The notes below the pieces were generated by a model, which had not been told where the DNA came from, made no database searches, and saw only the letters and a list, made by a program, of their open reading frames with translations. Below, one piece after another: positions 1 to 64,000 of a DNA stretch of 64,000 nt (positions are counted from its first letter, which is position 1; each line of letters opens with the position of its first letter). The DNA is taken from the NCBI GenBank assembly GCA_046703825.1, contig JBJKSO010000105.1, positions 320 to 64,319 on the forward strand, read 5' to 3'. The position numbers and the translations under genes were made by a program. Source of the DNA: Candidatus Dormibacteria bacterium. Lineage in GTDB: Bacteria > Chloroflexota > Dormibacteria > Aeolococcales > Bog-877.

Positions 1-71
1 CCGGCCTCACGAAGCTGATGAATGAGCGGGATTCCTATTGCTCCGGAGCCTCCGATGACCATGACTCGCAC
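1..71 (-). CDS. NAD(P)-binding epimerase/dehydratase-like protein, N-terminal fragment running off the window
   Basis: Minus-strand reading from GTG at 71 gives VRVMVIGGSGAIGIPLIHQLREAG, a Rossmann GxGxxG motif. AGGAGG (rc of 80-85) lies 8 nt upstream. The fragment is too short for the ORF track. Confidence 0.5.
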   Translation of the reverse strand, partial: MRVMVIGGSGAIGIPLIHQLREA

Positions 72-117
72 GCGCCTCTCCTCCTAGTCAGGGCCCTGGA
101 ACAGCCTCTCCGCACCC

Positions 118-144
118 CGTCACATCCGAGGTGTCTATGGGGTC
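118..144 (+). promoter_or_regulatory. candidate ECF41-type promoter upstream of the sigma gene
   Basis: cGTCACA (118-124), 16 nt, GGTC (141-144), compared with the described ECF41 motif TGTCACA-N16-CGTC. It lies 37 nt upstream of the GTG at 182. Confidence 0.3.
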
Positions 145-153
145 ACGTATATA

Positions 154-180
154 GACACTTGAACACGAGAGGATGTGACC
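154..180 (-). promoter_or_regulatory. candidate ECF41-type promoter upstream of the divergent epimerase-like gene
   Basis: On the minus strand: GGTCACA (180-174), 16 nt, TGTC (157-154). It lies about 80 nt upstream of the start at 71. Confidence 0.3.
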
Positions 181-181
181 G

Positions 182-1108
182 GTGAACGAGACTTCATGGC
201 TGGCAGAGCAGTTTGAAGAGCAGCGCGAACATCTCCACGCCGTCGCCTATCGCATGCTCGGGTCGCTCGCGGATGCCGACGACGCTGTTCAGGACACCTG
301 GCTGCGGGTCGCCAGATCGAGCCCTGAGCAGATCGAAAATCTGCGTGGTTGGCTGACCAAGATCCTGGCGCGGGTGTGCCTCAACATGCTCCGTGCCCGC
401 AACCTTCGCCGTGAGCAGCCCGTGGACTTCCACGTTCCCGACCCCGTGATCACCCACCAGCCAGAAGAGGAGGCGCTCCTGGCAGACTCGATCGGCTTGG
501 CGCTCCTAGTCGTGCTCGACAGCCTCGCCCCGGCCGAACGCCTGGCGTTCGTGCTCCATGACCTCTTCGGCCTTCCCTTCGGCGAAATTGCCCCGATAGT
601 GGAACGGACCCCGATGGCGACGAGGCAACTGGCAAGCCGGGCACGGCGCAGAGTCCGAGGCGCCGCAGCCAGCAGGCCCGAGGATGACCTCACGCGCCAA
701 CGCTCGCTGGTCGATGCCTTCTTCGCCGCCACCCGCAACGGCGACTTCGATGCCCTCGTCCGGCTGCTCGATCCAGACGTCGTCTTGCGCATCGACGCGG
801 GCGTAAGGCTTCCCAGCGCCTCGATGCTAATCCGTGGCGCCGAGGCGGTCGCGCACCAAGCCGGCCGGGGCCTGCAGACGTTGTTCGTCAGACCGGGTTT
901 GGAGTTGCGGCCTGCGCTGGTCAATGGGACCGCCGGAGCCGTCGTCACCACCGACGTCCGACTCGTGACGGTTATCGGATTCACTACCGCCGACGGCAAG
1001 ATCGTCGAGATCGACGCCATCGCGGATCCGCAGCGCTTGCCCACCATCTCAGCGGCCCTCTTGGCCACCGGCGGTCCCCGCCATCCTCGCGCCAAGGGTG
1101 CGTCGTGA
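182..1108 (+). CDS. ECF sigma factor, ECF41/SigJ-like, with a fused C-terminal (SnoaL-like) extension
   Basis: ORF track, 308 aa. Region 2 reads DADDAVQDTWLRV and region 4 reads ERLAFVLHDLFGLPFGEIAPIVERTPMATRQLASRARRRV. About 120 extra C-terminal residues follow. No anti-sigma gene is adjacent. GAGAGGA lies 8 nt before the GTG. Confidence 0.85.
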   Translation: MNETSWLAEQFEEQREHLHAVAYRMLGSLADADDAVQDTWLRVARSSPEQIENLRGWLTKILARVCLNMLRARNLRREQPVDFHVPDPVITHQPEEEALLADSIGLALLVVLDSLAPAERLAFVLHDLFGLPFGEIAPIVERTPMATRQLASRARRRVRGAAASRPEDDLTRQRSLVDAFFAATRNGDFDALVRLLDPDVVLRIDAGVRLPSASMLIRGAEAVAHQAGRGLQTLFVRPGLELRPALVNGTAGAVVTTDVRLVTVIGFTTADGKIVEIDAIADPQRLPTISAALLATGGPRHPRAKGAS

Positions 1109-1650
1109 GTCAGCCACTTGTGGCCGGCCCAGCCATTTAGGCGCCGCCAGTATAAGGCTGGCTGAGAATGCGGAGGTCATCGGTTCGAAGTTTCCGCAGA
1201 GCGTGTGCACGCGGCTCGCGTTGAAGGCTCTCGGTTTGACACGGCCACTGAGTTCGCTCTAGCCGTCAGCGTAGATACACAGAGCCTCGTGCGGATGTTG
1301 GATAGGCGGTTGTCGCGGCGGGAACGCCGCGGGTACAGCGAGATAGTCGGATCATCGTCTTCCGCAATTGGCAGACCTGTGGACCTGACCGCGGCCCAGC
1401 CGGCGATCCCCCCGTATCGTGTTCGTGTGCGAGTGCTGCGTCATGGAATTGGGGCCGACACACAACCGGTGCGACCGCTTCGGGGGGACGGCGACGTTGG
1501 ATCGCTGCACTGATTATCAGTCCGAACCCGAGCCTGTGGCTCCAAGGCGGACTGGGCAGGCTCACGCCGATAGTGCCCTACCGCCTACCACCTATTGGAC
1601 GGATCTCAGGGAAGAGCTAGATCGTGGTAGCCTCGCAGCCGGCCACTCAC

Positions 1651-2208
1651 CTACTCGCCGAAAATTCGAAGCTGCGTAGCCAACGTCCCGTAGTATCCGA
1701 CAATCGAGGTAAGCTCCCACGCGTCCACAGCTTGCAGCTCCGCAGTCTCTGACACACCATATTCGCGGTCACCCGTAGCTTGGCTCAGCAGGTCGACAAC
1801 GAAGGCTAAGCTTGCTCGCTCCCTGGCGTCCCGACATTCCGGTGCCGCTCCAGATCTCAGCTGCCTGATCTCATCATCTAGAACACCACTTCGCCGCGCC
1901 AAGGCCTCATGGGTAGCCCTCTCGAATCCACAATCCCAATGAGCCGCAACAAGAAGAATGGCCATCTCCCGGATCCGCGCTGGCAACTGCCCGGAGTAGC
2001 GGATGGCGCAACCAAGCGCTTGCAGGGCATCGCCAATCGCAGGAGAAAGAAGCATGGAGTTAAAGGGTCCTCGCAGCGACCCGTCAGTCTCAACCAGCGG
2101 GCTGGCCCGCTCATCTTTAATGCGAGGTCCGCCCACTATCGTTTTGTAGAGCGCCATCTGGTCCACGCTCATCTCGTGAGGCTTCAGGCGCGGTACCCGC
2201 ATACTCAT
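1651..2208 (-). CDS. carboxymuconolactone decarboxylase (AhpD-like/CMD) family protein
   Basis: ORF track, 185 aa. The protein is helical and CMD-like (AILLVAAHWDCGFERATH). Its start overlaps the upstream stop by 4 nt. Confidence 0.7.
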   Translation of the reverse strand: MSMRVPRLKPHEMSVDQMALYKTIVGGPRIKDERASPLVETDGSLRGPFNSMLLSPAIGDALQALGCAIRYSGQLPARIREMAILLVAAHWDCGFERATHEALARRSGVLDDEIRQLRSGAAPECRDARERASLAFVVDLLSQATGDREYGVSETAELQAVDAWELTSIVGYYGTLATQLRIFGE

Positions 2209-2960
2209 CTAGCTCTAAGCTCACGCAACGCCGTCAACTCCGCAACACTTGGTGGCTCACTCCTAGCGACTCTGTCCGAAACCCTCAGTTGCCATCCGGT
2301 GGCGGCCCGTGCGCCCTCTACTGTCTGGCCAGGGTGCAGGCTTACCAAGGTCAGCTCGACGCTAACAGGGTCTGGAGCCAAAATGCCTATATCTGTGACG
2401 ACTCGCCGCGGGCCACGGCCAATCATACCGAGCCGCGCGCGATCGTCACGATCGGAGCCGAATCCGACCGAGGTCCGAAAGTCCAAGCGCTCTACGAATA
2501 CTCTCGGACTCTGGCGCATTACGATGACTATCTCCTTGCACGAGGCCGCAATCTCCGGCGCACCACCAGCGCCTGGAAGGCGCACCACCGGCTTGCGGTA
2601 ATTACCGCCCACCATCGTCGTATTCAGGTTTCCAAATCGATCTATCTGCGCCCCGGTCAGCAATCCGATGTCGATCCTGCCCGGCTGCAGCCAGTAATTG
2701 AATATTTCGGGTACCGAAACCACTACATCCGCAGTCTCAGCCAAACCTCCATCTCCTATCGATAGAGGCAATGTCGACGGCTTGGACCCTATGGTTCCAG
2801 CCTCGTAGACTAGAGTCATCGACGGGGCGTGCGTGACCCGTGCCAGATTTGAGGCCGCGCTCGGCACGCCAATGCCAACGAAGCAGACGGTATGATCGTG
2901 CAACTCGCGGGCCGCAGCTATTGTCATCATCTCTTCAGAGGAATAGTCAGTGCTGGCCAT
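2205..2960 (-). CDS. family I CoA-transferase subunit B (glutaconate/3-oxoacid type)
   Basis: ORF track, 251 aa. MMTIAAARELHD..VCFVGIGVPS and GAQIDRFGNLN are typical of beta subunits. Confidence 0.85.
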   Translation of the reverse strand: MASTDYSSEEMMTIAAARELHDHTVCFVGIGVPSAASNLARVTHAPSMTLVYEAGTIGSKPSTLPLSIGDGGLAETADVVVSVPEIFNYWLQPGRIDIGLLTGAQIDRFGNLNTTMVGGNYRKPVVRLPGAGGAPEIAASCKEIVIVMRQSPRVFVERLDFRTSVGFGSDRDDRARLGMIGRGPRRVVTDIGILAPDPVSVELTLVSLHPGQTVEGARAATGWQLRVSDRVARSEPPSVAELTALRELRAR

Positions 2961-2969
2961 CAGGCTGAC

Positions 2970-3776
2970 TCACTCATGCAGGACGTGGGTCCGCATCCAG
3001 GACATAAACGCATCGCGGTCGCGGCTTATGGCATCCCACTGCTGATAAAAGTTGTTGTCGCGTTCGGAGTAGCCCGCCGCATATGAGGGATGGCACCCAT
3101 TTTTCGACTCAGATACACAACTTATGACGAACCCTGGGAGTATTATGTCGCCGGGTCGCCGATCTAGCACGTCTACCACCTCTTCCACCGTGACCAAGGA
3201 TCGCTTCGCGGCGAGTACTGCTTCCTTCTGGACTCCAATGATCCCCCACATCTGTACATTGCCGTGCCTATCGGCTCGCTGGGCGTGAATGATCGCCACG
3301 TCGGGATTCATCGCCGGTACAGCGGTCAGAATCTCACCGGTGAATGGACACGTGATCGTACTTATAGTTTTCGTTTCGCGCGGCAAATCCGTGCCAACGT
3401 ATCCGCGGAGTAGCGCCAATGGCAAGCCCGACGCTCCCGCGACGTAGCGATTTGCCATCCCGGCGTGGCTGTGTTCCTCAATTGCTAGAGGAAACGGCCA
3501 CCGACACTCAACCGCGTCGCGAAAGCGATGCAGAGAGCCGACTCCAGGATTGCCAGCCCAGGAAAACACCAAACGCTCAGCGCACCCCATTCCAATCATC
3601 TGATCGTAGATGATGTCGGGAGTCATCCGCACCAACGTAAGTCGCCGGCGTTCTTGACGAATGATCTCGTGGCCCGCTTCGAATGGTATTAAATGAGTAA
3701 ATCCCTCCAAGGCCACCGTGTCTCCATCGTGGACGAGTTCAGCTACGGCCTGAGCGAGGCTGACTATCTTGGCCAC
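2970..3776 (-). CDS. family I CoA-transferase subunit A
   Basis: ORF track, 268 aa. The N-terminus SLAQAVAELVHDGDTVALEGF is typical of alpha subunits. GTG start with a GAAGG-type SD. Confidence 0.85.
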   Translation of the reverse strand: MAKIVSLAQAVAELVHDGDTVALEGFTHLIPFEAGHEIIRQERRRLTLVRMTPDIIYDQMIGMGCAERLVFSWAGNPGVGSLHRFRDAVECRWPFPLAIEEHSHAGMANRYVAGASGLPLALLRGYVGTDLPRETKTISTITCPFTGEILTAVPAMNPDVAIIHAQRADRHGNVQMWGIIGVQKEAVLAAKRSLVTVEEVVDVLDRRPGDIILPGFVISCVSESKNGCHPSYAAGYSERDNNFYQQWDAISRDRDAFMSWMRTHVLHE

Positions 3777-3918
3777 CAGCTCTACCTTCCCGCGATCGCA
3801 GGACCACCCAGCACAACTTTAATGGTGCGTTGCGCGCCTTTGACCGAAGCGCATCCGCGAGTCGACACGCTGTCGCCACTCGCAGTCCAGGCGCGCACTT
3901 CGGGATGACGTGCCGCTC

Positions 3919-5223
3919 TCACGCAACCTCCTCAAGAGCCATCGCAAACGCCTGTAACAGCTGATCGACATGTGCATCCGTCATTACGGTGGATACGCAT
4001 CCCAAGCCGTCTTGCCCTATTAAGATGCCCGCTTCCAGCAGGCTTCGAGAAATTCGTCCAACGGCTTTGCGATCCTGGGCCTTCATCGAGCGATAATCGT
4101 AGACCGTGCCGTCGCCGATGTGAAACCGAAACAGTGACCCCTCGCCGGTAACACTGCCGCATCGACCCGACCGAGCCAGTGCCTCCGTCATGCCCACCCT
4201 GACCGCTGCTCCGAGCCGGCCGAGTCGGTCAAACTCCTCACTCCCTAGTCCGGCAAGTGTAGCCTCGCCTGCGACCATCGACACCGGATTAGCGTTGAAC
4301 GTCCCACCGTGATGTAAGGCGATACCAGCCGGCGTCTCGTCAAAGACAGTCATCACCTCCGCGGATCCCCCAACGGCCCCGATCGGGTAGCCGCCGCCTA
4401 TCAGTTTCCCAAGGGTGGTTAGATCAGGCGACACCCCGTGCAGGTCCTGGGCTCCGCCAGCGGAGAGCCGAAAAGTGATAATCTCATCCGCGATCAGCAA
4501 TGCGCCAGTCGACGTGGCACACTCTCTCAGAGTAGCTAGGAATTCAGGCGTCGCTTGAGGGAATCCCAACCGGTTAGGAAGCACGTCTACAACGATCGCG
4601 GCCAGTTGATCGCTCCTACTTAAGAGAAGCTCTCGCGTCGCAACAGAGTCGTTGAAAGGGATAACCACCACGTCTGCCAGAATCCCGCTGGGCGTCCCGG
4701 CGTTGTACGCTACTCGCTCCGGTGCATTTGGGTCACCCCAGTTGCTAGATGAGCTGTCAACGCTCACCTCTACCCAATCGTAGCTGCCATGGTACGCGCC
4801 CTCACACTTTGCGATGAGCGTTCTGCCGGTGAAGGCTCGAGCTGCCTTAACTGCTTGCATCACAGCCTCACTGCCAGAATTAGTAAAGCGGATGCTCTCG
4901 ATGCTCTTTACTCTGCCCACAATCAGTTCAGCCAAATCGATCTCGGCCTCAGTCGGAAGCCCGAAGCAACTTCCTCGCGAAGCTTGCCGCTGCACGGCGG
5001 CCACGACCGGCTCGTAGGCATGCCCATGAATAAGAGCTGTGTAGTTGTTCAGAAAGTCCAGGAACTGGTTTCCGTCCACGTCTGCTATATATGGACCTTC
5101 GCCTGCTACAGCGTATATCGGAAACGGCTTTGCGTACAGCGTCGTGCGACTGTTACCACCGGCGAGGACCTGCTGGCCCCGCTCGTGCACCCGGCGAGAC
5201 CCGTCAAACTGAACTCCTTGCAT
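3919..5223 (-). CDS. class III aminotransferase, glutamate-1-semialdehyde aminomutase (HemL)-like
   Basis: ORF track, 434 aa. Motifs read: LAGGNSR, DVDGNQFLDF, RFTNSGSEAVMQAVKAARAFTGR, ADEIITF. Confidence 0.85.
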   Translation of the reverse strand: MQGVQFDGSRRVHERGQQVLAGGNSRTTLYAKPFPIYAVAGEGPYIADVDGNQFLDFLNNYTALIHGHAYEPVVAAVQRQASRGSCFGLPTEAEIDLAELIVGRVKSIESIRFTNSGSEAVMQAVKAARAFTGRTLIAKCEGAYHGSYDWVEVSVDSSSSNWGDPNAPERVAYNAGTPSGILADVVVIPFNDSVATRELLLSRSDQLAAIVVDVLPNRLGFPQATPEFLATLRECATSTGALLIADEIITFRLSAGGAQDLHGVSPDLTTLGKLIGGGYPIGAVGGSAEVMTVFDETPAGIALHHGGTFNANPVSMVAGEATLAGLGSEEFDRLGRLGAAVRVGMTEALARSGRCGSVTGEGSLFRFHIGDGTVYDYRSMKAQDRKAVGRISRSLLEAGILIGQDGLGCVSTVMTDAHVDQLLQAFAMALEEVA

Positions 5224-6374
5224 CTCCCTCTACACTCGAATCCTACGGCAGGAAGTCCCCGCACTCTCGGGAAGACGTCCGGCCATGAGCCTCCGAAGGT
5301 GCCCCCTCCTCGGATGAAAACACTCGCCAACTCGCCGGGGGGAATCTCGACTACCAAAGGGAACATTCGGGTACCAAGGACGCTTAATATGCCTTGCGCA
5401 GCAAGGTAATCGGTTCTACCCGTCGGGTCATACTCAGGATCTACTTCGCACATGTCTAAACCGACGATTTTTTCAGACTCACCCAAAAGCGCTAGCATTG
5501 CCAGCAGGTCCGGAGCACTTATGCCGTCAAATACCGGCGCGGCCGTCCCCGGAGCGTCAGCACCGGTAACAATGTCGATGTCGACACTGATATATACTCC
5601 GTCCACTCCGCTGGTCGCATAGTCCAGCGCTTCTGCGACAGCCGATTTGACTCCGACTCGGTTCACGTAGTGAGAGGTGTACGCCTTGAAGCCTTGCCTC
5701 TGCATCTCCCGAAACTGGTTAGGCTCGGACGCAGTGTTCAGTCCTAGCCAGGCGACTTTCGCTACTCCATCCATTTCAGCGATGCGGCGCACGCAGGTAC
5801 CCTGATTGTGGGGGCCAGTGTACATCCCGTCATCACGGAAGTCGGTGTGTGAGTCAAGGTGAATGTGGGCAAGCCTAAAGTCTGGTTTGCGCTCCTTGCA
5901 TGCCTCAAGTACGCCGCGGCAGGCCGGATACGCCACGTAGTGGTCGCCGCCAAGAGTCACTGTTAGTGCCGCGCGGCGCGCGACTTCTCGTACGTGAGCA
6001 ACCGCTTCGCGCAATTGCGCGTCCCGGTCCGCGGGAATGACAGGCACATCGCCGGAGTCCACGATCGGTAGCTCTGCCGGCCACCCGGTGACGCGGCCGT
6101 CGAAGATGTTGAGCAGTCCCACGTCTGTCTGGAAGGCGTAGTACCGGACCGCGCGCAGAGAAGCCACTCTGATCGCCCTAGGCCCATGGCGCATCCCCGT
6201 CCGCCCACCAGTTGTGGCATATTCATCGAAGGGCATCCCTACGATGCCTATCGAACCTTGCGGCACTTCGGAAGGCTCTACCCATCGACTTCGTGCGAAT
6301 GACGAAACTCCTGCGTACCAAGGAGCCGCGAGATCGCGCACCCCGAATCTGTTCTGTCCCGGCACTAACACCAT
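5106..6374 (-). CDS. arginase-fold ureohydrolase (agmatinase / guanidino-acid hydrolase type)
   Basis: ORF track, 422 aa. Mn-site motifs read LGGDHYV, HLDSHTD and SVDIDIVTGADAPG. The last ~80 aa are low-complexity and overlap the next gene by 118 nt, so the 3' end is doubtful. Confidence 0.8.
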   Translation of the reverse strand: MVLVPGQNRFGVRDLAAPWYAGVSSFARSRWVEPSEVPQGSIGIVGMPFDEYATTGGRTGMRHGPRAIRVASLRAVRYYAFQTDVGLLNIFDGRVTGWPAELPIVDSGDVPVIPADRDAQLREAVAHVREVARRAALTVTLGGDHYVAYPACRGVLEACKERKPDFRLAHIHLDSHTDFRDDGMYTGPHNQGTCVRRIAEMDGVAKVAWLGLNTASEPNQFREMQRQGFKAYTSHYVNRVGVKSAVAEALDYATSGVDGVYISVDIDIVTGADAPGTAAPVFDGISAPDLLAMLALLGESEKIVGLDMCEVDPEYDPTGRTDYLAAQGILSVLGTRMFPLVVEIPPGELASVFIRGGGTFGGSWPDVFPRVRGLPAVGFECRGRCKEFSLTGLAGCTSGASRSSPVVTVARRCTQSRFRYTL

Positions 6375-6408
6375 CCTCCCTTCAACAGGCCGTTCTGCGT
6401 ATCCCTAA

Positions 6409-7392
6409 CTACCCGTGAATTAACTGCCACGACTTAAGACGCTTACCTCTAGGGTCAAGCATTAGAAGCGCGCCCCGCAAAATGCCGTCGTTGTATTCGC
6501 TGCCCGGATTGATTGCCGTGGTCTGACCCAGCTTTTGAACGGCTGCAGACTCGTGGATGTGACCGTGCAAACTTAGCATAGGCTGGTAGCGGTCAATCAC
6601 TGACCTTACCGCGCTGCTCCCGACACCGCCCACCAGCACCTGGCCGCCACGCATTCTCGGGTTGAACTCCTCATCCAAGAGCGCTGCTTGATCCAGTTGT
6701 GTATCTCGTGGCGGACAGTGCACGTTCAGGATAGCCGTCTCGGGCTCGCTGAGTTTATCCATGAGCCTATCCAACCTAGCTGCGATTTCGTCCTCCGGCA
6801 ACTCGCGCGGTGTCTTCCAAGGGGTGGGGTTGGAAAAGCCAAGTGACGCCATTTGGACGCCCCCCGGCAACTCGACAACCGCCCCATCAGTCAAAACAAC
6901 GGCAGCCTCAGCCAAATCCTCAGCCACTTCTTCATCATCATCGTTGCCAAGCATCATGTAAGTCTGCGTGCGCAGCCCGCCAAGCCGGTCACCGATCAAG
7001 CCGACCCATTCTCGAGTCTGCTTGGATATTACTGGCTTGAACAGGTCACGCTGAACTAGCTCCGGATGGGCATCGTAGGTGGCCTTTTCTTCCGGATCCA
7101 GGACTACCGGGTACTTTCCGGCGGCACGCAGTTGGCTCTCGAAGGAGGCGAGCTCCTCCTCTGACTCAATTCGGCCGTTGGGTTCATAGAGCTCTGACCG
7201 CCACTTGCCGCCGGCCTCCCTGACAATCGGTACTACGAACTTTCCAGTCAAGTCGCCGCCGAAAACGAGTGCGTCCAGTTCAAAGGTCTTCGCGGAGTTA
7301 ACCCACTTCCTAAAGGCCCGCTCCGACCCGTGAATGTCAGCGGCATAGAACACCCGCACATTCTGACTGCTTTCTCGGCGATGCCCGAACAA
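6409..7392 (-). CDS. metallophosphoesterase (calcineurin-like) family protein
   Basis: ORF track, 327 aa. Motifs read ADIHGS, GGDLTGK, LGNDDD and LHGHIHES. Confidence 0.8.
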   Translation of the reverse strand: MFGHRRESSQNVRVFYAADIHGSERAFRKWVNSAKTFELDALVFGGDLTGKFVVPIVREAGGKWRSELYEPNGRIESEEELASFESQLRAAGKYPVVLDPEEKATYDAHPELVQRDLFKPVISKQTREWVGLIGDRLGGLRTQTYMMLGNDDDEEVAEDLAEAAVVLTDGAVVELPGGVQMASLGFSNPTPWKTPRELPEDEIAARLDRLMDKLSEPETAILNVHCPPRDTQLDQAALLDEEFNPRMRGGQVLVGGVGSSAVRSVIDRYQPMLSLHGHIHESAAVQKLGQTTAINPGSEYNDGILRGALLMLDPRGKRLKSWQLIHG

Positions 7393-7396
7393 TTGG

Positions 7397-9022
7397 CTAC
7401 TCCGGGGGAAGTTCGGTGAAGGCTACCGACAAATTCACTCCACGACGCTCATTGACCCATTTGCTTGTCAGGTACATCAGAACGGCAACGACGAGCATAA
7501 TCGGGAAGGAGATAAACACCACCGGAGAATTCGCGCCGAGCGCATTATTGGTTAGATACTGCTCGAAGAAGAAGGCATAGGAAGCAAACGCCAGACCGCC
7601 CACCACTGAAATGGCCGGCAATCCGAAGATCTTCCGCCGAGAGATCGGCGCAAGGTTGTACAGGGCTTGTCGGCGCCAAGGAATCACGATGGCCACGAGG
7701 GAAACAAGTAAGAAGATCGGCAGTTGCCCAAGCAGCGCCCCAAATGCCAACTGTAGGATCGTGCTTGGTCCCCAAACCAACACTGCGCAGATGACGCAGT
7801 ACACGAGAAAGAGTACAAAGTTTGTGATGAGTGGGCTATGAGTTCTTTCGTTTACCTCAGACAGCTTCGCGGGCATAACCCTATCGAAGGACCACGCAAC
7901 CATGCTCCGCGTGGTCAAGAAGAACGCGGGGCCTTGACTCACTATGATCAGCAGCACGAGCAACCCGTTCATAGCGATGATTAGAGGGGTGTTGGACGTG
8001 AGCAGCGACGCAAAGAGCATGATGCCAGGCGGGGCAGGGAACGGGTATGCCTTCGGGTCTGCCGATGCGATGTACGTAGCTGACCCGATCCAGTTCTCTC
8101 CAAGGCTGTGGGCGGCGAACCCGAGCAAGAGCAGCAGCCCGACTACGCCGATCCCTATTGCTGAGAGGTAGGCGCGAGTTACGGTGCTCGAAGGTCGACG
8201 GATTTCTCCTCCCAGGTAGGCGGCCGTGAACCCGAACCCCATGAACCCGAATACGACTGGCGTTGCCGCAAAATCGGCACCGAGGTTGAACCCGGAGCCG
8301 GGATGATAGCCAGCCTGTGCCGCTGCCGAGAGAATCTTACCGTAGCTAGAGTGAAACGACTTCAGCACCGGTGTCAGTGCCGCACTCGTGTGCGTCGCCA
8401 GTACGAGAACGGCAAGGAGCAAACTCAGTGCACCAAAGGGGAGCAGTATCGCATAGACTTTCGTAAACGTGCGTAGCGGGAGGCTCGCGACAATAAGCGC
8501 CGCCAAAATGCACCCTATCCCAATTAGGTAGGTTGGAGCCGGGCTACTTAGTGTGGTAGCGACGTTTAGAAGGCCCGCGTTGTGGGATCGAATGCCTACA
8601 GCAGCAAAGACGGCAGCCAGGTACTGAGGAGCGATAGTCGCGAAGACCGACCCGACACTGAAGATGACGAAAAGGTTAAGCACAACGCTCGCCACAAAGC
8701 CAATGGGTGCCGACAGCGTCCTGCTTACGAATATGTAGTCCCCACCCGTCCGGGGCATCAACTGTGAGAGCCACCCCCATAGTAGAGCAAACGGTACCGC
8801 GAGCACCGCGCCGAGGACTATAGCTGCCGCCCAGTTTGATCCCGGCGCTGCGATTGGGGCGATCGTGACGATGAAAAGAGCGTAGGGCGGAGACATCACT
8901 GCGAGCGACATTAGAATAGCGCCACCCGTGCCTAGCTCTCGCACTAGTCCCGTTGTCTGTCGCGCATACACCCCGACTGCATTCGGAATGCCAGATACCC
9001 CGCCAACCGTGTCAGATGCCAC
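7397..9022 (-). CDS. APC-superfamily amino acid/polyamine permease
   Basis: ORF track, 541 aa. About 12 hydrophobic segments. GTG start. The gene sits between the regulator and the enzymes. Confidence 0.8.
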   Translation of the reverse strand: MASDTVGGVSGIPNAVGVYARQTTGLVRELGTGGAILMSLAVMSPPYALFIVTIAPIAAPGSNWAAAIVLGAVLAVPFALLWGWLSQLMPRTGGDYIFVSRTLSAPIGFVASVVLNLFVIFSVGSVFATIAPQYLAAVFAAVGIRSHNAGLLNVATTLSSPAPTYLIGIGCILAALIVASLPLRTFTKVYAILLPFGALSLLLAVLVLATHTSAALTPVLKSFHSSYGKILSAAAQAGYHPGSGFNLGADFAATPVVFGFMGFGFTAAYLGGEIRRPSSTVTRAYLSAIGIGVVGLLLLLGFAAHSLGENWIGSATYIASADPKAYPFPAPPGIMLFASLLTSNTPLIIAMNGLLVLLIIVSQGPAFFLTTRSMVAWSFDRVMPAKLSEVNERTHSPLITNFVLFLVYCVICAVLVWGPSTILQLAFGALLGQLPIFLLVSLVAIVIPWRRQALYNLAPISRRKIFGLPAISVVGGLAFASYAFFFEQYLTNNALGANSPVVFISFPIMLVVAVLMYLTSKWVNERRGVNLSVAFTELPPE

Positions 9023-9809
9023 GACCCATCCCTCCCGTCCTCGTGGTTATAGGGGATTCCGTAGTGGCCGGACTCATCCCCTCTTCGCGAGTCCGGACCT
9101 CCGGATGGAGCCAATGCTCCATTGCATGACGTATGTGCGTGCGCGCGGCGAGTTCCGCGGCGGAAGAGTCTCCAGACGTGATCTCAGCCAGTATCTGATG
9201 GTGCTCCCGCGCTGAGACACGCAACCGGATCTCCTGGTGTCTCAAGCGAAGATAGGTCGCTTGGGACGAAGCACGGATAATGTGCGCCATCCTGCGCAGC
9301 CAGCTGTGGTCGAGGTCCTCCAGCAGCCCGATATGAAATCGGGTGTTCGCTTGCATGTACGCCTTGCGGTCGTCGGTCTCACTCGCCGCTTCCATCTCGC
9401 CGACGCAGGTCGTTAAGGCTTCACGCGCCGAGGAGCTCAACCCCTGCGTCGAAAGCAGGCGCGCGACCAGCCCATCAATTACCTCGCGTACTTCCAGAAG
9501 CTCGCGTGCTGCGGGCCCTGAGAGATCTACAACTGTGCTGGTGCCGTGGGAGTTCGTTTCTATAAGCCCCTCCCCTTCCAGGGTCCGCAGCGCAGCCCGC
9601 AGGGGGGTTCGGCTGACGCCGAGCAACCTAGCGAGATCGTCTTGCGGGACGGAGGTGCCAGGGGCCAGTCGGCCATCGAAGATCAGTGTTCGAAGCTGGT
9701 CGGCGGCGAGCTCCGGCAGTTGGGATGGCCGGCGGACGGCCCAGCCACCGGCGATCGAGGCGGTCGACTCAGCCTGGTCAGTCCCGTGGTGGGCAATCGG
9801 TCGGCTCAA
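9012..9809 (-). CDS. GntR-family (FadR/FCD-type) transcriptional regulator
   Basis: ORF track, 265 aa. The wHTH reads LPQDDLARLLGVSRTPLRAALRTLEGEGLI and is followed by a helical FCD-like domain. TTG start with GGAGGA 8 nt upstream. Confidence 0.85.
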   Translation of the reverse strand: MSRPIAHHGTDQAESTASIAGGWAVRRPSQLPELAADQLRTLIFDGRLAPGTSVPQDDLARLLGVSRTPLRAALRTLEGEGLIETNSHGTSTVVDLSGPAARELLEVREVIDGLVARLLSTQGLSSSAREALTTCVGEMEAASETDDRKAYMQANTRFHIGLLEDLDHSWLRRMAHIIRASSQATYLRLRHQEIRLRVSAREHHQILAEITSGDSSAAELAARTHIRHAMEHWLHPEVRTREEGMSPATTESPITTRTGGMGRGI

Positions 9810-9832
9810 GCGTTTCGTCCTCCAGAAGCTGC

Positions 9833-9847
9833 GTATACTGGATCCAG
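9833..9847. promoter_or_regulatory. candidate operator: adjacent perfect palindromes GTATAC and CTGGATCCAG
   Basis: GTATAC lies at 9833-9838 and CTGGATCCAG at 9838-9847. Both sit 24-38 nt upstream of the GntR start, inside the divergent intergenic region. Confidence 0.3.
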
Positions 9848-10024
9848 GACACGGTCGGCGTCAAGTGGCTGCGGCTAGTGAAGTCGGAGGCTCCAAACTG
9901 ATGTTCGATCAACGCGTATGCCCTCAGTCATTGGACCCGCGGGATCAGCTGAGAGCGACGCGTGCCTCTCTAGGCGTAGCCTGGCGTCCGCCGTGCTTGC
10001 ACCTGGAGATGATGGCGGTGAGCC

Positions 10025-10780
10025 ATGAGTGAGGATGGAGGACACCGCTGGACTGGTGAGGTCTTGTTGGAGGACGCCAGACGGCTGGTCGAGGCGGCGC
10101 AGCGCAGAGGCGTTCGCGCCCGACTGTTGGGGGGCGTTGCCTTCTTTCACGTTTCCCCAACAGCGAGGGAGGGATCGCTAAGTCGGCGGTATCGCGACTT
10201 CGACCTGGTGGTAGGTCGGCGCGCTGGACGGGATTTGGCGAGACTGTTCCGCGAGTTGGGTTACGGGGAGAATCGGAACTTCAACGCCCTGCACGGTGCC
10301 GATCGACTAATCTTCTTCCACCCAGACAAAGGGTTTTCGATAGACATTCTTGTTGGCGACTTCAAGATGTGTCACAAACTCGCCCTCGACGGGCGCCTAC
10401 CGGCAGAAGGTCTAACGCTAAGCCCGGCCCAGCTGCTGTTAACCAAGCTTCAGATTGTTCAGATTGAGGACAAGGATCTGGGGGATGCGGCCGCGCTGGT
10501 CGCCGACGCAAGTGGGCAGGATCCGCCGATTCTGGACGCCCGGCAGTTCGCAGAACCATTAGGTCGAGATTGGGGTTTTTATCACACGGTCGAAATCAAC
10601 CTTCGTCGTCTCAGCGACTTCGCTGACAGTCGCCTGCCTAGCCATATAGCCTCGACCATACGTCAGCGCGTCTCTGCCTTACGAGCAGCCATGGAAGGGG
10701 AGCCCAAGAGCTTCGGCTGGCAAACACGCGCGCGCGTCGGAGAGAAGCGGCGCTGGTACGACCTGCCAGAGGAAGTCTAA
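10025..10780 (+). CDS. nucleotidyltransferase-fold protein of unknown function
   Basis: ORF track, 251 aa. LLGGVAFFH...YRDFDLVV resembles the minimal NTase G-x-x and DxD signature. Confidence 0.55.
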   Translation: MSEDGGHRWTGEVLLEDARRLVEAAQRRGVRARLLGGVAFFHVSPTAREGSLSRRYRDFDLVVGRRAGRDLARLFRELGYGENRNFNALHGADRLIFFHPDKGFSIDILVGDFKMCHKLALDGRLPAEGLTLSPAQLLLTKLQIVQIEDKDLGDAAALVADASGQDPPILDARQFAEPLGRDWGFYHTVEINLRRLSDFADSRLPSHIASTIRQRVSALRAAMEGEPKSFGWQTRARVGEKRRWYDLPEEV

Positions 10781-10851
10781 AAAGCATGCGATCCGTCCGT
10801 TGAATGGTCTGCGGTCTCTAATCTGCCGAACCTCACATTGAGAAGGGTGCC

Positions 10852-11133
10852 GTGCGACACAAGAGGTGGTTGGCGGTGGAACCGACCGATTCGCTAGCTC
10901 ACCATGGGGAGCTAGTTCGGCAACTCCGTCACTGGGAGGCCTGGAGACGCTGGCTGGGCGCGAGACTCAAAGCCGCGCAGACCGCCGGATACCCTCGTGC
11001 TAGCGCCACGCGTATTTTTGAGGCCGTTGCAGCACGTGGCGTCATGGCGCCCCGGGACGCGGTGGCAGATCTGGCGGTGAGGAGGATGGCGCCGATTGAG
11101 AGTACAAGCTGGCCGCGCGCACCGTTGCCGTAG
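10852..11133 (+). CDS. hypothetical protein (weak)
   Basis: ORF track, 93 aa. GTG start, poor SD, no recognisable motif. Confidence 0.2.
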   Translation: MRHKRWLAVEPTDSLAHHGELVRQLRHWEAWRRWLGARLKAAQTAGYPRASATRIFEAVAARGVMAPRDAVADLAVRRMAPIESTSWPRAPLP

Positions 11134-11228
11134 TGGCACCGTCGCTCACGCACCTGAAAGCGATCGTTCTGCACTGCGACCCGCCCACTCCGATTTCGGC
11201 CGGATCAAGGCTCTCAGGTGAGATGGAA

Positions 11229-11301
11229 AGCGGGAGACGGGTCTCGAACCCGCGACCTTCTGCTTGGGAAGCAGACGCTCTACCAACTGAGCTACTCCCG
11301 C
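11229..11301 (-). tRNA. tRNA-Gly (anticodon CCC)
   Basis: The minus strand reads GCGGGAGTAGCTCAGTTGGTAGAGCGTCTGCTTCCCAAGCAGAAGGTCGCGGGTTCGAGACCCGTCTCCCGCT. It folds by hand into a 73-nt cloverleaf with anticodon loop TTCCCAA. CCA is not encoded. Confidence 0.95.
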
Positions 11302-11382
11302 CAGCCGGACGAGAGCCGGAGTATAGCTCGTGCCTGTGATACCTTCGGGCGGCCATCGGTTCGCGCCAAGGAGGAGCCGACG

Positions 11383-11661
11383 ATGATCACCGCCTTCATG
11401 CTTGTCACCGCCGATCGCTCCCATCTGGCTGAGCTCGGTCCCCGGCTAGCGGCGTGCGAGGGGGTCGCCGAGGTCTACACGACCACCGGTGACGTGGACT
11501 TCATAGTTCGGATCCAGGTCGCTGACCTGGAGGAGCTGTCGGTCTTGGTCCAGGACCGGTTGGGACGAATCGAGGGCATCCTGGCCACCAAGACCCACCT
11601 GGCGATGCGTCGCTTCGCCCCCGCAGAGATCGCAGCCGCCTTCGACCTCGGCATCGACTGA
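11383..11661 (+). CDS. stand-alone Lrp/AsnC ligand-binding (RAM) domain protein
   Basis: ATG at 11383, preceded by AAGGAGG (11368-11374). The 92-aa protein reads MITAFMLVTADRS...VAEVYTTTGDVDFIVRIQV, typical of the AsnC_trans_reg domain. Confidence 0.75.
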   Translation: MITAFMLVTADRSHLAELGPRLAACEGVAEVYTTTGDVDFIVRIQVADLEELSVLVQDRLGRIEGILATKTHLAMRRFAPAEIAAAFDLGID

Positions 11662-11684
11662 GGGATCCCGGGCGGTCACCGGGC

Positions 11685-12380
11685 TCAGATGCCGGCCGAA
11701 CCCAGAAGATGACCCACCCCGGCGGTCACCGCCATCGCAGCGCCCCCGCCGAGCAGCACCCTGAGCCCGCCTCGGCGCCAGTCAGCGCCACCGGCCAGCG
11801 CGCCCAGGACGCCGAGCCCCACCAGCGCGATCAGTGCCACCACCACCAGGGCGATGGCCCGGGCCACACCGGTGGAAAGTAAGCCGGTGACCACCGGAAT
11901 CGCGGCGCCACCGGCGAACGCCGCTGCCGACGACACGGCCGCCTGAAGTGGCCGCGCCCGGCCGTACTCGGTAATGCCCAGCTCGTCGCGAGCGTGGCTT
12001 TCCAGAGGGTTGCGCTCCATCAGTTGCCGCGCGACCTGCGCCGCCAGCTCGCGATCCAGGCCCCGCTCCACGTAGATCTGGGTCAGCTCTTCCCGCTCCC
12101 ACTCCGGGTTGGCGTGCAGCTCCAGCTGCTCGCGCGCCAGCTCTGCCTGCTCGGAGTCCTTCTGGCTCGACACCGAAACGTACTCGCCCGCCGCCATCGA
12201 CATTGCGCCCGCCACCAGCCCGGCCACTCCCGCGACCAGTACCTGGGGTGAGCTGGCGTGGGAGGTGGCGACACCCAGCATCAGGCTCGCGGTGGAGACG
12301 ATCCCGTCGTCGGCGCCCAGCACCGCGGCGCGCAGCCAGCCGGTCCCCGACAGGCGGTGGCTTTCAGCTACCGGCCTCAC
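11685..12380 (-). CDS. VIT1/CCC1-family iron/manganese transporter
   Basis: ORF track, 231 aa. Motifs read AAVLGADDGIVSTASLMLGV and AGEYVSVSSQKDSE. C-terminal TM helices are present. Confidence 0.85.
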   Translation of the reverse strand: MRPVAESHRLSGTGWLRAAVLGADDGIVSTASLMLGVATSHASSPQVLVAGVAGLVAGAMSMAAGEYVSVSSQKDSEQAELAREQLELHANPEWEREELTQIYVERGLDRELAAQVARQLMERNPLESHARDELGITEYGRARPLQAAVSSAAAFAGGAAIPVVTGLLSTGVARAIALVVVALIALVGLGVLGALAGGADWRRGGLRVLLGGGAAMAVTAGVGHLLGSAGI

Positions 12381-12401
12381 CCGCTCCCCAGCACAGCTAC
12401 G

Positions 12402-14915
12402 CTACTGAGCGGCCGCGGCCTGCTGGATCGCGGTCGAGACCTCCCCCATCCAGCGCTCCAGGCTCGCCTCGGCGGCGAGCGGATCCGGCCCGGATGCGAT
12501 GACCCGGTAGCGGGGGCGGTCGGCGTCGGGCAGCAGCAGCACCCACCCTTGCTCCAAGCTCAGCTTCAACCCATCGGTGAGATCGACGCGGTCGTTGTGA
12601 TGCGCCTCCACCATCCGTCGCATCACCTCGCCCTTTACGTCCCAGGCGCAGGGTAGCGAGCGCTCGAGGTGCGCCCCCACCGGGAGCTGATCCACCAGGT
12701 GGGACACCGTGTCCCCGCTCTCGCACACCAACTCCAGGGTGGCCAGCAGGCTGTAGATGGCATCGTAGGCGGCCAGGTGCGCCGGCCAGACCAGCCCGTA
12801 GTCCTCGTCGGCGCCCAGCAGCGCCTGGGTCCGCGAGGCCGCGCGCAGGACCGACGTCCCCGCTGCCCGGGCGGAGACCATCCGCCCCCCGGCGCTGTTG
12901 ACCGCCTGCTCCAGCCGCCAGGGAGCGGAGACCGGAGCCACCACAGACCCCGGCCCCCGCATCTTTAGCGCCAGGGTCGCCAGCAGGCTGGTGGCCTGAT
13001 CATGAAGAAGCACCCGGCCCTTATCGTCGATCAAGGTGACGCGCTGCCCGGAGGGGTCGATCCGCACGCCCAGCAGGGCGCCGACGGTGCGGGTGATGGC
13101 GGAGGCCTGCTCAAGATCTTCGTCGCGGTTGCGCGAGGAGAAGAGCAAGGCGGAGTCCTCCTCCATTCCCGGGCGCAGGCTGATCACCTCCACCCGAGCC
13201 TGCTGGAGCAGCTGGCGCAGAACGGAGGTGGCGCTGCTGTAACCAAAGTCGACCAGCACGGTGGGCCGGGCGGAACGGATCGCGGCCACGTCGATCTGGT
13301 TGAGTACATGCTGCTCGTAGGCGGCGACCACACCGCTCGGGTAGTCGATCCCCGCGATCTCGCGGGTGACCACGCGCCGGAAGTCCTCGCGGAAGAAGGT
13401 GTTCTCCAGGCGGCGCTCTTGGCGGCGGTCGAGGGCCATCCCCCGATCGTCCAGGAGGAGGACGTCGGCCGAGCGAACATCCAGGGGGGAAGAGAGGATA
13501 TGGGCCGCTCCCACCGCTGACGACTCCCGCGCGAAGTAGCAAGTCACCGGCACCGGCAGCTCGGTCAGGTCGAGCACGTGGGCACCGGCGGAGAGCATCC
13601 CCGAGATGATCGCCCGCTTGATCATGCGGGATCCCTGGCTCCAGTCGCGGCAGATGGCCAGGTCCACCCCGCGCGGCTGGTTGGCGGCCCACGCCGCCCC
13701 CAGGCGGGCACACCACTCGGGCGTCAGCTCCACGTTGATCAGCCCGGTGATGCCGGCCGAACCGAACAGGCTGGAGCGCCAGGCGCCGGCCCAGATCACC
13801 GACTCGTGCACCACCGAACCGGGTTCGATCTCCTTCCCGGGCCAGATGCGCACGCCCTGCTCCACCACGGTTCCGGCGCCGATGGTGCAGTCGTCGCCGA
13901 TCACGGTGCCGTCGTCCAGCAGCACCTCGGGGCGGATGGTGGCGCCACCGCACACCACCGCCTGGCGCAGCCGCGAGCGCTCACCGACGTAGGCCTGCGT
14001 CCAGATCACGCTGCTGCTGACCTTGGCGCCGTCGTCGACGACCACGAAGCTGTCCAGCACCACCGGCCCATTGAGGAAGGCCTCCGCCCCCACCACCGCG
14101 TCCCGGCCCACGTAGGCCGGACCCTCGATCCGGGCGTTGCCGGCCACCTCCGCCCCCTCGACCACCCACTGCGACGGCCCCACCTGCCGCCCGGCGATCT
14201 CGCACTGCACGCGGCCCTCGAGCGCATCCCAGTTGGCCTGCAGGTAGCTGGCGACGCTGCCGATGTCGCACCAGTAGCCGCGGCCCTGGACCGCCCAGAG
14301 CTCGTCCTGGCTCGCCAGCATCTGGGGGAAGACGTCCTGAGACCAATCGCAGGGGCGGTCGTCCGGGATGTAGTCCAGCACCTCCGGGTCGATCACGTAG
14401 ATGCCGGTGTTGGCGAGGTCCGAGAAGACCTCTCCCCAGGACGGCTTCTCCAAGAAGCGCTGCACCCGTCCAGCTCCCTCGACGATCACCACCCCGTACT
14501 CCAGCGGGTTGCCCACCCGTGAGAGCACCACGGTGGCGCGGGCGCCGTGGTCGTGGTGGAAGGCGGTGACGTGGCTCAGGTCGATGTCGGTGAGCGCGTC
14601 GCCGCTGATCACCAGAAACGTGGAGTCGAGCAGGCTGGCGGCGTTCTTGACGCTCCCGGCGGTGCCCAGCGGCCGGTCCTCGACCGCGTACTCCAGGCTC
14701 ATCCCCAGCTCGGCGCCGTCGCCGAAGTAGTTGCGGATGCTGGCGCCCAGGTACTGCAGGGTGATCACCACCTCCGTGATCCCGTGGCGGCGGAGAAGGC
14801 GCAGCACGTGCTCCAGGCAGGGGCGCCCGACCACCGGCACCAGCGGCTTGGGCCGCCGGCTGGTGAGTGGGCGCAGGCGGCTGCCCTCGCCTCCCGCCAT
14901 CACCACCGCCTTCAA
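12402..14915 (-). CDS. fused sugar-1-phosphate nucleotidylyltransferase (ManC-like) / phosphohexomutase (ManB-like)
   Basis: ORF track, 837 aa. The N-terminus [25 protein letters not shown] is followed by a hexapeptide-repeat region and then a phosphomutase-like C-terminal half. TTG start. Confidence 0.85.
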
Positions 14916-14955
14916 CTCAGCACCGCCTCACCGAGCCCCTGCCGCCCCGCCGCGA

Positions 14956-16038
14956 TCATACGAAGAGTCGCCGGCCCCGGCGGCGGTCGAGCCAGAGGAG
15001 CCCCGCCACCGCGACACCGAACAGCACCGCCACCCCGGCCGTGCCCAGGGCCTCCGCCAGGCCCGTACCCCCCGAGTAAACGGGGGGCGCCGGAAGTGTT
15101 TGCAGCCGGTGGAGGAAGACCCGGTGGGGGGCGGCGGCAATCACCTCTCCGTGAGGTCGTGCGGCGAACACCGGCCCCAGAGTCGCCAGCGCCAGGACCG
15201 AGGAGCTGGGAGCGGTGCGGTACCAGCTGAATCCAGCGTCGGGGGTGAGTAGCGTGCCGAACCCACGAGTGGCCAGGTAGGCGGCCTGGGGGCCGTCGGA
15301 GGCCAAGGCGGTGATCACGGGGATGCCGCCGATGCCACCGTAGGGCAGGAGTTGGAAGACTGCCTGCCACCTGCCGCCGGGGTCAGCCCAGACAGTGCCG
15401 GATGGCTGAGCCACGAGCTGGGTGCCGATTCCCAGCTCCGCGATCCGGCTTCCTTGCGGCACGGGTGGTGCCCCGGGGGCGGCGTGAAAGGAGCTGCCGT
15501 CGCCGAGCACGATCCTGCCACCGACCGATGCCATCCAGGGAAGCCCGCCTCGGGGAGGCGCCAGCACCGCCGTGGCGTCCCCGGCCATCCGCCTCCTGAG
15601 GTGGCGGCCCAGGCGGCCGAAGTAGAGGCCAGCCCGGCTGGCGACCGCCAGCTGCGCCTCCCCAGTCCCACCCAAGGCGAGGCCCTGCACCGGAGGGGGA
15701 ACGCGACCCAGCCAGCGCGACGGCCCCCCGTGGCTGACCCGCGCCAAGGTCCCGTTCGAGAAGGCGACCACGCCGGTGCCGCCCACAGCGGCCACCGCGA
15801 CCGGCCGCTCCGGCGACGCGCGGAACGGGTCGAACTGGCCGGTGGCGGCGCGGTACCAGGCGGTCCGGCCAGCGGCCGTCAGCACCAAAGTCCAGCCGCC
15901 GACGGGGTTGGAGGCGACCTGCGTCAGGCTCAGGGCCGGGCCACCGCTCTGGCTCCACCAGCCTCCGGCCAGCACCAGCGGCGCTGAGAGCACCAGCCCG
16001 AGCCCGGCCAGCAAGAGCGCCAGCGGAAGCCGCTTCAA
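14956..16038 (-). CDS. secreted BNR/Asp-box-containing protein with a C-terminal hydrophobic helix and basic tail
   Basis: ORF track, 360 aa. Signal peptide MKRLPLALLLAGLGLVLSAPLVLA. Asp-box-like TPDAGFSW and ADPGGRW. The C-terminus reads YSGGTGLAEALGTAGVAVLFGVAVAGLLWLDRRRGRRLFV. The TTG start lies 1 nt after the CPBP stop. Confidence 0.75.
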   Translation of the reverse strand: MKRLPLALLLAGLGLVLSAPLVLAGGWWSQSGGPALSLTQVASNPVGGWTLVLTAAGRTAWYRAATGQFDPFRASPERPVAVAAVGGTGVVAFSNGTLARVSHGGPSRWLGRVPPPVQGLALGGTGEAQLAVASRAGLYFGRLGRHLRRRMAGDATAVLAPPRGGLPWMASVGGRIVLGDGSSFHAAPGAPPVPQGSRIAELGIGTQLVAQPSGTVWADPGGRWQAVFQLLPYGGIGGIPVITALASDGPQAAYLATRGFGTLLTPDAGFSWYRTAPSSSVLALATLGPVFAARPHGEVIAAAPHRVFLHRLQTLPAPPVYSGGTGLAEALGTAGVAVLFGVAVAGLLWLDRRRGRRLFV

Positions 16039-16039
16039 C

Positions 16040-16930
16040 TCAAGCTCCGTAGAGCCCGCTGACGATCACCGCCAGCACGAAGAGGTCCGCCACCACATGG
16101 ACCATAGCCGCCGGCAGCAGGCTGCCCGTCCTCTGCGTCATCCAGCCCCAGATCAGCCCCAGCAGCACCACGATGGGGATGAAGGTCTCCGCCGGCCCCT
16201 GGTAGGTGATGGCGACGTGCGCAACACCGAAAATGAGCGCCTGCAGCCAGAGCGCGGTCGCCGGTCGGTGGTGGCGCTCCAGCGCGGCCATCATGACACC
16301 GCGGAACTGGACCTCCTGGGCGATGGCGCTGGTGCCGTTGGCAACTCCATAGGCGACCGCGGCAGGTCCGCCCAGAGCCAGCAGCGGCACTCCCTCCCGT
16401 CCGATCCAAGGTCCGGGCAGGGCAAACGCCACCACCAGGAACGCCAGCGTCACCCCCAGCCCAAGGAGCAGCGCTCGCCCCGAGGGGCGGCTCGCGATCC
16501 TCAAGCTCGGCCGTGGCCGGGGCGAGATCAGCCAGAAGATGACCGCCATCACCAAAGCCAGCCCGAGCCACAAAGAGCCGGCGAAGGCCTGTCGGTTGAG
16601 GCTGAAGGCGGAGGCGCCCAACAGACCGGGGAAGGGGCCGGTGTAGGCGGTCAGGAATGCCCAGACCGAGTAGGGCAGGGTGAGGCTGAGAAAGGCGAAG
16701 GCCAGCGGCAGCGAAGGCCGCAACCCGGGCAGGGCGCAGGTCGCCACGACGATGGCGAAGTAGCCGGTGAGGCGCCAAACATAGGGGTCGACGCTCTGGG
16801 GGTCGCCGAACAGCCGAGGCACCAGCATCACTCCGGCCGCACCGGCAAGGATGAGCAGGAGCGGCGCCCAGCCTGCCTCCGGAGCTGAGCCCAGCGCCGA
16901 CAGCCGGCGAACCGCCGCGGCGGCGCTCAA
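16040..16930 (-). CDS. CPBP-family (CAAX/Abi) intramembrane glutamic endopeptidase
   Basis: ORF track, 296 aa. Polytopic. Motifs read QEVQFRG, FGVAH and HVVAD. Confidence 0.8.
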   Translation of the reverse strand: MSAAAAVRRLSALGSAPEAGWAPLLLILAGAAGVMLVPRLFGDPQSVDPYVWRLTGYFAIVVATCALPGLRPSLPLAFAFLSLTLPYSVWAFLTAYTGPFPGLLGASAFSLNRQAFAGSLWLGLALVMAVIFWLISPRPRPSLRIASRPSGRALLLGLGVTLAFLVVAFALPGPWIGREGVPLLALGGPAAVAYGVANGTSAIAQEVQFRGVMMAALERHHRPATALWLQALIFGVAHVAITYQGPAETFIPIVVLLGLIWGWMTQRTGSLLPAAMVHVVADLFVLAVIVSGLYGA

Positions 16931-16954
16931 CGCGGAGGCAGGCCCGCCCGGCGG

Positions 16955-17518
16955 CTAGGAAGTGGTTTCGCCGGAGCCGCTCTGCGCGGACGCGCCCGTG
17001 CCGTTGCCCGATGGAGTGATCTCGATGTCGTCCATCTCCTCGCCCCGCAGGCGGTCGACCAGGTCGTAGACCTTGTCCTGCACCGTCCCCGAGAAGAGAA
17101 AAGCGACGCCAGCGCTGGCGAAGACGCCGGCCGCCACCCACTTGGAAGAGATGTGGCGGCTGGACTTGGGCTTGACCCCAGCCTTGCGCAGCGAGCTCTG
17201 CACCTTCTTGCGGGTGTCGGGCGGCAGCGAGTTGCTCGCCTCATAGGCAGCCTGGACCACCCGCTCGGCCAGGTCGCCGGAACGCTCTCTGGCCACCTCC
17301 ACCGCCTCTGCCGCCCGCTTCTGGGCCTCCTCCGCCACCGGCTGCATCTCCTTCGCGATCCTCTCGGCAACCTCGGGGATCTGGCGGCTCACGGCCGCCA
17401 GCGCCGGCCCCAGCGCCTCACCAGCGGTCTTGACGCCGGTGCCGAGGACATCAACCACTACTTCCGCCGCATCCCCGGCAGAAATTCGCTGGGGACGCTG
17501 CCTTTGACGCAACTTCAC
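16955..17518 (-). CDS. hypothetical helical protein with one TM segment
   Basis: ORF track, 187 aa. Ala/Glu-rich amphipathic N-terminal half. TM segment WVAAGVFASAGVAFLF. It lies 24 nt upstream of the CPBP gene. Confidence 0.6.
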   Translation of the reverse strand: MKLRQRQRPQRISAGDAAEVVVDVLGTGVKTAGEALGPALAAVSRQIPEVAERIAKEMQPVAEEAQKRAAEAVEVARERSGDLAERVVQAAYEASNSLPPDTRKKVQSSLRKAGVKPKSSRHISSKWVAAGVFASAGVAFLFSGTVQDKVYDLVDRLRGEEMDDIEITPSGNGTGASAQSGSGETTS

Positions 17519-17679
17519 ACCATTTCCTCCTCTTGCTTACGCGGCTGATCTTACCTAGAGGAACAACCCCGACCCCGGCGCCATCGTCTCATGTGGCGGC
17601 GCACAGTGGACTAGTGGAGGGGAGTTCGCCCAGTCAGGCAGGGGGCGTGAGCCACCTTTGGCTCGGGCAGTGCCCAGCG

Positions 17680-18498
17680 TCAGTCGGGCCGGCGGGCCGG
17701 GGTCGGACCGGGCTCGCGCCCGGGGAAGTGCTCCAGCGGCCCGTGGCCCGCACCCAGACCCGGCGCCCGGGCCAGGCACCGAAGCTCGTACGCCTTCGCG
17801 GCCCGCACCGCATCCAGGGGAGCGTCGCCTCGGGCCAGATTCGCGGTTATGGCCGCGGAGAAGGTGCACCCGGTCCCGTGGGTGTGGCGCGAATCGATCC
17901 TCTCCGCCTCGAGTTGGGTGACGGAGCCGTCATGGACCACGACATCCACCGGAGGTCCCGGGGCGTGCCCGCCCTTGACCACCACCCAGGGGACCCCGAG
18001 TTCAGTGAGGGCGTGGGCCGCGCTCTGGGCCTCGGCGCCGTCGGTGACGGGCAAACCGGTCAGCGCGGACGCCTCCGGCCAGTTGGGAGTGAGGACGGTG
18101 GCGAGCGGGATCAGCCGCTCGCGCATCAGCCGCACCGCGTCCGCCTGGAGGAGGGTGGCCCCACTCTTGGCGACCATCACCGGGTCGACCACCAGCGGCC
18201 CCCAGTCGCGCCGCGACAGCTGGGCGACGACCTCCCGGATTAGGTCTGCCGAGTAGAGCATGCCGGTCTTGACCGCCGCCGGACGGAGGTCTTGGTCGAG
18301 AGCCTCGATCTGCGCGGCCACGAATTCGGTAGGCAGCGGCTCGACCGCGGTGACGGCGACGGTGTTCTGGGCCGTCAGCGCCACCAGCACGCTCACCCCA
18401 TAGGCACCGTTGGCGGCAAAGGTCTTGAGGTCGGCCTGGATGCCGGCCCCGCCACCACTGTCGCTGGTGGCGACGGTGCACGCGATCGGGCGGGTCAT
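17680..18498 (-). CDS. thiD: hydroxymethylpyrimidine/phosphomethylpyrimidine kinase
   Basis: The internal ATG at 18498 gives MTRPIACTVATSDSGGGAGIQADLKTF...THGTGCTFSAAI. ATGA overlap with the upstream permease stop. The longer 557-aa ORF-track extension is rejected. Confidence 0.9.
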   Translation of the reverse strand: MTRPIACTVATSDSGGGAGIQADLKTFAANGAYGVSVLVALTAQNTVAVTAVEPLPTEFVAAQIEALDQDLRPAAVKTGMLYSADLIREVVAQLSRRDWGPLVVDPVMVAKSGATLLQADAVRLMRERLIPLATVLTPNWPEASALTGLPVTDGAEAQSAAHALTELGVPWVVVKGGHAPGPPVDVVVHDGSVTQLEAERIDSRHTHGTGCTFSAAITANLARGDAPLDAVRAAKAYELRCLARAPGLGAGHGPLEHFPGREPGPTPARRPD

Positions 18499-19958
18499 TG
18501 GGCCGCTCCCGGCTCGACCGCAGCGGTGAGCCGGTGCTCGCGAGCGGTCAGCAGCACGTAAGCCACCGCCGCCACCAGAGTCCCGACCAGGCTGCTGATA
18601 TCGGCCGGCTGTCCTTGAAAGAGGTGCTGCGCCAGTGGTGAGACGAACCCCCACTCGCCGGGTGGAGGCGGCTCGTTGAAGAACAGGATGGTCGCCGCGG
18701 TCCCGATCAGGAAGGCGGCGAGCACCGGCCACCTGACCCCACCGCGAAACCAGTAGCCACTGCGGGTGGTCAGGCGATGGGGCTCCATCCGCGGCCGGCG
18801 CCAGACCGAGTCCAAGACCACCACCGTCGCCCAGGCGGGGAACCAGACGTAGGTGAGAGTCAAAAAGTTGACGTAGTTCCCTTGGAAGCCGCTTCCGGCG
18901 AACAGCACCAGCGCCGCGATCAGACCTCCCAGGAGGCCGACTGCGGTGGCCGCCATCCAGCGTCGCAGACGGATCCCGATGGCCAAGGCGCACAGAGCTG
19001 AGGAGTAGACGTTCAGGTAGTTGGAGCTGAGTTCGGCCAGGATGATGAACGCCGCGAAGCAGAACGCGAACCACAGCGGCACCGAAGAGACGATCAGGTT
19101 GGGTAGCAGCTTGGCGGGGTCCGCCGTCTGCAGCGCCGCTCCCAGCAGGCCGCAGCCGACCAGGCTGAGCGTGCTGCCGCCGGCGCTGGTGAGGGCCACG
19201 CGGCGATCGGAGGAGTTCACCGGCAGGTATCGGGAGTAGTCGGCCGCGTAGGTCACCCACGAGACGATCAGCGCGAAGGTGAGGGTGAACCCCAGCGCGG
19301 CCGCGGCGAGGTGAGGACCGAACGGAAGCCGGCTCTGCAGTCCGAGGTTCCACCGGTGGAAGGTAAAGACGGCCAAGAGTCCGCAGACCAGCAGGAACGC
19401 GGGCACCTGTATGTGCTGGAAGACCGAGATGGTGCGGTGGCCGTAGACCGCCACCAGAAACGAGATGGCCGTGATGGCGACCAGCAGCAGCGCCTCGATC
19501 GAGGTCGGGGTTCCGCTGAGTATGGGCAGAGCCTTAACCGTGGTGACGGCGATGGCGCAGTCATAGGCGAACCAGCCGATGGCTATGGTCATGGTGAGGA
19601 AGCCACCGATGTAGGCACCGCGCCACCCGAAGACCATCCGCGACTGCACGATCTGGGGCGCACCGCTGCGCACGCCGGTGATGCTGAGCAGCCCGAGGAA
19701 GGTGCTGCCGGCGGCGGCGCCGGCGATCAGGACGAGGGCGGCATCCCAGAAACCCAGCCCGGCCGCGGAGACCAAGAGCGCCCCGGCGAAGAGCGAGAAG
19801 AAGTCGGCCAAAGCGCCCGACCAGATGAAGAAGAGTTCGCGAGGACGTCCGTGGCGTCGCTCTGCCGGAACCGGCTCCAAGCCCCGGAGCTCGACGCGCA
19901 GGAACTCGTCGTCATCCTCGGGGATCGCACCGTCTGCAACCGGAACCGCTGACTCCAA
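18495..19958 (-). CDS. NCS1-family (cytosine/purine/thiamine-precursor) permease
   Basis: ORF track, 487 aa, 12-TM pattern. TTG start with GAGGGAG 6 nt upstream. It follows a TPP riboswitch and precedes thiD. Confidence 0.85.
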   Translation of the reverse strand: MESAVPVADGAIPEDDDEFLRVELRGLEPVPAERRHGRPRELFFIWSGALADFFSLFAGALLVSAAGLGFWDAALVLIAGAAAGSTFLGLLSITGVRSGAPQIVQSRMVFGWRGAYIGGFLTMTIAIGWFAYDCAIAVTTVKALPILSGTPTSIEALLLVAITAISFLVAVYGHRTISVFQHIQVPAFLLVCGLLAVFTFHRWNLGLQSRLPFGPHLAAAALGFTLTFALIVSWVTYAADYSRYLPVNSSDRRVALTSAGGSTLSLVGCGLLGAALQTADPAKLLPNLIVSSVPLWFAFCFAAFIILAELSSNYLNVYSSALCALAIGIRLRRWMAATAVGLLGGLIAALVLFAGSGFQGNYVNFLTLTYVWFPAWATVVVLDSVWRRPRMEPHRLTTRSGYWFRGGVRWPVLAAFLIGTAATILFFNEPPPPGEWGFVSPLAQHLFQGQPADISSLVGTLVAAVAYVLLTAREHRLTAAVEPGAAQ

Positions 19959-19995
19959 TCTGCTCTCCCTCAGCCATGTGCCGCTGGAGCTCCGG

Positions 19996-20090
19996 CAGGC
20001 TGAGGCTTCCCGACGCTGGTACTAACCAGATCCGGTCATCAGGGTTGGCGTTGCCGCCTCTCAGCGCCTGCCGGCGCACCCCTAGCTGGA
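19996..20090 (-). promoter_or_regulatory. TPP (THI-box) riboswitch
   Basis: The minus-strand RNA reads CUAGGGGUGCGCCGGCAGGCGCUGAGAGGCGGCAACGCCAACCCUGAUGACCGGAUCUGGUUAGUACCAGCGUCGGGAAGCCUCAG. It carries the conserved GGGGUGC, GCUGAGA, ACCCUGA, AUCUGG...ACCAGCG and GGGAA blocks. Confidence 0.85.
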
Positions 20091-20219
20091 GCTGACGCTC
20101 CGTGGCGAGTATAGGGCTATCCCCCTGCGGCCGGCCTCGGGTGAGCCTCGGTGAGTCGATGAGCGCAGCCGACCCCGGCACCGACCAGGCGGTGCCGGGG
20201 GGCTCTCGGGGCGATCAGG

Positions 20220-21350
20220 TTAGGGTCGATTCCCGCGGTGAAGGCGTCGCTCCACGGCCACGCCGCCCAGCAGCACCGTCCCGAGCACCACCATCAGCAG
20301 GCCCCAGACCACCTGCACGCCGGCCCCGGTGGCGGGCAGCTGGGTGGTGGAGGCAGCCAGGACGCCGCCCGCCGGGGTCGCCATCGTGTACGCAGCGGCA
20401 CCGCCGTCGGACACCACGTCCTTGCCGCCGCAGAACATGTTCACGGTCACGTTGGTCAGCTGCGAAGAGCCGGCCGGGTTGTTGCCGACGGTGAAGTTGA
20501 ATGTCTTGGTCGTGACGGCGGGCGTGGTCGTGGTGAAGTCGAAGTAGTAGCAGCTCACCGATGTGGAGGAACTCTGGCAGCAGGGGGCCGGGCCAGTCGG
20601 AGCACCGCTGGTCGGGCACGTCGCCATGCCCGCTGGCGCCTGGAACGTCTGGCTACCACTCCAGGTCAGCGTGATCTCGCCCTCACTGGAAGGGACGGTC
20701 GTGGTCTGGGTGGTGGTGACGCTGAGGGTGGTTGAGCCACCGTTGGCAAGTCCTGTGGCGGGCTGGTAACTGGCGGTCACGTTCGGCTGAACCACGTTGA
20801 GGGTGAGTGTCTGGGGATCGAGCTGTCCTTGCGGGGACTGCTCGGGCGATGAGTAGGCGGCAGCCACCGTTATCTGATACGGGCTCCCGGTCACCGCCGT
20901 ATAGACATTCGGACTTGACTGCGTGTCCACCGGGACTACTACAAAGTCGTGAGGGATCGTGAACGTGCTCTGGTTGCTGGGCCAGTTGTCGTAGTAACAG
21001 GTGATGGAGGTTGGGCTAGTGAGAGCTGAAGGGCAAGAAGCGTTGGGATCGTTGCCCGTGTAGTAAATGCGAGCGTTGGAGCTGTTCGACGTGAGAGTGA
21101 GCATTCCGTACGGGCCCGCGAGATCCCCCGTGGCGGCTTGGACCTCCACGGCGATCTTTACCACGGTCCCGGGATATGCGGTGAAGCTGGCCGCCGGGGT
21201 CGTGGTCCCGGCGTAGAGGCCGGTGCCAGGGGCGGCCACGACCGTCGGGGTGGAGCTGGTGGTGTCTGCCGAAGCCGTCATCAGGCCGACGATGCCGAAG
21301 GTAAAGGCGCCCATGGTGGCCACCACCGGCAGGACCAATCGCCGCATCAC
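20220..21350 (-). CDS. LPXTG-type (LPATG) cell-wall-anchored surface protein, Thr/Ser-rich
   Basis: ORF track, 376 aa. Signal peptide MMRRLVLPVVATMGAFTFGIVGLMTASA. The C-terminus reads LPATG, then a 24-residue mainly hydrophobic stretch, then RRLHRGNRP. GGAGGGG SD. Confidence 0.85.
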   Translation of the reverse strand: MMRRLVLPVVATMGAFTFGIVGLMTASADTTSSTPTVVAAPGTGLYAGTTTPAASFTAYPGTVVKIAVEVQAATGDLAGPYGMLTLTSNSSNARIYYTGNDPNASCPSALTSPTSITCYYDNWPSNQSTFTIPHDFVVVPVDTQSSPNVYTAVTGSPYQITVAAAYSSPEQSPQGQLDPQTLTLNVVQPNVTASYQPATGLANGGSTTLSVTTTQTTTVPSSEGEITLTWSGSQTFQAPAGMATCPTSGAPTGPAPCCQSSSTSVSCYYFDFTTTTPAVTTKTFNFTVGNNPAGSSQLTNVTVNMFCGGKDVVSDGGAAAYTMATPAGGVLAASTTQLPATGAGVQVVWGLLMVVLGTVLLGGVAVERRLHRGNRP

Positions 21351-21672
21351 TCCCCTCCTCTCTGGTCTCGCGTCAGAATCTCGCTCAGGAGCGTCTGCCC
21401 GACTTGCAATCGCCAGGTCGGCGATCTCCCGTTGACATGCTTCGCCGGCCTAGCCATGGCCGCCTTCTCCTCCAACCGGCCGGCAAGCGCATGACGCCCG
21501 GGTGGACATTCCTGTTCTCCCTTTGGGCTGATTGTGCTGGGTTCTGGGCCGATCCGTCCAGTGTTTCCGGCAGCGGAGCTTTCGCTAGGCCAGTGGCAGC
21601 GGGGCGGAATCGAGTTGCAAGCAGGTGAGTGACACCGCATCGCTCGGCCAAGGCACCCGCAAGCGCGTTGGA

Positions 21673-23079
21673 TCAGCTGCCGGTTGCGGCACCGATCGGT
21701 TGCGGGCCTGCCACGGACTCCTTGCTCACGCTCGCGCCCAGCTCTCGCCGCTCAGCCAGCACCGCGATCACGGCGACCAGCGCCAGCAGAGGGATCTGGG
21801 CCAGGTACTCTTCAAGGCTTCGCCAGTTCAGCCAGAACGCCGACAGCGTCAAAACCGCAGCAGCCACCCTCCATCGGGGCCGCGCCAGGCCCCAGGTGAA
21901 GACGGCCAGCATGACCAGGGCGGTGAGGGCGAACGTCAGCAGGCGCGGGGGCGGAGGGATGACGTGGGCCAAGACCAGCTCAATCGGCCCGTACCCCAGA
22001 GGGAAGGTTGGCCCCCTCAGCACCCCCCAGACCTGCGCGATCGCATCCGGATAGCGCACGACCCACGGCAATACAGCCACGGCGATCGTGACCGACCCGG
22101 CGACGAGCCGCCGGGAAAACTGGCCCAGGTCGAGGCAGAGCAGGAAGTAGCCGGGCAGGAAGAACCAGGCCAGCTCATTCGAGCCCAGCGCCAGGGCCAG
22201 GCAAACCGCCGAGAGGATCGGTCTTCGGATCCACAGGACACTGAGCGCCATCAGGACGTACGCGAAGGCCTCGGCGTTGCCGTTGGCCGCAAAGTTGAGC
22301 GCCGAGCCGGGAATCGCGTATGTGAGCAGCACCACGCCCACCGCGACCGGCCAGAGAGGTCCTGCCGCCAGGGCAACCGCCACCAGTAGCACCACAATGC
22401 CGCCTAGGACCCAGATGGCTCGGGCTGAGGCGCCCGCGTGGGCCACCGGAATCATCGAGACTGGATCCAGCGGCGGTTTGCCCAGGCGCGAGAAGTAGCC
22501 GTAGTCGGCCCTGTTGCTGGCGGCGGCGTCGATCTGGGCGGGACTGGGGTAGACGCGCACGTCTCGAAAGGGTCCCGCCTTCAGCGGGGTGGCCAGCGCC
22601 GGCGGCAGCGCCATGCTCTTCAAACAGCCGATCTCAGTCACGTGGTAGGGATCTCGGCCGGCGACGATTGCCCGGGCTCCGCAGACTGCCATGGCGTTGG
22701 CATCGTCGATCAGCAACTGGCCGGACGAGATCGGCCGAGAGAGGCCCCACCCCACTCCTACCGCCACGACGAGGGCCAGGAGGGGGCTCACCAGAAGCAG
22801 CCGACCGGGCTTAAGCCGGGTGAGCCACCCGGGCAGGGTGCGGACGCAGCAGAGTGCGACCACCGCGACGAAGGCCAGGAAGGCCACGTATTGGAAGACC
22901 AAGTTGGCGGTGAGGGCCGCCTGACCGGGCACCCGGTCAGCCAACCACAGCCAATTGGCGAACCGCAGCGCCACCAGCGCGACCACCAGAAGCACGAGGC
23001 GGTCCGCGAACGCGCCCTGGGGCGCCCAGGACGGCAGGTACCTAGATCTCGATAACCGATCGACCACCCCGCTGATCAT
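21673..23079 (-). CDS. polytopic membrane protein, GT-C-fold/DUF2029(GT87)-like, paralog 1
   Basis: ATG at 23079 gives 468 aa, matching the 465- and 471-aa paralogs. The shared loop motif is listed under the paralog finding. The ORF-track N-terminal extension to 23433 is rejected. An alternative start at 23133 is possible. Confidence 0.7.
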   Translation of the reverse strand: MISGVVDRLSRSRYLPSWAPQGAFADRLVLLVVALVALRFANWLWLADRVPGQAALTANLVFQYVAFLAFVAVVALCCVRTLPGWLTRLKPGRLLLVSPLLALVVAVGVGWGLSRPISSGQLLIDDANAMAVCGARAIVAGRDPYHVTEIGCLKSMALPPALATPLKAGPFRDVRVYPSPAQIDAAASNRADYGYFSRLGKPPLDPVSMIPVAHAGASARAIWVLGGIVVLLVAVALAAGPLWPVAVGVVLLTYAIPGSALNFAANGNAEAFAYVLMALSVLWIRRPILSAVCLALALGSNELAWFFLPGYFLLCLDLGQFSRRLVAGSVTIAVAVLPWVVRYPDAIAQVWGVLRGPTFPLGYGPIELVLAHVIPPPPRLLTFALTALVMLAVFTWGLARPRWRVAAAVLTLSAFWLNWRSLEEYLAQIPLLALVAVIAVLAERRELGASVSKESVAGPQPIGAATGS

Positions 23080-23154
23080 GTGTGGACCTAGTTTGACCGC
23101 CTCAGCGCCATAGGGTGTGCCGGCACCGCCCATCCTGTTCTCGATAATGGGAAG

Positions 23155-23610
23155 GTGGCAGTCGATCCCCTCGAGTACACCGCAAGGTGGTCGGTGCGCC
23201 AGTACGAACTGGACGTCAACGGTCACGTCAACAACGCTGTCTATCTCAACTACGCGGAGGAGTTGGCGGTTCAGCACGCCGCCCGGAGCGGATTCGGTCC
23301 CGAATGGACCGCGGCGCACGACGGTGCCTGGTTCATCCGGCGCAACGAGATCACTTACTACGCTCCGGCGAGATACGGGGATGAGCTCGAATTGACGGTG
23401 CGGCTGGAGCTGGTCCGCGGAGCGAGAGGCCACCGAAGAACAACGATTCGGCGAGTGGGCGATGGTGCGCTCATTGCGGTTGTCTTCACCGAATGGGTCT
23501 GGACGCGACGCTCAGACGGCAAGCCTGCGCCCGTCCCGCAGGAGCTCGTGGAGCTGGCCGCTAGCGCCGCTCGGGTTGCACGGCAGGCGGCACGGCGTCC
23601 GCCCAACTGA
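23155..23610 (+). CDS. hotdog-fold acyl-CoA thioesterase (YbgC/4HBT type)
   Basis: ORF track, 151 aa. The motif YELDVNGHVNNAVYLNYAEE is typical. Confidence 0.8.
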   Translation: MAVDPLEYTARWSVRQYELDVNGHVNNAVYLNYAEELAVQHAARSGFGPEWTAAHDGAWFIRRNEITYYAPARYGDELELTVRLELVRGARGHRRTTIRRVGDGALIAVVFTEWVWTRRSDGKPAPVPQELVELAASAARVARQAARRPPN

Positions 23611-23978
23611 CCTCCTTACGGATCCGATCCACAGTCGCTCCCTTGGCTGTAGCTCTCACAGATACCGTAAGAAGTCCGCCTGGCTGGAGCTCCAGCAAAC
23701 AGTCAGTCCCCGGAGAAGGCTGCTACTGGTTGGGGGCAGACGGACCGCAGCGACCGGGGCACTACTCTGGTCGCCTCACCATGCCTATCCCGCCAAGGGC
23801 GAGACGCAGCCCAGGCGCGAACGTACACCGTCGGTAGCGCTCACCTCTCGGCGCTGGAGCGCGCCGTGCAATCGCCTCGCTCCCCTGCTTGGAGAACACC
23901 TGTCATACGCTGCGTACCGCAGCCAATTCCCTCCTGGCTTCACGCCCGAATTAGGGTCCGCTTCGAATGCGGCCCCGC

Positions 23979-25804
23979 TCACTTGACCCGCCAATCCTGT
24001 GGGTAGATGTTGAGCATCGGGTCTTGGGGCGCCCAGCCTTTGATGGTGGTCCGGACTGCCGAGACCTGGAGTGGCGGAGTGGGAGGAAACAACGTGGGGA
24101 CCAGTTTCACGATCAGATTCTCATAAGCCTTCAGCTGACTGACGCCAGCACCGCCAGCGTAGGAAGCCTCGATCGCTCTGGTAACTGCGGAGTTCGAGTA
24201 GCCGTCTCCGCTGTCGGCCGCCTTAGGCGCGTAGATATCCTCACCAGTTGGGTAGAAGTCTGGCTCGTATAGGAAGCGTGGTGCGACCAAGAATGCCATC
24301 TGCCATGTGCACTTGGCAGAAATAGCGGTCGTACCGGCGCAGGCGGTCTCCTCTCCCAACAACGTAGACAGCGTGCCCGACTTTAGGGTAATGTGCACAC
24401 CCGCCTTTCCAAACTCGATTGAAGCAGTGCGCTCTCGGTCTGCAGCGCCAACATTCCGCTGGAGTACAAGAATTGGAACTGCAATGGGTCTCCCTCGCCT
24501 ATCCCCGCACCACACTCATTGGCGCCGGCCCCTGGTCTAACGCAGCTCGAGGTTCCGCCAGGAACAACTCTCCAGCCATGCTCTTTAAGCACACTTTCAG
24601 CCCGTTTCGGATTGTAGGAGTAGAGCCCTTTCCGCTCTAAGCTGGACACAAAGTTGCTCGCGGGCTTCAGCGGGACCGGTCCATTGGTGATGGTAGCCAA
24701 GCCGTCGTAGACGGCCTTAATGAGCTGTGGCTGATCTATCAGCATCTGAAGCGCCTGCCGTACGTAGGGCTGGCTCAGGATCGGTCCGCTTTGTGGGTTG
24801 AGGTAGTCCAGATCGATATAGGTGAAGGCCCATCCCCACCATGGAACCACGCTGTAGCCGCGCTTCTTCAATACCCCGGCTTGAGCAGTGTCTTGAGGAG
24901 GGATGTAGCCGTAGTCCACGGCACCGGATCGCAACGCATTAAATTCGGCCGTATCCGAAGTGAACGGCTCCAAGATGAACTTGGAAACGGAGCCACTGAC
25001 CTTCCCGGAATAGGAATGGTTCCGAGCAAAAACGACATAGCCATTCGAATCGTAGGTCTGTAGTCGCCAGGGCCCGTCGACGACGCGCCAGAGTGGGTTC
25101 GTGTCGTACGTAGGCAAGTTCTTGGCTTGTCCAATCAAGTAGTTGTAGACGGCCCGAGCGCCCGAAGGGGTGGCGTCATACGCACCAGGTGCAGTGCCCG
25201 CTTCGCGATCCCACGCCATAGGCATGGGCGTGACCTGGCTCAGCTCGTTGTAGGTGAACCAGTAGGGAGAGAACGAGTGTTCCAAAGTAAACCGGACCGC
25301 ATCTCCGGCCACCATCTTGTAGGCTTTGACGTTGTCTGGGAAGGTGCCGGCTGCGTAGGGTCCGAAGTTAGTCTTCTCTTGTTCCAGCAGATTCATCCAG
25401 AAGATCACGTCACGGGCGTCTACAGTCTCGCCGTTCGACCACTTCCAACCCTTCATCCGCACCGTAACCACCGTGTCGCCGTTCGAGTAGACGGGAGGGT
25501 ACGCTGCGCTCAGTGACGGGTTAAGCACAGGTTTGCCGTCCTTGCCAAACCAGTACAACGGCAGGTACATGAGATATTGAAACTGTTCCTGATTGGTCGA
25601 GTCGAAGTAGGCACCACTCATCATTGGAAAGATGTAATTAGGTGGAGAACCTGGCTGCTCGGCGAATGTGACGCTGCTAGCAGATGTACCCTTGGCTTGA
25701 GCAGGAGCCCCTGGCACAAGGACCACGGCTACCATAGCGACGATCCCAGCGATCGCTAGACCCAACTTGCGTCCGAGGCTGTCCCCGATCGACGCATCCC
25801 CCAT
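23979..25804 (-). pseudogene. family-5 (peptide/nickel-type) ABC solute-binding protein, interrupted by a frameshift
   Basis: ATG at 25804 follows GGGAGGGAGG. Signal peptide with AQA. The frame ends ...ALLQSSLERRVCTLP* at 24383. The natural continuation IEFGKAGVHITLKSG...WRVK runs in another frame to 23979. No permease or ATPase genes are adjacent. Confidence 0.75.
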
Positions 25805-26135
25805 CAACCTCCCTCCCAATGTCGAGTGTCGTCAATCATAGCTGGCGCTTTGGGCGAGCGCCATACACCGAGAGGTGATCCAAGCGTGCCTGAGGCGTCC
25901 CGGGCGGTCAGGGACCGGGCGGCTGCCGGGGCGCGAGGAATAGAACGGGCCCGATGAGCGGGCGGGTGAGTCGAAGTCAACAAATTGGCATATCCGCCTT
26001 GCCGGTTGTCCGTTCGGCGCAGTTACCAGGAAACCCCTTAGGTCGCCAACGGGATGGGGCTTCACAGCCGTGGATCGGGGCCGGTCGGCAGAAGCGGCAG
26101 GCCCACCCCAGGCAGGGCCCGAGTCGCAAGTCACC

Positions 26136-27533
26136 CTAGTCGGACGCCACCGGTAGGGCCACGCGGCTTTTGAAAGGCCGAGCTGGGCTGGGCACGCTGT
26201 CGCGCAAATGCTCCAACCGGTACCACCCGACGAGCGCGGCCGGGGTCAGCCAAAAAACTGGAGAGTAGTAATAGAGGAGTCCTCGCCAGCTGAGTGCAAA
26301 GCAGACGAAGACCGTCGGCACCATGCACCACCTCAGCTGTGGACGCGCCACGGCCAGGGAAGCACAACCGACTATGCCGGCAGTCAGCAACAAGCCGCAT
26401 AACTCGCGAGACGCCGCGGTGTTGGGCAGCAGCGGCCCAAGAGACGCGCCCATGGCAAACTCTGGGAGGCTGATGAAACGCCACAACTCGGCGACCAGGT
26501 GGTGATCCCAGAGCAGCCAGGGCACGGTGCCTGCGGCGACGCCTCCGACAAGCCAGGCCACGCGCTGGGAACGATCCCGCTCACCCAGAAGGATCGCAGC
26601 ATAGACGGGCGCTGCGATCCAGGTGAGGGGGTTCGAACATACAGCAGCGGCGACTGCCAATGAGCTCACTCGGGGACGGTCCAGCAGTCCAAAGCCAACC
26701 GCCAATAGCAGGTAGCTGATGTCCTCGGGATTCCAGCCAAAGGCAACCAACAACCACCACATCGCCAGGCTCTGCCAGAGGACCAGATACAAGCGACCCG
26801 GCACCGGACGTCGCCAAAGCACCAGCATCAGCAAGAGGCAGACTGCGGCGACCCAAACATAAACCAACGTCCATCCGCCGTAGGCCACAGGCACCAGCAA
26901 GAGAGTGGCCTCGGGCGGGTATCCGAAAGCCGGGTACCCGCTGTGACTTCCGGTCGACTCGTCCTGTCGAAGAACCGCCCCCTGTTTTTTGACACTTGGG
27001 AGCCGATTGGATCTCGCAAATACGCCACGATGGATCGGAGTGGCCCCGGGAAGATTGAGATTCAGTCGTCGGAAGCACTGAGGTTCATAGGTCGAGTAGG
27101 GATCGGCGCCGTGCAGCACGTCCTGAGCGGCACACAACATGGTCGCCGGTGGATCGTTCTGTGGTGCCCCAGCGCTGAACTCCAAAATGCTGGCGGCAGA
27201 CACGATGCCCAGAAGAAGCACCGCGATGAGCGCTGCCGACCGGGGTGAGAGCACCGCGGGTACTCGCTCGCCCCAGGGTTTCCGACTGAGACTGTTGGCC
27301 GTGAGCGCTACGCAGGGTACGGCCAGCAAGGGGCGAGCCCACAGTACGAGACCGAAGTGATTGACCAGCAGCGTGATCGCCATCCAGACGAAGAGGGCGA
27401 AGATGCCCTGAGCCGTTCGGATGGGTAGGGTGTGGGGCTCGAGCCGGTGGCTGGGGCCGGGAGAACGGGGCGTCCTCCTAACCCATCCGGCGAATCGTCG
27501 CGGCCTCCTCCATCTCAACTTCCCACGGTGCAT
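26136..27533 (-). CDS. polytopic membrane protein, GT-C-fold/DUF2029(GT87)-like, paralog 2
   Basis: ORF track, 465 aa. ATG start. It shares the extracytoplasmic loop and downstream motifs with paralogs 1 and 3. Confidence 0.75.
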   Translation of the reverse strand: MHRGKLRWRRPRRFAGWVRRTPRSPGPSHRLEPHTLPIRTAQGIFALFVWMAITLLVNHFGLVLWARPLLAVPCVALTANSLSRKPWGERVPAVLSPRSAALIAVLLLGIVSAASILEFSAGAPQNDPPATMLCAAQDVLHGADPYSTYEPQCFRRLNLNLPGATPIHRGVFARSNRLPSVKKQGAVLRQDESTGSHSGYPAFGYPPEATLLLVPVAYGGWTLVYVWVAAVCLLLMLVLWRRPVPGRLYLVLWQSLAMWWLLVAFGWNPEDISYLLLAVGFGLLDRPRVSSLAVAAAVCSNPLTWIAAPVYAAILLGERDRSQRVAWLVGGVAAGTVPWLLWDHHLVAELWRFISLPEFAMGASLGPLLPNTAASRELCGLLLTAGIVGCASLAVARPQLRWCMVPTVFVCFALSWRGLLYYYSPVFWLTPAALVGWYRLEHLRDSVPSPARPFKSRVALPVASD

Positions 27534-27737
27534 CTAGCCGTCGAGGCTAGCCAATAGCAGCTCAGCAATCGGTTCGGAGCCGGTCACGACGTTGTCAGCG
27601 AGTTGACGTTTGTGTAACAGGTCGATCGGCACCCCAGAGTACGAGCGCCTTTTGCGAAATAGTCGGCTGGCAGTGACAGTCGGTGCGCGGGGCGGAGCCT
27701 CGCCCCTTTCAAGGTCTACGGTCGCGGTGGGGCGGGC

Positions 27738-29153
27738 GTGACGTTTGGCGCGATCGCTCGCACTTCCCGGAACGTGCTGTCGCGCCTTCAACCATGGCAT
27801 CCGCCCAGCGCTTCGGCTGACGCCCTGGGATTGCTCCTGCTGACGGTCATCGCGTGGGATCTGCTGCTGACGTTGGACGCGCACCTCACGGCGGCCACCT
27901 CAGGCTTCTTGCATGTGGTGACCTTCGCGGCCTATCCGCTCCTCGTCGCTCTCTGCATCGTCTGTGTCGCCGATCCACCGTTGACCTTTGTGAGCCGTCT
28001 CCCATTCCGACGAGTCCTCTCGGTGGCCCCACTGGTGGTTTTGATTGGGCTTGCATGCCTCGTGGTCCAGGTGCCATCTGCCGTCAGCAGCTCGAATCGA
28101 ATCCAGGATGATGTGACGCCATCCATACTCTGCGCCGCTCAGGACGTGATGCGCGGGAAAGATCCCTATCTAACGCCGGAGCTCAGTTGCCTCAATCGCC
28201 TACACGTCACGCCCGTGGTGGGAACTCCCCTGATGCGCGGTCCTCTGGCGCACCAGAGAACGTATCCCACACATAGGCGTATCCTGCAAGTGGCCGCGGC
28301 CTCCGAGCACAAAAGCTTTAAGAGTCCGGCATTCCCCGTGTTCGGCTATCCGCCGATGAGCTTTATCTGGATGCTGCCGGTCGCGCTACTGGGACATGGT
28401 GCCTGGGTGGCCTGGACGCTGCTCGGAGGCGCCATTTGGCTGGCGGCCGTGGCCAGGGGCTCACGCGCTTTGTGGCCGGCGGCGGTGCTGCTGATGATCT
28501 TGCAGTTCGGTGCAGGGTCGGTGCTGGCCGCGGCAACCCAGGGTGATGGGGAGTTCTTTGGTTTCGCGTGCGCCAGCCTGGCGATCTTGTTCATGGACCG
28601 CGCCCGCACGTCATCAGTGCTGATGGCTCTGGCCGTGCTCACCAACCCGTTGCTGCTGTTGGTCGCGGCTGGCTACGGGGCAATGGCCAGGCACTTTGGC
28701 GGGGCGTCGAGGCGGCTCGCTGTCTTCTTGGCCACATGCCTTCTCATCGGGCTCCCGTGGATCGTCGTGGAACGCAATGCCCTAGCGTCGATGGTGGGCC
28801 TGGTCACCCAGCCCACCTTCGCCTTCGGGTTGGGCCTGGTGCAGGCGTTCGGCAGCTCGCCCGACCCCACTTGGGTGAAGCCCCTGCTCGACAGCCTCGT
28901 TGTTGCAGCGATGCTGGCGGTGCTCACCCTCAGCTGGAGGTCGGCCCGATGGTCAGCTCTGGCCGTTGTGCTGGCACCAGCGCTCATGTGGTTGAGCTGG
29001 AAGAGCGATGCCAACTACCTGGCCCAGGTCTTCCCCTTGGCGGTAGCGGCGACAGTCGCCGTGTACCGGCTGCGCGATAGCACCACCTCGCCGGCCAATG
29101 AGCCGGCTCCGGCGCGGCCGGGAGCGGGCCTCGAAGGCTTGGCAGCCACCTGA
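27738..29153 (+). CDS. polytopic membrane protein, GT-C-fold/DUF2029(GT87)-like, paralog 3
   Basis: ORF track, 471 aa. GTG start. Divergent from paralog 2 across 204 bp. Confidence 0.75.
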   Translation: MTFGAIARTSRNVLSRLQPWHPPSASADALGLLLLTVIAWDLLLTLDAHLTAATSGFLHVVTFAAYPLLVALCIVCVADPPLTFVSRLPFRRVLSVAPLVVLIGLACLVVQVPSAVSSSNRIQDDVTPSILCAAQDVMRGKDPYLTPELSCLNRLHVTPVVGTPLMRGPLAHQRTYPTHRRILQVAAASEHKSFKSPAFPVFGYPPMSFIWMLPVALLGHGAWVAWTLLGGAIWLAAVARGSRALWPAAVLLMILQFGAGSVLAAATQGDGEFFGFACASLAILFMDRARTSSVLMALAVLTNPLLLLVAAGYGAMARHFGGASRRLAVFLATCLLIGLPWIVVERNALASMVGLVTQPTFAFGLGLVQAFGSSPDPTWVKPLLDSLVVAAMLAVLTLSWRSARWSALAVVLAPALMWLSWKSDANYLAQVFPLAVAATVAVYRLRDSTTSPANEPAPARPGAGLEGLAAT

Positions 29154-29196
29154 GCTGGGCATCTCGGCGGTGGGCGGCCGCGCCGCCTGAGGACAC

Positions 29197-32037
29197 CTAG
29201 ACCGCTAGCGGGGCCGAGTTGATCGCGCTGGCTTCTGTGCCGGTGACTTCGCCGGTGGCCGCGTCGGTGGCGTTCTGAGCCCCTTCCGACAGGAGGAGCA
29301 GCTCCATCTCCATCGGGTGCAGGGGCTCTGCGAAGAAGAACCCCTGGAGTCGGGACTCGGAGCTCAGGCTTTCGATGATGGCCACCTCGGCCTCGGTCTC
29401 CACGCCCTCAGCCACCACCTCCATCGAGAGCGCGCGGCCCAAGTCGACCACGCTGCGCACCACGGCCGCGCCCGCCTGGCTCTTCGACATGCCCGAGATG
29501 AAGGCCCGATCGATCTTGATCTGGTCGACCGGCAGCCCCTGCACTTGCGCCAGCGACGACTGGCCGGTGCCGAAGTCGTCGATCGAGATCTTGACCCCCA
29601 ACTTGCGCAGCGCCACCAACCGCGCCCTCACCTTCTCGATGTTGCTGATGATCATGCTCTCGGTCACCTCCAGCACCAGCTGTGAAGGCGGGACCCCGAA
29701 CTCACTCAGGGCATCCTCGACATCCTGCTTGAGCCCGTCGAGAAGCTGGAAGGCTGAGACGTTCACCGAGATGGCGAAGTCGGCGGGCAGCACGCCCCGC
29801 GAACGCCAGTCGCTGAGTTGCCGGCAGGCCTCGCGCAGGACCCAGCGCCCGATCTCGACAATCTGACCGGTGGACTCGGCCACCGGGATGAAGTCCTGGG
29901 GCGAGATGGGGCCACGCTCGGGGTCATCCCAGCGCAGCAGCGCTTCGGCTCCCTGGATGCGGTGGCGCACCGCGCTCAGCAGGGGCTGATAGGCGAGGCG
30001 GAACTCGCCGTTGCGCAGCGCGTGGCGCAGCCCCATCTCCAGCCGCAGGCGCTCGACCGCCTGCTCGTGAAGCTCCTTGCGGAAGACGACGTACCGGTTT
30101 TTTCCCTCGCGCTTGGCGGCGTAGAGGGCGATGTCGGCGTCGCGCAGCAGTACGGCTGGGTCGCTCTCGCGCGCGGCCGGGATGACGATCCCCAGGCTGG
30201 CGCTGACGGTCACCTCGGCGCGGTCGGGAAGTGAGAGAGGCGTCGAGAGCGCGCCCAGGATGCGCTCAGCGACCATCCCGGCGCCGGCGGCGCCGGCCAC
30301 GTCGTCGACCAGGATCGCGAACTCGTCTCCTCCCAGACGGGCGAAGGTGTCGGTGGGCCGGAGCGCGTCTTCCACCCGCTGGGCCACCTGGAGCAGGGTT
30401 GCGTCGCCGGCGCCATGGCCGAGACTGTCGTTGATGTCCTTGAAGTCGTCCAGGTCGAGTGAGAGGAGTGCGACCTGGTGACCCTTGCGGCGCCGGCCGC
30501 GCAGGGCCTGCAGGATCCGGTCGGTGAGCAGCACCCGGTTGGCGAGTCCGGTCAGTGGGTCGTGCAGGGCCTGGTGGCGCAGCTGCTCCTCCAGCTGCTT
30601 GCGCTCGGTGACGTCGTGCGCGGTCAGCACCACCGCCCGCACGTCGGGGTCGTCGACGAGGTTGCTGGCCAGCACCTCCAGGTGGCGCCAGCTGCCGTCC
30701 CGGTCCTTGAGACGGCATTCCACCTTGCGGCTGGACCACGGGGCGTCGATGGCACGCCTGACCGATTCCTCGAAATCGGCCACGTCGTCGGGATGCATCA
30801 CCGGCGCCAGGTCGAGCCGCTCACCCTCCCTGAGGCCATCGCCCAAGAAGGGCTCGACCGAGGGGCTGCAGTAGGTGACCGACTCGTCTTTGTCCAGGGC
30901 CAAGATCAGATCCGACGAATTGAGCACCAGCGACCGGAAGCGGGCCTCCCTCCGCGCCAGGCTCTCGGCCAGCGTCACCCGCAGCAGGGCCAAGGAGCAC
31001 TCGTCCGCCAGCACCCGGAAGGCGCCCAGCAGGTCGTCGGAGCACGGCTGCCCGGTGCTGATCGCCAGGACCCCGAACGACTCGCGCTCCACCGCCAGCT
31101 GCAGGAGCTGCAGGTGCTGGCCCGCTCCGTCGGGTAGGAGCGAGGACGCCACCCGGACGGTCAAGTCCTGGTCCTCATTGAGCGGGGAGCCCTCCACCAG
31201 CGCCTTGAGCACCCCCGGCTGCAGGTCCCGCTCCGCCAGGGTGCGCCGGCGCACCAGATCGACTCCCAGCGGCGAGGGGGCGAAGACCAGCAGGCCGGCG
31301 CCATGGGGAACTCCGAGCGCGACGGCGACGGCTCCGCCGCTGGGGGCCGCGACCGCCTGCACCGCCCGGCGCACCGTCCGGTAAACAGCTTCCGCGCTCT
31401 CGGCGGCCAGCAGGTCGGTGCTGGACAGCCGCAGCATGCGTTCCCGCAGCATTGCTTCCCGGTGGTTGTCGATGGTGTGGCGCAAGATCTGCGCCGCCAC
31501 CACTATCACCACCACCGCCACCGCACCGGGGAGCAGGTGCTGCAGCTCGGGGCCACCCGAGGCGCCGACGTCCTCCAGAAGGCTCGCGGCGGTGGTACCG
31601 CCGACCAATCCCCCCGCCAAAGCAGCGGCGATCCAGCGGCCACCGTAGAAGGTGCGGAAGCAAAGGCCAGCGTAGAGGACCGCCAGGGCGTCCGCGGGCG
31701 TGGGCGCCCCCAGCGACACCAGCACCATCGCCACCAGCGAGAGGAGGTCGCCCCACCAGTGGAACTCGTCCCGCCAGTAGCCGCGGCTCCACCAGAGGGT
31801 CAGCCAGATCACGCCTGCCAGCGCCGCCTCGCGCAAGGGGGTGGGGCGGCCGGATCCCAGCAGGACCAACGGCACACCCAGCATGAGGTCGACCAGGGTG
31901 GCGATGAGCAGGATGTGCTGGACCTTGGCCTGAAGGGTCTGCCCCGGTCGCAGCCAGGTCCTTACCGGGTCAACCCCTCCCACCACACCGTCCCGCACAG
32001 GCCCAACCTCGTGAAGCCGCTGGTGAGGGGCCGACAC
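29197..32037 (-). CDS. membrane-bound sensory GGDEF/EAL (c-di-GMP) protein
   Basis: ORF track, 946 aa. N-terminal TM block, then a PAS-like region (VMHPDDV). GGDEF motifs read HDPLTGLANR...RLGGDEFAIL. EAL motifs read EALLRW, EVTES, DDFGTGQSSL and KIDRAF. Confidence 0.9.
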   Translation of the reverse strand: MSAPHQRLHEVGPVRDGVVGGVDPVRTWLRPGQTLQAKVQHILLIATLVDLMLGVPLVLLGSGRPTPLREAALAGVIWLTLWWSRGYWRDEFHWWGDLLSLVAMVLVSLGAPTPADALAVLYAGLCFRTFYGGRWIAAALAGGLVGGTTAASLLEDVGASGGPELQHLLPGAVAVVVIVVAAQILRHTIDNHREAMLRERMLRLSSTDLLAAESAEAVYRTVRRAVQAVAAPSGGAVAVALGVPHGAGLLVFAPSPLGVDLVRRRTLAERDLQPGVLKALVEGSPLNEDQDLTVRVASSLLPDGAGQHLQLLQLAVERESFGVLAISTGQPCSDDLLGAFRVLADECSLALLRVTLAESLARREARFRSLVLNSSDLILALDKDESVTYCSPSVEPFLGDGLREGERLDLAPVMHPDDVADFEESVRRAIDAPWSSRKVECRLKDRDGSWRHLEVLASNLVDDPDVRAVVLTAHDVTERKQLEEQLRHQALHDPLTGLANRVLLTDRILQALRGRRRKGHQVALLSLDLDDFKDINDSLGHGAGDATLLQVAQRVEDALRPTDTFARLGGDEFAILVDDVAGAAGAGMVAERILGALSTPLSLPDRAEVTVSASLGIVIPAARESDPAVLLRDADIALYAAKREGKNRYVVFRKELHEQAVERLRLEMGLRHALRNGEFRLAYQPLLSAVRHRIQGAEALLRWDDPERGPISPQDFIPVAESTGQIVEIGRWVLREACRQLSDWRSRGVLPADFAISVNVSAFQLLDGLKQDVEDALSEFGVPPSQLVLEVTESMIISNIEKVRARLVALRKLGVKISIDDFGTGQSSLAQVQGLPVDQIKIDRAFISGMSKSQAGAAVVRSVVDLGRALSMEVVAEGVETEAEVAIIESLSSESRLQGFFFAEPLHPMEMELLLLSEGAQNATDAATGEVTGTEASAINSAPLAV

Positions 32038-32165
32038 CGATAATGGGCCGGCCGACTCCAGCGACTTTGGCCGTTGAGCGACTGAAGGCGGGTAACGCAG
32101 CCGTGACGGCTGTTAAAGGACCGTTGCCAAAGATCGCTAGAAGGCCAGCCGCGCCGCCGGCACCG

Positions 32166-33137
32166 CTACCAGGCGTACGCCTCGGGCGCGTGCCCACCGG
32201 GCCCTGGAAACAGCTGATCCAGACGCTCCCGGTCCTCACGGCCGAGCCCGATCTCCGGTGCTCGCAGCGCCGAGGTGAGCTGGTCCGTCGTCCGGGGGCC
32301 GATGATCGGCGCCACCACCCCAGGCTGGTGCAGCAGCCAGGCCAGGGCGATGTTGGCCGCGTCCTCGCCGCGGTCCCGGCAGTAGGCCTCGTACGCCTCC
32401 AAAGATGCGCGGCGCTCGTCGACGCGCCTCTCGAGCTCGGGCGAGCTGCGCCGACCTTGGTCGCGCTTCTCCAGTGCCCCAGCCAGGATTCCCCCAGCGA
32501 GCGGGCTCCAAGGGATAACCCCCACCCCGTACTCGCGGCAGGCCGGCAGCACCTCCAACTCCACCTCCCGGCTCATGAGGTTGTAGAGGGACTGCTCGCT
32601 GATCAGCCCCAGCCGATGGCGCCGGTGGGCCTGCTCCTGCGCGCGGGCGATGTGCCACCCGGCGAAGTTGGAGGACCCGAAGTAGAGCACCTTGCCCTGG
32701 AGCCGCAGGGTCTCGAAGGCTTCCCAGATCTCGTCCCAGGGAGTGTTCCGATCGATGTGGTGCATCTGGTAGAGGTCAAGATGGTCAGTCTGCAAACGCC
32801 GCAGCGAGGCCTCGCAGGCGCTGCGAATGTTGCGGGCTGAGAGGAAGGTGTCGTTGGGCCAGTCGCTGGTGGAGCCGTAGACCTTGGTCGCGATCACCAC
32901 CTTCTCGCGCCGCCCTCCGCCCTTGGCGAACCAGCGCCCGACGATCTCCTCGGTGAGCCCCATCCGGACCTGGCGGCCGTAGACGTTGGCGGTGTCAAAG
33001 AAGTTGATGCCCGCCTCCAAGGCCCGGTCCATGATCCGGTCGGCCTCCTCCTCCGAGGTCAAGGGTCCGAAGTTCATCGTCCCCAGGCAAAGCCGGCTGA
33101 CCTCGACACCTGCGCGTCCGAGATGCACGTATTCCAA
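32166..33137 (-). CDS. aldo/keto reductase
   Basis: ORF track, 323 aa. Reads LGRAGVEVSRLCLGTMNFG...FFDTANVYG. TTG start with AGGAGG 10 nt upstream. Confidence 0.9.
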   Translation of the reverse strand: MEYVHLGRAGVEVSRLCLGTMNFGPLTSEEEADRIMDRALEAGINFFDTANVYGRQVRMGLTEEIVGRWFAKGGGRREKVVIATKVYGSTSDWPNDTFLSARNIRSACEASLRRLQTDHLDLYQMHHIDRNTPWDEIWEAFETLRLQGKVLYFGSSNFAGWHIARAQEQAHRRHRLGLISEQSLYNLMSREVELEVLPACREYGVGVIPWSPLAGGILAGALEKRDQGRRSSPELERRVDERRASLEAYEAYCRDRGEDAANIALAWLLHQPGVVAPIIGPRTTDQLTSALRAPEIGLGREDRERLDQLFPGPGGHAPEAYAW

Positions 33138-33330
33138 GGGCTGCTGCCTCCTGAGATTGCCTTTGTTGCTCCGGTCGCCGCTTGCCGACCGCCGGCGCCG
33201 GCGAACTCAGATTCCGGTACTTAGTGCGAGAGGCGCTCCGGCGCAGGTCGCGCCTGAGCCGGCCCCGACCGGTCCCCAGCTTAGGCGGCCGCGGCCCAGG
33301 GCGCAGCGCGCAAAGCCGGTTCCGCCCCGG

Positions 33331-34194
33331 TCAGCTGAGCGGCAGCATCGGCGTCTCCTCCTGCGGGGAGGTACGTGCCTGCGGCAGCTCCAGCAGCTCG
33401 GCCATCTGCGCAGCGTTGACCACAGCGTAGTTCGAGCGGTTGTTGTTGAACAGAAGCTGCACCTCCTCCGCCTGCTCGGCGAGCTCCCTGACCCGCTCTC
33501 GCCAGCCCTCCAGCTCCTCCTTGCGGTAGAGGTAGTTGAACCGCTCCCCGGACGTCTTCCCGGACGTGTACCAGGTCTTGTGGTTGCGGCCGTGAAAGCG
33601 GACCACCGACAGGCGGCGATCACTCACCGCCAGTAGCGGCGGAAAGCTCCCCGAGCCCAGCTGGGGCTCGTCGACGATGCAGAAGGAGATCTGGGATTCC
33701 TGCAGCAGGTCCAGCAACTGATCCCAGCGCTGCTCGGCGGCCCAGCCCCGGTTGCGCATCTCCACCACCAAGAGATCGTCGGGATGCCGCTCGCGCAGCC
33801 GGGAGACCCGGTCGAGATTCAGTGGGGAGCTGGAGAACCAGGCGGGGAACTGGTAGTGGACGGCCCGCAGCTTTCCGCTGGCGCGCAAGGGCTTGAGGCA
33901 CTCGAGGAACTGAGTCTCCTCGTCCGCGGTCGGCTCGCGCGGCTGGCCGCCCTCGCGTTCGTGGTAGGTCAGCGACCTGAAGGCCTTGATGTTGAACTCG
34001 AAGTCGGCGGGCGTGATCGAGGCCCAGGCCTGGGTGCGGTCGGGCGTGGGGATGGCGTAGTAGCTGCTGTCGATCTCCACCAGCGGGAAGAACCGCGCGT
34101 AGTAGGCGAGCCGCTGCCTCTGTGGCAGGCCCGGAGGATAGAACGGCTTATGGTCGTTCCAATTGCAGGTGCCCACCACAACCCGGCCCGGCAT
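33331..34194 (-). CDS. DUF72 family protein
   Basis: The internal ATG at 34194 gives MPGRVVVGTCNWNDHKPFYPPGL...YYARFFPLVEIDSSYY. Confidence 0.75.
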   Translation of the reverse strand: MPGRVVVGTCNWNDHKPFYPPGLPQRQRLAYYARFFPLVEIDSSYYAIPTPDRTQAWASITPADFEFNIKAFRSLTYHEREGGQPREPTADEETQFLECLKPLRASGKLRAVHYQFPAWFSSSPLNLDRVSRLRERHPDDLLVVEMRNRGWAAEQRWDQLLDLLQESQISFCIVDEPQLGSGSFPPLLAVSDRRLSVVRFHGRNHKTWYTSGKTSGERFNYLYRKEELEGWRERVRELAEQAEEVQLLFNNNRSNYAVVNAAQMAELLELPQARTSPQEETPMLPLS

Positions 34195-34240
34195 GGGCCG
34201 ATGTTGGCAGGTCCGCCCACCACAGGAGGTACAGCAGAGC

Positions 34241-34633
34241 ATGGTCCAGCTCAGCAAGGCTCAGATCGATTTCTTGCGTCAGCCCCAGTTCGCCCACGTG
34301 GGCACCGTGGGCAGCGGCGGGCAGCCCCAGGTGACGGCGGTGTGGATCGACACTGATGGTGAGCGCGTGATATTCAACACCTCACAGGGCCGGCTCAAGG
34401 CCCGCAACCTGAGCCGCGATCCCCGGGTCTCGATCTCGATCACGGACGCTCAAGATCCGTACCGGCGGCTGGTGATCCAGGGCCGGGTGGCAGAGATGGT
34501 GGAAGGGGGCGCGGTCGATCACATCAACTTCCTGAACCAGAAGTACCACGGAAACCCGGTCTACCCTCTACCCCCAGGGCAGGTGCGCCTGATCGTGAAG
34601 GTGGATCCGGAGCGGGTCTCGGGGAACGTCTAG
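34241..34633 (+). CDS. PPOX-class (pyridoxamine 5'-phosphate oxidase-like, probably F420-dependent) protein
   Basis: ATG at 34241 lies 11 nt after AGGAGG. Reads MVQLSKAQIDFLRQPQFAHVGTVGSGGQPQVTAVW. Confidence 0.75.
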   Translation: MVQLSKAQIDFLRQPQFAHVGTVGSGGQPQVTAVWIDTDGERVIFNTSQGRLKARNLSRDPRVSISITDAQDPYRRLVIQGRVAEMVEGGAVDHINFLNQKYHGNPVYPLPPGQVRLIVKVDPERVSGNV

Positions 34634-35658
34634 CCACCGCCGTCCGGGCGGGTGGGGCCTTCGCCGCTGGCAGCTGCGGCGGCGGCGATCTCGTTCATCT
34701 CCTGCTCGCCCAGGTGGACACTCGCCGCCCCCAGCCAGCCGTCGACCTGCTCGGGGTTGCGGGCTCCCACGATGGCGGCTGTCACCCCCGGCCAGCACAA
34801 AGTCCAGGCGATGGCGACCTCCGCCACCGTCACCCCCTGCCGGGCGGCGATCGGCCGCAGGCGCTCCACCATGGCCAGGTTGTGCTGCAGCCGCTCGCCG
34901 TGGAACTCGGGATCGCGGGAGCGCCAGTCGTCGTCGGGTAGTTGTCGGGCGCGCTCCTCGGTGAAGGCGCCGCTCAGCAAGCCCGACTGCATCGGGCTGT
35001 AGACGATCACGCCGGTCCCATGGCGCCGGCACCAGGGGATGACGTCGGCGGCCGCCTGCCGGTCGATCAGCGAAAGCGGCGGCTGGAGCGAATCGACGTG
35101 GCCCAGGCGCTCGGCGCGCTCCAGCTGGGGGACGCCGTGGTTGCTCACACCGACGGCGCGGGCCTTGCCCTGCTGCTTCAGATCCAGGAGAACGCCCCAG
35201 TACTCCTCGATCGGGGTCCCATCCTCGGCGGGCCAGTGCATCTGGTAGAGGTCGACCCGGTCGGTGTGGAGCCGGCGCAGAGAGTCGTCGATCTCACGGC
35301 GGAGGGAGTCCGGTCGGCCCAGGCGCAGGGCCGGGCGGGAGCGGTCGCGCTCGTCCCAGACCAGGCCGCCCTTGGTGAAGACGTAGGGGCGTTCCGAGTC
35401 CGACATCCCCTCAAGTGCTCGCGCCACCACCTCCTCGGAGTGGCCCAGCCCGTAGACCGCGGCGGTGTCGATCCAGTTCACCCCCGAGCGGACCGCGTGC
35501 CGGATGGCGTCGATCGAGCGCTGGTCGTCCTGGCCCCCCCAGGCGAAGGCCCAACCGCCACCTCCCAGCGCCCAGGCGCCGAAGCCCACGCGCGTGATCT
35601 CCATGTCGGTGGAACCCAGCCGCCGACGGCCCAGCGCCGCCCGTCTCTCAAGCGCCAT
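34630..35658 (-). CDS. aldo/keto reductase
   Basis: ORF track, 342 aa. Reads RRLGSTDMEITRVGFGAWALGG...WIDTAAVYGLGHSE. Confidence 0.9.
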   Translation of the reverse strand: MALERRAALGRRRLGSTDMEITRVGFGAWALGGGGWAFAWGGQDDQRSIDAIRHAVRSGVNWIDTAAVYGLGHSEEVVARALEGMSDSERPYVFTKGGLVWDERDRSRPALRLGRPDSLRREIDDSLRRLHTDRVDLYQMHWPAEDGTPIEEYWGVLLDLKQQGKARAVGVSNHGVPQLERAERLGHVDSLQPPLSLIDRQAAADVIPWCRRHGTGVIVYSPMQSGLLSGAFTEERARQLPDDDWRSRDPEFHGERLQHNLAMVERLRPIAARQGVTVAEVAIAWTLCWPGVTAAIVGARNPEQVDGWLGAASVHLGEQEMNEIAAAAAASGEGPTRPDGGG

Positions 35659-35795
35659 GGCCTTCCCCTTGCTGCTCTACGGTCGACCCGGACACGAACA
35701 TACCGCTGGGATCCACGGTCCGTCGCCGGGCGCGGCGGAGCGGCAACTGCCGGCTGGACTGGGCAACCATCGCCGCGGAGCGGCGATACGATGAG

Positions 35796-37655
35796 GTGGC
35801 GATGGACGGGGTTACTTCGGTGCGGGGACCGGAGACCGCGATCGACTTCAACTTGGTGGCGGCCACCGTCAACGGGTCTGGCAGTCAGTCGGCCAACCTG
35901 GTGCTCACCCGCGCCGTATTCGCGATGGGCATCCCGGTGGCGCCGAAGAACCTGTTCCCCTCGAACATCGAGGGCCTGCCCACCTGGTTCTTCCTGCGAG
36001 CCAACTCCGCCGGGTACCGGGCGGGGCGACGGCAGGCGGACCTGATGGTAGCCCTGAACCGGGCGACCTTCGCCCAGGATCTCGACCGGCTCAACCCGGG
36101 CGGGGCACTGGTCCACGAGGCGTCCTTCGGTGAGCCGGCCGCTCCCAGCCCACCCGGCGTGCGGCGCTACCCGGTCCCGTTTTTGGCGCTGGCCAAGCAG
36201 CACGTGGCCAGCGCCGACATGCGCAAGTACCTCACCAACATGATCTACGTGGGCGTGGTGGCCGAACTCATGGGCATTCCCGAGGAGGCGCTGGAGCAAG
36301 CCCTGGGCCAGCAGTTCCGGGGCAAGCCCAAAGCGATCGCCCCAAACCGGGAGGCGATCGCTTTGGGCCGCCAGTACTTCGTCGAGAGCTTCGAGCGACC
36401 CACCACGGTGCCTTTGCAGCCGATGGCTTCGCCGCAAGACCGCCTGCTGTTGGAGGGCAATCAGACCGCGGCGCTCGGGGCGCTCATGGCCGGCTGCACG
36501 GTCGCGGCCTGGTACCCGATCACGCCAAGCTCCTCGCTGGCCGAGCATCTGATCGCCTTGAGCGAGCGCTTCCGCAGGGATCCGGAGAGCGGTGAGCGGC
36601 GGATGGCGGTCATTCAGGCGGAGGACGAGCTGGCGGCGGCAGGCATGGTCGTTGGCGCCGGCTGGGCAGGCGCCCGAGCCATGACCACCACCTCCGGGCC
36701 GGGAATCTCTCTGATGGCTGAGTTCGTAGGACTTGGCTACTACGCCGAGATCCCGGGAGTGTTCGTGGATGTTCAGCGGGTGGGGCCGTCGACCGGGCTG
36801 CCGACCCGGACGATGCAGGGAGACGTGAGCTTCGCCCACACGCTCTCCCACGGGGACACCAAGCACCCGGTGCTGCTGCCGGCGGACCCGCTCGAGTGCT
36901 ACCAGTTCGTCCAGGAGGCGTTCAACCTGGCCGAGGAGCTGCAGACCCCGGTCTTCGTCCTCTCGGACCTGGACATCGGCATGAACCTCTGGATGACCGA
37001 GCCGCTCCCCTATCCCGACCAACCGCTCCGCCGTGGCAAGGTCTTGCGCGCGGAACAGCTGCGCCAGCTGACCCGGTTCGAGCGTTACCGGGACGTCGAC
37101 GGCGACGGGGTACCCTGGCGGACCCTGCCGGGCACCGACCACCCTCTGGCCGCCTACTTCACCCGCGGCTCGGGGCACGACGAAGCGGCCCGCTACACGG
37201 AGAGCGAGGTGGTCTACTCGCGGATCATGGACCGGCTGGCGCGCAAGCTGGAGACTGCGCGCGCGATGGTTCCCCAGCCGCTGGTGGACGAGCACGGGGC
37301 AGAGCTGGGCATCATCGCCTTCGGCTCCTCCGACCACGCGGTGCGCGAGGTGCGCGATCGACTGGGGAGCGCGGGCACCGCCTCCGACTACCTGCGGCTC
37401 CGCGCCCTCCCGGTGGCCCAGAGTGTCAATGATTTTGTCGAGGCGCACTCAGTGGTCTATGTGATCGAGCAAAATCGCGACGGACAGATGCTTCAGATCC
37501 TGAAGTCGGAGCTGCGCCCCGAGCTGGTGGCCAGGCTGCGCTCGGTCCGCCACTACGATGGTCTGCCGCTGTTCGCCGACGACGTGCTGGAGCAGATCAG
37601 AGCCAACGGCGCGGGCGCAACCGGGCCCCAGCTCAAGGTTGTCAGGGGGGCGTGA
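35796..37655 (+). CDS. korA: 2-oxoacid (2-oxoglutarate):ferredoxin oxidoreductase subunit alpha
   Basis: ORF track, 619 aa. Reads GSGSQSANLVLTRAVFAMGIPVAPKNLFPSNIEGLPTWF. Its stop overlaps the beta-subunit start by 4 nt. Confidence 0.85.
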   Translation: MAMDGVTSVRGPETAIDFNLVAATVNGSGSQSANLVLTRAVFAMGIPVAPKNLFPSNIEGLPTWFFLRANSAGYRAGRRQADLMVALNRATFAQDLDRLNPGGALVHEASFGEPAAPSPPGVRRYPVPFLALAKQHVASADMRKYLTNMIYVGVVAELMGIPEEALEQALGQQFRGKPKAIAPNREAIALGRQYFVESFERPTTVPLQPMASPQDRLLLEGNQTAALGALMAGCTVAAWYPITPSSSLAEHLIALSERFRRDPESGERRMAVIQAEDELAAAGMVVGAGWAGARAMTTTSGPGISLMAEFVGLGYYAEIPGVFVDVQRVGPSTGLPTRTMQGDVSFAHTLSHGDTKHPVLLPADPLECYQFVQEAFNLAEELQTPVFVLSDLDIGMNLWMTEPLPYPDQPLRRGKVLRAEQLRQLTRFERYRDVDGDGVPWRTLPGTDHPLAAYFTRGSGHDEAARYTESEVVYSRIMDRLARKLETARAMVPQPLVDEHGAELGIIAFGSSDHAVREVRDRLGSAGTASDYLRLRALPVAQSVNDFVEAHSVVYVIEQNRDGQMLQILKSELRPELVARLRSVRHYDGLPLFADDVLEQIRANGAGATGPQLKVVRGA

Positions 37656-38683
37656 TGGCGGTCCAGGCCAAGACCAACCGGCTCGGGCTCAGCCGGGACG
37701 ACTACCGGGGGCTGGCAACAACCCTGTGCGCCGGCTGCGGCCACAACTCGATCACCAACCACATCGTGAAGGCGCTCTTCGATCATGGCGTGGAGCCGCA
37801 CCGGCTCGCCAAGATGAGCGGGATCGGCTGCTCCTCGAAGGCCACCGCGTACTTCGTGGAGCGCTCCCACGCCTTCAACGCCGTGCACGGAAGGATGGCC
37901 GCCGTCACCACCGGCGCCGCCGCTGCCAACCGCCAACTGCTCTTCCTGGGGATCAGCGGGGACGGCGACACCGCCAGCATCGGCCTCGGCAACTTCGCCC
38001 ACCTGGTCCGGCGCAACGTTGACTGCACGTACGTGGTGGAGAACAACGGGGTCTACGGCCTGACCAAGGGGCAGTTCTCCGCCACCGCCGACGTCGGCTC
38101 GGTCCAGAAGCGGGGCGCGGTCAACCAGCTGGAAACCATCGATGTGGCGGCGCTGGCGATCCAGCTGGGCGCCACCTTCGTCGCCCGCAGCTTCAGCGGG
38201 GACGGCCAGCAGCTGGTGCCCCTGCTCGAGGCCGCCTTCTCGCACCGGGGCACGGCGGTCCTGGACGTGATCAGCCCCTGCGTCACCTACAACGACCACG
38301 AGGGGTCGACCAAGAGCTACGCCTACGTCAAGGAGCACGACCTGGTGCTCCAGGAGCTGGACTTCATCCCCGAGCAGCGCGAGGTGGAGGTCTCGTACCC
38401 GGAGGGGGAATCGACCGAGGTAACCCTCCACGACGGTTCGCGTCTGCGGCTGCGCAAGCTGGGCGCGGACCACGACCCCGGCGACCGCATGGCGGCCCTG
38501 CGCGTGATCGAATCCGGCCGGCAGAGCCGCGAGCTGATCACGGGCCTGCTCTACGTCAACCCCGAGTCGGTCGACCTGGCCACCCGCGAGCAGCTCGTCG
38601 ACACGCCGCTGCGGGATCTGACCGAACCGGAGCTGCGCCCCAGTGCCGAGCAGTTCCGGGCACTGATGGAGAGCTGGCGCTAG
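37652..38683 (+). CDS. korB: 2-oxoacid:ferredoxin oxidoreductase subunit beta (TPP-binding)
   Basis: ORF track, 343 aa. Reads CAGCGHNSI...GIGCSSK...GISGDGD...ENNGVYGLTKGQ. Confidence 0.85.
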   Translation: MMAVQAKTNRLGLSRDDYRGLATTLCAGCGHNSITNHIVKALFDHGVEPHRLAKMSGIGCSSKATAYFVERSHAFNAVHGRMAAVTTGAAAANRQLLFLGISGDGDTASIGLGNFAHLVRRNVDCTYVVENNGVYGLTKGQFSATADVGSVQKRGAVNQLETIDVAALAIQLGATFVARSFSGDGQQLVPLLEAAFSHRGTAVLDVISPCVTYNDHEGSTKSYAYVKEHDLVLQELDFIPEQREVEVSYPEGESTEVTLHDGSRLRLRKLGADHDPGDRMAALRVIESGRQSRELITGLLYVNPESVDLATREQLVDTPLRDLTEPELRPSAEQFRALMESWR

Positions 38684-39108
38684 GCCGATCCCGGGGTGGC
38701 GGGAGCGCTCGAGGCCCCCTGGCCCGGAAGCGACGCCAGCGCCTGCTGCACCCGCTCGGCGGCCTCGGCCGCCACCGGCTCCAGCGCCGCTCGTCCCGTC
38801 ACCGACGCGAGTATCTCCGGGTCCAGGGCTTGGACCAGCGTCTTGCCGCCCTGCTCCCGGACAACGACGTTGCATGGCAGCAGCATCCCGATGTCGCGCT
38901 CGACGTCCAGGGCCCGGTGCGCCAGCTCGGGGTTGCAGGCACCCAGGATCAGGTACGGCTCCATCTCGAGGCCGAGCTTCTCCCGTAGGGTCTCGCGCAC
39001 ATCGATCTCGGTGAGGACACCGAACCCCTGGGACTTGAAGGCTTCCCGCACCTTGCCCACCGCTTCGGCAAAGGGAAGGGCAAGCTGCACGCTGCGTCCG
39101 TACTCCAC
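38680..39108 (-). CDS. DUF302 domain protein
   Basis: ORF track, 142 aa. Reads FGVLTEIDVRETLREKLG..EPYLILGACNP. Confidence 0.75.
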   Translation of the reverse strand: MEYGRSVQLALPFAEAVGKVREAFKSQGFGVLTEIDVRETLREKLGLEMEPYLILGACNPELAHRALDVERDIGMLLPCNVVVREQGGKTLVQALDPEILASVTGRAALEPVAAEAAERVQQALASLPGQGASSAPATPGSA

Positions 39109-39364
39109 CTGGCCACCTCCTGGCTTCCGACCCGGGCCCTAGCCGTCGGGGGTGCCGCGCGGGCATCCATTGCGAATGTAGCGTCGGCGAGCCTCGATGG
39201 GGCGTGTGGATCGTTGAATCGCGGCTGGCCGCTCCCGTGGTCCGGCGGGACCGGCGTCCGCCGGGCGCTCTCAGCCGAGATTCAGGACGGTCCTCCGGTC
39301 GTCCGATAGTTTTTGCTCGCACTCGAGTGATTTCCCGCGGATACCTCGAACAGAAGGAAAACCC

Positions 39365-39787
39365 ATGAAGAGATTGCTTGTCACCGGTGTCGTCGCCGGG
39401 CTCCTCGCGACCGGCGCGACCGCCGCCATCACGGCCGTATCGGCGTCCGGGACGCCGAGCAGTTCCCCGGCGCCGGGTGCCCGACCCCGGCACCATCCCT
39501 TCCCGCCCCGGAACCGGGTTGCCGGTAAGGTCCTCGATCTCACGACCACCGGGGGCAGCCGGGGCTACGGGTACTTGGTGCTGAGCCAGCCCAACGGCTC
39601 CCAGCTGGACATCGAGTTCGCGGCGCGCACCAAGGCCTTCAGCTACCAGGGACTGGGGATCAAGCCCAGCTCGGAGAGCCTCGGGTCAATTCAGACCGGC
39701 GAGGTGGTCATCGCAGGCACGGTGGTGGTGCAGGGCACCCGCTATGCGGCGCGCATCCTCGACTTGGGTATCAACGCGGGCGGCTGA
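39365..39787 (+). CDS. secreted hypothetical protein
   Basis: ORF track, 140 aa. Signal peptide MKRLLVTGVVAGLLATGATAAITAVSA. AAGGAAAACCC precedes the ATG. Confidence 0.65.
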   Translation: MKRLLVTGVVAGLLATGATAAITAVSASGTPSSSPAPGARPRHHPFPPRNRVAGKVLDLTTTGGSRGYGYLVLSQPNGSQLDIEFAARTKAFSYQGLGIKPSSESLGSIQTGEVVIAGTVVVQGTRYAARILDLGINAGG

Positions 39788-39843
39788 GCCGCCCTCGCCG
39801 CAGCCGCCGGGGCCCGGCTCCCCGGCGGCATGGCGGCCGGGGC

Positions 39844-41034
39844 TCAGTAGTACCCGTAGCCAGCGGGCAGCCGGCGCGGCGGCTCGGGTCCGACGTAGAT
39901 GGCCGAGGGGCGGATGAGGCGGTTGTGGGCCCTCTGCTCGCAGGTCGCGGCGGTCCAACCCACCGTGCGGCTGCTGGCGAAGGTCGGGGTGAACATGTCG
40001 CGGGGAATCCCGGCCGTGTTCATCACCACCCCGGCGTAGAACTCGACGTTGGTGTAGAGCCGCCGTCCCGGCTTGAGCTCGTTGAGCACGCGCAGAGCGG
40101 TCCGTTCCACGTGCTGGGCGAAACGTGCCTGCTCGCCGCCAAGCTCGAGCGCCACTTCACGCAGCAGCGTGGATCGGGGATCATCGGTCTTGTAAACCCG
40201 ATGTCCGAAGCCCATGAGCCGGTCACCGGAGGCCACCTTGTCGCGCAGGTAGTCGTAGGCCCGCTCCTCGGTGCCGATCTCGTCCAGGGTCTGCAGGGCT
40301 CGGGACGGAGCGCCGCCGTGCAGGGGGCCGGAGAGCGCCCCGATGGCCCCGACCAGGCAGGAGCCCAGGTCCGCTCCGGTGGAGGCGATCACGCGGGCGG
40401 TGAAGGTGGAGGCGTTGAAGCCGTGGTCCATGGTGAGAATCAGGTACTGCTCGACCGCCCGGGCGTGGACATCGTCGGGGCGCTCACCGGTGAGCATCTG
40501 CAGGTAGGCGCCAGCGTAGCCCAGGTCTGGGTCGGGTTCCACCGGGGGCAGGTCCTGGTGGGCGCGGTACAGCCGCATCAGCAGCACCGGCACGACAGCC
40601 GCCAGCTTCAGCGCCTCGCGGCGCACCTCGGCCTCGTCCAAGTCCATGATCGGGCGCAGCCCGAGCCCCGAGGAGGTCAGGGAGACGGCGGTGCGCAGGG
40701 CGCTCAGCGGGTCGAACGGCTCGACATGCGCGATCTCGGGAAGCAGCTTCGCCACTTCCTCCGGCAGCCGCCGCAACTCGGCCGTGTGCTTGCGGAACGT
40801 CTCCGTCTGCTGCCGATCGGGTAGCTCGCCCTCGATGAGCAGGTGCCAGACCTGCTCGAACGAGGAGAGTCTGGCCAGGTCAACGGCGTTGTAGCCGCGG
40901 TAGTGGTAGAAGCCCTCCTCGCCGCGGACGTCGCTGACTTCGGTCTCTGATACCGCCACCCCCTCGAGCCCAGCCGGAACCCTGATGGGCTGCGGCGATT
41001 CGGGCTTGGCGGGGCTTTCGGTAGCGTTGGTCAT
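39844..41034 (-). CDS. citrate synthase (about 400-aa CitA/CitZ-type)
   Basis: ATG at 41034 lies 7 nt after GGAGG. The ORF-track TTG at 41046 is less likely. Motifs read GLEGV, LHGGA, GFGHRVYKTDDPR and NVEFY. Confidence 0.9.
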   Translation of the reverse strand: MTNATESPAKPESPQPIRVPAGLEGVAVSETEVSDVRGEEGFYHYRGYNAVDLARLSSFEQVWHLLIEGELPDRQQTETFRKHTAELRRLPEEVAKLLPEIAHVEPFDPLSALRTAVSLTSSGLGLRPIMDLDEAEVRREALKLAAVVPVLLMRLYRAHQDLPPVEPDPDLGYAGAYLQMLTGERPDDVHARAVEQYLILTMDHGFNASTFTARVIASTGADLGSCLVGAIGALSGPLHGGAPSRALQTLDEIGTEERAYDYLRDKVASGDRLMGFGHRVYKTDDPRSTLLREVALELGGEQARFAQHVERTALRVLNELKPGRRLYTNVEFYAGVVMNTAGIPRDMFTPTFASSRTVGWTAATCEQRAHNRLIRPSAIYVGPEPPRRLPAGYGYY

Positions 41035-41054
41035 GGCAGCCTCCAATTGGCCGG

Positions 41055-41201
41055 TCAGGTCTGTGCGGATCCCTGCGGCGGAGGCCCCTTCCGCTCGGAC
41101 TTGTCGCCCGTGTAGAAGAGCCAGAGCCAGGCGATCAACGAGCCCCCAGCGACCACGACGAGCATGGCCAGAGTCACGGCGATCTCGACTGGTGTGGTCA
41201 T
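41055..41201 (-). CDS. small (48 aa) single-TM protein upstream of citrate synthase
   Basis: Hand translation gives MTTPVEIAVTLAMLVVVAGGSLIAWLWLFYTGDKSERKGPPPQGSAQT*. GGAGGG lies 6 nt before the ATG. The stop is 20 nt before the citrate synthase ATG. The ORF is below the ORF-track size cutoff. Confidence 0.4.
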   Translation of the reverse strand: MTTPVEIAVTLAMLVVVAGGSLIAWLWLFYTGDKSERKGPPPQGSAQT

Positions 41202-41354
41202 AGGGTCCCTCCGTTCAACTCGTATTCTAGGCCACCCGGTTTTGCTCTCCCCTGCCCGGGCCTTACGCTCAGCAGTCGCACCGGGCTCTAGCGCCGAAGC
41301 CCGGCGCCAGCGATGGCAGTTAGCGGCGCCGCCTCCTTCGGGAGCTCAGTCTCA

Positions 41355-42590
41355 ATGACCGACAGCTTCGGCGACCCCCGCACCGCCCGCGTCGCCGTGC
41401 TCGGGCTGGTGGGAGCGAGCCTCATGGACGCGGTTGGGGCGACCATGGTGCTTCCCATCCTGCCGGTCTTCCTGCGCCACGGCGGCGCCTCCTACGCCGA
41501 GATCGGACTGGTGACGGCCGTCTTCTGGGGAGCCGGTCTCGCGGTCCGCTACCCGCTCGGGCTTTTGTCAGACCGCCTGGGACGGAAGTGGTTGATCGCG
41601 GGCAGCCAGGTGGTCTATGCCCTGGCGACGGCGGCATTCGCGCTCTCGCCCTCGCCGGTCTGGTTCGTCGTCTTTCGTGCCGTCCAGGGCGCCGCCAGCG
41701 GCGCGGCGATGGTGATCTCGATGGCGGCGGTAGCCGACTTCGTCCCACCGCAGCGCCGGGGCCGTGCCTACGGCTGGCTCAGCGGCACCCAGATGGGCGG
41801 CACCGTGGTCGGGCCACTGATAGGCGCGGCTGCGGCCCAGGTCTCCTTCGCGACCATCTTCCTGGGCTCCGCCGGAGCCGTGGCCATCGAGGCGCTGATC
41901 ATCCTGGCCACACTGCCCCGGGGCCGGCCCCAGCACCTGGAGACGCCACCTGGCCACGTGGCCCAGTCGATCTGGACCAACCGGGTGATCCTGGGGATTC
42001 TGGCCTCGTCGATCGCCATCGGCGTGCTGATCGGGATGTACGACACCGACTGGAGCCTGCTGATGCATGCCCGCCACGCCAGCAACTTCGAGATCGGGCT
42101 TTCGTTCACCGTCTTCGCCCTCCCCTTCGCGGTCGCCTCCTGGCCCGCCGGCTGGATCGCCGACCACTTCGACAACCGATGGCTGATCGGCATCAGCACC
42201 GTGACCGGGGGCGCGTTCGCCGCCACCTACCCCTTCCTGCCCACCCCGGCCTGGCTGATCGCGCTGGGCTTCTTCGAGGGCCTGATCTCGGTGGCCGGAG
42301 TGCCGGCGCGCCAGGCGCTGCTCTCCCACCAGGTAGCGCCCCGCGAGATGGGAAAGCTCCAGGGCGTGTACGGCTCGGTCCAGGTGGGGGGCTCGGCCGC
42401 CGCGGCCTTGCTGGCCGGACCGCTGTTCGGGGTGAACCTGGCCATCCCCTTCCTGGGCACCGCCGGGGTCATGTTCCTGGCCGCCCTGACCATGGCACCT
42501 CTGTGGGCTGGCACCAGCGGCCGCCCACCGGCGAAAGTGGAGGGCCCGGCGCCCCTGGCGCCAGGCCCTCCGCCGACTGCCGGAAGCTAG
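41355..42590 (+). CDS. MFS transporter
   Basis: ORF track (425 aa from 41313). The likely start is the ATG at 41355 (MTDSFGDPR...). 12-TM pattern with LSDRLGRK. Confidence 0.85.
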   Translation: MTDSFGDPRTARVAVLGLVGASLMDAVGATMVLPILPVFLRHGGASYAEIGLVTAVFWGAGLAVRYPLGLLSDRLGRKWLIAGSQVVYALATAAFALSPSPVWFVVFRAVQGAASGAAMVISMAAVADFVPPQRRGRAYGWLSGTQMGGTVVGPLIGAAAAQVSFATIFLGSAGAVAIEALIILATLPRGRPQHLETPPGHVAQSIWTNRVILGILASSIAIGVLIGMYDTDWSLLMHARHASNFEIGLSFTVFALPFAVASWPAGWIADHFDNRWLIGISTVTGGAFAATYPFLPTPAWLIALGFFEGLISVAGVPARQALLSHQVAPREMGKLQGVYGSVQVGGSAAAALLAGPLFGVNLAIPFLGTAGVMFLAALTMAPLWAGTSGRPPAKVEGPAPLAPGPPPTAGS

Positions 42591-43213
42591 TTGGTCGGGA
42601 GGATGATCCGCTTGGCCGTTGCGTTCAGCACGTCCGCGAAGGACGTGTACATGGCGGCGATGGCGGTAAGCACGCCCACCCAGCCGGCGATGTGAGTCCA
42701 AGTGGAGCTGTTGCCCCAGGCCCCGAAGGCGAGCAGCAGGAAGGTCAGCGCCAGCAGGAAGAAGACGGCCTGCACTGCCCGAGTGCCGTGGAGCGCGGCG
42801 ACGAACATGTAGGCGGTGAAGATGGCCCACATGAAGAAATACAGCCCCATCATCGGCGAAACCGCCGACTTGGCGAAGACGTCGTTGATCAGGTAGTAGC
42901 TGAACCAGAAGAGTCCGTATGAGGTGAATGCCGTCGCGGCAAAGGTGTTGCCCCGGCGGAATGCCCACATCCCGGCCAGAACCTGGCCGAGACCGCCGAA
43001 GGCAGCTGCCATCGCCAGCACCACGCCTCCGGAAGCCGCAGGGACCACACCGTTGGCCACCCACATGGCCAGCATGGTGGTCATCCCGAAGGCGACCAGC
43101 CCGAGCGGGGCGGGATCAGCGATTATCGCCTCGACCTCGGTGGTGTGCATGACGCTCGGCATCGGCGCCGCCGCGGCTGGAGCCCCAGACATTGGGGGAT
43201 TCTGTGCAGCCAA
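42587..43213 (-). CDS. GPR1/FUN34/YaaH-family acetate/succinate channel (SatP-like)
   Basis: ORF track, 208 aa. Reads DPAPLGLVAFGMTTM, NTFAATAFTSYGLFWFSYY. It lies 51 nt downstream of acs. Confidence 0.8.
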   Translation of the reverse strand: MAAQNPPMSGAPAAAAPMPSVMHTTEVEAIIADPAPLGLVAFGMTTMLAMWVANGVVPAASGGVVLAMAAAFGGLGQVLAGMWAFRRGNTFAATAFTSYGLFWFSYYLINDVFAKSAVSPMMGLYFFMWAIFTAYMFVAALHGTRAVQAVFFLLALTFLLLAFGAWGNSSTWTHIAGWVGVLTAIAAMYTSFADVLNATAKRIILPTN

Positions 43214-43264
43214 TTCAGAAGACCTCCTCTATGAGATACAGAACAAGACAGAAAGAAGCCGGTG

Positions 43265-45229
<1,965 letters not shown>

Positions 45230-45344
45230 CCTCGCCCTCCTGTGCGTGACGGTGCCGCCCCTGCGGGCGCAGTCCCGAAAGGCAGCCTTAACCACCCCTC
45301 TGGCAGGAGGCTAGGGGAGAGCACCGCGGTATGACCAGCGGCGA

Positions 45345-45398
45345 GCGGCCGAGCGGTCCATATCAGCGGGCTAGCGGCCGATCCCCGCGGCCGAGCGG
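45345..45398. repeat. exact 12-nt direct repeat GCGGCCGAGCGG (x2) with a third partial copy between
   Basis: Exact copies lie at 45345-45356 and 45387-45398. AGCGGCCGA lies at 45373-45381. All are 115-170 bp upstream of the acs start. Confidence 0.6.
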
Positions 45399-45782
45399 CA
45401 CTACCGCTCCCGGGTGGAGACCAGCTAGGCAGACGGGTTGAAGATGTGGCGCACGGCCCCGGCGGTAGAGCCCTCGCGGTCGGCGCTGGCATTACCGACC
45501 ATCTCCAACCCGGCTGCGATCGCGGATGCCGAGCCGAACTGCGCGGCGCTGGCGTCCCCCTCCGTCTTCGCCGACCTTCAAGAACTCGACGATCTCTTGG
45601 TGTTTACCGCTCGAGCACAGGTCGGACCTAACTCGCTGCTAAGTCGAGGTGCAGCAAAACCAATCTGGGCGCCTATCGCTGGCGACCACCGGTCCAAGGC
45701 CTGCCGAGAAGCAATCAATCGGGTTTGCAGCAGCCCCGGGGCGGTGGTGGTAAAAGTAGTCGCAGGTCAAGGAGGCACTCCT

Positions 45783-46379
45783 GTGGTTGACCCAACCACC
45801 GTCACCTTTCCAGCCTCGGCGTACCCGCCCATAGCGCTTGGATTCTTCGGGCTGGGCACCGGTTACTGCATCTACGGACCCCAGGAGCTGCTGGGCTACC
45901 CCAGCCGCAACCCCTCTGTGGACTTGAGCACCGGCGTCTGGGGCATCTGGCTGCCGGGTTTCTGCCAGTTCATGACCGGCACCTACCTGTTCATTGGTCT
46001 CGCCTGGTTCCACAGCTTCACCGACCCCGCCCTCTACATGGCCGCTCTGGCGTTCAGCGCCTACGGCATTCACTGGTTCGCGATCGGCTTCAACCGGGCC
46101 CGCGGTGCCGACCCGAGGCCGAACGCCTTCATGGCCTTCGCCTTCTTCTGGATCTCGGTGCTGGGCATGATCGTCTTCTTCGTCGACAGCGACATACCCG
46201 TCGGGCTGCTGTTCTTCGGCCTGACCCTCGTGTACCTGGCGGACATCTTCGCCAGCCTCAAGGTCTCGCTCGGGGAGCGGGCGCTGGGCCTCTTTCACGT
46301 GATCACCGGGGCCTGGCTGCTCTACCTGATGTTCGCCGCCGCCCTCAACTTCGCGGCGGGATTCCAACTCTGGCTCTAG
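45783..46379 (+). CDS. divergent GPR1/FUN34/YaaH-like six-TM channel protein
   Basis: GTG at 45783 lies 7 nt after AAGGAGG and is in frame with ORF 45438..46379, giving 198 aa. Reads YPPIALGFFGLGTG...AFSAYGIHWFAIGF. The upstream part of the ORF is not protein-like. Confidence 0.6.
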   Translation: MVDPTTVTFPASAYPPIALGFFGLGTGYCIYGPQELLGYPSRNPSVDLSTGVWGIWLPGFCQFMTGTYLFIGLAWFHSFTDPALYMAALAFSAYGIHWFAIGFNRARGADPRPNAFMAFAFFWISVLGMIVFFVDSDIPVGLLFFGLTLVYLADIFASLKVSLGERALGLFHVITGAWLLYLMFAAALNFAAGFQLWL

Positions 46380-46441
46380 GGCTCGCCCCGCTAGGCTCCA
46401 GGCCACTGCTCTCACCAGCCGTACCAGGTCCCGCCGCCAGG

Positions 46442-46672
46442 TCAGAGCTTCTGCCGAGCCTCCAGGGCATCGAGACGCTCTTTGGCCGCCTGCCACCGCG
46501 TCCACGCCACCCAAGCCGCCACCTGCAGGTGGCTGACGCGTTGCGCGAGCCGGGAGCGGCCGACCAGCGCCAGCCACTCCAGCCGCAGGCCTTCAACCTC
46601 TAAGCGCGCCTCTGCGAGGGGCTGGGACGTCGCCAGGGGCCGAAGGTCGGTGCGGGCTTGAAATGGATCCAT
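46442..46672 (-). CDS. hypothetical 76-aa helical protein
   Basis: ORF track. GAGGGGA lies 8 nt before the ATG. No motif recognised. Confidence 0.3.
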   Translation of the reverse strand: MDPFQARTDLRPLATSQPLAEARLEVEGLRLEWLALVGRSRLAQRVSHLQVAAWVAWTRWQAAKERLDALEARQKL

Positions 46673-46733
46673 TCGAAGTGTCCCCTCTATTGTCGCGCGC
46701 CCGTCAAGCCCCGATCGGATTGCGGCCGAGCCT

Positions 46734-47942
46734 TTGGCTGGGCATCATCCCCACATGTCCTGGACAGACGCGGTCCTGCTGGAGTTGGTGCTGACCGGCG
46801 CGGCCAGCCTCGGCATCTTTCTCTTGCTGCGCCGGCGGCGCTTCGCCTACACCGCGATGGAGGAGCGGGCGATGGTGCGGGCCCTCGACTTTGCCGGGTC
46901 AGCAGTGGCCACCCTCCGCCAGGGCCTCAACCCCCGCAGCGCGCTAAGGGTGCTGAAGACTTTGGTGCGCCAGTCGGGGATCCCGGCCGCCGCCCTCTAT
47001 CAGGGTGGCATGCTGATCGCCTTCCAGGCCGCCCCAGGCAGCCGGGCCGAGGAGCACGCCCGCCACTCTCCACTCGAGCAGGCCGCTGTCACGGAGGCGA
47101 CCGCGGCATCCCGGGCGCAACTGCTGGAACTTCACCCCGAGGAGGTGGTGCCGGTCTGCCCCCTGCGCTGGGCGCTGATCGTGCCCCTGGCGGCGGTCGA
47201 GCAGCCGCGGGTGGCGCTGCTCACCTACTACCCGGCGCCGCCGAGCCAGGCCGCTTTGCGGGTCAGCACCGACCTGGCCCAGCTGCTGGCCACCCAGCTG
47301 CGGCTCCAGCGCGCCGAGCAGCACCAGGCGGCCCTGGACCGCTCGGAGCTGAAGGCACTGCGAGCCCAGATCTCACCCCACTTCATCTACAACACGCTGG
47401 CCACCATCGCCAGCTTCATCCGGACCGACCCCGAACGGGCTCGGGAGCTCCTGGTCGAGTTCGCCGACTTCAGCCGGCGGGCGTTTCGCGGCCCGACCGC
47501 CGAGCTCACCACCTTGGCCGACGAACTGGTCTACGTGCACCAGTTCCTCAACATCGCCCAGGCCCGGTACGGCGACCGGCTCACGGTCCGCTACCAGGTC
47601 GAGGCCGAGGTGCTGGGAACCGCGGTGCCCGCGCTGCTGGTGCAGCCTCTGGTGGAGAACGCCGTCAAGTACGGCATCGAGAAGCGGGCGGGACGGGCGG
47701 AGATAGTCATCGAGGCGGCCGAGCACGGCGGGGAGTGCGTCATCTCCGTGGGCGACGACGGCGAGGGTTTCGAGCCGCCCGCGGACCTCTCCGAACCGTC
47801 CGGGGCTTTGGCGAACATCAACCGCAGGCTGAGCTACACCTTCGGGCCGGCCCACACGCTGCACATCGACTCCTCCCCGGGGCGGGGCACTGTGGTGTCA
47901 GTGCGGATACCCAAAGCCAGGCCCCGGGCCAAGGCCTCCTGA
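46734..47942 (+). CDS. LytS/YehU-type sensor histidine kinase lacking the 5TM-Lyt domain
   Basis: ORF track, 402 aa. One N-terminal TM segment. The His_kinase box reads LRAQISPHFIYNTLATIAS. The HATPase reads LVENAVKYGIE...GDDGEGF. Confidence 0.85.
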   Translation: MAGHHPHMSWTDAVLLELVLTGAASLGIFLLLRRRRFAYTAMEERAMVRALDFAGSAVATLRQGLNPRSALRVLKTLVRQSGIPAAALYQGGMLIAFQAAPGSRAEEHARHSPLEQAAVTEATAASRAQLLELHPEEVVPVCPLRWALIVPLAAVEQPRVALLTYYPAPPSQAALRVSTDLAQLLATQLRLQRAEQHQAALDRSELKALRAQISPHFIYNTLATIASFIRTDPERARELLVEFADFSRRAFRGPTAELTTLADELVYVHQFLNIAQARYGDRLTVRYQVEAEVLGTAVPALLVQPLVENAVKYGIEKRAGRAEIVIEAAEHGGECVISVGDDGEGFEPPADLSEPSGALANINRRLSYTFGPAHTLHIDSSPGRGTVVSVRIPKARPRAKAS

Positions 47943-48685
47943 TGCCCGCCGGGCTGCGCCTCCTCGTGGTGGACGACGAGCAGCCGGCCCGCGAGGAACT
48001 CGCCTACCTGCTGCGCGGTTTCGCGACCGTGCAGGAGGTGCGCGAGGCTGAGGACGCCGGCGCCTGCCTCGACCACTTGGCGGCGGGCGAACTGGACGCC
48101 CTCTTCTCGGACATCCGCATGCCAGGACTGGACGGGCTCCATCTGGCCCGGGTGGTGCGCGAGATGCGGCCGGACCTGCCGGTGGTGTTCGTGACCGCCT
48201 TCGACGAGCACGCGGTGGAGGCCTTCCAGATCCCCGCCTTCGACTACCTCCTCAAGCCGGTCCGTGCCGACCGTCTGGGGCAGACCCTGGAGCGCCTGCA
48301 GGCTGCCCGCCAGACTCCGGACAACGGCCAGGAGGATCACCCCTCCGGCCAGCTTGATCGGCTAGCGGTGCTGCATCGGGGTCAGATCGTTTTGGTTCCG
48401 GTCGAGGACATCCGGGTCGCAGAGGTGGAAGGCGACCGGGTGATGCTGATGACTGACAGCGGCCGGTATCCCGCCCGCCTCAGCCTGCAAGAGCTGGAGG
48501 CCCGGCTGGCCGGACACGGCTTCATGCGGGTGCACCGCCACTTCATCGTCAACCTGCACCACGTGCGGGCGGTGGACCCGTTCTTCAACGGGACCTACCT
48601 GCTGCGGCTGGACCGCCTACCCGAGCTGTCAGTGCCCGTCTCGCGGCGTCACGGGCCGGAACTGCGCCAGGCCCTAGGGCTCTGA
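47942..48685 (+). CDS. LytTR-family response regulator
   Basis: The ATG overlaps the kinase TGA (TGATG). The receiver reads LLVVDDE...DALFSDIRMPGLDG. The LytTR domain reads FMRVHRHFIVNLHHV. Confidence 0.9.
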   Translation: MPAGLRLLVVDDEQPAREELAYLLRGFATVQEVREAEDAGACLDHLAAGELDALFSDIRMPGLDGLHLARVVREMRPDLPVVFVTAFDEHAVEAFQIPAFDYLLKPVRADRLGQTLERLQAARQTPDNGQEDHPSGQLDRLAVLHRGQIVLVPVEDIRVAEVEGDRVMLMTDSGRYPARLSLQELEARLAGHGFMRVHRHFIVNLHHVRAVDPFFNGTYLLRLDRLPELSVPVSRRHGPELRQALGL

Positions 48686-48701
48686 GCGGCCGGCGTGCCA
48701 C

Positions 48702-49367
48702 GTGCCGCACGAGCTGAGCCTGCCGTCGGCCGAGGAGGGGTTCAGGTCGCTGGGGACGGCGCGGGAAGCGGCTGCGGCATGCACCCGCTGCAGCCTCTAT
48801 CAGCGGGCGACCCAGACGGTGTTCGGCGAGGGACCCCAGCCGGCGCAGGCGATGCTGGTCGGGGAGCAGCCGGGGGATCGTGAGGACCTAGCGGGCCGGG
48901 CGTTCGTGGGACCCTCAGGGCACCTGCTCGACGCCGCCCTGAAGGAGGTGGGCATCGAGCGCGAAGGCGTCTACCTGACCAACGCGATCAAGCACTTCAA
49001 GTGGGCGCCGGCCGCCAGCGGCAAGCGGCGCATCCACAAGCGGCCCTCCGCCAGCGAGGTCTCGGCCTGCCGCCTCTGGCTCGCGGCGGAGATCTCACTG
49101 GTGCGGCCCCGCGTCATCATCTGCCTGGGGTCGACCGCGGTGGCCGGGGTCCTCGGTACCTCGGCGCCCATCTGCGCTCTGCGCGGGCGCCCGCTGGACG
49201 TCGGCGGTGTGCGGGTAGTGGTCACGGTGCACCCGGCCTCGATACTGCGGGCCCCGGACGGGGAGAGCCGCACGGTCGCCTTCGACGGTTTCCTGGAAGA
49301 CCTCCGTACGGCCCACGCCTGCCTAGCCCCGGCGAAGGGCCGTTCACCAGGTCCGGCCCCGGTCTAG
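48702..49367 (+). CDS. udgX: UdgX-type family-4-like uracil-DNA glycosylase (covalent DNA-crosslinking type)
   Basis: ORF track, 221 aa. Motifs read CTRCSL, GEQPGDREDLAGRAFVGPSG, the KRRIH loop (GKRRIHKRPS) and HPASILR. Confidence 0.8.
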   Translation: MPHELSLPSAEEGFRSLGTAREAAAACTRCSLYQRATQTVFGEGPQPAQAMLVGEQPGDREDLAGRAFVGPSGHLLDAALKEVGIEREGVYLTNAIKHFKWAPAASGKRRIHKRPSASEVSACRLWLAAEISLVRPRVIICLGSTAVAGVLGTSAPICALRGRPLDVGGVRVVVTVHPASILRAPDGESRTVAFDGFLEDLRTAHACLAPAKGRSPGPAPV

Positions 49368-50893
49368 CCGCGGGCCGAGGGGCGGCTCGCCGGTGAGGCG
49401 GCAGCGGTGGAGGGAGTCGTTGCCGACTCGCCGCCGGTCGGCGCGGCCGGCCCGGCGGCGGCACCGCGACGGCTCAGGTCGCGGTACCCGGATTGAACCG
49501 CCGCAAGCGCCATGAAGACCATCGAAGCGTAGAAGGCCGCGTGCAGACCCGAGGTAAAGCTTCCGGCCAGTTGGGGGCTGAGGCGGAACGTCCCGACGAA
49601 GATGGCGAAGGCTACCCCGCGGGGAATGGAGCGGGCGGCGATCAGGATCGCCACGGAGAAGGAGAAGACCATGCCGACGTTGGCGAAGGTGCGCAGCAGT
49701 CCCGAGGCGGTGCCGAAGGCCCGACCGGGAGCCACCTTCATCACGGAGGCGTTGTTGGCGGGGAAGAACGCCCCCGCCCCGACGCCGTTGACGATCGAGG
49801 CGACGACGATCAGCCAGAGGCCGGTGGAGACGCCCAGCTGGGCGTAGAGCAAAAGCGCAACCTTTTCGAGCACGAGTCCGACCGTTGCCGGCCAGACCAC
49901 CCCGATACGGTCGGAGAGCCGGCCCGCGGCCGGTCCCACCACGCCGCCGAGGAGGTATCCCGGCACCAGCAGCAAAGAGGCGTCGAGCGGGCTCAGGCGC
50001 CGCACGCCCTGCAGGTACATGATCACCAAAAACAGGACCGCGAAGTTGGCCAGCGATTGCAGCAAGGAGGCCAGCAGGGCAGGGGTCATGGTCGGGATGC
50101 GGAACAGGGAAAGGTTGACCATCGGGGCGCGGATGAGCCGCTCCAGCAGCACGAAAACCAGCAGCAGCACTATCCCGCCAACCAAAAACCCGATGGTCGA
50201 AGGCGCCAGGTTGGACGTCGCCAGCGAGGTCATGGACCAGAGCACGCCGAAGAGGCCACCCCCAAGCGCCAGCATTCCGGCCCAGTCCATCCGCTGCCGC
50301 ACCCGGGGCCCATGGTCGTGAAGCACCCGCAGGGCCATGGCGAAGGCGATCAGCCCCGCGGGAATGTTGATCCAGAAGATCCAGCGCCAATCGACGTAGG
50401 TGATGATCACGCCGCCGAGGAGGATGCCGAGAATCGCGCCGACGCTCCAGCCCGCGCTGTTGAAGCCGTAGGCCCGGCCCCGGAGGTGGGCAGGAAAGTT
50501 GTCGGCGATCACGGCGCCGCTGTTGGCGCTGATCAGCGCCCCTCCCACTCCTTGGACGATCCGGAATCCGATGATGGTGGCTTCGTTGACGGCCAGGGCG
50601 CAGAGCGCCGAGCCGACGATGAAGATGATGAAACCGGCCTCGTACATGCGCACCCGGCCGAACATGTCCCCGAGCCGGCCAACCTGGGTTGCCAGCAGGG
50701 TGATCACCAGCAGGTAGCCGATGATGACCCAGACCACGTGGGCGAGCGGGACATGCAGAGCTCGCTCCATCTCGGGGAGCGCCAACACCACGATGGTCGT
50801 GTCCACGGCGGCCATCAGCACGCCGATCACGATCACGGTCAGCGCCAGACCGGGACGCGTCCGCGGTCCGGCGGGAGCGTCCGCCACGCTCAC
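49364..50893 (-). CDS. MFS transporter, DHA2 (14-TM, EmrB/QacA-like)
   Basis: ORF track, 509 aa. Reads LMAAVDTTIVVLALP...LGDMFGRVR. The co-located 517-aa ORF in another frame is Arg/Gly/Pro-rich and is rejected. Confidence 0.85.
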   Translation of the reverse strand: MSVADAPAGPRTRPGLALTVIVIGVLMAAVDTTIVVLALPEMERALHVPLAHVVWVIIGYLLVITLLATQVGRLGDMFGRVRMYEAGFIIFIVGSALCALAVNEATIIGFRIVQGVGGALISANSGAVIADNFPAHLRGRAYGFNSAGWSVGAILGILLGGVIITYVDWRWIFWINIPAGLIAFAMALRVLHDHGPRVRQRMDWAGMLALGGGLFGVLWSMTSLATSNLAPSTIGFLVGGIVLLLVFVLLERLIRAPMVNLSLFRIPTMTPALLASLLQSLANFAVLFLVIMYLQGVRRLSPLDASLLLVPGYLLGGVVGPAAGRLSDRIGVVWPATVGLVLEKVALLLYAQLGVSTGLWLIVVASIVNGVGAGAFFPANNASVMKVAPGRAFGTASGLLRTFANVGMVFSFSVAILIAARSIPRGVAFAIFVGTFRLSPQLAGSFTSGLHAAFYASMVFMALAAVQSGYRDLSRRGAAAGPAAPTGGESATTPSTAAASPASRPSARG

Positions 50894-51033
50894 GCAAAGT
50901 CTCCTACGGTCTCGGCTCCACTGGGGCTGTCACGCTGGGGCGCCCTGCGCTCATCGGCGAAATCGTCCGCCGAGCCACCAGCGGAACCGCCCCGGACGAG
51001 TATGGCACGGGAGCCGCGCCGACCGGTGCAGCC

Positions 51034-52029
51034 TCAGTAGCCCAGAGCCGGGTCCACCCGGTTCAGCAGCGGCTCGCCAGCCAACCAGCGCACCATCTGC
51101 TCGGCGAAGAACCGCGAAGTCCTCCTGGCGAAGTGCTCCGAACTCCAGCTCACGTGGGGGCTGACGTAGACGCCGGGGGCCCGCCAGAGCGGCGAGCTGG
51201 CCGGCAGCGGCTCCTGCGCGAAGGCGTCCAGATAGGCGGCGGCCGGCCGCCCCTCGGCCATGGCCACCAGGAGACCCGGCTCGTCCACGATCGCGCCCCG
51301 GGCAACGTTGATCAGGACACTGCCTTCCGCCAACTTCGCCAGCACCCCGGCGGTGACCCGGCCGCGGGTTTCGGGAGTCCGCGGGGCGGCGATCAGCAGG
51401 GCGTCTGCCCCAGTCACCGCCTCCTCCAGGCGCTCGGCACCGAACACCTCCTCCACCCCGGATCCGGAGGGAAGCTGGGGGTGGCGGCGGACTGCAACCA
51501 CCCGGGTGCCGAACTGGTACAGCCGCCGGGTCACCTCCTGGCCTATGCGCCCCATCCCCATCACCGCCACCCGCAGATCAGCCAGCTCCCGCATTCTAAC
51601 TTCCTGAAAAAAATGCTGTTGCCGGAGCCGGTCCAGCTCCGGGAATGCCTTCACGTGGTGGAGAAGGCACGCGATCACGAATTCGGAAATAGGCCCGGCG
51701 GTGACTCCTGCAGAGTGGGTAAGCACCGCCTGGTCGAACTGGTCGAACAGCGGCTCCAGGTCATCGATGCCGGCGCTGACGGAGTGCACCCAACGCACTT
51801 CGGGATGCGCTGCCAGCGCCTCGCGAAACGGGTCTTCAGGCAGGCCGCCAAGCCGGCCCGGGAAGAGCCGCAGGATGACGTCAACCCGGCCGAGCCGGTG
51901 CATGTTCGTCTCCGGGCCGGCAACGATGAACTTGACCCGATCCCGGCCCACCATCTGGGCCGCCAGCACCAGGTCCGGTTCGGGCAGCCGACCGACAACC
52001 AGACAGCGAGCCGGATCTGCCACCGCCAC
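51034..52029 (-). CDS. D-isomer-specific 2-hydroxyacid dehydrogenase family protein
   Basis: ORF track, 331 aa. Reads VAVMGMGRIGQEV...INVARGAIVDE...SPHVS. Confidence 0.85.
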   Translation of the reverse strand: MAVADPARCLVVGRLPEPDLVLAAQMVGRDRVKFIVAGPETNMHRLGRVDVILRLFPGRLGGLPEDPFREALAAHPEVRWVHSVSAGIDDLEPLFDQFDQAVLTHSAGVTAGPISEFVIACLLHHVKAFPELDRLRQQHFFQEVRMRELADLRVAVMGMGRIGQEVTRRLYQFGTRVVAVRRHPQLPSGSGVEEVFGAERLEEAVTGADALLIAAPRTPETRGRVTAGVLAKLAEGSVLINVARGAIVDEPGLLVAMAEGRPAAAYLDAFAQEPLPASSPLWRAPGVYVSPHVSWSSEHFARRTSRFFAEQMVRWLAGEPLLNRVDPALGY

Positions 52030-52104
52030 CTCAGCCTCCGATCAAAGCCCGTTGCTCGCACGCTTCGCCCAGCGCCCGACGGTCCCCGCCGCGATCATGG
52101 TGCC

Positions 52105-52938
52105 ATGCCCGCCTTCACCAAGCCCCTGGTGAGCCCCGAGTGGCTCATCGCCCACCTGCAGGACCGCGACCTGGTCGTGCTCGACGCACGCTGGGACCTG
52201 GCCAAGGGTGCCCGTCGCGACGCCTACCAGCTCTCCCACATCCCCGGGGCACAGTTCGTTGACCTGGACCGGGATCTGGCGGGGCCGCCCGGGGCTAACG
52301 GCCGGCATCCGCTGCCTGAGCCCGAGAACTTCGGGGCGGCGATGCGAGCGGTCGGCATCTCGGCCGCCAACCGGGTGGTGGTCTACGACGAATGCACCGG
52401 GGCGGCAGCCCGGTCTTGGTGGATGCTGAGGGCGGTGGGGCTGTCGGAGGTCGCGGTGCTGGAGGGCGGCTGGCAGGCTTGGCTGGCAGCATCTGGACCC
52501 ACCCGGGGAGGTGACGAGGCGGCCACCGCCGGCGGCCTGACGGTCACCAGCTTTGCGGGTCGGGTGGATGCCGACGAGGTCCAGCGGTTCCTGGACGAGG
52601 GCCTGCCCGTTCTCGATGCGCGCTCCAGCGAGCGCTTTCGCGGGGTGCCGAACCAGCTCGACCCGCGGCCGGGGCACATCCCCGGCGCCACCAGCCTGCC
52701 CTGGACCGAGGCGCTACCTGGCTGCCATCCCCGGTCGCCGCAGGAGCTTCGCGACCTGGTTGGCCAGCGCTTGGGCGGCGCAGCTCCCGCCGCCGCGTAC
52801 TGCGGATCGGGGGTGACCGCAGCGGCCCTGATTCTGGCCCTGGAGACCGCCGGCATCACCGGCGTCAAGCTGTACCCCGGCTCCTACAGCGAGTGGGCCC
52901 TGGATCCGCGCCGCCAAGTCGAGACCGAGCTGGCCTAG
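52105..52938 (+). CDS. tandem-rhodanese sulfurtransferase (thiosulfate/3-mercaptopyruvate type)
   Basis: ATG at 52105, in frame with ORF 51133..52938. Reads LVSPEWLIAHL...DARW...HIPGA. The active-site Cys sits in YCGSGVTA. Confidence 0.85.
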   Translation: MPAFTKPLVSPEWLIAHLQDRDLVVLDARWDLAKGARRDAYQLSHIPGAQFVDLDRDLAGPPGANGRHPLPEPENFGAAMRAVGISAANRVVVYDECTGAAARSWWMLRAVGLSEVAVLEGGWQAWLAASGPTRGGDEAATAGGLTVTSFAGRVDADEVQRFLDEGLPVLDARSSERFRGVPNQLDPRPGHIPGATSLPWTEALPGCHPRSPQELRDLVGQRLGGAAPAAAYCGSGVTAAALILALETAGITGVKLYPGSYSEWALDPRRQVETELA

Positions 52939-53675
52939 CGCCGGGCCACCTTGTAGGAGGTCGCCTGCTGGACCGGGCGGATCACGATCTCGTCCAGATC
53001 CACGTTCGGCGGCCTGGTGGCCGCAAACACCACCACCTCGGCCACATCGTCCGCCGTGAGCGCATCCACCCCGGCATAGACCCGCTCCGCCCGCTCCGCG
53101 TCTCCCTGGAAGCGGTTGATGGAGAAGTCGGTGCGAACCAGCCCGGGACAGAGCTCGGTGATCCGGATCGGCCGCCCGACGAGCTCGAGCCGCAAGGTGC
53201 GGCTGATCGCCCGCACCGCGTGCTTGACGGCGGTGTAGCCGGCTCCGCCCTCGTACACCTCCATCGCGGCGATCGAGGACAGGTTGAGGATGAGCCCGCG
53301 TCCGGAGCGCTCCAGGGCGGGGATCAGGGCCTTGGTCATGCGCACCAAGCCCATGACGTTCACTTCCCACATCCAGCTCCAGTTCTCCGGAACCGTCTGC
53401 TCGATCGGCTCCAGCCCCCTGGCCCCGCCCGCGTTGTTGACCAAGACGGCGAGTTCCTCGACGCCCTGGCAGAACTCCGAGACGCTGACCGGATCGGTCA
53501 CGTCCAGCACCCGGTATCGGGCGCCGAGCTCAGCCGCCAACGGCTGCAGGCGCTCCTCCCGGCGCGCGCCGAGGAGGAGGTCGAATCCAGCCCGCGACAG
53601 GTGCCGAGCGCACGCCTCGCCGATCCCGGCGCTCGCACCAGTGACTACCGCCAGCGGCCGCCCTGTCGCCATCAA
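52935..53675 (-). CDS. SDR-family oxidoreductase
   Basis: ORF track, 246 aa. Reads VVTGASAGIG...NNAG...YTAVKHA. Confidence 0.9.
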   Translation of the reverse strand: MMATGRPLAVVTGASAGIGEACARHLSRAGFDLLLGARREERLQPLAAELGARYRVLDVTDPVSVSEFCQGVEELAVLVNNAGGARGLEPIEQTVPENWSWMWEVNVMGLVRMTKALIPALERSGRGLILNLSSIAAMEVYEGGAGYTAVKHAVRAISRTLRLELVGRPIRITELCPGLVRTDFSINRFQGDAERAERVYAGVDALTADDVAEVVVFAATRPPNVDLDEIVIRPVQQATSYKVARR

Positions 53676-53900
53676 ACAACCTCCCCGAGAAGACTCTTGC
53701 CTAGCGAGGCGGCGCCGCCTCGAGGCGACCTAATCCTCCGTCGCGGAGGTGGCTTGGGATGCCCATCTGCTCGCCCAGCTAGCGGGCGGGGTGCCCGATC
53801 CGTCGCTGCGCGCTCTAACAGCGTGCCTCTGGGTGCCGCGCAAGCAAACGTTCTGCCTGTTCGCGACCGCCGCCTTGCGAGAAGGGAGTTGCCGACTCTC

Positions 53901-54794
53901 ATGGGTCGGCTGCGCGTGGCTCAACCACTCGCTATCGTCGCGGTCATGGTCGCTTTCACAGAAATCGCCGACCGGGTTTGGGTTGCACGCTACGACTGGG
54001 CGGACGTCAACATCACCGCGATTGGCAGCGAGCGGGGCCTCGTTGTGGTGGACACGCACGGCTCTGCTGCGGCAGGGCGCAACGTGCTCGAGGACCTGGA
54101 TCGGCTCGGCGCTGGCTCCGTGGTTCACGTCGTCAACAGTCATTGGCACTGGGATCACACCTTCGGCAACGCAGCTTTCCGTGAGGGCACTCGGGGAGCG
54201 CCGATTCATGCTCACGAAGAGGCTGCGAATTGGCTGGCCGACAAGGGCGAGCACATGAAACGCCTCATCGAATCTCGAGATGATGCCCACGGTGCTGAGG
54301 TCGCGGCCACCGAAATCGTCATTCCAGACGAGACCTTCGCCGATGCGCGCACGCTAGATCTAGGAGATCGGGCGGTTGAACTGGTGTTCCCGGGCCGCGG
54401 CCACACTTCCGGCGACATCGTCCTCCGAATCATGGACGTAGACGTTCTGGTCGCTGGAGACTTGATCGAGGAGTCGGCAAAACCCTGGATAGGGATGGAT
54501 TCGTGGCCCCTTGAGTGGCCGACCACCCTCGACAACGTGCTCAGGCTGACGACGGACGAGACCTTGACCGTCCCGGGGCACGGCGTGGTGGTGGATCGTA
54601 CATTCGTCCGAATGCAACGAGATGAGATCTCTCAGATCGTGAAGACAGTCGAGGCGCTCGCTGGCCTCGGTGTGCCGGTTGACGACGCGTTGGCCGAGGG
54701 AGAGTGGCCTTGGGAGGCAGACGCACGTATCCAAAACGCGGTTCGGCGCGGCTATCAGGCGCTCATGTCGCCAAGGCAAGTTCTGCAGGAGTGA
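53901..54794 (+). CDS. MBL-fold metallo-hydrolase
   Basis: In frame with ORF 52893..54794. ATG at 53901 (or 53946). Reads VVDTHGS...NSHWHWDHTFGN...PGRGHTSGD. Confidence 0.8.
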   Translation: MGRLRVAQPLAIVAVMVAFTEIADRVWVARYDWADVNITAIGSERGLVVVDTHGSAAAGRNVLEDLDRLGAGSVVHVVNSHWHWDHTFGNAAFREGTRGAPIHAHEEAANWLADKGEHMKRLIESRDDAHGAEVAATEIVIPDETFADARTLDLGDRAVELVFPGRGHTSGDIVLRIMDVDVLVAGDLIEESAKPWIGMDSWPLEWPTTLDNVLRLTTDETLTVPGHGVVVDRTFVRMQRDEISQIVKTVEALAGLGVPVDDALAEGEWPWEADARIQNAVRRGYQALMSPRQVLQE

Positions 54795-55024
54795 ACTCTG
54801 CAACTCTACGGCTCGGTGTTCGCCGCAAGGAAGTCGAAGAGCCCAGTCCTGAGCCTCTCCTGGCGCGACAACCGCCCGTGTACGTCGGCCTCCTCTTCTT
54901 CCTGGGTATCCGTGCTCGGGCCACCTCCTGACCAAACAGAGCCAGCGCCGACCCTTTGTCAGTGGTGGCGGTGGGCTGCCACTTCGGTAAAGCAGTGGCG
55001 TCCTCGTCGCCTACGGTGAGCCCG

Positions 55025-55813
55025 ATGAGCAAGGAGGACAAGTTTGGCGCCGCCGCAGACGCATGGTTGTCGGGCCTCGGGCTCGTCCGCGACGCCGTTC
55101 GCCAGGAGCTCGTGCACCGCCAGCTTGTCGCCGACCTCCCACGGGCAGGGGGACCGCTCCGGGTGCTCGACGCCGGCTCCGGGCAGGGCACCCAGGCCAT
55201 TGCGCTGAGCCCGGCTCGGCCACGAAGTAGTCGGCCTCGACCTATCGGGCCAGCTGCTGGACGAGGCGCGCCGTGCCGCTGCCGACGAACCGTCCAGCGT
55301 CCGCCGTCGCCTCGCGTTCGTGCGCGGCGAACTGCTCGCTCTCGGGCCCGAGCACACAGGCTGCTAAGACGTCGTGTGCTGCCACGGCGTCGCCATGTAC
55401 CTCCCCTGCCCTCGACCCGACGGCTGCCGCAATGTGCGAGGCGTGCCGGCACCGGCGGGCTCCTCTCAGTGGTGACGAGGAACCGGGCAGGCATTGCCAT
55501 GCGGGCCGGGATGACGGACTGGGAAGGTGCCGTGAAGGCCTTCGACACCCGCTACTAGCAGAACCGCCTCGGCATCGAGGCTCTCCGCGCGGACGAGCCG
55601 GGGGAGGTCCGGGCGGCTTTGATAGCAAGGGGAGCCACTGTCGTCGCCTGGTGCGCAGTGCGGCTCTTCAGCGACCACTGGGGCCCCGCGCAGCCAGGCC
55701 CTGACTTCGCCAAGTTGGCGGCGGCCGAGGAAGAGGCCGGGCGCCGGGACCCCTACCAGTCGCGCAAGGCGCTGACGCACACCGTCGCTCGGTTGAACGG
55801 GACGCCCGGGTAG
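55025..55813 (+). pseudogene. decayed class I SAM-dependent methyltransferase
   Basis: Recognisable segments lie in different frames. These are MSKEDKF...VLDAGSGQGTQAIAL, then RLGHEVVGLDLSGQLLDEARR...GC, then TAA (55365-55367), then DVVCCHGVAMYLP, then GGLLSVVTRNRAG...AFDTRY, then TAG (55556-55558), then QNRLGIEALRADEPGEV...DPYQSRKALTHTVARL. Confidence 0.7.
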
Positions 55814-55962
55814 TCGTTCGAGTTTTTGGGCCCAAAGGCTTACATCGGTAAGTGCGGAGCCTGAATTAGGTGCAGAACTCAGGTGTGTCAGGAGCCGCGA
55901 CGGTTGTCGCAGCCACGCGTAGTCGGCGAGCTGCGCGCACATGCCACCTCTGCCAGGGAGCA

Positions 55963-58005
<2,043 letters not shown>

Positions 58006-58056
58006 CGGTCCAACCTACTCCGCTGGCCCCGCTGAGGCGGCTGAGACAATCGACTG

Positions 58057-58959
58057 GTGCCTGAGCGCTCAGCGGAGTTGCCCCCCTGGCCCCTTCGGAC
58101 CGGGCTGGATCTCACCGCTGCCGTGCTGCACCTGCTGGGCCGGCGTCGCTATTTCGTATCCGATGCCGTCGCCAACGCCTGCTTCGCTCTCCAGCCCTCG
58201 CGGCGCGAGGCGACCATCGCCAACTACCGGGCAGGTTTTCCGGGGATCGGGCGCCGTCGGGCCAGGCGCTACGCCGCCCAGAGCTACCGCCGGTACGCCC
58301 GCACCGCACTCGACTTTGTGTACCTGCACCGTTTGCCTCGTCGCAAGCTCATACCCCTATTCCAAGTGGCGGGGGCGCACCACTTCTTCGAGGTTCAGGA
58401 GGGAGGACAGGGAGGCATCCTGGTCCTGATCCACCAGGGAAGCTGGGACGCGGCGGGCGCCTACGCCTCCACAGCGCTGGGTATCCCGATCACGGCGGTC
58501 ATGGCCGACGAGCAGAACCACTCGCTGGCGCGCCTTGTGATCTGGGCCCGCAGCCTGCTGGGCATCGAGGCGGTGGCCGCCGCGCGCTCACCCCGGAAAC
58601 TGATCGCGACACTGCGGAGCGGCCGCTGGCTGGCGTTGCTGGCTGACATCCCCGGCGACACCCCCTCGGTGACGGTTGACTTTCTCGGCCGGCGCACCTA
58701 CTTCTCCGTGGCACCGGGCTTGCTGGCCGCCCACAGCGGGGTCCCGCTGGTGGCGGTAACCACCAGCCACACCCCAGCTGGTGGTTACCTGCTCGAGGCC
58801 CACCCGCCTTTGCGAGTGGCGAGGGGCACTCCTCCGGACCAGGCTCTGGCGCCAATCATGCGCTACTTCGAGGCGGCGGTCCGCCGCTGGCCGTACGAGT
58901 GGTTTCCCTTTGACCGCGACCGCTTGTTCACTGCCGATGGCCACGCACGGCCAGACTGA
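58057..58959 (+). CDS. lipid acyltransferase of the LpxL/HtrB/PatA family
   Basis: ORF track, 300 aa. HQGSWD matches the HxxxxD/E box. LADIPGD...VDFLGRRTY is present. The C-terminus reads WPYEWFPF. Confidence 0.75.
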   Translation: MPERSAELPPWPLRTGLDLTAAVLHLLGRRRYFVSDAVANACFALQPSRREATIANYRAGFPGIGRRRARRYAAQSYRRYARTALDFVYLHRLPRRKLIPLFQVAGAHHFFEVQEGGQGGILVLIHQGSWDAAGAYASTALGIPITAVMADEQNHSLARLVIWARSLLGIEAVAAARSPRKLIATLRSGRWLALLADIPGDTPSVTVDFLGRRTYFSVAPGLLAAHSGVPLVAVTTSHTPAGGYLLEAHPPLRVARGTPPDQALAPIMRYFEAAVRRWPYEWFPFDRDRLFTADGHARPD

Positions 58960-60127
58960 GCGTCCGGGTTCGGGCCCCCACCTGCGCGTGGCCTGGTTCG
59001 GCCACGCCGTCGGCCGGCGCAGCGACGGCCTGACCACCTACTCGAGCCAGGTGGTCAGCGGCCTGGTGGATCGTGGTTGCGAGGTCTACTTTCACCACGC
59101 CAGCGCGGACGGGGACTGGGTTCCGGTAGATCAGCGTCACAACTTCAGCTGGTGGACCAGGCGATTCAAGACGGTTACCGTCCTGGCGCCCGGGGAGCGG
59201 CGGCGGATCTCCGCATGGCTCCACCAGCAGCGCCCAGACGTGCTTCACTGCTCGCTCAGCTTCACGCTCAGCGACGGCTGGCTGGGAAGGGAGGCGCGGA
59301 GGGTGGGCGCCTGTGCCGTGTGCACCTTCCACCTCCCGTTCGGCCGCCCCGGCAGCCGCCGGGAAATGGTGATGCACCAGCTCCACCGCTACTGGGCGCC
59401 CAGACTCCGTGAGTACGACCGGGTGATCGTGTTCTCGGAAGACCACCGCCGCCGTCTGTCCGAGATCGGGCTGGATCCGGGCCGGATCGAGGTGGTACCC
59501 AACGCGGTCGACACCAACCAGTTCAGTCCCGGCCCCTCGCGCCTGCGCCGCGACCGGCTGCCTTCCAAGCGGCTGGTAGTCGGCTACATGGGGCGGCTGG
59601 ACCCGGAGAAGGGAATCAGCGAGCTGCTGCGGGGATTCACCGAGGCGGCCAGTGAGGACTGCTCGCTCTTGCTGGCGGGAGGGGGCTCGCTGCGGCGGAG
59701 CGTGGAAGCGGCCGCCCGCAGTGATCCCCGGATCGTCTACCTGGGCCAGCTCACCACCCTGCGGGAGCGGCTCGACTTCTGGAGAGCCCTCGACGTCTTC
59801 TGCTTGCCTTCCAGCGCCGAGGGGCTCTCGCTCTCGCTCTTGGAGGCGATGGCTTGCGGCCGAGCTCTTGCGGCGACCCCGGCGGGCGGGTGGGACGCGG
59901 CACCGGAGGTAATCGCAAAACTGGCGCCGCAAGACCTGGGGCAATCGCTGGCGGAGTTGATCCAAAGTCTCACCGCCGAGCCCGAGCGGGCTCGCCAGCT
60001 GGGGCGGCTGGCACGGCTGGAGGCGGTGCGTCATTATGGCGTCGAAGCCATGCTGGATCGCCTTTTGGGCATCTACCACGCATGTCTGAGTTCGCCTGCA
60101 ACCGTTGCCGGAGGCCTGGAGCCTTGA
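58937..60127 (+). CDS. GT4-family (GT-B) glycosyltransferase, PimA/PimB-like
   Basis: ATG at 58937, in frame with ORF 58781..60127. It overlaps the acyltransferase by 23 nt. Reads LRVAWFGH...GRLDPEKG...PSSAEGLSLSLLEAMACG. Confidence 0.85.
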   Translation: MATHGQTERPGSGPHLRVAWFGHAVGRRSDGLTTYSSQVVSGLVDRGCEVYFHHASADGDWVPVDQRHNFSWWTRRFKTVTVLAPGERRRISAWLHQQRPDVLHCSLSFTLSDGWLGREARRVGACAVCTFHLPFGRPGSRREMVMHQLHRYWAPRLREYDRVIVFSEDHRRRLSEIGLDPGRIEVVPNAVDTNQFSPGPSRLRRDRLPSKRLVVGYMGRLDPEKGISELLRGFTEAASEDCSLLLAGGGSLRRSVEAAARSDPRIVYLGQLTTLRERLDFWRALDVFCLPSSAEGLSLSLLEAMACGRALAATPAGGWDAAPEVIAKLAPQDLGQSLAELIQSLTAEPERARQLGRLARLEAVRHYGVEAMLDRLLGIYHACLSSPATVAGGLEP

Positions 60128-61002
60128 ACGCAGCCCACCCAACCGCCCTGGTGGTGGACAGCGGGGCGTGCCTGCCGCCGTCCTTGGGCGAGGCGCCCTG
60201 GGTCAACGTCGTGCCGATGTCGATCGAGGTGGACGGGCGAGCGCTCCGGGACGGAATCGACATAACCTCGGAGGAGCTCTACGCGCGGCTGGCATCCGAT
60301 GCCCCGCTGCCGACCTCCAGCTCCCCTTCGCCCGGCGACTACCTGCGCGTCTTCCGCCAGCTGGAGGCGACGCAGATCGTCTGTCTCGGCATCCCCGAGA
60401 CGTTCTCCATGATGGGCAGGTCTGCGCGGGTGGCGACCGAGATGCTGCGCAGCGAGCAGCCGCACAAGCGGGTGGAGGTGATCGACGTCGGCACCGCGGC
60501 GGGAGGTTACACCTTGGTGGCCGAGGCGGCGGCGGCGGCTTGCGAGGTGGGGCTGAGCTTAGAGCAGGTCGCGGAGCACACCCGGGCCGTCGCCCGCAGC
60601 GCCCGTGTGGTGGCGGCCCTGGACACCCTGCGCTTCCTGGTGCGCAGCGGTCGGGTACCGGCCCTGGCGGGTCGCGGCGGCGACCTGCTCCATGTGCGCC
60701 CGCTGTTCTCCTTCACCGGGGGCGACGTTCACCGCCTCGGGGTGGTGCGCGGAACCAAGCGCGCGGTCCGCGGGGTGGCCGAGCAGCTGCGCGAACAGGT
60801 GCCCACCGGCGCCAAGTGCCGCCTCGGGGTGTTCTGCGGCAGCGTGCCCCGCGCCGTGCCGGAGTTGATCTCGCATCTGGGCGAGCTCTTCGGCGACAGT
60901 CCGGTGGAGCGGCTCAGCCTGACCCCGGTGATCGCCCTGCACACGGGACCGGGGCTGATCGGCGCCGCAGCCGTCGCCGACCTTCCCCTCCCCGCGGCGT
61001 GA
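60082..61002 (+). CDS. DegV-family fatty-acid-binding protein
   Basis: In frame with ORF 59854..61002. ATG at 60082, or TTG at 60124 which overlaps the GT4 stop. Reads ALVVDSGACLP...TSSSPSPGDYL...HTGPGLIG. Confidence 0.8.
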   Translation: MSEFACNRCRRPGALNAAHPTALVVDSGACLPPSLGEAPWVNVVPMSIEVDGRALRDGIDITSEELYARLASDAPLPTSSSPSPGDYLRVFRQLEATQIVCLGIPETFSMMGRSARVATEMLRSEQPHKRVEVIDVGTAAGGYTLVAEAAAAACEVGLSLEQVAEHTRAVARSARVVAALDTLRFLVRSGRVPALAGRGGDLLHVRPLFSFTGGDVHRLGVVRGTKRAVRGVAEQLREQVPTGAKCRLGVFCGSVPRAVPELISHLGELFGDSPVERLSLTPVIALHTGPGLIGAAAVADLPLPAA

Positions 61003-61013
61003 TCGCCGCCGCG

Positions 61014-61664
61014 ATGTCGGGGCGGGAGCCGCTCGAAACCGGGCTGCTCTGGCTGGGCGGCTACCTGTTTGGCGGCATCCCAGTGGGTTGGATCGTGGGC
61101 CGGATCGCGGGGGTGGATCTGCGCCGGGTCGGCGACGGCAAGATCGGCACCAGCAACCTCTTCCACAGCGTGGGGCTCTTGCCCGCGGCGGTGGCCGGTC
61201 CCCTGCAGTTCGTCCAGGGGTTCCTGCCGGTGCTCGCCGCGGACCTGCTCGGCCTGCCGGACTGGGTCGCGGCGGGTACCGGGCTGGCGGCCGTGGTGGG
61301 AAACGGCTGGCCCATCTACTTCCGCTACAACGGGGGCCGGGGCGTGGCGGCGGCGACCGGTGCCGTGACCCTGTGGTCGTGGCCCGGGTTCGGCTACGTC
61401 CTCTTCATGCTCGGGGCGGGCGGCGCCGTGCGCCGCAGCGCGTTGGGGGTTTTGCTGGCCTACGCCGGGCTCCCGGTGGTGGTCTGGCTGACCGCCGGCC
61501 GCGCGGCCTACGCCGTAACCGCGGTCGGCGTGGTGATCTGCTTGGTCCTGCGCCGTTTCGAGGGATACCACTTCGGCCGCCGCCGCGAGGGTTCCCCGCC
61601 CGACGACTGGCGCCAGCGCCTGATCAACGACCGCCCGGCCAGGATCGCCCCCAGCAGCCGATAG
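61014..61664 (+). CDS. plsY: PlsY-family acyl-phosphate:glycerol-3-phosphate acyltransferase
   Basis: ATG at 61014, in frame with ORF 60105..61664. Reads YLFGGIPVGWIVG...GDGKIGTSN...NGGRGVAAATG. Multi-TM. Confidence 0.7.
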   Translation: MSGREPLETGLLWLGGYLFGGIPVGWIVGRIAGVDLRRVGDGKIGTSNLFHSVGLLPAAVAGPLQFVQGFLPVLAADLLGLPDWVAAGTGLAAVVGNGWPIYFRYNGGRGVAAATGAVTLWSWPGFGYVLFMLGAGGAVRRSALGVLLAYAGLPVVVWLTAGRAAYAVTAVGVVICLVLRRFEGYHFGRRREGSPPDDWRQRLINDRPARIAPSSR

Positions 61665-61673
61665 ACTCGGCCC

Positions 61674-63089
61674 ATGGCCGCGACGCGGGTGGAGCGGGAC
61701 TCCATGGGCGAGCTCGAGGTTCCCGCTGACGCCTACTACGGGGCGAGCACCCAGCGGGCCGTGGTCAACTTCCCGATCAGCCGCCTCCGGCTGCCCCGGC
61801 GGATGATCGCGGCGCTGGGCGCCATTAAGCGGGAGGCAGCGCGGGTCAACCTGCGCCTGGGCCTCCTGGACCAGGAGCGGGCCGACGCGATCGCCCGGGC
61901 CGCCGACGAGGTGGCAAGCGGGCAGCTGGACGACCAGTTCGTGGTCGACATCTTCCAGACTGGAAGCGGCACCTCGTCAAACATGAACGCCAACGAGGTG
62001 ATCGCCAACCGAGCGCTGGAACTGCTGGGTGGCAAGCGGGGGGACCGCAGCCGCGTCCACCCGAACGACCACGTCAACCTCTGCCAGTCCAGCAACGACG
62101 TCTTCCCCACCGCGCTCCACCTGGCCGCCCTCTCGGCGCTGAGGGAGCAGTTGCTCCCCGCCCTCGAGACACTGGAGGCCAGCCTCACCCGCCAGCGCGA
62201 CGCCCTCTGGGGAGTGATCAAGACCGGACGCACCCACCTTCAGGACGCCACCCCGATCCGACTGGGCCAGGAATTCGAAGGGTGGCGGGGCCAGGTCGAG
62301 CGGGGCCGCGCCCGCTTGGCACAGGCCCAGGCGGGATTGGCCGAAGTGGCGTTGGGAGGAACGGCGGTGGGGACGGGCGTGGGCAGCCATCCGGAGTTCG
62401 CGGCCCAGGTGCTCGAGAGGCTGGCGCCGCTCTACCACCCAGACCTGCGGGAGTCGGACGACCACTTCCAGGCCCAGGCCAGCATCGACGCCGCGGTGGC
62501 CGCCTCGGCCGCGTGCCGATCGGTGGCCGTCAGCCTGCACAAGATCGCCGCCGACCTGCGTCTGCTGAGTTTCGGCCCTCGCGCCGGAGTGGCCGAACTC
62601 GAGCTGCCCGCGGTGCAGCCGGGGTCCTCAATCATGCCGGGCAAGGTCAACCCGGTCATCTGCGAGTCGACGCTGATGACCTGTGCCCAAGTCTTCGGCG
62701 ACGACGCCACGCTGGCCTTCTGTGGTGCGACCGGCTCGCTGCTGGAGCTGAACGTGATGCTCCCGGTCGCCGCTCACAACCTGCTGGAGGAGATCGAACT
62801 GCTGGCCGCCGCGGCCGCCAATCTGGCCCACCAGGCGGTAGACGGGCTGACCGCCACCGACCGGGGACCTCGGATGCTGGAGCAGGGGCTGGCCATCTGC
62901 ACCGGTTTGGTTCCAGCGATCGGGTACGACCGCGCCGCCGCCATCGCGCACCAGGCCTACGCGACCGGCCGGACCGTACGCGAGGTCGCCCGCGACCAGA
63001 CCGAGCTCAGCGAAGAGGAACTCGACCGGCTCCTCGACCCCGAGCGGCTGGTGCGACCGAGCCTGGACGCCGCCCCGCAGGCGGGCTGA
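61674..63089 (+). CDS. class II fumarase/aspartase-family lyase (FumC versus AspA unresolved)
   Basis: ORF track, 471 aa. Reads QTGSGTSSNMNANEVIANRA, GRTHLQDATPIRLGQEF and GSSIMPGKVNP. The residues are a mix of FumC-like and AspA-like positions. Confidence 0.9.
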   Translation: MAATRVERDSMGELEVPADAYYGASTQRAVVNFPISRLRLPRRMIAALGAIKREAARVNLRLGLLDQERADAIARAADEVASGQLDDQFVVDIFQTGSGTSSNMNANEVIANRALELLGGKRGDRSRVHPNDHVNLCQSSNDVFPTALHLAALSALREQLLPALETLEASLTRQRDALWGVIKTGRTHLQDATPIRLGQEFEGWRGQVERGRARLAQAQAGLAEVALGGTAVGTGVGSHPEFAAQVLERLAPLYHPDLRESDDHFQAQASIDAAVAASAACRSVAVSLHKIAADLRLLSFGPRAGVAELELPAVQPGSSIMPGKVNPVICESTLMTCAQVFGDDATLAFCGATGSLLELNVMLPVAAHNLLEEIELLAAAAANLAHQAVDGLTATDRGPRMLEQGLAICTGLVPAIGYDRAAAIAHQAYATGRTVREVARDQTELSEEELDRLLDPERLVRPSLDAAPQAG

Positions 63090-63119
63090 GTCGGTCCGGG
63101 GCCGGCGCTCCCGGGATCG

Positions 63120-63659
63120 TCACCGGGGGCGCAGTACGGTGGTCACGTACCAGCGTCCGCCGATGCGTCTGGCGCTGAAGACATCCGGCAGGTTGAGGGG
63201 AGCTCGGCTCAGCTGCTGGCATGAGTAGTGGCTGTTCGGATCGGGCTTGAAGCACACCACGATCGAGACGGTCACGGTGGCGTGGCTGCCGCTCACGACT
63301 GCGCCGCCCAGCACCGGGCTTTCGAAGTAGGTGTGGTAGCGAGCCAGCTCGCGCAGCATGGTGGGGGTGCGCGAGCGCTCGGCCGGGGCCAGGTAGGCGC
63401 TGACCTCGCTGGCCTTCTGCTTCTCCAGACCCTGCAGGTACCCCGAAACCGCTCCGACCGGGCTGGCGGTGGAACCCTTCAGGTCCGCCCTCCCCACGAT
63501 TGCCCGACCCAGCACCAATAAGAGGAGGATGCCCAGCAGGATGCCCGTCAGGCGCCAGTTGGCGTGCCGGGTGGGCGGAAGCAGCACCGGCAGGCGGCTG
63601 GGGGGGACCGCTTGCCTCCCGCTGGTCAGTGGGGTGGGCTCTTGGTCGCTCTCTGGCAT
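63120..63659 (-). CDS. membrane-anchored hypothetical protein
   Basis: The internal ATG at 63659 gives MPESDQEP...WRLTGILLGILLLLVLG, followed by a ~120-aa exported domain. The ORF-track extension to 63929 is rejected. Confidence 0.55.
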   Translation of the reverse strand: MPESDQEPTPLTSGRQAVPPSRLPVLLPPTRHANWRLTGILLGILLLLVLGRAIVGRADLKGSTASPVGAVSGYLQGLEKQKASEVSAYLAPAERSRTPTMLRELARYHTYFESPVLGGAVVSGSHATVTVSIVVCFKPDPNSHYSCQQLSRAPLNLPDVFSARRIGGRWYVTTVLRPR

Positions 63660-63863
63660 AGTCTCGACAAGACGGCAGCATAGGCGCCCGGCTTCGAACA
63701 GGTGCCCGAGCGTGGCTCTAAGGTGGGGCCAAGGATTGTTGAGAAACCAAACCCCGCTCGGGGGCGTTCTGGTGTGTAGGGCACGGCGCGAGAACGGCGC
63801 CTCCCCCGCCTGGCCGGGTCCCCCAAGGTCGACCCACTGGCCCCGCGCCGTGCCCAATCGTCT

Positions 63864-64000
63864 ATGCGTGAAGTAGATCTGGAAGGTCGCGCGAGCACTC
63901 CCCCAAGCGGCGGCCGCCCGCGCCGGCACGCCGGGGGCGGTCGGCCGCCGGGCTGGAGGCGTTGGCTGGCGATCGGCCTACTGGGAGCGGTGGCCGCGGT
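63864..64000 (+). CDS. possible 5' end of a membrane protein gene running off the window
   Basis: ATG at 63864 gives MREVDLEGRASTPPSGGRPRRHAGGGRPPGWRRWLAIGLLGAVAA... This is a basic stretch followed by the beginning of a hydrophobic helix. No stop occurs before the window end. Confidence 0.25.
   Translation, partial: MREVDLEGRASTPPSGGRPRRHAGGGRPPGWRRWLAIGLLGAVAA

What the first reader, a model, noticed from the sequence alone, without database searches (positions are those of the whole stretch)
1651..9809. Eight-gene GntR-controlled operon with an uncharacterised enzyme combination (ureohydrolase, HemL-like aminotransferase, CoA-transferase, metallophosphoesterase)
Eight co-directional minus-strand genes are packed tightly. 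The GntR stop overlaps the permease start by 11 nt. The permease-to-phosphoesterase gap is 4 nt. The CoA-transferase B stop overlaps the CMD start by 4 nt.

Gene order:
1. FadR-type GntR regulator.
2. APC permease.
3. Metallophosphoesterase.
4. Arginase-fold ureohydrolase with intact Mn motifs.
5. HemL-like class III aminotransferase, a subfamily that includes beta-amino-acid transaminases.
6. Two-subunit family I CoA-transferase (glutaconate/3-oxoacid type).
7. CMD/AhpD-like protein.

I know of no characterised pathway with this set. A chemically coherent reading has four steps: uptake of a guanidino compound, release of urea, transamination of the freed (possibly beta) amine to an oxo acid, and CoA activation of that acid. 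The phosphoesterase and the CMD protein have no obvious role in this reading. No dehydrogenase or thiolase is encoded here.
Basis: inference. Interest (0 to 1): 0.6.

Follow-up and report, generated by a model that had tools for sequence, protein, structure and literature searches.

The report
Mosaic guanidino-compound catabolic gene islet
A soil bacterium (Candidatus Dormibacterota) carries a foreign-looking nine-gene islet that most likely imports an unidentified guanidino compound, splits off urea, removes the freed amine and feeds the carbon skeleton into central metabolism as a CoA ester; it is assembled from three gene modules that each recur elsewhere, one of them a widespread transporter-phosphoesterase-nucleotidyltransferase trio of unknown function.

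Summary
The eight minus-strand genes, their overlaps and their domain assignments are all confirmed. No protein reaches the NCBIfam cut-off of a characterised enzyme, and I found no described pathway with this gene set.

The operon is a mosaic of three modules.
1. APC permease plus metallophosphoesterase belong with the divergent gene at 10025-10780, a Pol-beta-type nucleotidyltransferase fold. This trio is conserved on its own: 5 of 5 MPE-positive Dormibacterota relatives, and about 25 of 30 MPE loci in Actinomycetota.
2. The ureohydrolase belongs to a rare, almost entirely metagenomic clade. Members pair repeatedly with a HemL-like transaminase and in three loci also with this CMD protein. 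The transaminase is closest to the Sphaerobacter beta/gamma-amino-acid transaminase (PDB 6K8H) and keeps its proposed carboxylate-binding Arg.
3. The CoA-transferase keeps its catalytic Glu. Subunit A is 68% identical to the PcaI-position subunit of a canonical actinobacterial pcaIJFHGBDC operon, so it is a 3-oxoadipate-type CoA-transferase.

A sister ureohydrolase clade sits in clusters that add a PcaF-like thiolase and an aldehyde dehydrogenase. The substrate remains unknown.

All nine genes have low GC3 (0.62-0.71, against 0.79-0.92 in flanking genes), which suggests acquisition as one unit.

Other readers of this scan noted similar clusters on other DNA. Verdict: a new variant of a known kind, of moderate interest.

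The parts
9012..9809 (-). GntR/FCD-type transcriptional regulator, first gene of the operon
   Evidence: Pfam GntR 51.8 bits and FCD 64.8 bits, both above cut-off. The best NCBIfam match is PhnR-like at 104 bits, far below its cut-off of 271. Its stop overlaps the permease start by 11 nt.
7397..9022 (-). Divergent APC-superfamily permease; member of the conserved APC-MPE-NTase trio
   Evidence: Pfam AA_permease_2 51.3 bits. Homologues at 24-39% identity lie next to MPE homologues in 26 of 30 Actinomycetota loci and 5 of 5 Dormibacterota loci.
6409..7392 (-). Metallophosphoesterase of an uncharacterised family (Icc-related; aq_1956/TT1561-like fold)
   Evidence: Pfam Metallophos and Metallophos_2 matches are borderline. 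More than 4,700 homologues were found, none with a functional name. D19, H21, D47, N150, H225, H276, H278 and H280 are among the invariant columns; I take them to be the metal/catalytic residues. The AF2 model has pLDDT 91.4. Best Foldseek hits are 2YVT and 1UF3, both of unknown function.
5106..6374 (-). Arginase-fold ureohydrolase. The catalytic domain is residues 1 to about 354. Codons 355-422 (5312-5106) are a read-through tail that homologues lack.
   Evidence: Pfam Arginase 199.8 bits. It falls below the NCBIfam cut-offs for agmatinase, HutG and arginase. It is roughly equidistant (86-100 bits) from solved agmatinase, the entries 9FEK/7ESR deposited as 'agmatinase 2', GpuA, PAH and GbuA. 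Metal ligands are invariant and homologues end at ...VF[IVL]V. In the tree it sits in a clade of 16 rows, all but one of them metagenomic contigs, with support 100/99.
3919..5223 (-). Class III (HemL-like) aminotransferase of the beta/gamma-amino-acid omega-transaminase type
   Evidence: Pfam Aminotran_3 186 bits. HemL equivalog score 328.7 bits against a cut-off of 527. Best PDB match is 6K8H at 431.8 bits, followed by ForI. The PLP lysine and the equivalents of StoTA R36, T38, Y47, N70 and T317 are conserved.
2970..3776 (-). Family I CoA-transferase subunit A, actinobacterial PcaI (GctA-like) type
   Evidence: Pfam CoA_trans. Best PDB match is GctA, 1POI. It is 63-74% identical to Actinomycetota orthologues. 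It is 68% identical over its full length to the PcaI-position gene of a pcaIJFHGBDC operon.
2205..2960 (-). Family I CoA-transferase subunit B, PcaJ (GctB-like) type, catalytic Glu present
   Evidence: Best PDB match is GctB at 113 bits. The Glu of GctB's VESG aligns with YEAG here, whereas the weaker 5MZW-5N03 hits ('glutaconate CoA-transferase family') have N or S at that position. It is 52-67% identical to Actinomycetota orthologues, and 13 of 30 of those are followed by a thiolase.
1651..2208 (-). CMD (AhpD-like fold) protein without a CxxC motif; travels with the UH-AT pair
   Evidence: Pfam CMD 40.6 bits. No NCBIfam hit and no PDB sequence hit. It is not similar to PcaC. Homologues at 28-35% identity occur in the UH-AT clusters L091 and L107.
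10025..10780 (+). Divergently transcribed Pol-beta-type nucleotidyltransferase-fold gene; third member of the APC-MPE-NTase trio
   Evidence: Weak Pfam NTP_transf_5 match, 21.4 bits. More than 900 homologues, all named 'hypothetical'. Invariant GG...DxD...D. AF2 pLDDT 91.3. Weak fold matches (TM about 0.4) to MenT1, LnuA and ANT(2''). It lies next to MPE in 25 of 30 Actinomycetota loci and near MPE (within about 4 kb) in 5 of 5 Dormibacterota loci. Its GC3 of 0.65 matches the operon.
9810..10024 (.). 215-bp divergent control region between the GntR operon and the NTase gene
   Evidence: Read from the sequence. The consensus scan found no promoter or terminator above chance.

Best explanation
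The stretch from about 1651 to 10780 is a nine-gene catabolic islet, probably acquired horizontally, in a Candidatus Dormibacterota genome. It is controlled by its own GntR/FCD regulator.

Inferred flow:
1. A small nitrogenous solute carrying a guanidino group and a carboxylate enters through the APC permease.
2. The arginase-fold ureohydrolase cleaves the guanidino group, giving urea and a free, non-alpha amine.
3. The beta/gamma-amino-acid-type class III transaminase converts that amine to an oxo group. This also captures the nitrogen.
4. The PcaIJ-type CoA-transferase activates the resulting 3-oxo-dicarboxylate-like acid (3-oxoadipate or a close analogue) to its CoA thioester.
5. One of the two thiolases encoded elsewhere in the genome cleaves the thioester.

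What is shown:
- The folds, the intact catalytic residues and the orthology-level similarity of the CoA-transferase.
- The islet is built from three modules that recur separately: APC-MPE-NTase, UH-AT-CMD and CoA-transferase A/B.

What is inferred:
- The order of the steps.
- The guanidino nature of the substrate and its identity.
- The roles of the phosphoesterase, the nucleotidyltransferase and the CMD protein. The first two most likely process a phosphorylated or nucleotidylated form of the imported solute, or regulate the permease.
For: **Catalytic competence.**
- UH metal ligands are invariant.
- The AT keeps the PLP lysine and the proposed carboxylate-binding Arg of the Sphaerobacter beta/gamma transaminase.
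- CoA-transferase subunit B keeps the catalytic Glu.

**CoA-transferase type.**
- Subunits are 63-74% and 52-67% identical to Actinomycetota pairs. Thirteen of 30 of those are followed by a thiolase.
- One such operon scores as pcaI-J-F-H-G-B-D-C. PcaC, PcaD, PcaB, PcaG and PcaH pass their equivalog cut-offs.
- Window subunit A is 68% identical to that PcaI-position protein.

**UH-AT pairing.**
- The pair recurs in 10 of the 40 loci holding a UH relative of at least 38% identity: L091, L107, L110, L112, L113, L115, L117, L119, L124 and L158. Many of the other loci are short contigs.
- Type C clusters read AT, CoAT_A, DAO, CoAT_B, PcaF-like thiolase (545 bits), ALDH, M24, UH. They join the same chemistry using a different CoA-transferase lineage.
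- CMD homologues occur in L091 and L107.

**Trio conservation.**

**Islet composition.** The nine genes have GC3 of 0.62-0.71, against 0.79-0.92 in flanking genes.

**Own genome.** It has no PcaH and no second copy of CoA-transferase B, so the transferase is not part of an aromatic pathway there. Two generic thiolases are present.
Against: - No substrate is identified, and no known natural beta-guanidino dicarboxylate would fit the simplest three-step route.
- The exact eight-gene set was found nowhere else.
- The closest UH relatives (L091, L107 at 53% identity) pair with a Zn-alcohol dehydrogenase, RpiR, SDRs, a Rieske oxygenase and an MR/MLE enzyme instead of a CoA-transferase. The downstream chemistry is therefore not conserved.
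- A 142-nt gap separates the AT from the CoA-transferase genes.
- No urease alpha subunit was found in the genome, which is 91% complete.
- By sequence the UH is as close to the entries 9FEK/7ESR deposited as 'agmatinase 2' as to the guanidino-acid hydrolases.
- The UH carries an unexplained 68-residue tail.
Confidence: 0.5

Rival explanations
1. This is juxtaposition, not one pathway. Three functionally independent modules sit side by side after transfer and merely share orientation: a solute-uptake trio, a UH-AT-CMD amine module and a PcaIJ-type 3-oxoadipate transferase. The CoA-transferase serves some other 3-oxoacid.
For: Each module occurs without the others. The trio occurs without UH. 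PcaIJ orthologues lie in pca operons. UH-AT-CMD occurs without a CoA-transferase. A 142-nt spacer lies between the AT and CoA-transferase A genes.
Against: The genes are co-directional and tightly packed, with translational-coupling overlaps. All nine share the same atypical GC3. The host has no pca genes that the transferase could serve. An independent lineage, type C, also combines UH, AT, a CoA-transferase and a PcaF-like thiolase.
Confidence: 0.25
2. This is an agmatine/polyamine-type route. The UH is an agmatinase-like enzyme acting on agmatine or a related guanidino-amine. The AT is a diamine transaminase. The CoA-transferase acts later on a dicarboxylate.
For: The best solved sequence relative is an agmatinase at 99.5 bits. 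Sister-clade clusters use a weakly PotD-like polyamine-type binding protein and an aldehyde dehydrogenase.
Against: The UH scores 119.9 bits against the agmatinase equivalog cut-off of 174.3. The AT retains the Arg proposed to bind the substrate carboxylate in beta/gamma-amino-acid transaminases. The window has no aldehyde dehydrogenase, which a diamine route needs.
Confidence: 0.08
3. This is creatine/creatinine-like metabolism. The UH clade is an arginase-fold functional analogue of creatinase or guanidinoacetase. It acts on the ring-opened product of a creatinine-like compound.
For: Clade relatives sit next to creatininase-like genes (171.7 bits against a cut-off of 235), NCS1 permeases, ThiO/sarcosine-oxidase-like DAO enzymes and DoeA-like M24 hydrolases.
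Against: None of these partner genes is in the window. Sarcosine or glycine products would not need a HemL-like transaminase or a CoA-transferase.
Confidence: 0.07
4. This is a biosynthetic or tailoring role, for example de-amidination of a guanidino natural product, as in marginolactone pathways.
For: Amidinohydrolases of this fold do act in biosynthesis (abstracts of PMC4737276 and PMC5704753, listed).
Against: The islet and its neighbours contain no PKS, NRPS or other scaffold-building genes. A permease and a local repressor-type regulator are typical of catabolism.
Confidence: 0.03

Closest known systems
Guanidino-acid catabolism via GbuA/GpuA (guanidinobutyrase, guanidinopropionase) followed by an omega-transaminase, as in Pseudomonas
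   Same: An arginase-fold hydrolase releases urea from a guanidino acid, and a class III transaminase then removes the freed non-alpha amine.
   Different: The UH is only distantly related to GbuA and GpuA (86-88 bits) and forms its own clade. The transaminase is HemL-like of the beta/gamma type, not GabT-like. A CoA-transferase follows instead of a semialdehyde dehydrogenase.
Beta-ketoadipate pathway, final steps: PcaIJ 3-oxoadipate:succinyl-CoA transferase plus PcaF thiolase (actinobacterial GctAB-like type)
   Same: The CoA-transferase subunits are 52-74% identical to those in canonical pca operons, and the catalytic Glu is present.
   Different: The genome has no pcaHGBDC genes. The adjacent CMD protein is not PcaC. 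No thiolase lies in the islet.
Arginase (Roc) pathway: RocF arginase, RocD ornithine aminotransferase, RocA P5C dehydrogenase
   Same: The logic is the same: ureohydrolase, then class III transaminase, then oxidation. Sister-clade clusters even carry a P5CDH-like ALDH.
   Different: The UH scores 77.9 bits against the arginase cut-off of 227.6. The AT is not ornithine-aminotransferase-like. The window has no ALDH.
Sphaerobacter thermophilus omega-transaminase StoTA (PDB 6K8H)
   Same: It is the closest solved relative of the AT (431.8 bits). Both share the PLP lysine and R36, T38, Y47, N70 and T317. StoTA acts on beta and gamma amino acids (PMC10589169).
   Different: The natural role of StoTA is unknown. 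Sixteen homologues at 44-50% identity (14 Chloroflexota, 2 Rokubacteria) have none of the other operon genes nearby.
aq_1956 / TT1561 metallophosphoesterases (PDB 2YVT, 1UF3)
   Same: They are the best structural matches to the MPE model.
   Different: Both are structural-genomics proteins without a known substrate. The window protein has a roughly 60-residue helical insertion, and TM-scores are only 0.5-0.7.

Membership tests
Arginase/ureohydrolase superfamily (PF00491) | The Pfam model passes its gathering score, and the binuclear-metal ligands are present (GGDH His, DxHxD, DxD). | tested here: met
   199.8 bits against a cut-off of 22. H145, D174, H176, D178, D265 and D267 are invariant in 25 homologues.
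Agmatinase SpeB, formimidoylglutamase HutG, arginase RocF (NCBIfam equivalogs) | The score reaches the curated equivalog cut-off. | tested here: not met
   Agmatinase 119.9 against 174.3. HutG 131.7 against 229.15. Arginase 77.9 against 227.6.
Glutamate-1-semialdehyde 2,1-aminomutase HemL | The score reaches the TIGR00713 cut-off. | tested here: not met
   328.7 bits against 527.3. The protein is closer to 6K8H (431.8 bits) than to any solved GSA-AM (252.8 bits or less).
Beta/gamma-amino-acid omega-transaminases (StoTA/VpAT/MesAT group) | The PLP lysine is present, together with an N-terminal Arg proposed to bind the substrate carboxylate. | tested here: met
   The GGNSR Arg aligns with StoTA R36. 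The equivalents of K282 and T317 are conserved. Activity was not tested.
Family I CoA-transferases (catalytically active, GctAB/PcaIJ type) | Subunit B has the active-site glutamate that forms the enzyme-CoA thioester. | tested here: met
   Window YEAG aligns with GctB VESG. The weaker 5MZW-5N03 hits ('glutaconate CoA-transferase family') lack this Glu.
PcaIJ 3-oxoadipate:succinyl-CoA transferase (actinobacterial type) | High identity to subunits encoded in a pca operon, and a pca genomic context. | tested here: inconclusive
   Subunit A is 68% identical to the PcaI-position protein of L270. However, G000 has no PcaH, and the islet has no PcaF, PcaC or PcaD.
4-carboxymuconolactone decarboxylase PcaC / AhpD peroxidase | A PcaC equivalog score, or a CxxC active site for AhpD. 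| tested here: not met
   No NCBIfam hit. No BLAST similarity to a bona fide PcaC. The protein has a single Cys that is not conserved in homologues. Only the generic Pfam CMD domain passes, at 40.6 bits.
Calcineurin-like metallophosphoesterases | The fold and the metal-binding motifs (DxH, GD, GNH/D, H, GHxH). | tested here: met
   Pfam matches are borderline. D19, H21, D47, N150, H225 and H276-H280 are among the invariant columns; I take them to be the motif residues. Foldseek probability is 1.0 to many MPE structures.
Pol-beta-superfamily nucleotidyltransferases | The hG[GS] motif and the DxD...D catalytic carboxylates on the NTase fold. | tested here: met
   G36, G37, D58, D60 and D107 are invariant. 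Fold matches to MenT1, LnuA and ANT(2'') are weak, TM about 0.4. The Pfam PF14907 match is below its cut-off.

The most novel reading that the evidence does not exclude
Two linked novelties are not excluded.

(a) The UH-AT-CoA-transferase genes may encode an undescribed route from a beta-guanidino or beta-amino-omega-guanidino carboxylic acid to a 3-oxoadipyl-CoA-like thioester. Candidate substrates are amidinated beta-lysine or beta-glutamate type compounds. This would define the substrate of a new ureohydrolase clade.

(b) The APC-metallophosphoesterase-nucleotidyltransferase trio may be a new kind of uptake module. It is present in about 13% of sampled Actinomycetota genomes and in scattered Dormibacterota. 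Its two enzymes might process a phosphorylated or nucleotidylated form of small nitrogenous solutes. Alternatively they might reversibly nucleotidylate a component that controls the permease.
Probability: 0.2. Interest if true: 0.7.

Novelty: new variant of a known kind. Interest (0 to 1): 0.45.

Why it matters
- The fate of guanidino compounds in soil is poorly mapped beyond arginine, agmatine, guanidinobutyrate, creatine and free guanidine.
- This islet and its metagenomic relatives define a distinct ureohydrolase clade that repeatedly recruits a beta/gamma-type transaminase and 3-oxoadipate-type CoA chemistry. That points to an unrecognised substrate class and gives concrete enzymes to assay.
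- The analysis also exposes a compact three-gene module of transporter, phosphoesterase and nucleotidyltransferase. It is widespread in Actinomycetota and has no annotation, which makes it a tractable target for function discovery.
- For the poorly known phylum Dormibacterota, the islet is an example of metabolic gain by horizontal transfer.

Tried and rejected
**Readings rejected**
- IpdAB-like or other non-transferase reading of the CoA-transferase pair. Rejected because the catalytic Glu is present and the best matches are GctAB/PcaIJ.
- HemL, agmatinase, HutG, arginase and PcaC identities. All fall below their curated cut-offs, or give no hit at all.

**Searches that found nothing**
- Riboswitch or other RNA element. 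Rfam found only tRNA-Gly in 1-13000.
- Integration scars. No credible direct repeat of the tRNA end, and no integrase.
- Promoter and terminator scan: at chance level.
- Literature searches for the gene combination, the trio and the hypothetical intermediates. No pathway was found.

**Checks that did not support an earlier idea**
- The hairpin in the 142-nt spacer. The whole spacer folds no better than shuffled sequence, z = 0.38.

**Uninformative results**
- Foldseek on the MPE and NTase models confirmed the folds only.
- The ESM Atlas returned only generic names.
- The genomic context of 16 AT homologues (14 Chloroflexota, 2 Rokubacteria) showed none of the other operon genes nearby.

**Not done**
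The contigs of the closest UH homologues, for example P0002 at 69% identity, could not be inspected.

Full report
**Observation**

The eight minus-strand ORFs are present at the stated coordinates. I read the junctions directly from the sequence.
- The GntR stop and the permease GTG start share 11 nt.
- Four nt separate the permease and the phosphoesterase.
- Thirty-four nt separate the phosphoesterase and the ureohydrolase.
- Nine nt separate the two CoA-transferase subunits.
- The subunit B stop and the CMD start overlap as ATGA.
- Most starts have a GGAG-type ribosome-binding site.

The only long gap is 142 nt, between the aminotransferase and CoA-transferase A. As a whole this spacer folds no better than shuffled sequence (z = 0.38). 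The consensus scan found no promoter or terminator above chance.

Pfam confirms every domain call. NCBIfam places none of the eight proteins above the cut-off of any named enzyme.

**Host and setting**

The window is contig C105 of a 2.18-Mb genome that is 91% complete. An earlier follow-up in this scan assigned the genome to Candidatus Dormibacterota. A locus that looks like a contig of a same-family genome carries a Candidatus Dormibacteria title (L029).

The operon genes have 57-59% GC and a GC3 of 0.62-0.66. GntR has 64% GC and a GC3 of 0.71. The divergent gene at 10025-10780 has a GC3 of 0.65. Flanking genes have GC3 values of 0.79-0.92, and the window as a whole has 66.8% GC.

The low-GC stretch ends at tRNA-Gly(CCC), 11228-11302. 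I found no integrase and no convincing repeat of the tRNA end. The nine genes therefore look like one foreign unit.

The ureohydrolase has no relative above 35% identity in 40 genomes of the same family and order.

**Module 1: permease, phosphoesterase, nucleotidyltransferase**

*Phosphoesterase.*
- It belongs to a very large unnamed family: more than 4,700 hits, annotated only as 'Icc-related'.
- Its invariant residues include the His, Asp and Asn positions that I take to be the metal motifs.
- A confident model (pLDDT 91) matches only uncharacterised structures, 2YVT and 1UF3.

*Divergent gene at 10025-10780.*
- It encodes a protein whose relatives are all annotated 'hypothetical'.
- It has an invariant GG...DxD...D signature.
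- Its confident model (pLDDT 91) weakly matches small Pol-beta-type nucleotidyltransferases: MenT1, LnuA and ANT(2'').

*Conservation of the trio.*
- Five of 41 Dormibacterota genomes have the phosphoesterase. In all four relatives (five loci), a permease homologue and a nucleotidyltransferase homologue lie beside it.
- In 301 sampled Actinomycetota genomes, 38 have the phosphoesterase.
- Among the 30 best Actinomycetota loci (plus or minus 1.5 kb), 26 carry the permease and 25 carry the nucleotidyltransferase.
- Gene order varies, and the remaining neighbours vary too. They include dimethylglycine-dehydrogenase-like enzymes, sulfatases, OpuAC binding proteins, aldehyde dehydrogenases, LacI or DeoR regulators, class III transaminases and BtpA.
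- One metagenomic contig, L116, reads M24 hydrolase, ureohydrolase, permease, phosphoesterase, nucleotidyltransferase.

What the trio does remains unknown.

**Module 2: ureohydrolase, transaminase, CMD**

*Ureohydrolase.*
- All six metal ligands are present.
- By sequence it is about equally distant (86-100 bits) from solved agmatinase, the entries 9FEK and 7ESR (deposited as 'agmatinase 2'; from memory, 7ESR is the Synechocystis Ni-dependent guanidine hydrolase), guanidinopropionase, proclavaminate amidinohydrolase and guanidinobutyrase.
- Homologues at 40-72% identity come almost entirely from metagenomes. One comes from an Actinomycetota MAG.
- A maximum-likelihood tree gives a well-supported subfamily (100/98) with two sister clades.

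*Clade containing the window protein.*
- Some neighbours are NCS1 permease, XRE-cupin regulator, ThiO-like FAD oxidase and a second ureohydrolase.
- Others are creatininase-like genes.
- In the closest loci, L091 and L107, the order is ureohydrolase, Zn-alcohol dehydrogenase, HemL-like transaminase (50-54% identical to the window's), RpiR, CMD (28-35% identical), SDRs, a Rieske oxygenase and an MR/MLE enzyme.

*Sister clade.* It shows two recurrent layouts.
- Layout one: P5CDH-like ALDH, DoeA-like M24 hydrolase, ureohydrolase, an ABC transporter whose binding protein is weakly PotD-like, transaminase.
- Layout two: transaminase, CoA-transferase A, FAD oxidase, CoA-transferase B, PcaF-like thiolase (545 bits), ALDH, M24, ureohydrolase.

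*Transaminase.*
- It is not HemL: 328.7 bits against a cut-off of 527.
- Its best solved relative is the Sphaerobacter thermophilus enzyme 6K8H, at 431.8 bits. That enzyme deaminates beta and gamma amino acids (PMC10589169).
- The window protein keeps the Arg proposed to bind the substrate carboxylate. It also keeps T38, Y47, N70, the PLP lysine and T317.

*CMD protein.* It lacks a CxxC motif, is not related to PcaC at the BLAST level, and has no named relative.

**Module 3: CoA-transferase**

- The pair matches glutaconate CoA-transferase best among solved structures.
- Subunit B retains the catalytic Glu. The weaker 5MZW-5N03 hits ('glutaconate CoA-transferase family') have N or S at that position.
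- Thirty of 301 Actinomycetota genomes hold pairs that are 63-74% (A) and 52-67% (B) identical. Thirteen of those are followed directly by a thiolase.
- In one complete-looking example, L270, the downstream genes score as PcaF-like, PcaH, PcaG, PcaB, PcaD and PcaC. The last five exceed their equivalog cut-offs.
- Window subunit A is 68% identical over its full length to the PcaI-position protein of that operon.

The window's transferase is therefore of the actinobacterial 3-oxoadipate:succinyl-CoA transferase type.

The host genome has no protocatechuate dioxygenase and no second copy of this transferase. It has two generic thiolases on other contigs. No urease alpha subunit was found.

**Interpretation**

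The proposed sequence is:
1. A carboxylate-bearing guanidino compound is imported.
2. Urea is released.
3. A beta/gamma-type transaminase converts the freed amine to an oxo group.
4. A 3-oxoadipate-like acid is activated to its CoA ester for thiolysis.

A second ureohydrolase lineage independently combines the same transaminase type with a different CoA-transferase lineage and a PcaF-like thiolase. I consider this the strongest contextual support.

Four points weaken the model.
- The substrate is unknown.
- The exact gene set is unique to this window.
- The closest relatives use different downstream enzymes.
- The three modules could in principle act independently.

I put the single-pathway guanidino reading at about 0.5 and mere juxtaposition at about 0.25. 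Agmatine-type, creatine-type and biosynthetic readings share the remainder.

**Novelty**

I found no described pathway with this gene set. The logic of ureohydrolase followed by transaminase is familiar. I therefore rate this a new variant of a known kind.

The conserved trio of permease, phosphoesterase and nucleotidyltransferase is the most open element.

**Data caveats**

- The tallies include unpublished genomes: G007, G011, G022, G032, G061, G131, G163, G217 and G311.
- Loci L002, L008, L216 and L255 come from these genomes.
- Dropping L216 changes the trio counts to 25 of 29 and 24 of 29. Dropping L255 changes the thiolase count to 13 of 29. No conclusion depends on these loci.
- My gene calls in fetched loci are a GC3-based heuristic, not a trained gene finder.

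Noticed in passing
window 5106-5312 (minus strand): The ureohydrolase ORF continues 68 codons beyond the point where all 24 aligned homologues end (...VF[IVL]V, then stop). The window has CGA (Arg355) at that position, one base away from TGA. The tail overlaps the aminotransferase gene by 118 nt. It could be a lost stop codon, a real extension or a consensus error in the MAG.
   Followed up: partly
window about 1109-11302: A low-GC3 islet (0.62-0.71, against 0.79-0.92 in flanking genes) ends at tRNA-Gly(CCC), 11228-11302. It has no integrase and no credible att-like repeat.
   Followed up: yes
window 11218-11661 (+): This ORF overlaps the tRNA-Gly gene at its 5' end. It matches only the ligand-binding half of Lrp/AsnC regulators (residues 62-131). 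The true start is probably downstream, giving a stand-alone RAM-domain protein.
   Followed up: no
L011, L101, L103, L105 (metagenome and Actinomycetota MAG loci): A recurrent layout: a second, distantly related ureohydrolase and an NCS1 permease lie on one strand. An XRE-cupin regulator, a ThiO-like FAD oxidase and the clade ureohydrolase lie on the other. It resembles a creatinine/creatine-type cluster in which arginase-fold enzymes replace the M24 creatinase.
   Followed up: partly
L217, L219, L221, L226-L233 (Actinomycetota genomes): The APC-MPE-NTase trio often lies next to dimethylglycine/sarcosine-dehydrogenase-like genes (DAO-FAO_M-GCV_T, often in two copies), a sulfatase, OpuAC-type binding proteins and an aldehyde dehydrogenase. 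This hints at a link to choline, betaine or other methylated-amine catabolism.
   Followed up: partly
L186 (G002:C23, same family as the window's genome), 3838-6115: An agmatinase-like gene (31% identical to the window UH) lies directly beside a HemL-like transaminase (40% identical to the window AT). The UH-AT pairing therefore also exists in a native Dormibacterota context.
   Followed up: no
L183, L184, L185 (Dormibacterota relatives): In these loci a BtpA-family (SgcQ-like TIM barrel) gene sits immediately upstream of the phosphoesterase, with a DeoR regulator nearby.
   Followed up: no
window 182-1108 (+): An ECF-type sigma factor with a fused C-terminal SnoaL-like domain lies just outside the islet.
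   Followed up: no

Follow-up and report, generated by a model that had tools for sequence, protein, structure and literature searches.

Do a CPBP membrane protein and the exported protein encoded beside it form a protease and its cognate substrate, or are they partners of another kind? To our knowledge, no function is known for most CPBP (CAAX-protease-like) proteins of bacteria, and the few that have been investigated are of two kinds: true sorting proteases (the myxosortases) and non-catalytic scaffolds (SpdC, Abx1 and CflP). The question is raised by three minus-strand open reading frames in the window, the whole 64,000-nucleotide stretch of Candidatus Dormibacteria DNA that was analysed. 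The original prediction was that the second and third of these frames may encode a protease and the cognate substrate of an undescribed C-terminal processing or anchoring system.

The arrangement of the three frames, with gaps of 24 nt and 1 nt, is borne out by their coordinates (Table 1) and by the junction sequences: the 187-aa frame ends in TAG, 24 nt ahead of the TTG of the CPBP gene, and the CPBP gene ends in TGA, one base ahead of the TTG start of the 360-aa gene, with GGAG 7-10 nt 5' of that TTG. The gene call in the source gives the CPBP protein 262 aa (P0026), against 296 aa in our frame; the longer start is favoured because homologs mostly have 294-300 aa and because a helix is modelled at residues 21-40. 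The 187-aa protein has a single hydrophobic 19-mer from residue 128 and a weak apolipoprotein/phasin-like Pfam similarity, below cut-offs. It is present in 15 of 151 genomes of the class, all of the window's family, and the query found none in 34 sister-family genomes, so that the three-gene unit stands as an arrangement but the 187-aa gene does not stand as a conserved member of its core.

Table 1. Coordinates of the features discussed, numbered along the window
Feature	Position	Strand	Description or basis
187-aa ORF	16955-17518	-	helical protein with one hydrophobic segment; family-specific neighbour outside the core
CPBP-fold polytopic membrane protein, 296 aa	16040-16930	-	Gln-Glu variant clade
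Exported single-pass Asp-box-like beta-propeller protein, 360 aa plus stop	14956-16038	-	
LPATG protein	20220-21350	-	regex over C-terminal tails
CPBP motif 1, Q205-E-V-Q-F-R210 (QEVQFRG 205-211)	16301..16318	-	Gln at the catalytic first Glu of EExxxR
CPBP motif 2, F234-G-V-A-H238 (FxxxH)	16217..16231	-	F and H in 106/106
CPBP motif 3, H278-V-V-A-D282 (HxxxD/N type)	16085..16099	-	H in 105/106
Putative signal peptide, ~residues 1-24 (MKR + hydrophobic run + VLAGG)	15967..16038	-	hydropathy, model; cleavage site inferred
W27-W28, directly after the signal peptide	15955..15960	-	invariant in A1
Asp-box-like site T265-P-D-A-G-F-S-W272	15223..15246	-	T265, P266, D267, G269, W272 invariant in A1
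Juxtamembrane signature H310-R-L-Q-T-L-P-A-P-P-V-Y321	15076..15111	-	H, L, P, P, Y invariant, Q nearly (66 tails, both lineages)
C-terminal transmembrane helix, residues 326-350	14989..15063	-	model helix 326-353; hydropathy peak 332-334
Cytoplasmic (predicted) basic tail DRRRGRR, then terminal LFV	14959..14988	-	

By its match to PF02517 (E 1.9e-16, 60.6 bits, cut-off 22.4) the 296-aa protein belongs to the CPBP/Rce1-like superfamily. Its AF2 model (pLDDT 85.8) has about nine long helices in a predicted multi-helix membrane fold of Rce1/SpdC type: the top structural match in VIA-align is SpdC (6u0o_A; Z 15.9, rmsd 3.6, 208 residues aligned), the second is MmRce1 (4cad_C; Z 12.2, rmsd 4.0, 196 aligned) and the next falls to Z 5.9, and the bacterial as against archaeal origin of the first two may be the sole cause of the higher Z of SpdC. 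Foldseek matched the model to 4cad with a probability of 0.99 but an E of only 0.23, a match that VIA-align resolved, and sequence searches of the PDB with the protein or its profile returned no Rce1 or SpdC chain. When homologs were searched with profile A5, the best 120 of 198 were all clade members (E <= 1.7e-103); a search of the Atlas gave generic CPBP clusters only. Loop residues D43, P44, D48, P49, R53, G177, R178, G245 and P246 are invariant and specific to the clade.

The protein had been read as a glutamic endopeptidase on the strength of QEVQFRG, FGVAH and HVVAD. All three motifs are present, but the first is not borne out as a catalytic motif: where EExxxR has its catalytic first Glu, this protein has Gln, and Q205, E206, F209 and R210 (Q-E-x-Q-F-R) recur without exception in the 106 sequences compared, one from the window and 105 from orthologs. 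This assignment rests on alignment with the genome's own EE paralogs, two CPBP proteins in which EE is aligned at the position of Q205. Motifs 2 and 3 are retained (F234 and H238 in 106/106, H278 in 105/106), and motif 3 closes with D in 84 and with E in another 21 of the 106 sequences. The available part of one study describes the first Glu of EExxxR as catalytic and paired with the motif-2 His, and the second as a buried salt-bridge partner of the Arg that is retained in non-catalytic CPBPs (PMC13692083); in MrtX the water-bridging pair is E146 and H188, according to the part available of another (PMC11980579). The same portion of the former presents Abx1 and CflP of group B Streptococcus as CPBP proteins acting as non-catalytic scaffolds, and the window pattern is that of CflP in all but the substituting residue: in CflP the catalytic Glu has given way to Val, while the second Glu and the Arg are retained, as are the two His and the Asn (PMC13692083). 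In those systems the partner is a histidine kinase, whereas here it is a propeller protein, and the window substitution is Gln, invariant throughout the clade. MmRce1 and the eukaryotic Rce1 CAAX proteases (PDB 4CAD) share the fold and Pfam family but have EExxxR with its catalytic first Glu and cleave prenylated CAAX ends, whereas the window protein has QExQFR and a partner whose C-terminus is R-rich, then LFV, without Cys. To judge from the motifs, this CPBP protein, which by sequence lacks the catalytic Glu, may work without catalysis. A Gln beside a Glu is no proof of inactivity, and the conserved His, His and Asp could be compatible with catalysis of altered chemistry; a Gln-Glu pair is in use in the unrelated eqolisin glutamic peptidases. 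In the literature library searched there was no paper for 'QExxxR' and none joining 'Dormibacter' with 'CAAX'.

The neighbouring 360-aa protein begins with a hydropathy peak from about residue 3 and a modelled helix at residues 4-25, which confirms the hydrophobic N-terminus on which the putative signal peptide is based. Its AF2 model (pLDDT 81.5) is a 7-bladed propeller with a C-terminal helix at 326-353; residues 22-314 of the model match 7-bladed propellers with Z ~27, and the Foldseek matches include Ycf48 (5ojr). Profiles of Pfam and NCBIfam, those of BNR, PSII_BNR and Sortilin-Vps10 included, gave no match to the protein (0 Pfam at E <= 0.1, as also for its short form P0025), and five of seven remote profile matches checked are Sortilin-Vps10/PSII_BNR/BNR proteins (E 3.3e-11 to 4.1e-6). 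Like the Ycf48, Sortilin-Vps10 and BNR propellers it has seven predicted blades and an Asp-box-like S/T-x-D-x-G-x-x-W turn; unlike them it lacks a Pfam match, has one conserved Asp-box-like site and carries a C-terminal anchor with a signature of its own. Of the two Asp boxes originally proposed, TPDAGFSW is conserved in an alignment of 22 propeller sequences (A1) and ADPGGRW, in the same alignment, is not. Short forms (alignment A2, 25 sequences) have DGGDDW at the position of TPDAGFSW, and in them the second W of W27-W28 is invariant and the first nearly so. The protein has 24 homologs, of which those with a named source are labelled Dormibacteria except for one labelled Verrucomicrobiae.

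As had been suggested, the genes for the CPBP protein and the propeller do belong together as a cognate pair. Wherever the 5' flank is available, the propeller gene has a CPBP ortholog upstream of it in the same orientation: at all 35 such loci of the window's family, with gaps estimated at -3 to 39 nt, and at all 70 of a sister lineage, whose loci were found with A3, a 9-sequence subset of A2; the sister-lineage gaps are 3-149 nt in 61/70 and 1.15-2.36 kb in 9/70. At locus L096 the ORF between the two genes is Pro/Gly/Gln-rich, unrelated to the propeller and without a Pfam family. Within the window's family the pair is part of a syntenic block (NCS1 permease, ThiD-like kinase, 187-aa gene, CPBP, propeller and a sugar-nucleotide fusion, all six in 31/36 loci), and in the sister-lineage loci checked the outer neighbours differ (purA, DUF255 thioredoxin, ABC transporters, an HNH gene). 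The proposed test of co-occurrence also favours the pair: the CPBP gene is found in 45 and the propeller gene in 44 of 151 genomes of the class (five of them unpublished: G137, G153, G171, G198 and G246), with both in 44, CPBP alone in one (G237, at a contig end) and neither in 106, counts that are not independent events because all the genomes are related. Both genes are missing together from four sister-family genomes, and among the genomes searched the pair is confined to one order of the class titled Dormibacteria. A predicted complex of the CPBP protein (A5) with propeller residues 300-360 (A1) reached ipSAE values of 0.01 and 0.00, where the mark is 0.32, and is uninformative on binding either way.

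The tripartite layout of motif, helix and DRRRGRR that had been read in the tail of the propeller stands; SGGTG as the motif does not, being variable across loci. What is conserved is a signature about 10 residues N-terminal of the hydrophobic helix and without Cys, in which H310, L312, Q313, P316, P319 and Y321 (H-x-L-Q-x-x-P-x-x-P-x-Y) are invariant in A1. Residues 316-326 of the model have pLDDT < 50. Conservation extends to the first residues of the helix, with the majority consensus WLGTAAVTL in 66 tails. A terminal [S/F]-V is seen at 32/36 loci of the window's family; in the other lineage it is missing, and the RR tails found there instead are shorter and vary. As had been noted, the motif is not LPXTG: a regex over C-terminal tails does not flag the 360-aa protein, and it does flag the LPATG protein nearby, whose presence is confirmed, and a second frame on contig C114 with LPLSG after the helix; a sortase gene is on contig C62. 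Every locus readable to the stop has the tail on its propeller homolog except L110, in which the examined frame ends in unrelated hydrophobic sequence, and apart from that frame no tail-less homolog was found within the family in the loci so read. A strict pattern for the motif failed in five loci: in four the tail is there but differs at a single position, and the fifth, L108, is truncated where the locus ends.

The proposed proteome search with a tail HMM found no second carrier in the genome (propeller E 4.5e-22, next 0.53), a second HMM agreeing, and in 1.84 billion representatives the tail-only matches were all fragments of the propeller family. In 121 'phylum' genomes strong matches to the tail profile came from G000 and G119 only, the rest being noise-like (E > 5e-4); that search scored 54 first-look candidates per genome and missed known family holders, and so is not evidence of absence. 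A frame on contig C38 with LPPSPQY, a helix and RRK, considered as a second carrier, is silent with both tail HMMs at E up to 10 and is treated here as a chance resemblance; from its Cys pattern alone it is taken to be a 4Fe-4S ferredoxin-type subunit. Because the tail is on nearly all propeller homologs and on no other protein, and because the helix start is conserved, we regard it as an integral part of the protein and not as a portable tag.

On this evidence we hypothesize, tentatively and as a reading that is quite possible, that the CPBP protein is a non-hydrolytic scaffold holding the juxtamembrane and transmembrane segment of the propeller. Since the CPBP protein is without the key catalytic Glu, a stable pair is more likely than an enzyme with a cleaved substrate. 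The propeller gene is translationally coupled to the CPBP gene, and its product, an exported 7-bladed propeller, would be tethered by the C-terminal transmembrane helix. In its pocket the CPBP protein retains the Glu and Arg of the structural pair, the two His and the Asp, with an invariant Gln in place of the water-activating Glu; it would dock the juxtamembrane and transmembrane segment and position the propeller on the outward-facing side of the membrane, leaving the tail uncut, much as SpdC does with single-pass SagB. In the available part of its description, SpdC of S. aureus (PDB 6U0O) is a non-catalytic CPBP-fold protein of eight helices that binds SagB, a single-pass partner with an extracellular domain, through the transmembrane helix of SagB and an extracellular loop (10.1101/2020.05.21.109470). 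The differences are that SagB, whose helix is N-terminal, is a glucosaminidase, and the window partner a propeller with its helix at the C-terminus; that the CPBP protein has 12% sequence identity to SpdC and keeps the motif-2 and motif-3 residues; and that SpdC-SagB is a complex of known structure, whereas the complex at this locus is one that we infer. A non-hydrolytic CPBP scaffold with a propeller would be a variant of known CPBP-partner scaffolds.

The two genes may be functionally linked in another way, with the tail a plain anchor and the CPBP pocket serving a lipid- or polyprenyl-linked envelope precursor or another membrane enzyme, and the propeller as putative extracytoplasmic ligand-binding partner. 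Conserved adjacency and co-occurrence agree with this reading, and so does the suggestion, in the available part of the SpdC study, that SpdC may accommodate the lipid carrier of nascent peptidoglycan in its cavity (10.1101/2020.05.21.109470). The clade-specific invariant loops may point to additional binding surfaces, and in the window's family the pair lies directly upstream of a nucleotidyl-transferase/phosphomannomutase fusion at 36/36 loci. But next to the sister-lineage pairs a sugar-nucleotide gene showed up only as one weak match, in L105, and the juxtamembrane motif (H, L, P, P and Y in 66/66 tails) and the helix start are conserved beyond what a generic anchor needs, and we consider a plain anchor somewhat unlikely.

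Rather unlikely, too, is the sortase-like system first envisaged, in which an active CPBP endopeptidase would recognise the neighbour's tail, remove the helix and Arg cluster and possibly re-anchor the propeller. The myxosortases (MrtX, MrtJ, MrtS, MrtA and MrtP) are a likeness in its favour: as far as the available excerpts describe them, they are CPBP proteins with an exported protein ending in motif, transmembrane helix and Arg cluster, and such tails have been shown to be cleaved by them (PMC11980579). The tripartite tail with its near-invariant motif, the conserved motif-2 and motif-3 residues (H278 in 105/106, a final D/E) and strict one-to-one adjacency with co-occurrence fit such a system, the one-to-one neighbour pair being, in the accessible part of the source, a pattern of dedicated sorting systems (10.1101/2023.06.07.544157); the form with many carriers is not what we find. 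Even weak similarity to Mrt models is present, but every NCBIfam model scores far below its cut-off in bits (MrtS 43.2/130, MrtX 37.7/180, Mrt_core 36.1/100, MrtJ 25.2/75, MrtP 23.2/250, MrtA 21.3/200), which speaks against a myxosortase-type enzyme. The catalytic first Glu is Gln in every sequence of the clade. All Mrt sorting signals described in the available part of the source have an invariant Cys (10.1101/2023.06.07.544157), whereas the window tail has none and Cys is conserved in no column of the 66 tails. Moreover, about 10 residues separate the motif from the helix, the residues directly before the helix (SGGTG and so on) are variable, and the tail is confined to one protein family, with neither a second carrier nor tail-less homologs found.

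Between scaffold and protease lies a more speculative and rather improbable thought: that the Gln-for-Glu clade is a former sorting protease turned permanent substrate trap, which would still bind the HxLQxxPxxPxY/helix tail in its pocket without hydrolysing it, with the tail as docking handle, or else a Cys-independent Gln-Glu 'dormisortase' that still cuts. That the genes are neighbours by descent alone is very improbable, for although the syntenic block makes adjacency within the window's family weigh little, the pair persists where the outer neighbours have changed, both genes are jointly missing from the same genomes, and their stop and start codons overlap or nearly abut.

What the locus offers is a whole CPBP clade in which nature has put Gln in place of the catalytic Glu, and which is genetically locked to one single-pass partner with a strongly conserved signature. 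The pair is a clean and heterologously testable case of how a CPBP protein may recognise a partner helix, and of how its pocket could be used for binding instead of cleavage. A substrate trap or a dormisortase, if true, would be a class of CPBP-partner system so far undescribed, and it would amount to a natural E-to-Q experiment on how intramembrane glutamic proteases catalyse. The CPBP-propeller module, found in a single soil-dwelling group of the uncultured Dormibacteria, is an order-specific feature of their envelope.

Reading of the open reading frames and their junctions bears out three minus-strand genes separated by gaps of 24 nt and 1 nt: the TAG stop of the 187-aa frame is followed 24 nt on by the TTG start of the 296-aa frame, and at the next junction a TGA stop and a single base precede the TTG start of the 360-aa frame, which has GGAG 7-10 nt to its 5' side. 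The original prediction is thus confirmed as an observation in its frames, its junctions, its CPBP match and the layout of the propeller's C-terminal tail; its interpretation is taken up below. The genome containing the window amounts to 2.18 Mb over 121 contigs, with a completeness of 90.8%; members of this group are not known to have been cultured. GC content is 0.57-0.58 in two segments of the window, which may be foreign or non-coding, against 0.66-0.72 across most of it.

Features of the locus, its surroundings and other contigs of the same genome
Feature	Position	Strand	Remark
Helical protein, 187 aa	16955-17518	minus	ORF within 14956-17518
CPBP protein, 296 aa	16040-16930	minus	ORF within 14956-17518
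Propeller, 360 aa	14956-16038	minus	ORF within 14956-17518
Nucleotidyl transferase-phosphoglucomutase/phosphomannomutase fusion, 837 aa	12402-14915	minus	transferase part mannose-1-P guanylyltransferase-like, with hexapeptide domain
Thr/Ser-rich protein, 376 aa	20220-21350	minus	canonical LPATG, helix and basic tail at end
Polytopic membrane protein, 586 aa	21673-23433	minus	weak, sub-threshold GT87 glycosyltransferase match (E 0.004)
Low-GC segments	2001-8000; 24001-26000
Sortase (PF04203), only match in genome	contig C62, 16930-17247
Cys-rich protein	contig C38, 26400-27326	plus

The CPBP gene and the propeller gene are a real pair. In the window's own family (36 loci) they stand in a syntenic block of NCS1 permease, ThiD-like kinase, 187-aa gene, CPBP gene, propeller gene and nucleotidyl-transferase/phosphomannomutase fusion, with the CPBP gene upstream of the propeller in 35/35 loci having the flank and the fusion directly downstream of the pair in 36/36; such synteny within one family carries little weight as evidence of pairing. 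In many related loci the N-terminus of the 586-aa membrane protein is likewise conserved, 5' of the NCS1 gene. The informative case is a sister lineage of the same order, in whose loci the outer genes of the block were not detected; where these loci are annotated, purA, a DUF255 thioredoxin, ABC transporters or an HNH gene are found instead, and the fusion was not detected beside the pair save for one weak match in L105. In this lineage a CPBP ortholog (32-46% identity) lies upstream of the propeller gene on the same strand in 70/70 loci whose 5' flank is available; another four are truncated at that side. The estimated gap between the two genes is 3-149 nt in 61 of the 70 and 1.15-2.36 kb in nine (L095, L096, L100, L102-L105, L111 and L113); in both annotated wide-gap loci, L096 and L105, it holds an opposite-strand GFO/IDH/MocA oxidoreductase gene, and in L096 additionally a Pro/Gly/Gln-rich ORF.

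Co-occurrence of the CPBP clade with the tail, which had been proposed as a check, was found when each family was searched in one set of 151 class genomes, five of them unpublished (G137, G153, G171, G198 and G246): the CPBP clade occurs in 45 and the propeller in 44, figures that are counts rather than statistics, as relatives are not independent. The single mismatch is G237, where the CPBP match lies at a contig end; four genomes of the sister family yielded neither gene, and at the thresholds used neither was detected in any of the 102 genomes from three other families. The 187-aa helical protein was found in 15/151 genomes, all of the window's family, and lies outside the core.

The CPBP protein scores 60.6 bits with PF02517 (Rce1-like/CPBP; cut-off 22.4), in agreement with its earlier family assignment. 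Its motifs are strongly conserved in the window's sequence and 105 orthologs: Q-E-x-Q-F-R and the F…H motif are each present in 106/106, and H…D/E in 105/106. A profile search gave no outgroup CPBP among the best 120 of 198 homologs. PMC13692083 describes the first Glu of EExxxR as catalytic, in a dyad with the motif-2 His, and the second, which CPBPs retain whether catalytic or not, as forming a buried salt bridge to the Arg; the scaffold CflP, in the same paper, has Val at the catalytic position and retains His and Asn. In the myxosortase MrtX, E146 and H188 form a water-bridging pair, according to PMC11980579. Two other CPBP proteins of the window's genome place a canonical EE against QE, and on this alignment to the genome's own paralogs, rather than to solved Rce1, the CPBP protein is without the catalytic glutamate; QEVQFRG, earlier read as a catalytic motif, has Gln at that position in every sequence. 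The AF2 model (pLDDT 85.8) is matched best by SpdC of the SagB-SpdC complex (Z 15.9, rmsd 3.6, 208 residues) and then by MmRce1 (Z 12.2), all others being at Z <=5.9. SpdC, according to 10.1101/2020.05.21.109470, holds the single-pass SagB non-catalytically via the SagB TM helix and an extracellular loop.

The 360-aa propeller has no match among Pfam and NCBIfam models. Its AF2 model, built from 22 homologs (pLDDT 81.5), consists of an N-terminal helix, presumed to be a signal peptide, a seven-bladed beta-propeller, a linker modelled at low confidence (residues 316-326) and a C-terminal helix (residues 326-353); VIA-align matches residues 22-314 to seven-bladed propellers at Z ~27. Searched with a profile, 1.84 billion representatives yielded 102 proteins. 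The propeller itself is below Pfam's reach, and the label 'BNR-type' holds at remote homology, because 5/7 remote matches scanned are Sortilin-Vps10/PSII_BNR/BNR Asp-box proteins. Of the two Asp-box motifs proposed, TPDAGFSW is a conserved Asp-box-like site; ADPGGRW is not conserved in the 22-sequence alignment. The search of representatives also surfaced about 40 shorter relatives (260-330 aa), belonging to the sister lineage (74 loci), which have the C-terminal half and the tail in common with the long form; these short forms (P0025, P0103-P0138) also retain an N-terminal PWW, and less signal peptide and tail they have too few residues for seven blades. In one short-form relative, P0112 (528 aa), the tail helix is followed by a membrane domain of the RDD family (PF06271, E 5.3e-15), and the C-terminal end is therefore extendable in some lineages.

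Near the C-terminus, H310, L312, Q313, P316, P319, Y321, T333 and the terminal V360 are invariant in the 22-sequence alignment; SGGTG, the presumed sorting motif, is variable. Across 66 tails from both lineages the order is H-x-L-Q-x-x-P-x-x-P-x-Y, of which H, L, P, P and Y are invariant, then about 10 variable residues, a helix starting with the majority consensus WLGTAAVTL, and basic residues; a long Arg run ending [S/F]-V is confined to the window's family (32/36 loci). Eight of the nine wide-gap loci (not L105) have SGGSLTGKW or a one-residue variant after PxxPxY, resembling the window's SGGTG. Further carriers of the tail, a search for which had been proposed as a check, were not found: in the window's genome the tail HMM detects only the propeller (E 4.5e-22; next best 0.53), as does a second HMM from both lineages, a regular expression for the family signature finds a single frame, and the tail-only matches among the representatives are all fragments of the propeller family. 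The protein on contig C38 ends in LPPSPQY, about 10 residues, a helix and RRK, a superficial likeness; neither tail HMM scores it, and from its Cys pattern we take it to be a 4Fe-4S ferredoxin-type subunit. The nearby LPATG protein is present as described and has no Pfam family.

We tentatively suggest that the locus encodes a two-protein membrane module in which a CPBP scaffold binds the tail and so holds the propeller. It is somewhat unlikely that the tail serves as an ordinary membrane anchor, with the two proteins linked by their pathway and the CPBP pocket given over to another ligand. The original interpretation, a dedicated sortase-like processing system, we consider unlikely: the pair is one-to-one, as in the criterion for dedicated sorting systems given in 10.1101/2023.06.07.544157, and with Gln beside Glu and the His residues intact the CPBP protein could still be catalytic, but the E-to-Q change falls at the catalytic position, Cys is absent from the tail, the conserved motif is distant from the helix, and NCBIfam myxosortase models score far under their cut-offs (best 43.2 against 130). 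That interpretation is supported in part, as regards the pairing. Mere neighbourhood, with no functional link between the two, is very improbable.

In the scaffold reading, a CPBP-fold protein would have lost its general base and kept a conserved pocket and clade-specific loops; it would bind the invariant juxtamembrane motif of the propeller, its helix or both, and would keep the propeller, with a putative ligand of its own, at the membrane's outer surface without cleaving it. The locus would then be akin, as a variant, to known CPBP scaffold or dedicated CPBP partner systems.

Follow-up and report, generated by a model that had tools for sequence, protein, structure and literature searches.

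Three diverged paralogs in a Dormibacteria genome are probable outer-face glycosyltransferases distantly related to GT87

Introduction

The closest described relatives of the proteins reported here belong to glycosyltransferase family GT87 (PF09594, formerly DUF2029), which comprises mannosyltransferases that depend on polyprenyl-phosphate-mannose and is represented structurally by the mycobacterial Ac1PIM4 alpha-1,2-mannosyltransferase PimE (9DM5, 9DM7). Enzymes of this type make glycolipids of the mycobacterial cell envelope. PimE shares a seven-helix GT-C module with ALG6, ArnT and PglB, and catalytic roles have been published for its residues D58, K195, W319 and H322 (PMC12041525). The donor phosphate is bound by K195, whose replacement in the K195A mutant inactivates the enzyme, and by W319 and H321-H322 (PMC12041525). 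Other systems with which our proteins have to be compared are ArnT (GT83), which is the undecaprenyl-phosphate-L-Ara4N:lipid A transferase, and the protein O-mannosyltransferases of PMT/GT39. PIG-U, a non-catalytic subunit of the GPI transamidase, and PIG-M (GPI mannosyltransferase I, GT50) are eukaryotic ER proteins.

To our knowledge, the Dormibacterota are widespread in soil and have no cultured representative, and our literature searches found nothing on their envelope glycoconjugates. Here, we analyze three genes, P1, P2 and P3, in a 64,000-nucleotide stretch of a Dormibacteria genome (hereafter the window), and we conclude that their family is distantly related to GT87 and has been remodelled. 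It is best seen as a new, modest subfamily rather than a system of a new kind.

Results

First, the three open reading frames belong to one paralogous family, as the original prediction had proposed: coordinates and strands were confirmed, and pairwise BLASTP gave E-values of 1e-56 to 3e-20. P1 (21673..23079, minus strand) encodes 468 aa, P2 (26136..27533, minus strand) 465 aa and P3 (27738..29153, plus strand), the protein used for modelling, 471 aa; P2 and P3 are divergently transcribed. The reading frame of P1 is open further upstream, to 23433, and alignment with homologs supports a start at 23079, while for P2 one independent gene caller places the start 50 codons downstream, which would yield 415 aa. 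Identity amounts to 34% between P1 and P3 (E 1e-56), 31% between P2 and P3 (E 3e-32) and 28% between P1 and P2 (E 3e-20), and homologs of P3 are 37-47% identical to it. The loop-coding DNA of P2 and P3 also contains a 65-nt inverted match of 71% (27097-27161 versus 28104-28168; inverted repeat I1).

The family is tiny, with 274 of 1.84 billion clusters, and none of the sources gives it a name; in this respect the original prediction of an uncharacterised enzyme holds. Its core clade is seen almost only in Dormibacterota MAGs. In a rough neighbour-joining tree, built without support values, P1, P2 and P3 fall into three separate subclades (P1-like, P2-like and P3-like), the last of which is the most widespread, and the three appear to be anciently diverged paralogs. 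Adjacent paralogs recur at four other loci (L002, L005, L010 and L016), and a P2-like and a P3-like gene lie side by side both in the window and at L002. At L003 and L004, family members are grouped with three GT87 genes; the L003 cluster additionally encodes a 238-aa GT2 protein whose best NCBIfam matches, all below cutoff, are polyprenyl-phosphate sugar synthases, and the stop of this gene overlaps the start of one of the GT87 genes. Many P3-like orthologs, on the other hand, stand alone, without a partner gene in the vicinity. Uncharacterised GT87-like paralogs are common in related phyla.

Second, profile comparisons point to GT87 as the nearest family, the assignment that had been suggested from the letters of the sequence, and they do so indirectly. 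P1 matches the Pfam GT87 model with an E-value of 0.0025 and a score of 18 bits, below the gathering threshold of 25 bits, and P2 and P3 do not match it at E up to 1. None of the three attains the cutoff of any curated Pfam or NCBIfam model, which sets them apart from GT87 proteins. In the wider family, however, 30 of 85 members are matched by the Pfam GT87 model with E-values of 0.01 or lower, the best being 1.5e-11. An alignment of the core clade (33 sequences) with the distant members (60 sequences) by hhalign reached a probability of 100% (E 3e-45), and the distant members in turn aligned with 17 bona fide GT87 proteins over a span that reaches from the Asp to the Lys block (94.3%, E 9.6e-8); the direct comparison of the core clade with the same 17 proteins gave 78% (E 1.8e-5). 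PimE itself was reached at the sequence level neither by the family profiles (A1, A3) nor by the GT87 profile, and searches of PDB chains with the family profiles returned only low-complexity helical matches.

In line with a GT-C assignment, the AlphaFold model of P3 (pLDDT 92.3, pTM 0.91) was surrounded by GT-C proteins when compared with the PDB by Foldseek: all matches whose query TM-score was 0.23 or higher were of this kind, namely ArnT, PIG-U, AglB, STT3, AftA, EmbB, PimE, PglB, DPY19, ALG3 and Pmt4. These matches are weak (TM 0.3-0.45, no E-value below 1e-3), and at this level of similarity the model suggests that P3 is a member of the GT-C group by fold. The best E-value, 0.013, belongs to ArnT (5F15; probability 1.0, TM 0.33-0.37, identity 13%), which shares the seven-helix module and differs from P1-P3 in its soluble periplasmic domain. 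PimE was matched with a probability of 0.8 (identity 19-22%, TM 0.35-0.45, target TM 0.43-0.45), and Pmt4 ranked 23rd with a probability of 0.35. PIG-U (8IMX chain U), which was matched with a probability of 1.0 and was one of the top two structural hits with either model, and PIG-M (9WNO) are similar in size to P1-P3 and align over about 410 columns (probability 0.97-1.0, TM 0.39-0.45), but with 10-13% identity and no sequence-level signal.

Given that every direct score is weak (18 bits against GT87, Foldseek E-values no better than 0.013) and that the PDB sequence matches of the profiles are of low-complexity helical type only, one could argue that P1-P3 are transporters or other polytopic proteins unrelated to glycosyltransferases, and that the similarities are artefacts of hydrophobic composition. 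We consider this extremely unlikely. Beyond hydrophobic stretches, the hhalign alignments pair specific polar motifs, namely D...AA...G..PY, (F/Y)-P-P, G-D-G/Q-x-D-G and the N/K-P turn, and the Pfam matches of the 30 wider-family members tell against it as well. Matches to non-GT-C folds have a TM of about 0.1 in Foldseek, and those to transporter folds (ClC, GltPh, ABC) have a probability of at most 0.07.

Third, the conserved motifs lie in a large first loop that is predicted to be extracytoplasmic. This loop spans residues 118-218 of P3 according to topology, model and alignment (28089..28391, plus strand), and alignment and topology place it, with the same motifs, at residues ~114-220 of P1 (22420..22740, minus strand) and ~118-221 of P2 (26871..27182, minus strand). 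The prediction that the loop with the Cys pair and the D-P-Y motif faces outward is supported by the positive-inside pattern, with short Lys/Arg-rich loops falling on the predicted inner side, and by the obligate nature of the Cys pair. The claim of about 10 or more transmembrane segments fared less uniformly, since the P3 model has 12 membrane-length helices, besides short interfacial ones, whereas hydropathy analysis at a strict threshold finds 6-9 segments. All three signature blocks quoted in the original prediction are real and kept throughout the family. Numbered as in P3, they read D125...C132...G140-x-D-P143-Y144...C151...T163-P, then F-G-Y204-P-P206...P214-V-A, and finally G-D-G-E272 / D-R-x-R / N303-P-L. 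D125 (28110-28112, plus strand), the candidate catalytic base, occupies a position that is invariant in 85 of 85 family sequences, and marks the start of model helix 126-138, which comes after a helix predicted to cross the membrane outward and precedes a second loop helix at 148-154. The corresponding residues are D126, C133/C152 and N301 in P1 and D127, C134/C153 and N301 in P2.

The acidic residue and the G-x-(D/N)-P-Y block, which had been said to recall GT87, align with the D55 block of the GT87 first loop, where an Asp likewise opens the first outer-loop helix, with an A-A...G...(P/L)-Y block after it. Shared features further include an (F/Y)-P-P block ahead of helix 2, a G-D-G / Q-x-D-G block, the turn between two short helices at which GT87 carries its phosphate-binding Lys, and a Trp followed by a basic residue in a late outer loop. 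By contrast, the suspicion that the loop cysteines and the long insert are foreign to GT87 proved correct: relative to GT87, the first loop of the core clade, which in P3 also carries the G-x-D-P-Y, T-P and F-G-Y-P-P motifs, has an insert of about 30 residues and a Cys pair (in P3, C132 at 28131-28133 and C151 at 28188-28190, plus strand) that is strictly obligate, both cysteines being present in 34 sequences and a single one in none. In addition, the core clade has two extra N-terminal helices, apparently lacks the two C-terminal helices of GT87, and shows D-P-Y and Y-P-P where the wider family has N-P-Y and Y-P-A.

A further departure concerns N303 of P3 (28644..28646, plus strand), which lies in the turn between the short helices 289-300 and 306-320. 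The hhalign alignment sets this column against GT87 K211, the Lys of the K-P-H motif, which is invariant in the 17 GT87 proteins compared, whereas P1, P2 and P3 all have Asn. Across the core clade the column contains 21 Asn, 2 His, 1 Ser and 1 Thr, as opposed to 52 Lys and 8 Arg in the distant group, and by position it would be the counterpart of PimE K195; the Lys of the PimE set D58/Y62/K195/W319/H321-H322 is absent from P1-P3. We found no basic residue in the core clade that clearly compensates for the lost Lys/Arg. In the last extracytoplasmic turn, P3 carries W421-K422 (28998..29003, plus strand; W-R/K/H-S...Y427). The Trp and a basic residue at 422 are kept in core and distant groups alike, and a relaxed hhalign alignment places this block against the S-P-H-L-L-x-H-D block of GT87, which makes W421-K422 a candidate counterpart of PimE W319/H321-H322.

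The loss of an otherwise invariant Lys/Arg in 25 of 25 core-clade rows, at a position whose PimE counterpart is inactivated by K195A, raises the question of whether core-clade members have the GT-C fold without being catalytic and act as (glyco)lipid-binding, scaffold or regulatory subunits, comparable to PIG-U in the GPI transamidase. Such subunits might associate among themselves or with genuine GT87 enzymes, a notion with which the high structural rank of PIG-U, the adjacency of P2-like and P3-like genes and the position of family members beside GT87 genes at L003 would agree. We nevertheless regard this as unlikely. Unlike PIG-U, the family keeps an invariant candidate catalytic Asp, and of the 21 positions with at least 85% conservation (start Met aside), 18 sit in the three predicted outer-face segments. 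Conservation is focused on outer-face residues that in PimE-type enzymes form the lining of the cavity, and it extends to W421 and its basic neighbour. Moreover, the many P3-like orthologs without a partner do not fit a subunit role. The donor phosphate is bound in very different ways across GT-C families, and the loss of one Lys is therefore no proof of inactivity.

Finally, we examined the surroundings of the genes. The neighbours are those originally described: a Thr/Ser-rich protein ending in LPATG (20220-21350, minus strand), a 4HBT_2 hotdog thioesterase (23155-23610, plus strand), an SBP_bac_5 gene with one frameshift (23979-25819, minus strand) and a PAS-GGDEF-EAL protein (29197-32037, minus strand). 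The proposal that they form a system with P1-P3 was not supported, and the link is not conserved. P1-P3 lie in separate transcription units and, being in three orientations, are not co-transcribed; they form no operon and have no functional tie to their immediate neighbours. At the syntenic locus L019, only a P2-like gene (ortholog P0022) lies between the GGDEF-EAL and thioesterase genes, and P3, the binding-protein gene, P1 and the LPATG gene thus represent lineage-specific differences on a shared backbone. No recurrent glycosylation partner was found among 87 neighbour ORFs at 11 other loci, and the window encodes no polyprenyl-phosphate sugar synthase.

These data bear on the idea, raised in the original prediction, of a dedicated protein-glycosylation locus, in which P1-P3 would stepwise modify the LPATG protein or other surface proteins. 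P1 does adjoin the LPATG gene, and PMT/GT39, DPY19 and oligosaccharyltransferases, which act on proteins, include several of the weak structural matches. We consider such a role very unlikely, because a single doubtful LPXTG-like match (L006) was found at 17 other loci (L001-L017), as against the clear case in the window, and because L019 lacks the LPATG gene together with P1 and P3. The arrangement of the three genes is equally unfavourable, and P1-P3 contain neither the PMT/PMT_2 domain that defines the protein O-mannosyltransferases (no match at E up to 1, and no ArnT/PMT_2 signal in Pfam or NCBIfam) nor a MIR-type domain, as eukaryotic PMTs have, or any other peptide-binding domain. In addition, the characterised members of the nearest family, GT87, act on glycolipids and lipoglycans (PMC12041525).

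Discussion

Taken together, we believe, with a probability of roughly 0.6, that P1-P3 are GT-C-fold paralogs with GT87 as their nearest relative and function as polyprenyl-phosphate-sugar transferases on the outer face of the membrane. Each protein would have its N-terminus inside, followed by two family-specific transmembrane helices, the canonical GT-C helix 1 and then the extracytoplasmic loop of about 100 residues, with the invariant Asp (P3 D125), the likely catalytic base, on the first interfacial helix. A Cys132-Cys151 disulfide probably ties the first two interfacial helices together, and about nine further helices are predicted to follow the loop. In the most likely mechanism, each paralog would take a sugar from a polyprenyl-phosphate-linked donor at the outer face of the cytoplasmic membrane and attach it to an envelope glycolipid, lipoglycan or polysaccharide, the three acting at different positions or stages. 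The Asn found in the core clade in place of the putative donor-phosphate Lys, together with other changes of charged residues, suggests that donor or acceptor handling is probably altered relative to GT87. From the three old paralogs and the recurrent paralog and GT87 clusters elsewhere, for example the GT87 genes at L003 and L004 with the GT2 gene at L003, stepwise synthesis of a surface glycan can reasonably be inferred. We think it quite unlikely, by comparison, that the disulfide-stapled, Asn-for-Lys core clade constitutes a functionally new GT-C family, whose members would either use a donor that is handled in another way than polyprenyl-monophosphate sugars or serve as catalytically altered subunits of P2-like/P3-like hetero-oligomers, in both cases in the making of a Dormibacterota-specific envelope glycoconjugate.

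The P1-P3 family thus represents a set of unnamed candidate outer-face glycosyltransferases that curated models miss, and a new Pfam or CAZy family within the GT-C clan could be built from it. This outcome improves annotation while leaving current understanding in place. Moreover, the clade-wide replacement of what appears to be the counterpart of a PimE-essential residue would provide a natural experiment on how GT-C proteins bind lipid-linked donors.

Three Diverged Paralogs in a Poorly Conserved Neighbourhood

P1 (21673-23079, minus strand, 468 aa), P2 (26136-27533, minus strand, 465 aa) and P3 (27738-29153, plus strand, 471 aa), the three paralogous membrane proteins of the window, are clearly homologous to one another by pairwise BLASTP, with 34% identity between P1 and P3 (E 1e-56), 31% between P2 and P3 (E 3e-32) and 28% between P1 and P2 (E 3e-20). 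The original prediction had placed three ORFs of one family here and had described three shared motif blocks in a long loop; the ORFs were found at these positions, and our alignment recovers the blocks in all three proteins and in every close homolog. The P1 frame is open upstream to 23433, and the 468-aa start agrees with the N-termini of aligned homologs, and a gene caller on an identical contig places the P2 start 50 codons downstream.

The surrounding genes are likewise as first described, namely a 4HBT_2 hotdog thioesterase, a frameshifted family-5 solute-binding protein (SBP_bac_5), a Thr/Ser-rich protein ending in LPATG and a PAS-GGDEF-EAL protein. The binding-protein gene (23979-25819, minus strand) carries a single frameshift near 24410-24430, with its C-terminal part continuing in ORF 23979-24515, has a GC content of 58% compared with about 66% in its flanks, and is not adjoined by ABC partner genes. 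The only other copy found, a Logan contig, is 100% identical to the window across the aligned 2.1-kb stretch spanning the frameshift and thus provides no independent check; the frameshift may be a sequencing or assembly error. Third-position GC of the P1, P2 and P3 genes (0.72-0.80) is lower than that of neighbouring genes (0.85-0.92). A 65-nt inverted repeat with 71% complementarity (27097-27161 versus 28104-28168) was considered as a mobile-element remnant and rejected, as it corresponds to homologous loop-coding blocks of the divergent P2 and P3 genes; the repeat search around the cluster found paralogous coding blocks only and no mobile-element signature.

The window's own neighbourhood is not conserved. 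In L019, a syntenic relative from another Dormibacterota assembly (GCA_050734395.1, contig JBOHUK010000021.1) that matches the window over 17-37 kb, the order is POR, PNPOx, DUF72, aldo-keto reductase and GGDEF-EAL, followed by thioesterase, thiamine-precursor permease, ThiD and a nucleotidyltransferase-mutase fusion, with a P2-like gene alone between GGDEF-EAL and thioesterase. What distinguishes the window from L019 is the presence of P1, P3, the LPATG gene and the binding-protein gene. A motif search for LPXTG neighbours in the window and 17 further loci returned, apart from the LPATG protein of the window itself, a single doubtful match, in L006, so that the proposal of a protein-glycosylation system centred on the LPATG protein is left without comparative support.

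In the window, a TPP riboswitch (19991-20093, minus strand; Rfam RF00059, 58.9 bits) stands before the gene of a cytosine/purine-family permease (18495-19958, minus strand), downstream of which lies a ThiD-like kinase, assigned through its syntenic L019 counterpart with Phos_pyr_kin. Together these look like a thiamine-precursor salvage operon, which stands between the LPATG gene and the remainder of the syntenic backbone. Further away, a lower-GC block (1100-11300, 57-61%) of catabolic genes, comprising two CoA-transferase subunits, a class-III aminotransferase, an arginase-family enzyme, an amino-acid permease and a GntR regulator, is bounded by a tRNA gene (11229-11301, minus strand) and may be an acquired island.

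A Distant Relationship to GT87 Glycosyltransferases

Direct searches with the three proteins return little: the sole Pfam match is that of P1 to GT87, at 18 bits and below the cutoff of 25, P2 and P3 have none, and NCBIfam holds no match for any of the three. Across the 85 full-length family members, however, 30 match Pfam GT87 (best E 1.5e-11) and 14 weakly match ALG3. When profiles were compared with one built from 17 proteins passing the GT87 cutoff, the core clade that contains P1-P3 (33 sequences) aligned at 78% probability (E 1.8e-5) and the 60 distant members of the wider family at 94.3% (E 9.6e-8), with core and distant members linked at 100% (E 3e-45). These alignments pair polar motifs as well as hydrophobic stretches: D125-x6-C-A-A-x3-x-x-G-x-D-P-Y (residue numbers are those of P3) with GT87 D-F-S-x-x-Y-x-A-A-x-L-x-x-x-G-...-L-Y, F-G-Y-P-P with P-F-x-x-P-P, Q-G-D-G-E with G-Q-x-D-G, and the N303-P turn with the K-P-H turn. 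Towards the N-terminus, the direct core-GT87 alignment needs relaxed settings, but this part was recovered independently through the distant group under normal settings. As far as sequence goes, the profile chain shows that the P1-P3 family is homologous to GT87, the kinship that had been suspected from the loop motifs. Searches of the PDB by sequence with the family profiles A1 and A3 gave nothing or low-complexity helical matches only, and PimE, the mycobacterial GT87 mannosyltransferase, was reached neither by a single GT87 protein from contig L003 nor by the 17-sequence GT87 profile; the mapping of residues onto PimE therefore rests on motif position.

Structure prediction points in the same direction. 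An AlphaFold model of P3 built with the 85-sequence alignment reached a pLDDT of 92.3 and a pTM of 0.91, replacing a 10-sequence model (pLDDT 80) that gave the same GT-C matches more weakly. In Foldseek searches of the PDB, all matches whose query TM-score reached 0.23 were GT-C proteins, whereas channels, transporters and receptors scored about 0.1. The best matches included ArnT (E 0.013, probability 1.0), PIG-U (probability 1.0, TM 0.40/0.44) and PimE (probability 0.8, 19-22% identity, target TM 0.43-0.45), along with EmbB, AglB, yeast STT3, AftA, DPY19, PglB, ALG3 and Pmt4. The matches are weak, ArnT being the best by E-value, and none to the PDB falls below E 1e-3, so the model supports a GT-C fold for the family, yet one far removed in structure from every solved member. 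The order of the modelled helices, read together with the hhalign register, indicates that P3 would differ from GT87 proteins by two extra N-terminal helices preceding canonical GT-C helix 1 and by the absence of the two C-terminal GT87 helices.

A Remodelled Site at the Predicted Outer Face in the Core Clade

Lys/Arg-rich short loops alternate with loops free of these residues, a pattern that predicts an N-terminus inside the cell and places the loop at 118-218 outside, as the original prediction had expected for the loop carrying the cysteines and D-P-Y. In the model, two successive short helices of this loop carry Cys132 and Cys151, respectively. The two cysteines occur together in 34 of 85 sequences, never singly, the pattern expected of a disulfide, which fits an extracytoplasmic location. 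Start Met aside, 21 positions are conserved at 85% or more across the 85 sequences, and 18 of these fall in three segments predicted at the outer face.

The catalytic base of PimE, D58, is found at the tip of its first interfacial helix; the phosphate of the polyprenyl-phosphate product is held in place by K195, W319 and H322, and activity is lost in the D58A, K195A and W319A mutants (PMC12041525). In the model of P3, two short helices (289-300 and 306-320) are joined by a turn that contains N303, a setting that agrees with the description of PimE short helix 6 and its membrane-embedded loops (PMC12041525), and from this position we infer that N303 is the equivalent of PimE K195. The column holds an invariant Lys in all 17 GT87 proteins and Lys or Arg in all 60 distant rows, but Asn, His, Ser or Thr in all 25 core rows. 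No clear basic residue compensating for the lost Lys was found; at R174, about half of the core-clade sequences have a basic residue. The main rival to an enzymatic reading is that this loss marks non-catalytic, PIG-U-like subunits. D125, for its part, is invariant in all 85 sequences, and W421 is kept in both core and distant groups together with a basic residue at 422. The core clade is further set apart by the Cys pair (25/25 core rows versus 9/60 distant rows), by D-P-Y and Y-P-P where distant members have N-P-Y and Y-P-A, by acidic residues gained at 142 and 148, and by acidic residues lost at 198, 358 and 388.

An Old Triplication in a Core Clade Found Almost Only in Dormibacterota

A word-indexed search of 5.8 billion proteins found seven further matches to P3 (37-47% identity), all unnamed, and when 1.84 billion cluster representatives were searched exhaustively with a profile, 274 proteins matched at E 1e-3 or better, of which 37 reached 1e-30 or better. 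All 10 distant members looked up by exact sequence are nameless or "hypothetical protein"; the family is therefore undescribed in annotation. Twelve family loci emerged from a one-genome-per-species scan, five labelled Dormibacterota, four "bacterium" and three Micrarchaeia, Verrucomicrobiia and Nanopelagicaceae, the last three labels probably being binning errors. The core clade was found almost only in Dormibacterota. The window fumarase is 77-78% identical to proteins of many Candidatus Dormibacterota MAGs, and contigs labelled Micrarchaeia, Verrucomicrobiia, Nanopelagicaceae or Acidoferrales (L008, L009 and L015, and the fumarase matches P0200, P0230 and P0236) bear a family gene or a Dormibacterota-like fumarase; these labels appear to stem from errors of binning or taxonomy in the MAG sets concerned.

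In a rough neighbour-joining tree calculated without support values, P1, P2 and P3 each belong to a different deep subclade that also includes members from other contigs, and the triplication is therefore old and not a local tandem duplication. Paralog clustering recurs elsewhere: L002 has a P2-like gene beside a P3-like gene, two or three members occur in each of L005, L010 and L016, and in the metagenome contigs L003 (4939-16635) and L004 two members are interleaved with three true GT87 genes and accompanied by two proteins of about 430 aa that have no assignment. Beside the L003/L004 glycosyltransferase cluster lie three Flp/Fap pilin genes in tandem. A GT2 resembling polyprenyl-phosphate sugar synthases occurs in the L003 cluster and not in L004; the best NCBIfam matches of this 238-aa protein are PgfS, AglJ, ArnC, dolichyl-phosphate hexose transferase and PpgS, all below cutoff.

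Many P3-like orthologs are single genes within central-metabolism synteny, and the P1-like ortholog of L020-L022 stands in yet another context, unlike that of the window. There it lies three genes upstream of a 660-aa luciferase-like oxidoreductase-UbiA prenyltransferase fusion, which is followed by an Rce1-like protease of a family also present in L019. Among 87 neighbour ORFs at 11 loci there was no recurrent glycosylation partner, and the recurrent neighbours (lipoyl synthase, enoyl-CoA hydratase, Fe-S/CCG proteins and methylmalonyl-CoA mutase) reflect synteny only.

Proposed Function

Taken together, P1, P2 and P3 are best regarded as members of a GT-C family related to GT87 that have diverged in function. 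The observations of the original prediction are confirmed, and its interpretation is partly supported: the kinship to GT-C/GT87 enzymes finds support, the protein-glycosylation system around the LPATG protein does not. From the predicted topology, P1-P3 would act on the outer face of the membrane, where they would most likely transfer sugars from lipid-phosphate-linked donors to an envelope glycolipid or glycan. A remodelled donor or acceptor pocket would imply a specificity unlike that of ordinary GT87 enzymes.

Loose support for mannose and glycolipid chemistry in the organism comes from two loci far from the cluster, both below equivalog cutoffs. An 841-aa fusion of a sugar-1-phosphate nucleotidyltransferase and a phosphohexomutase (12405-14927, minus strand), syntenic in L019, has mannose-1-phosphate guanylyltransferase (ManC-like) as the best NCBIfam match of its first part (281 bits, below cutoff). 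A lipid A-type (PatA-like) acyltransferase followed directly by a GT4 (58045-60124, plus strand) has phosphatidylinositol mannoside acyltransferase as its best NCBIfam match (88.7 bits, with the cutoff at 209); the pair recalls actinobacterial patA-pimA, although a PI synthase gene is not adjacent in the window. No polyprenyl-phosphate sugar synthase (GT2) was found in any scanned window ORF.

Finally, what we describe would not surprise a specialist: it is a new, remodelled subfamily of a known enzyme type in an uncultured phylum, of use for annotation and as a testable question on donor binding.
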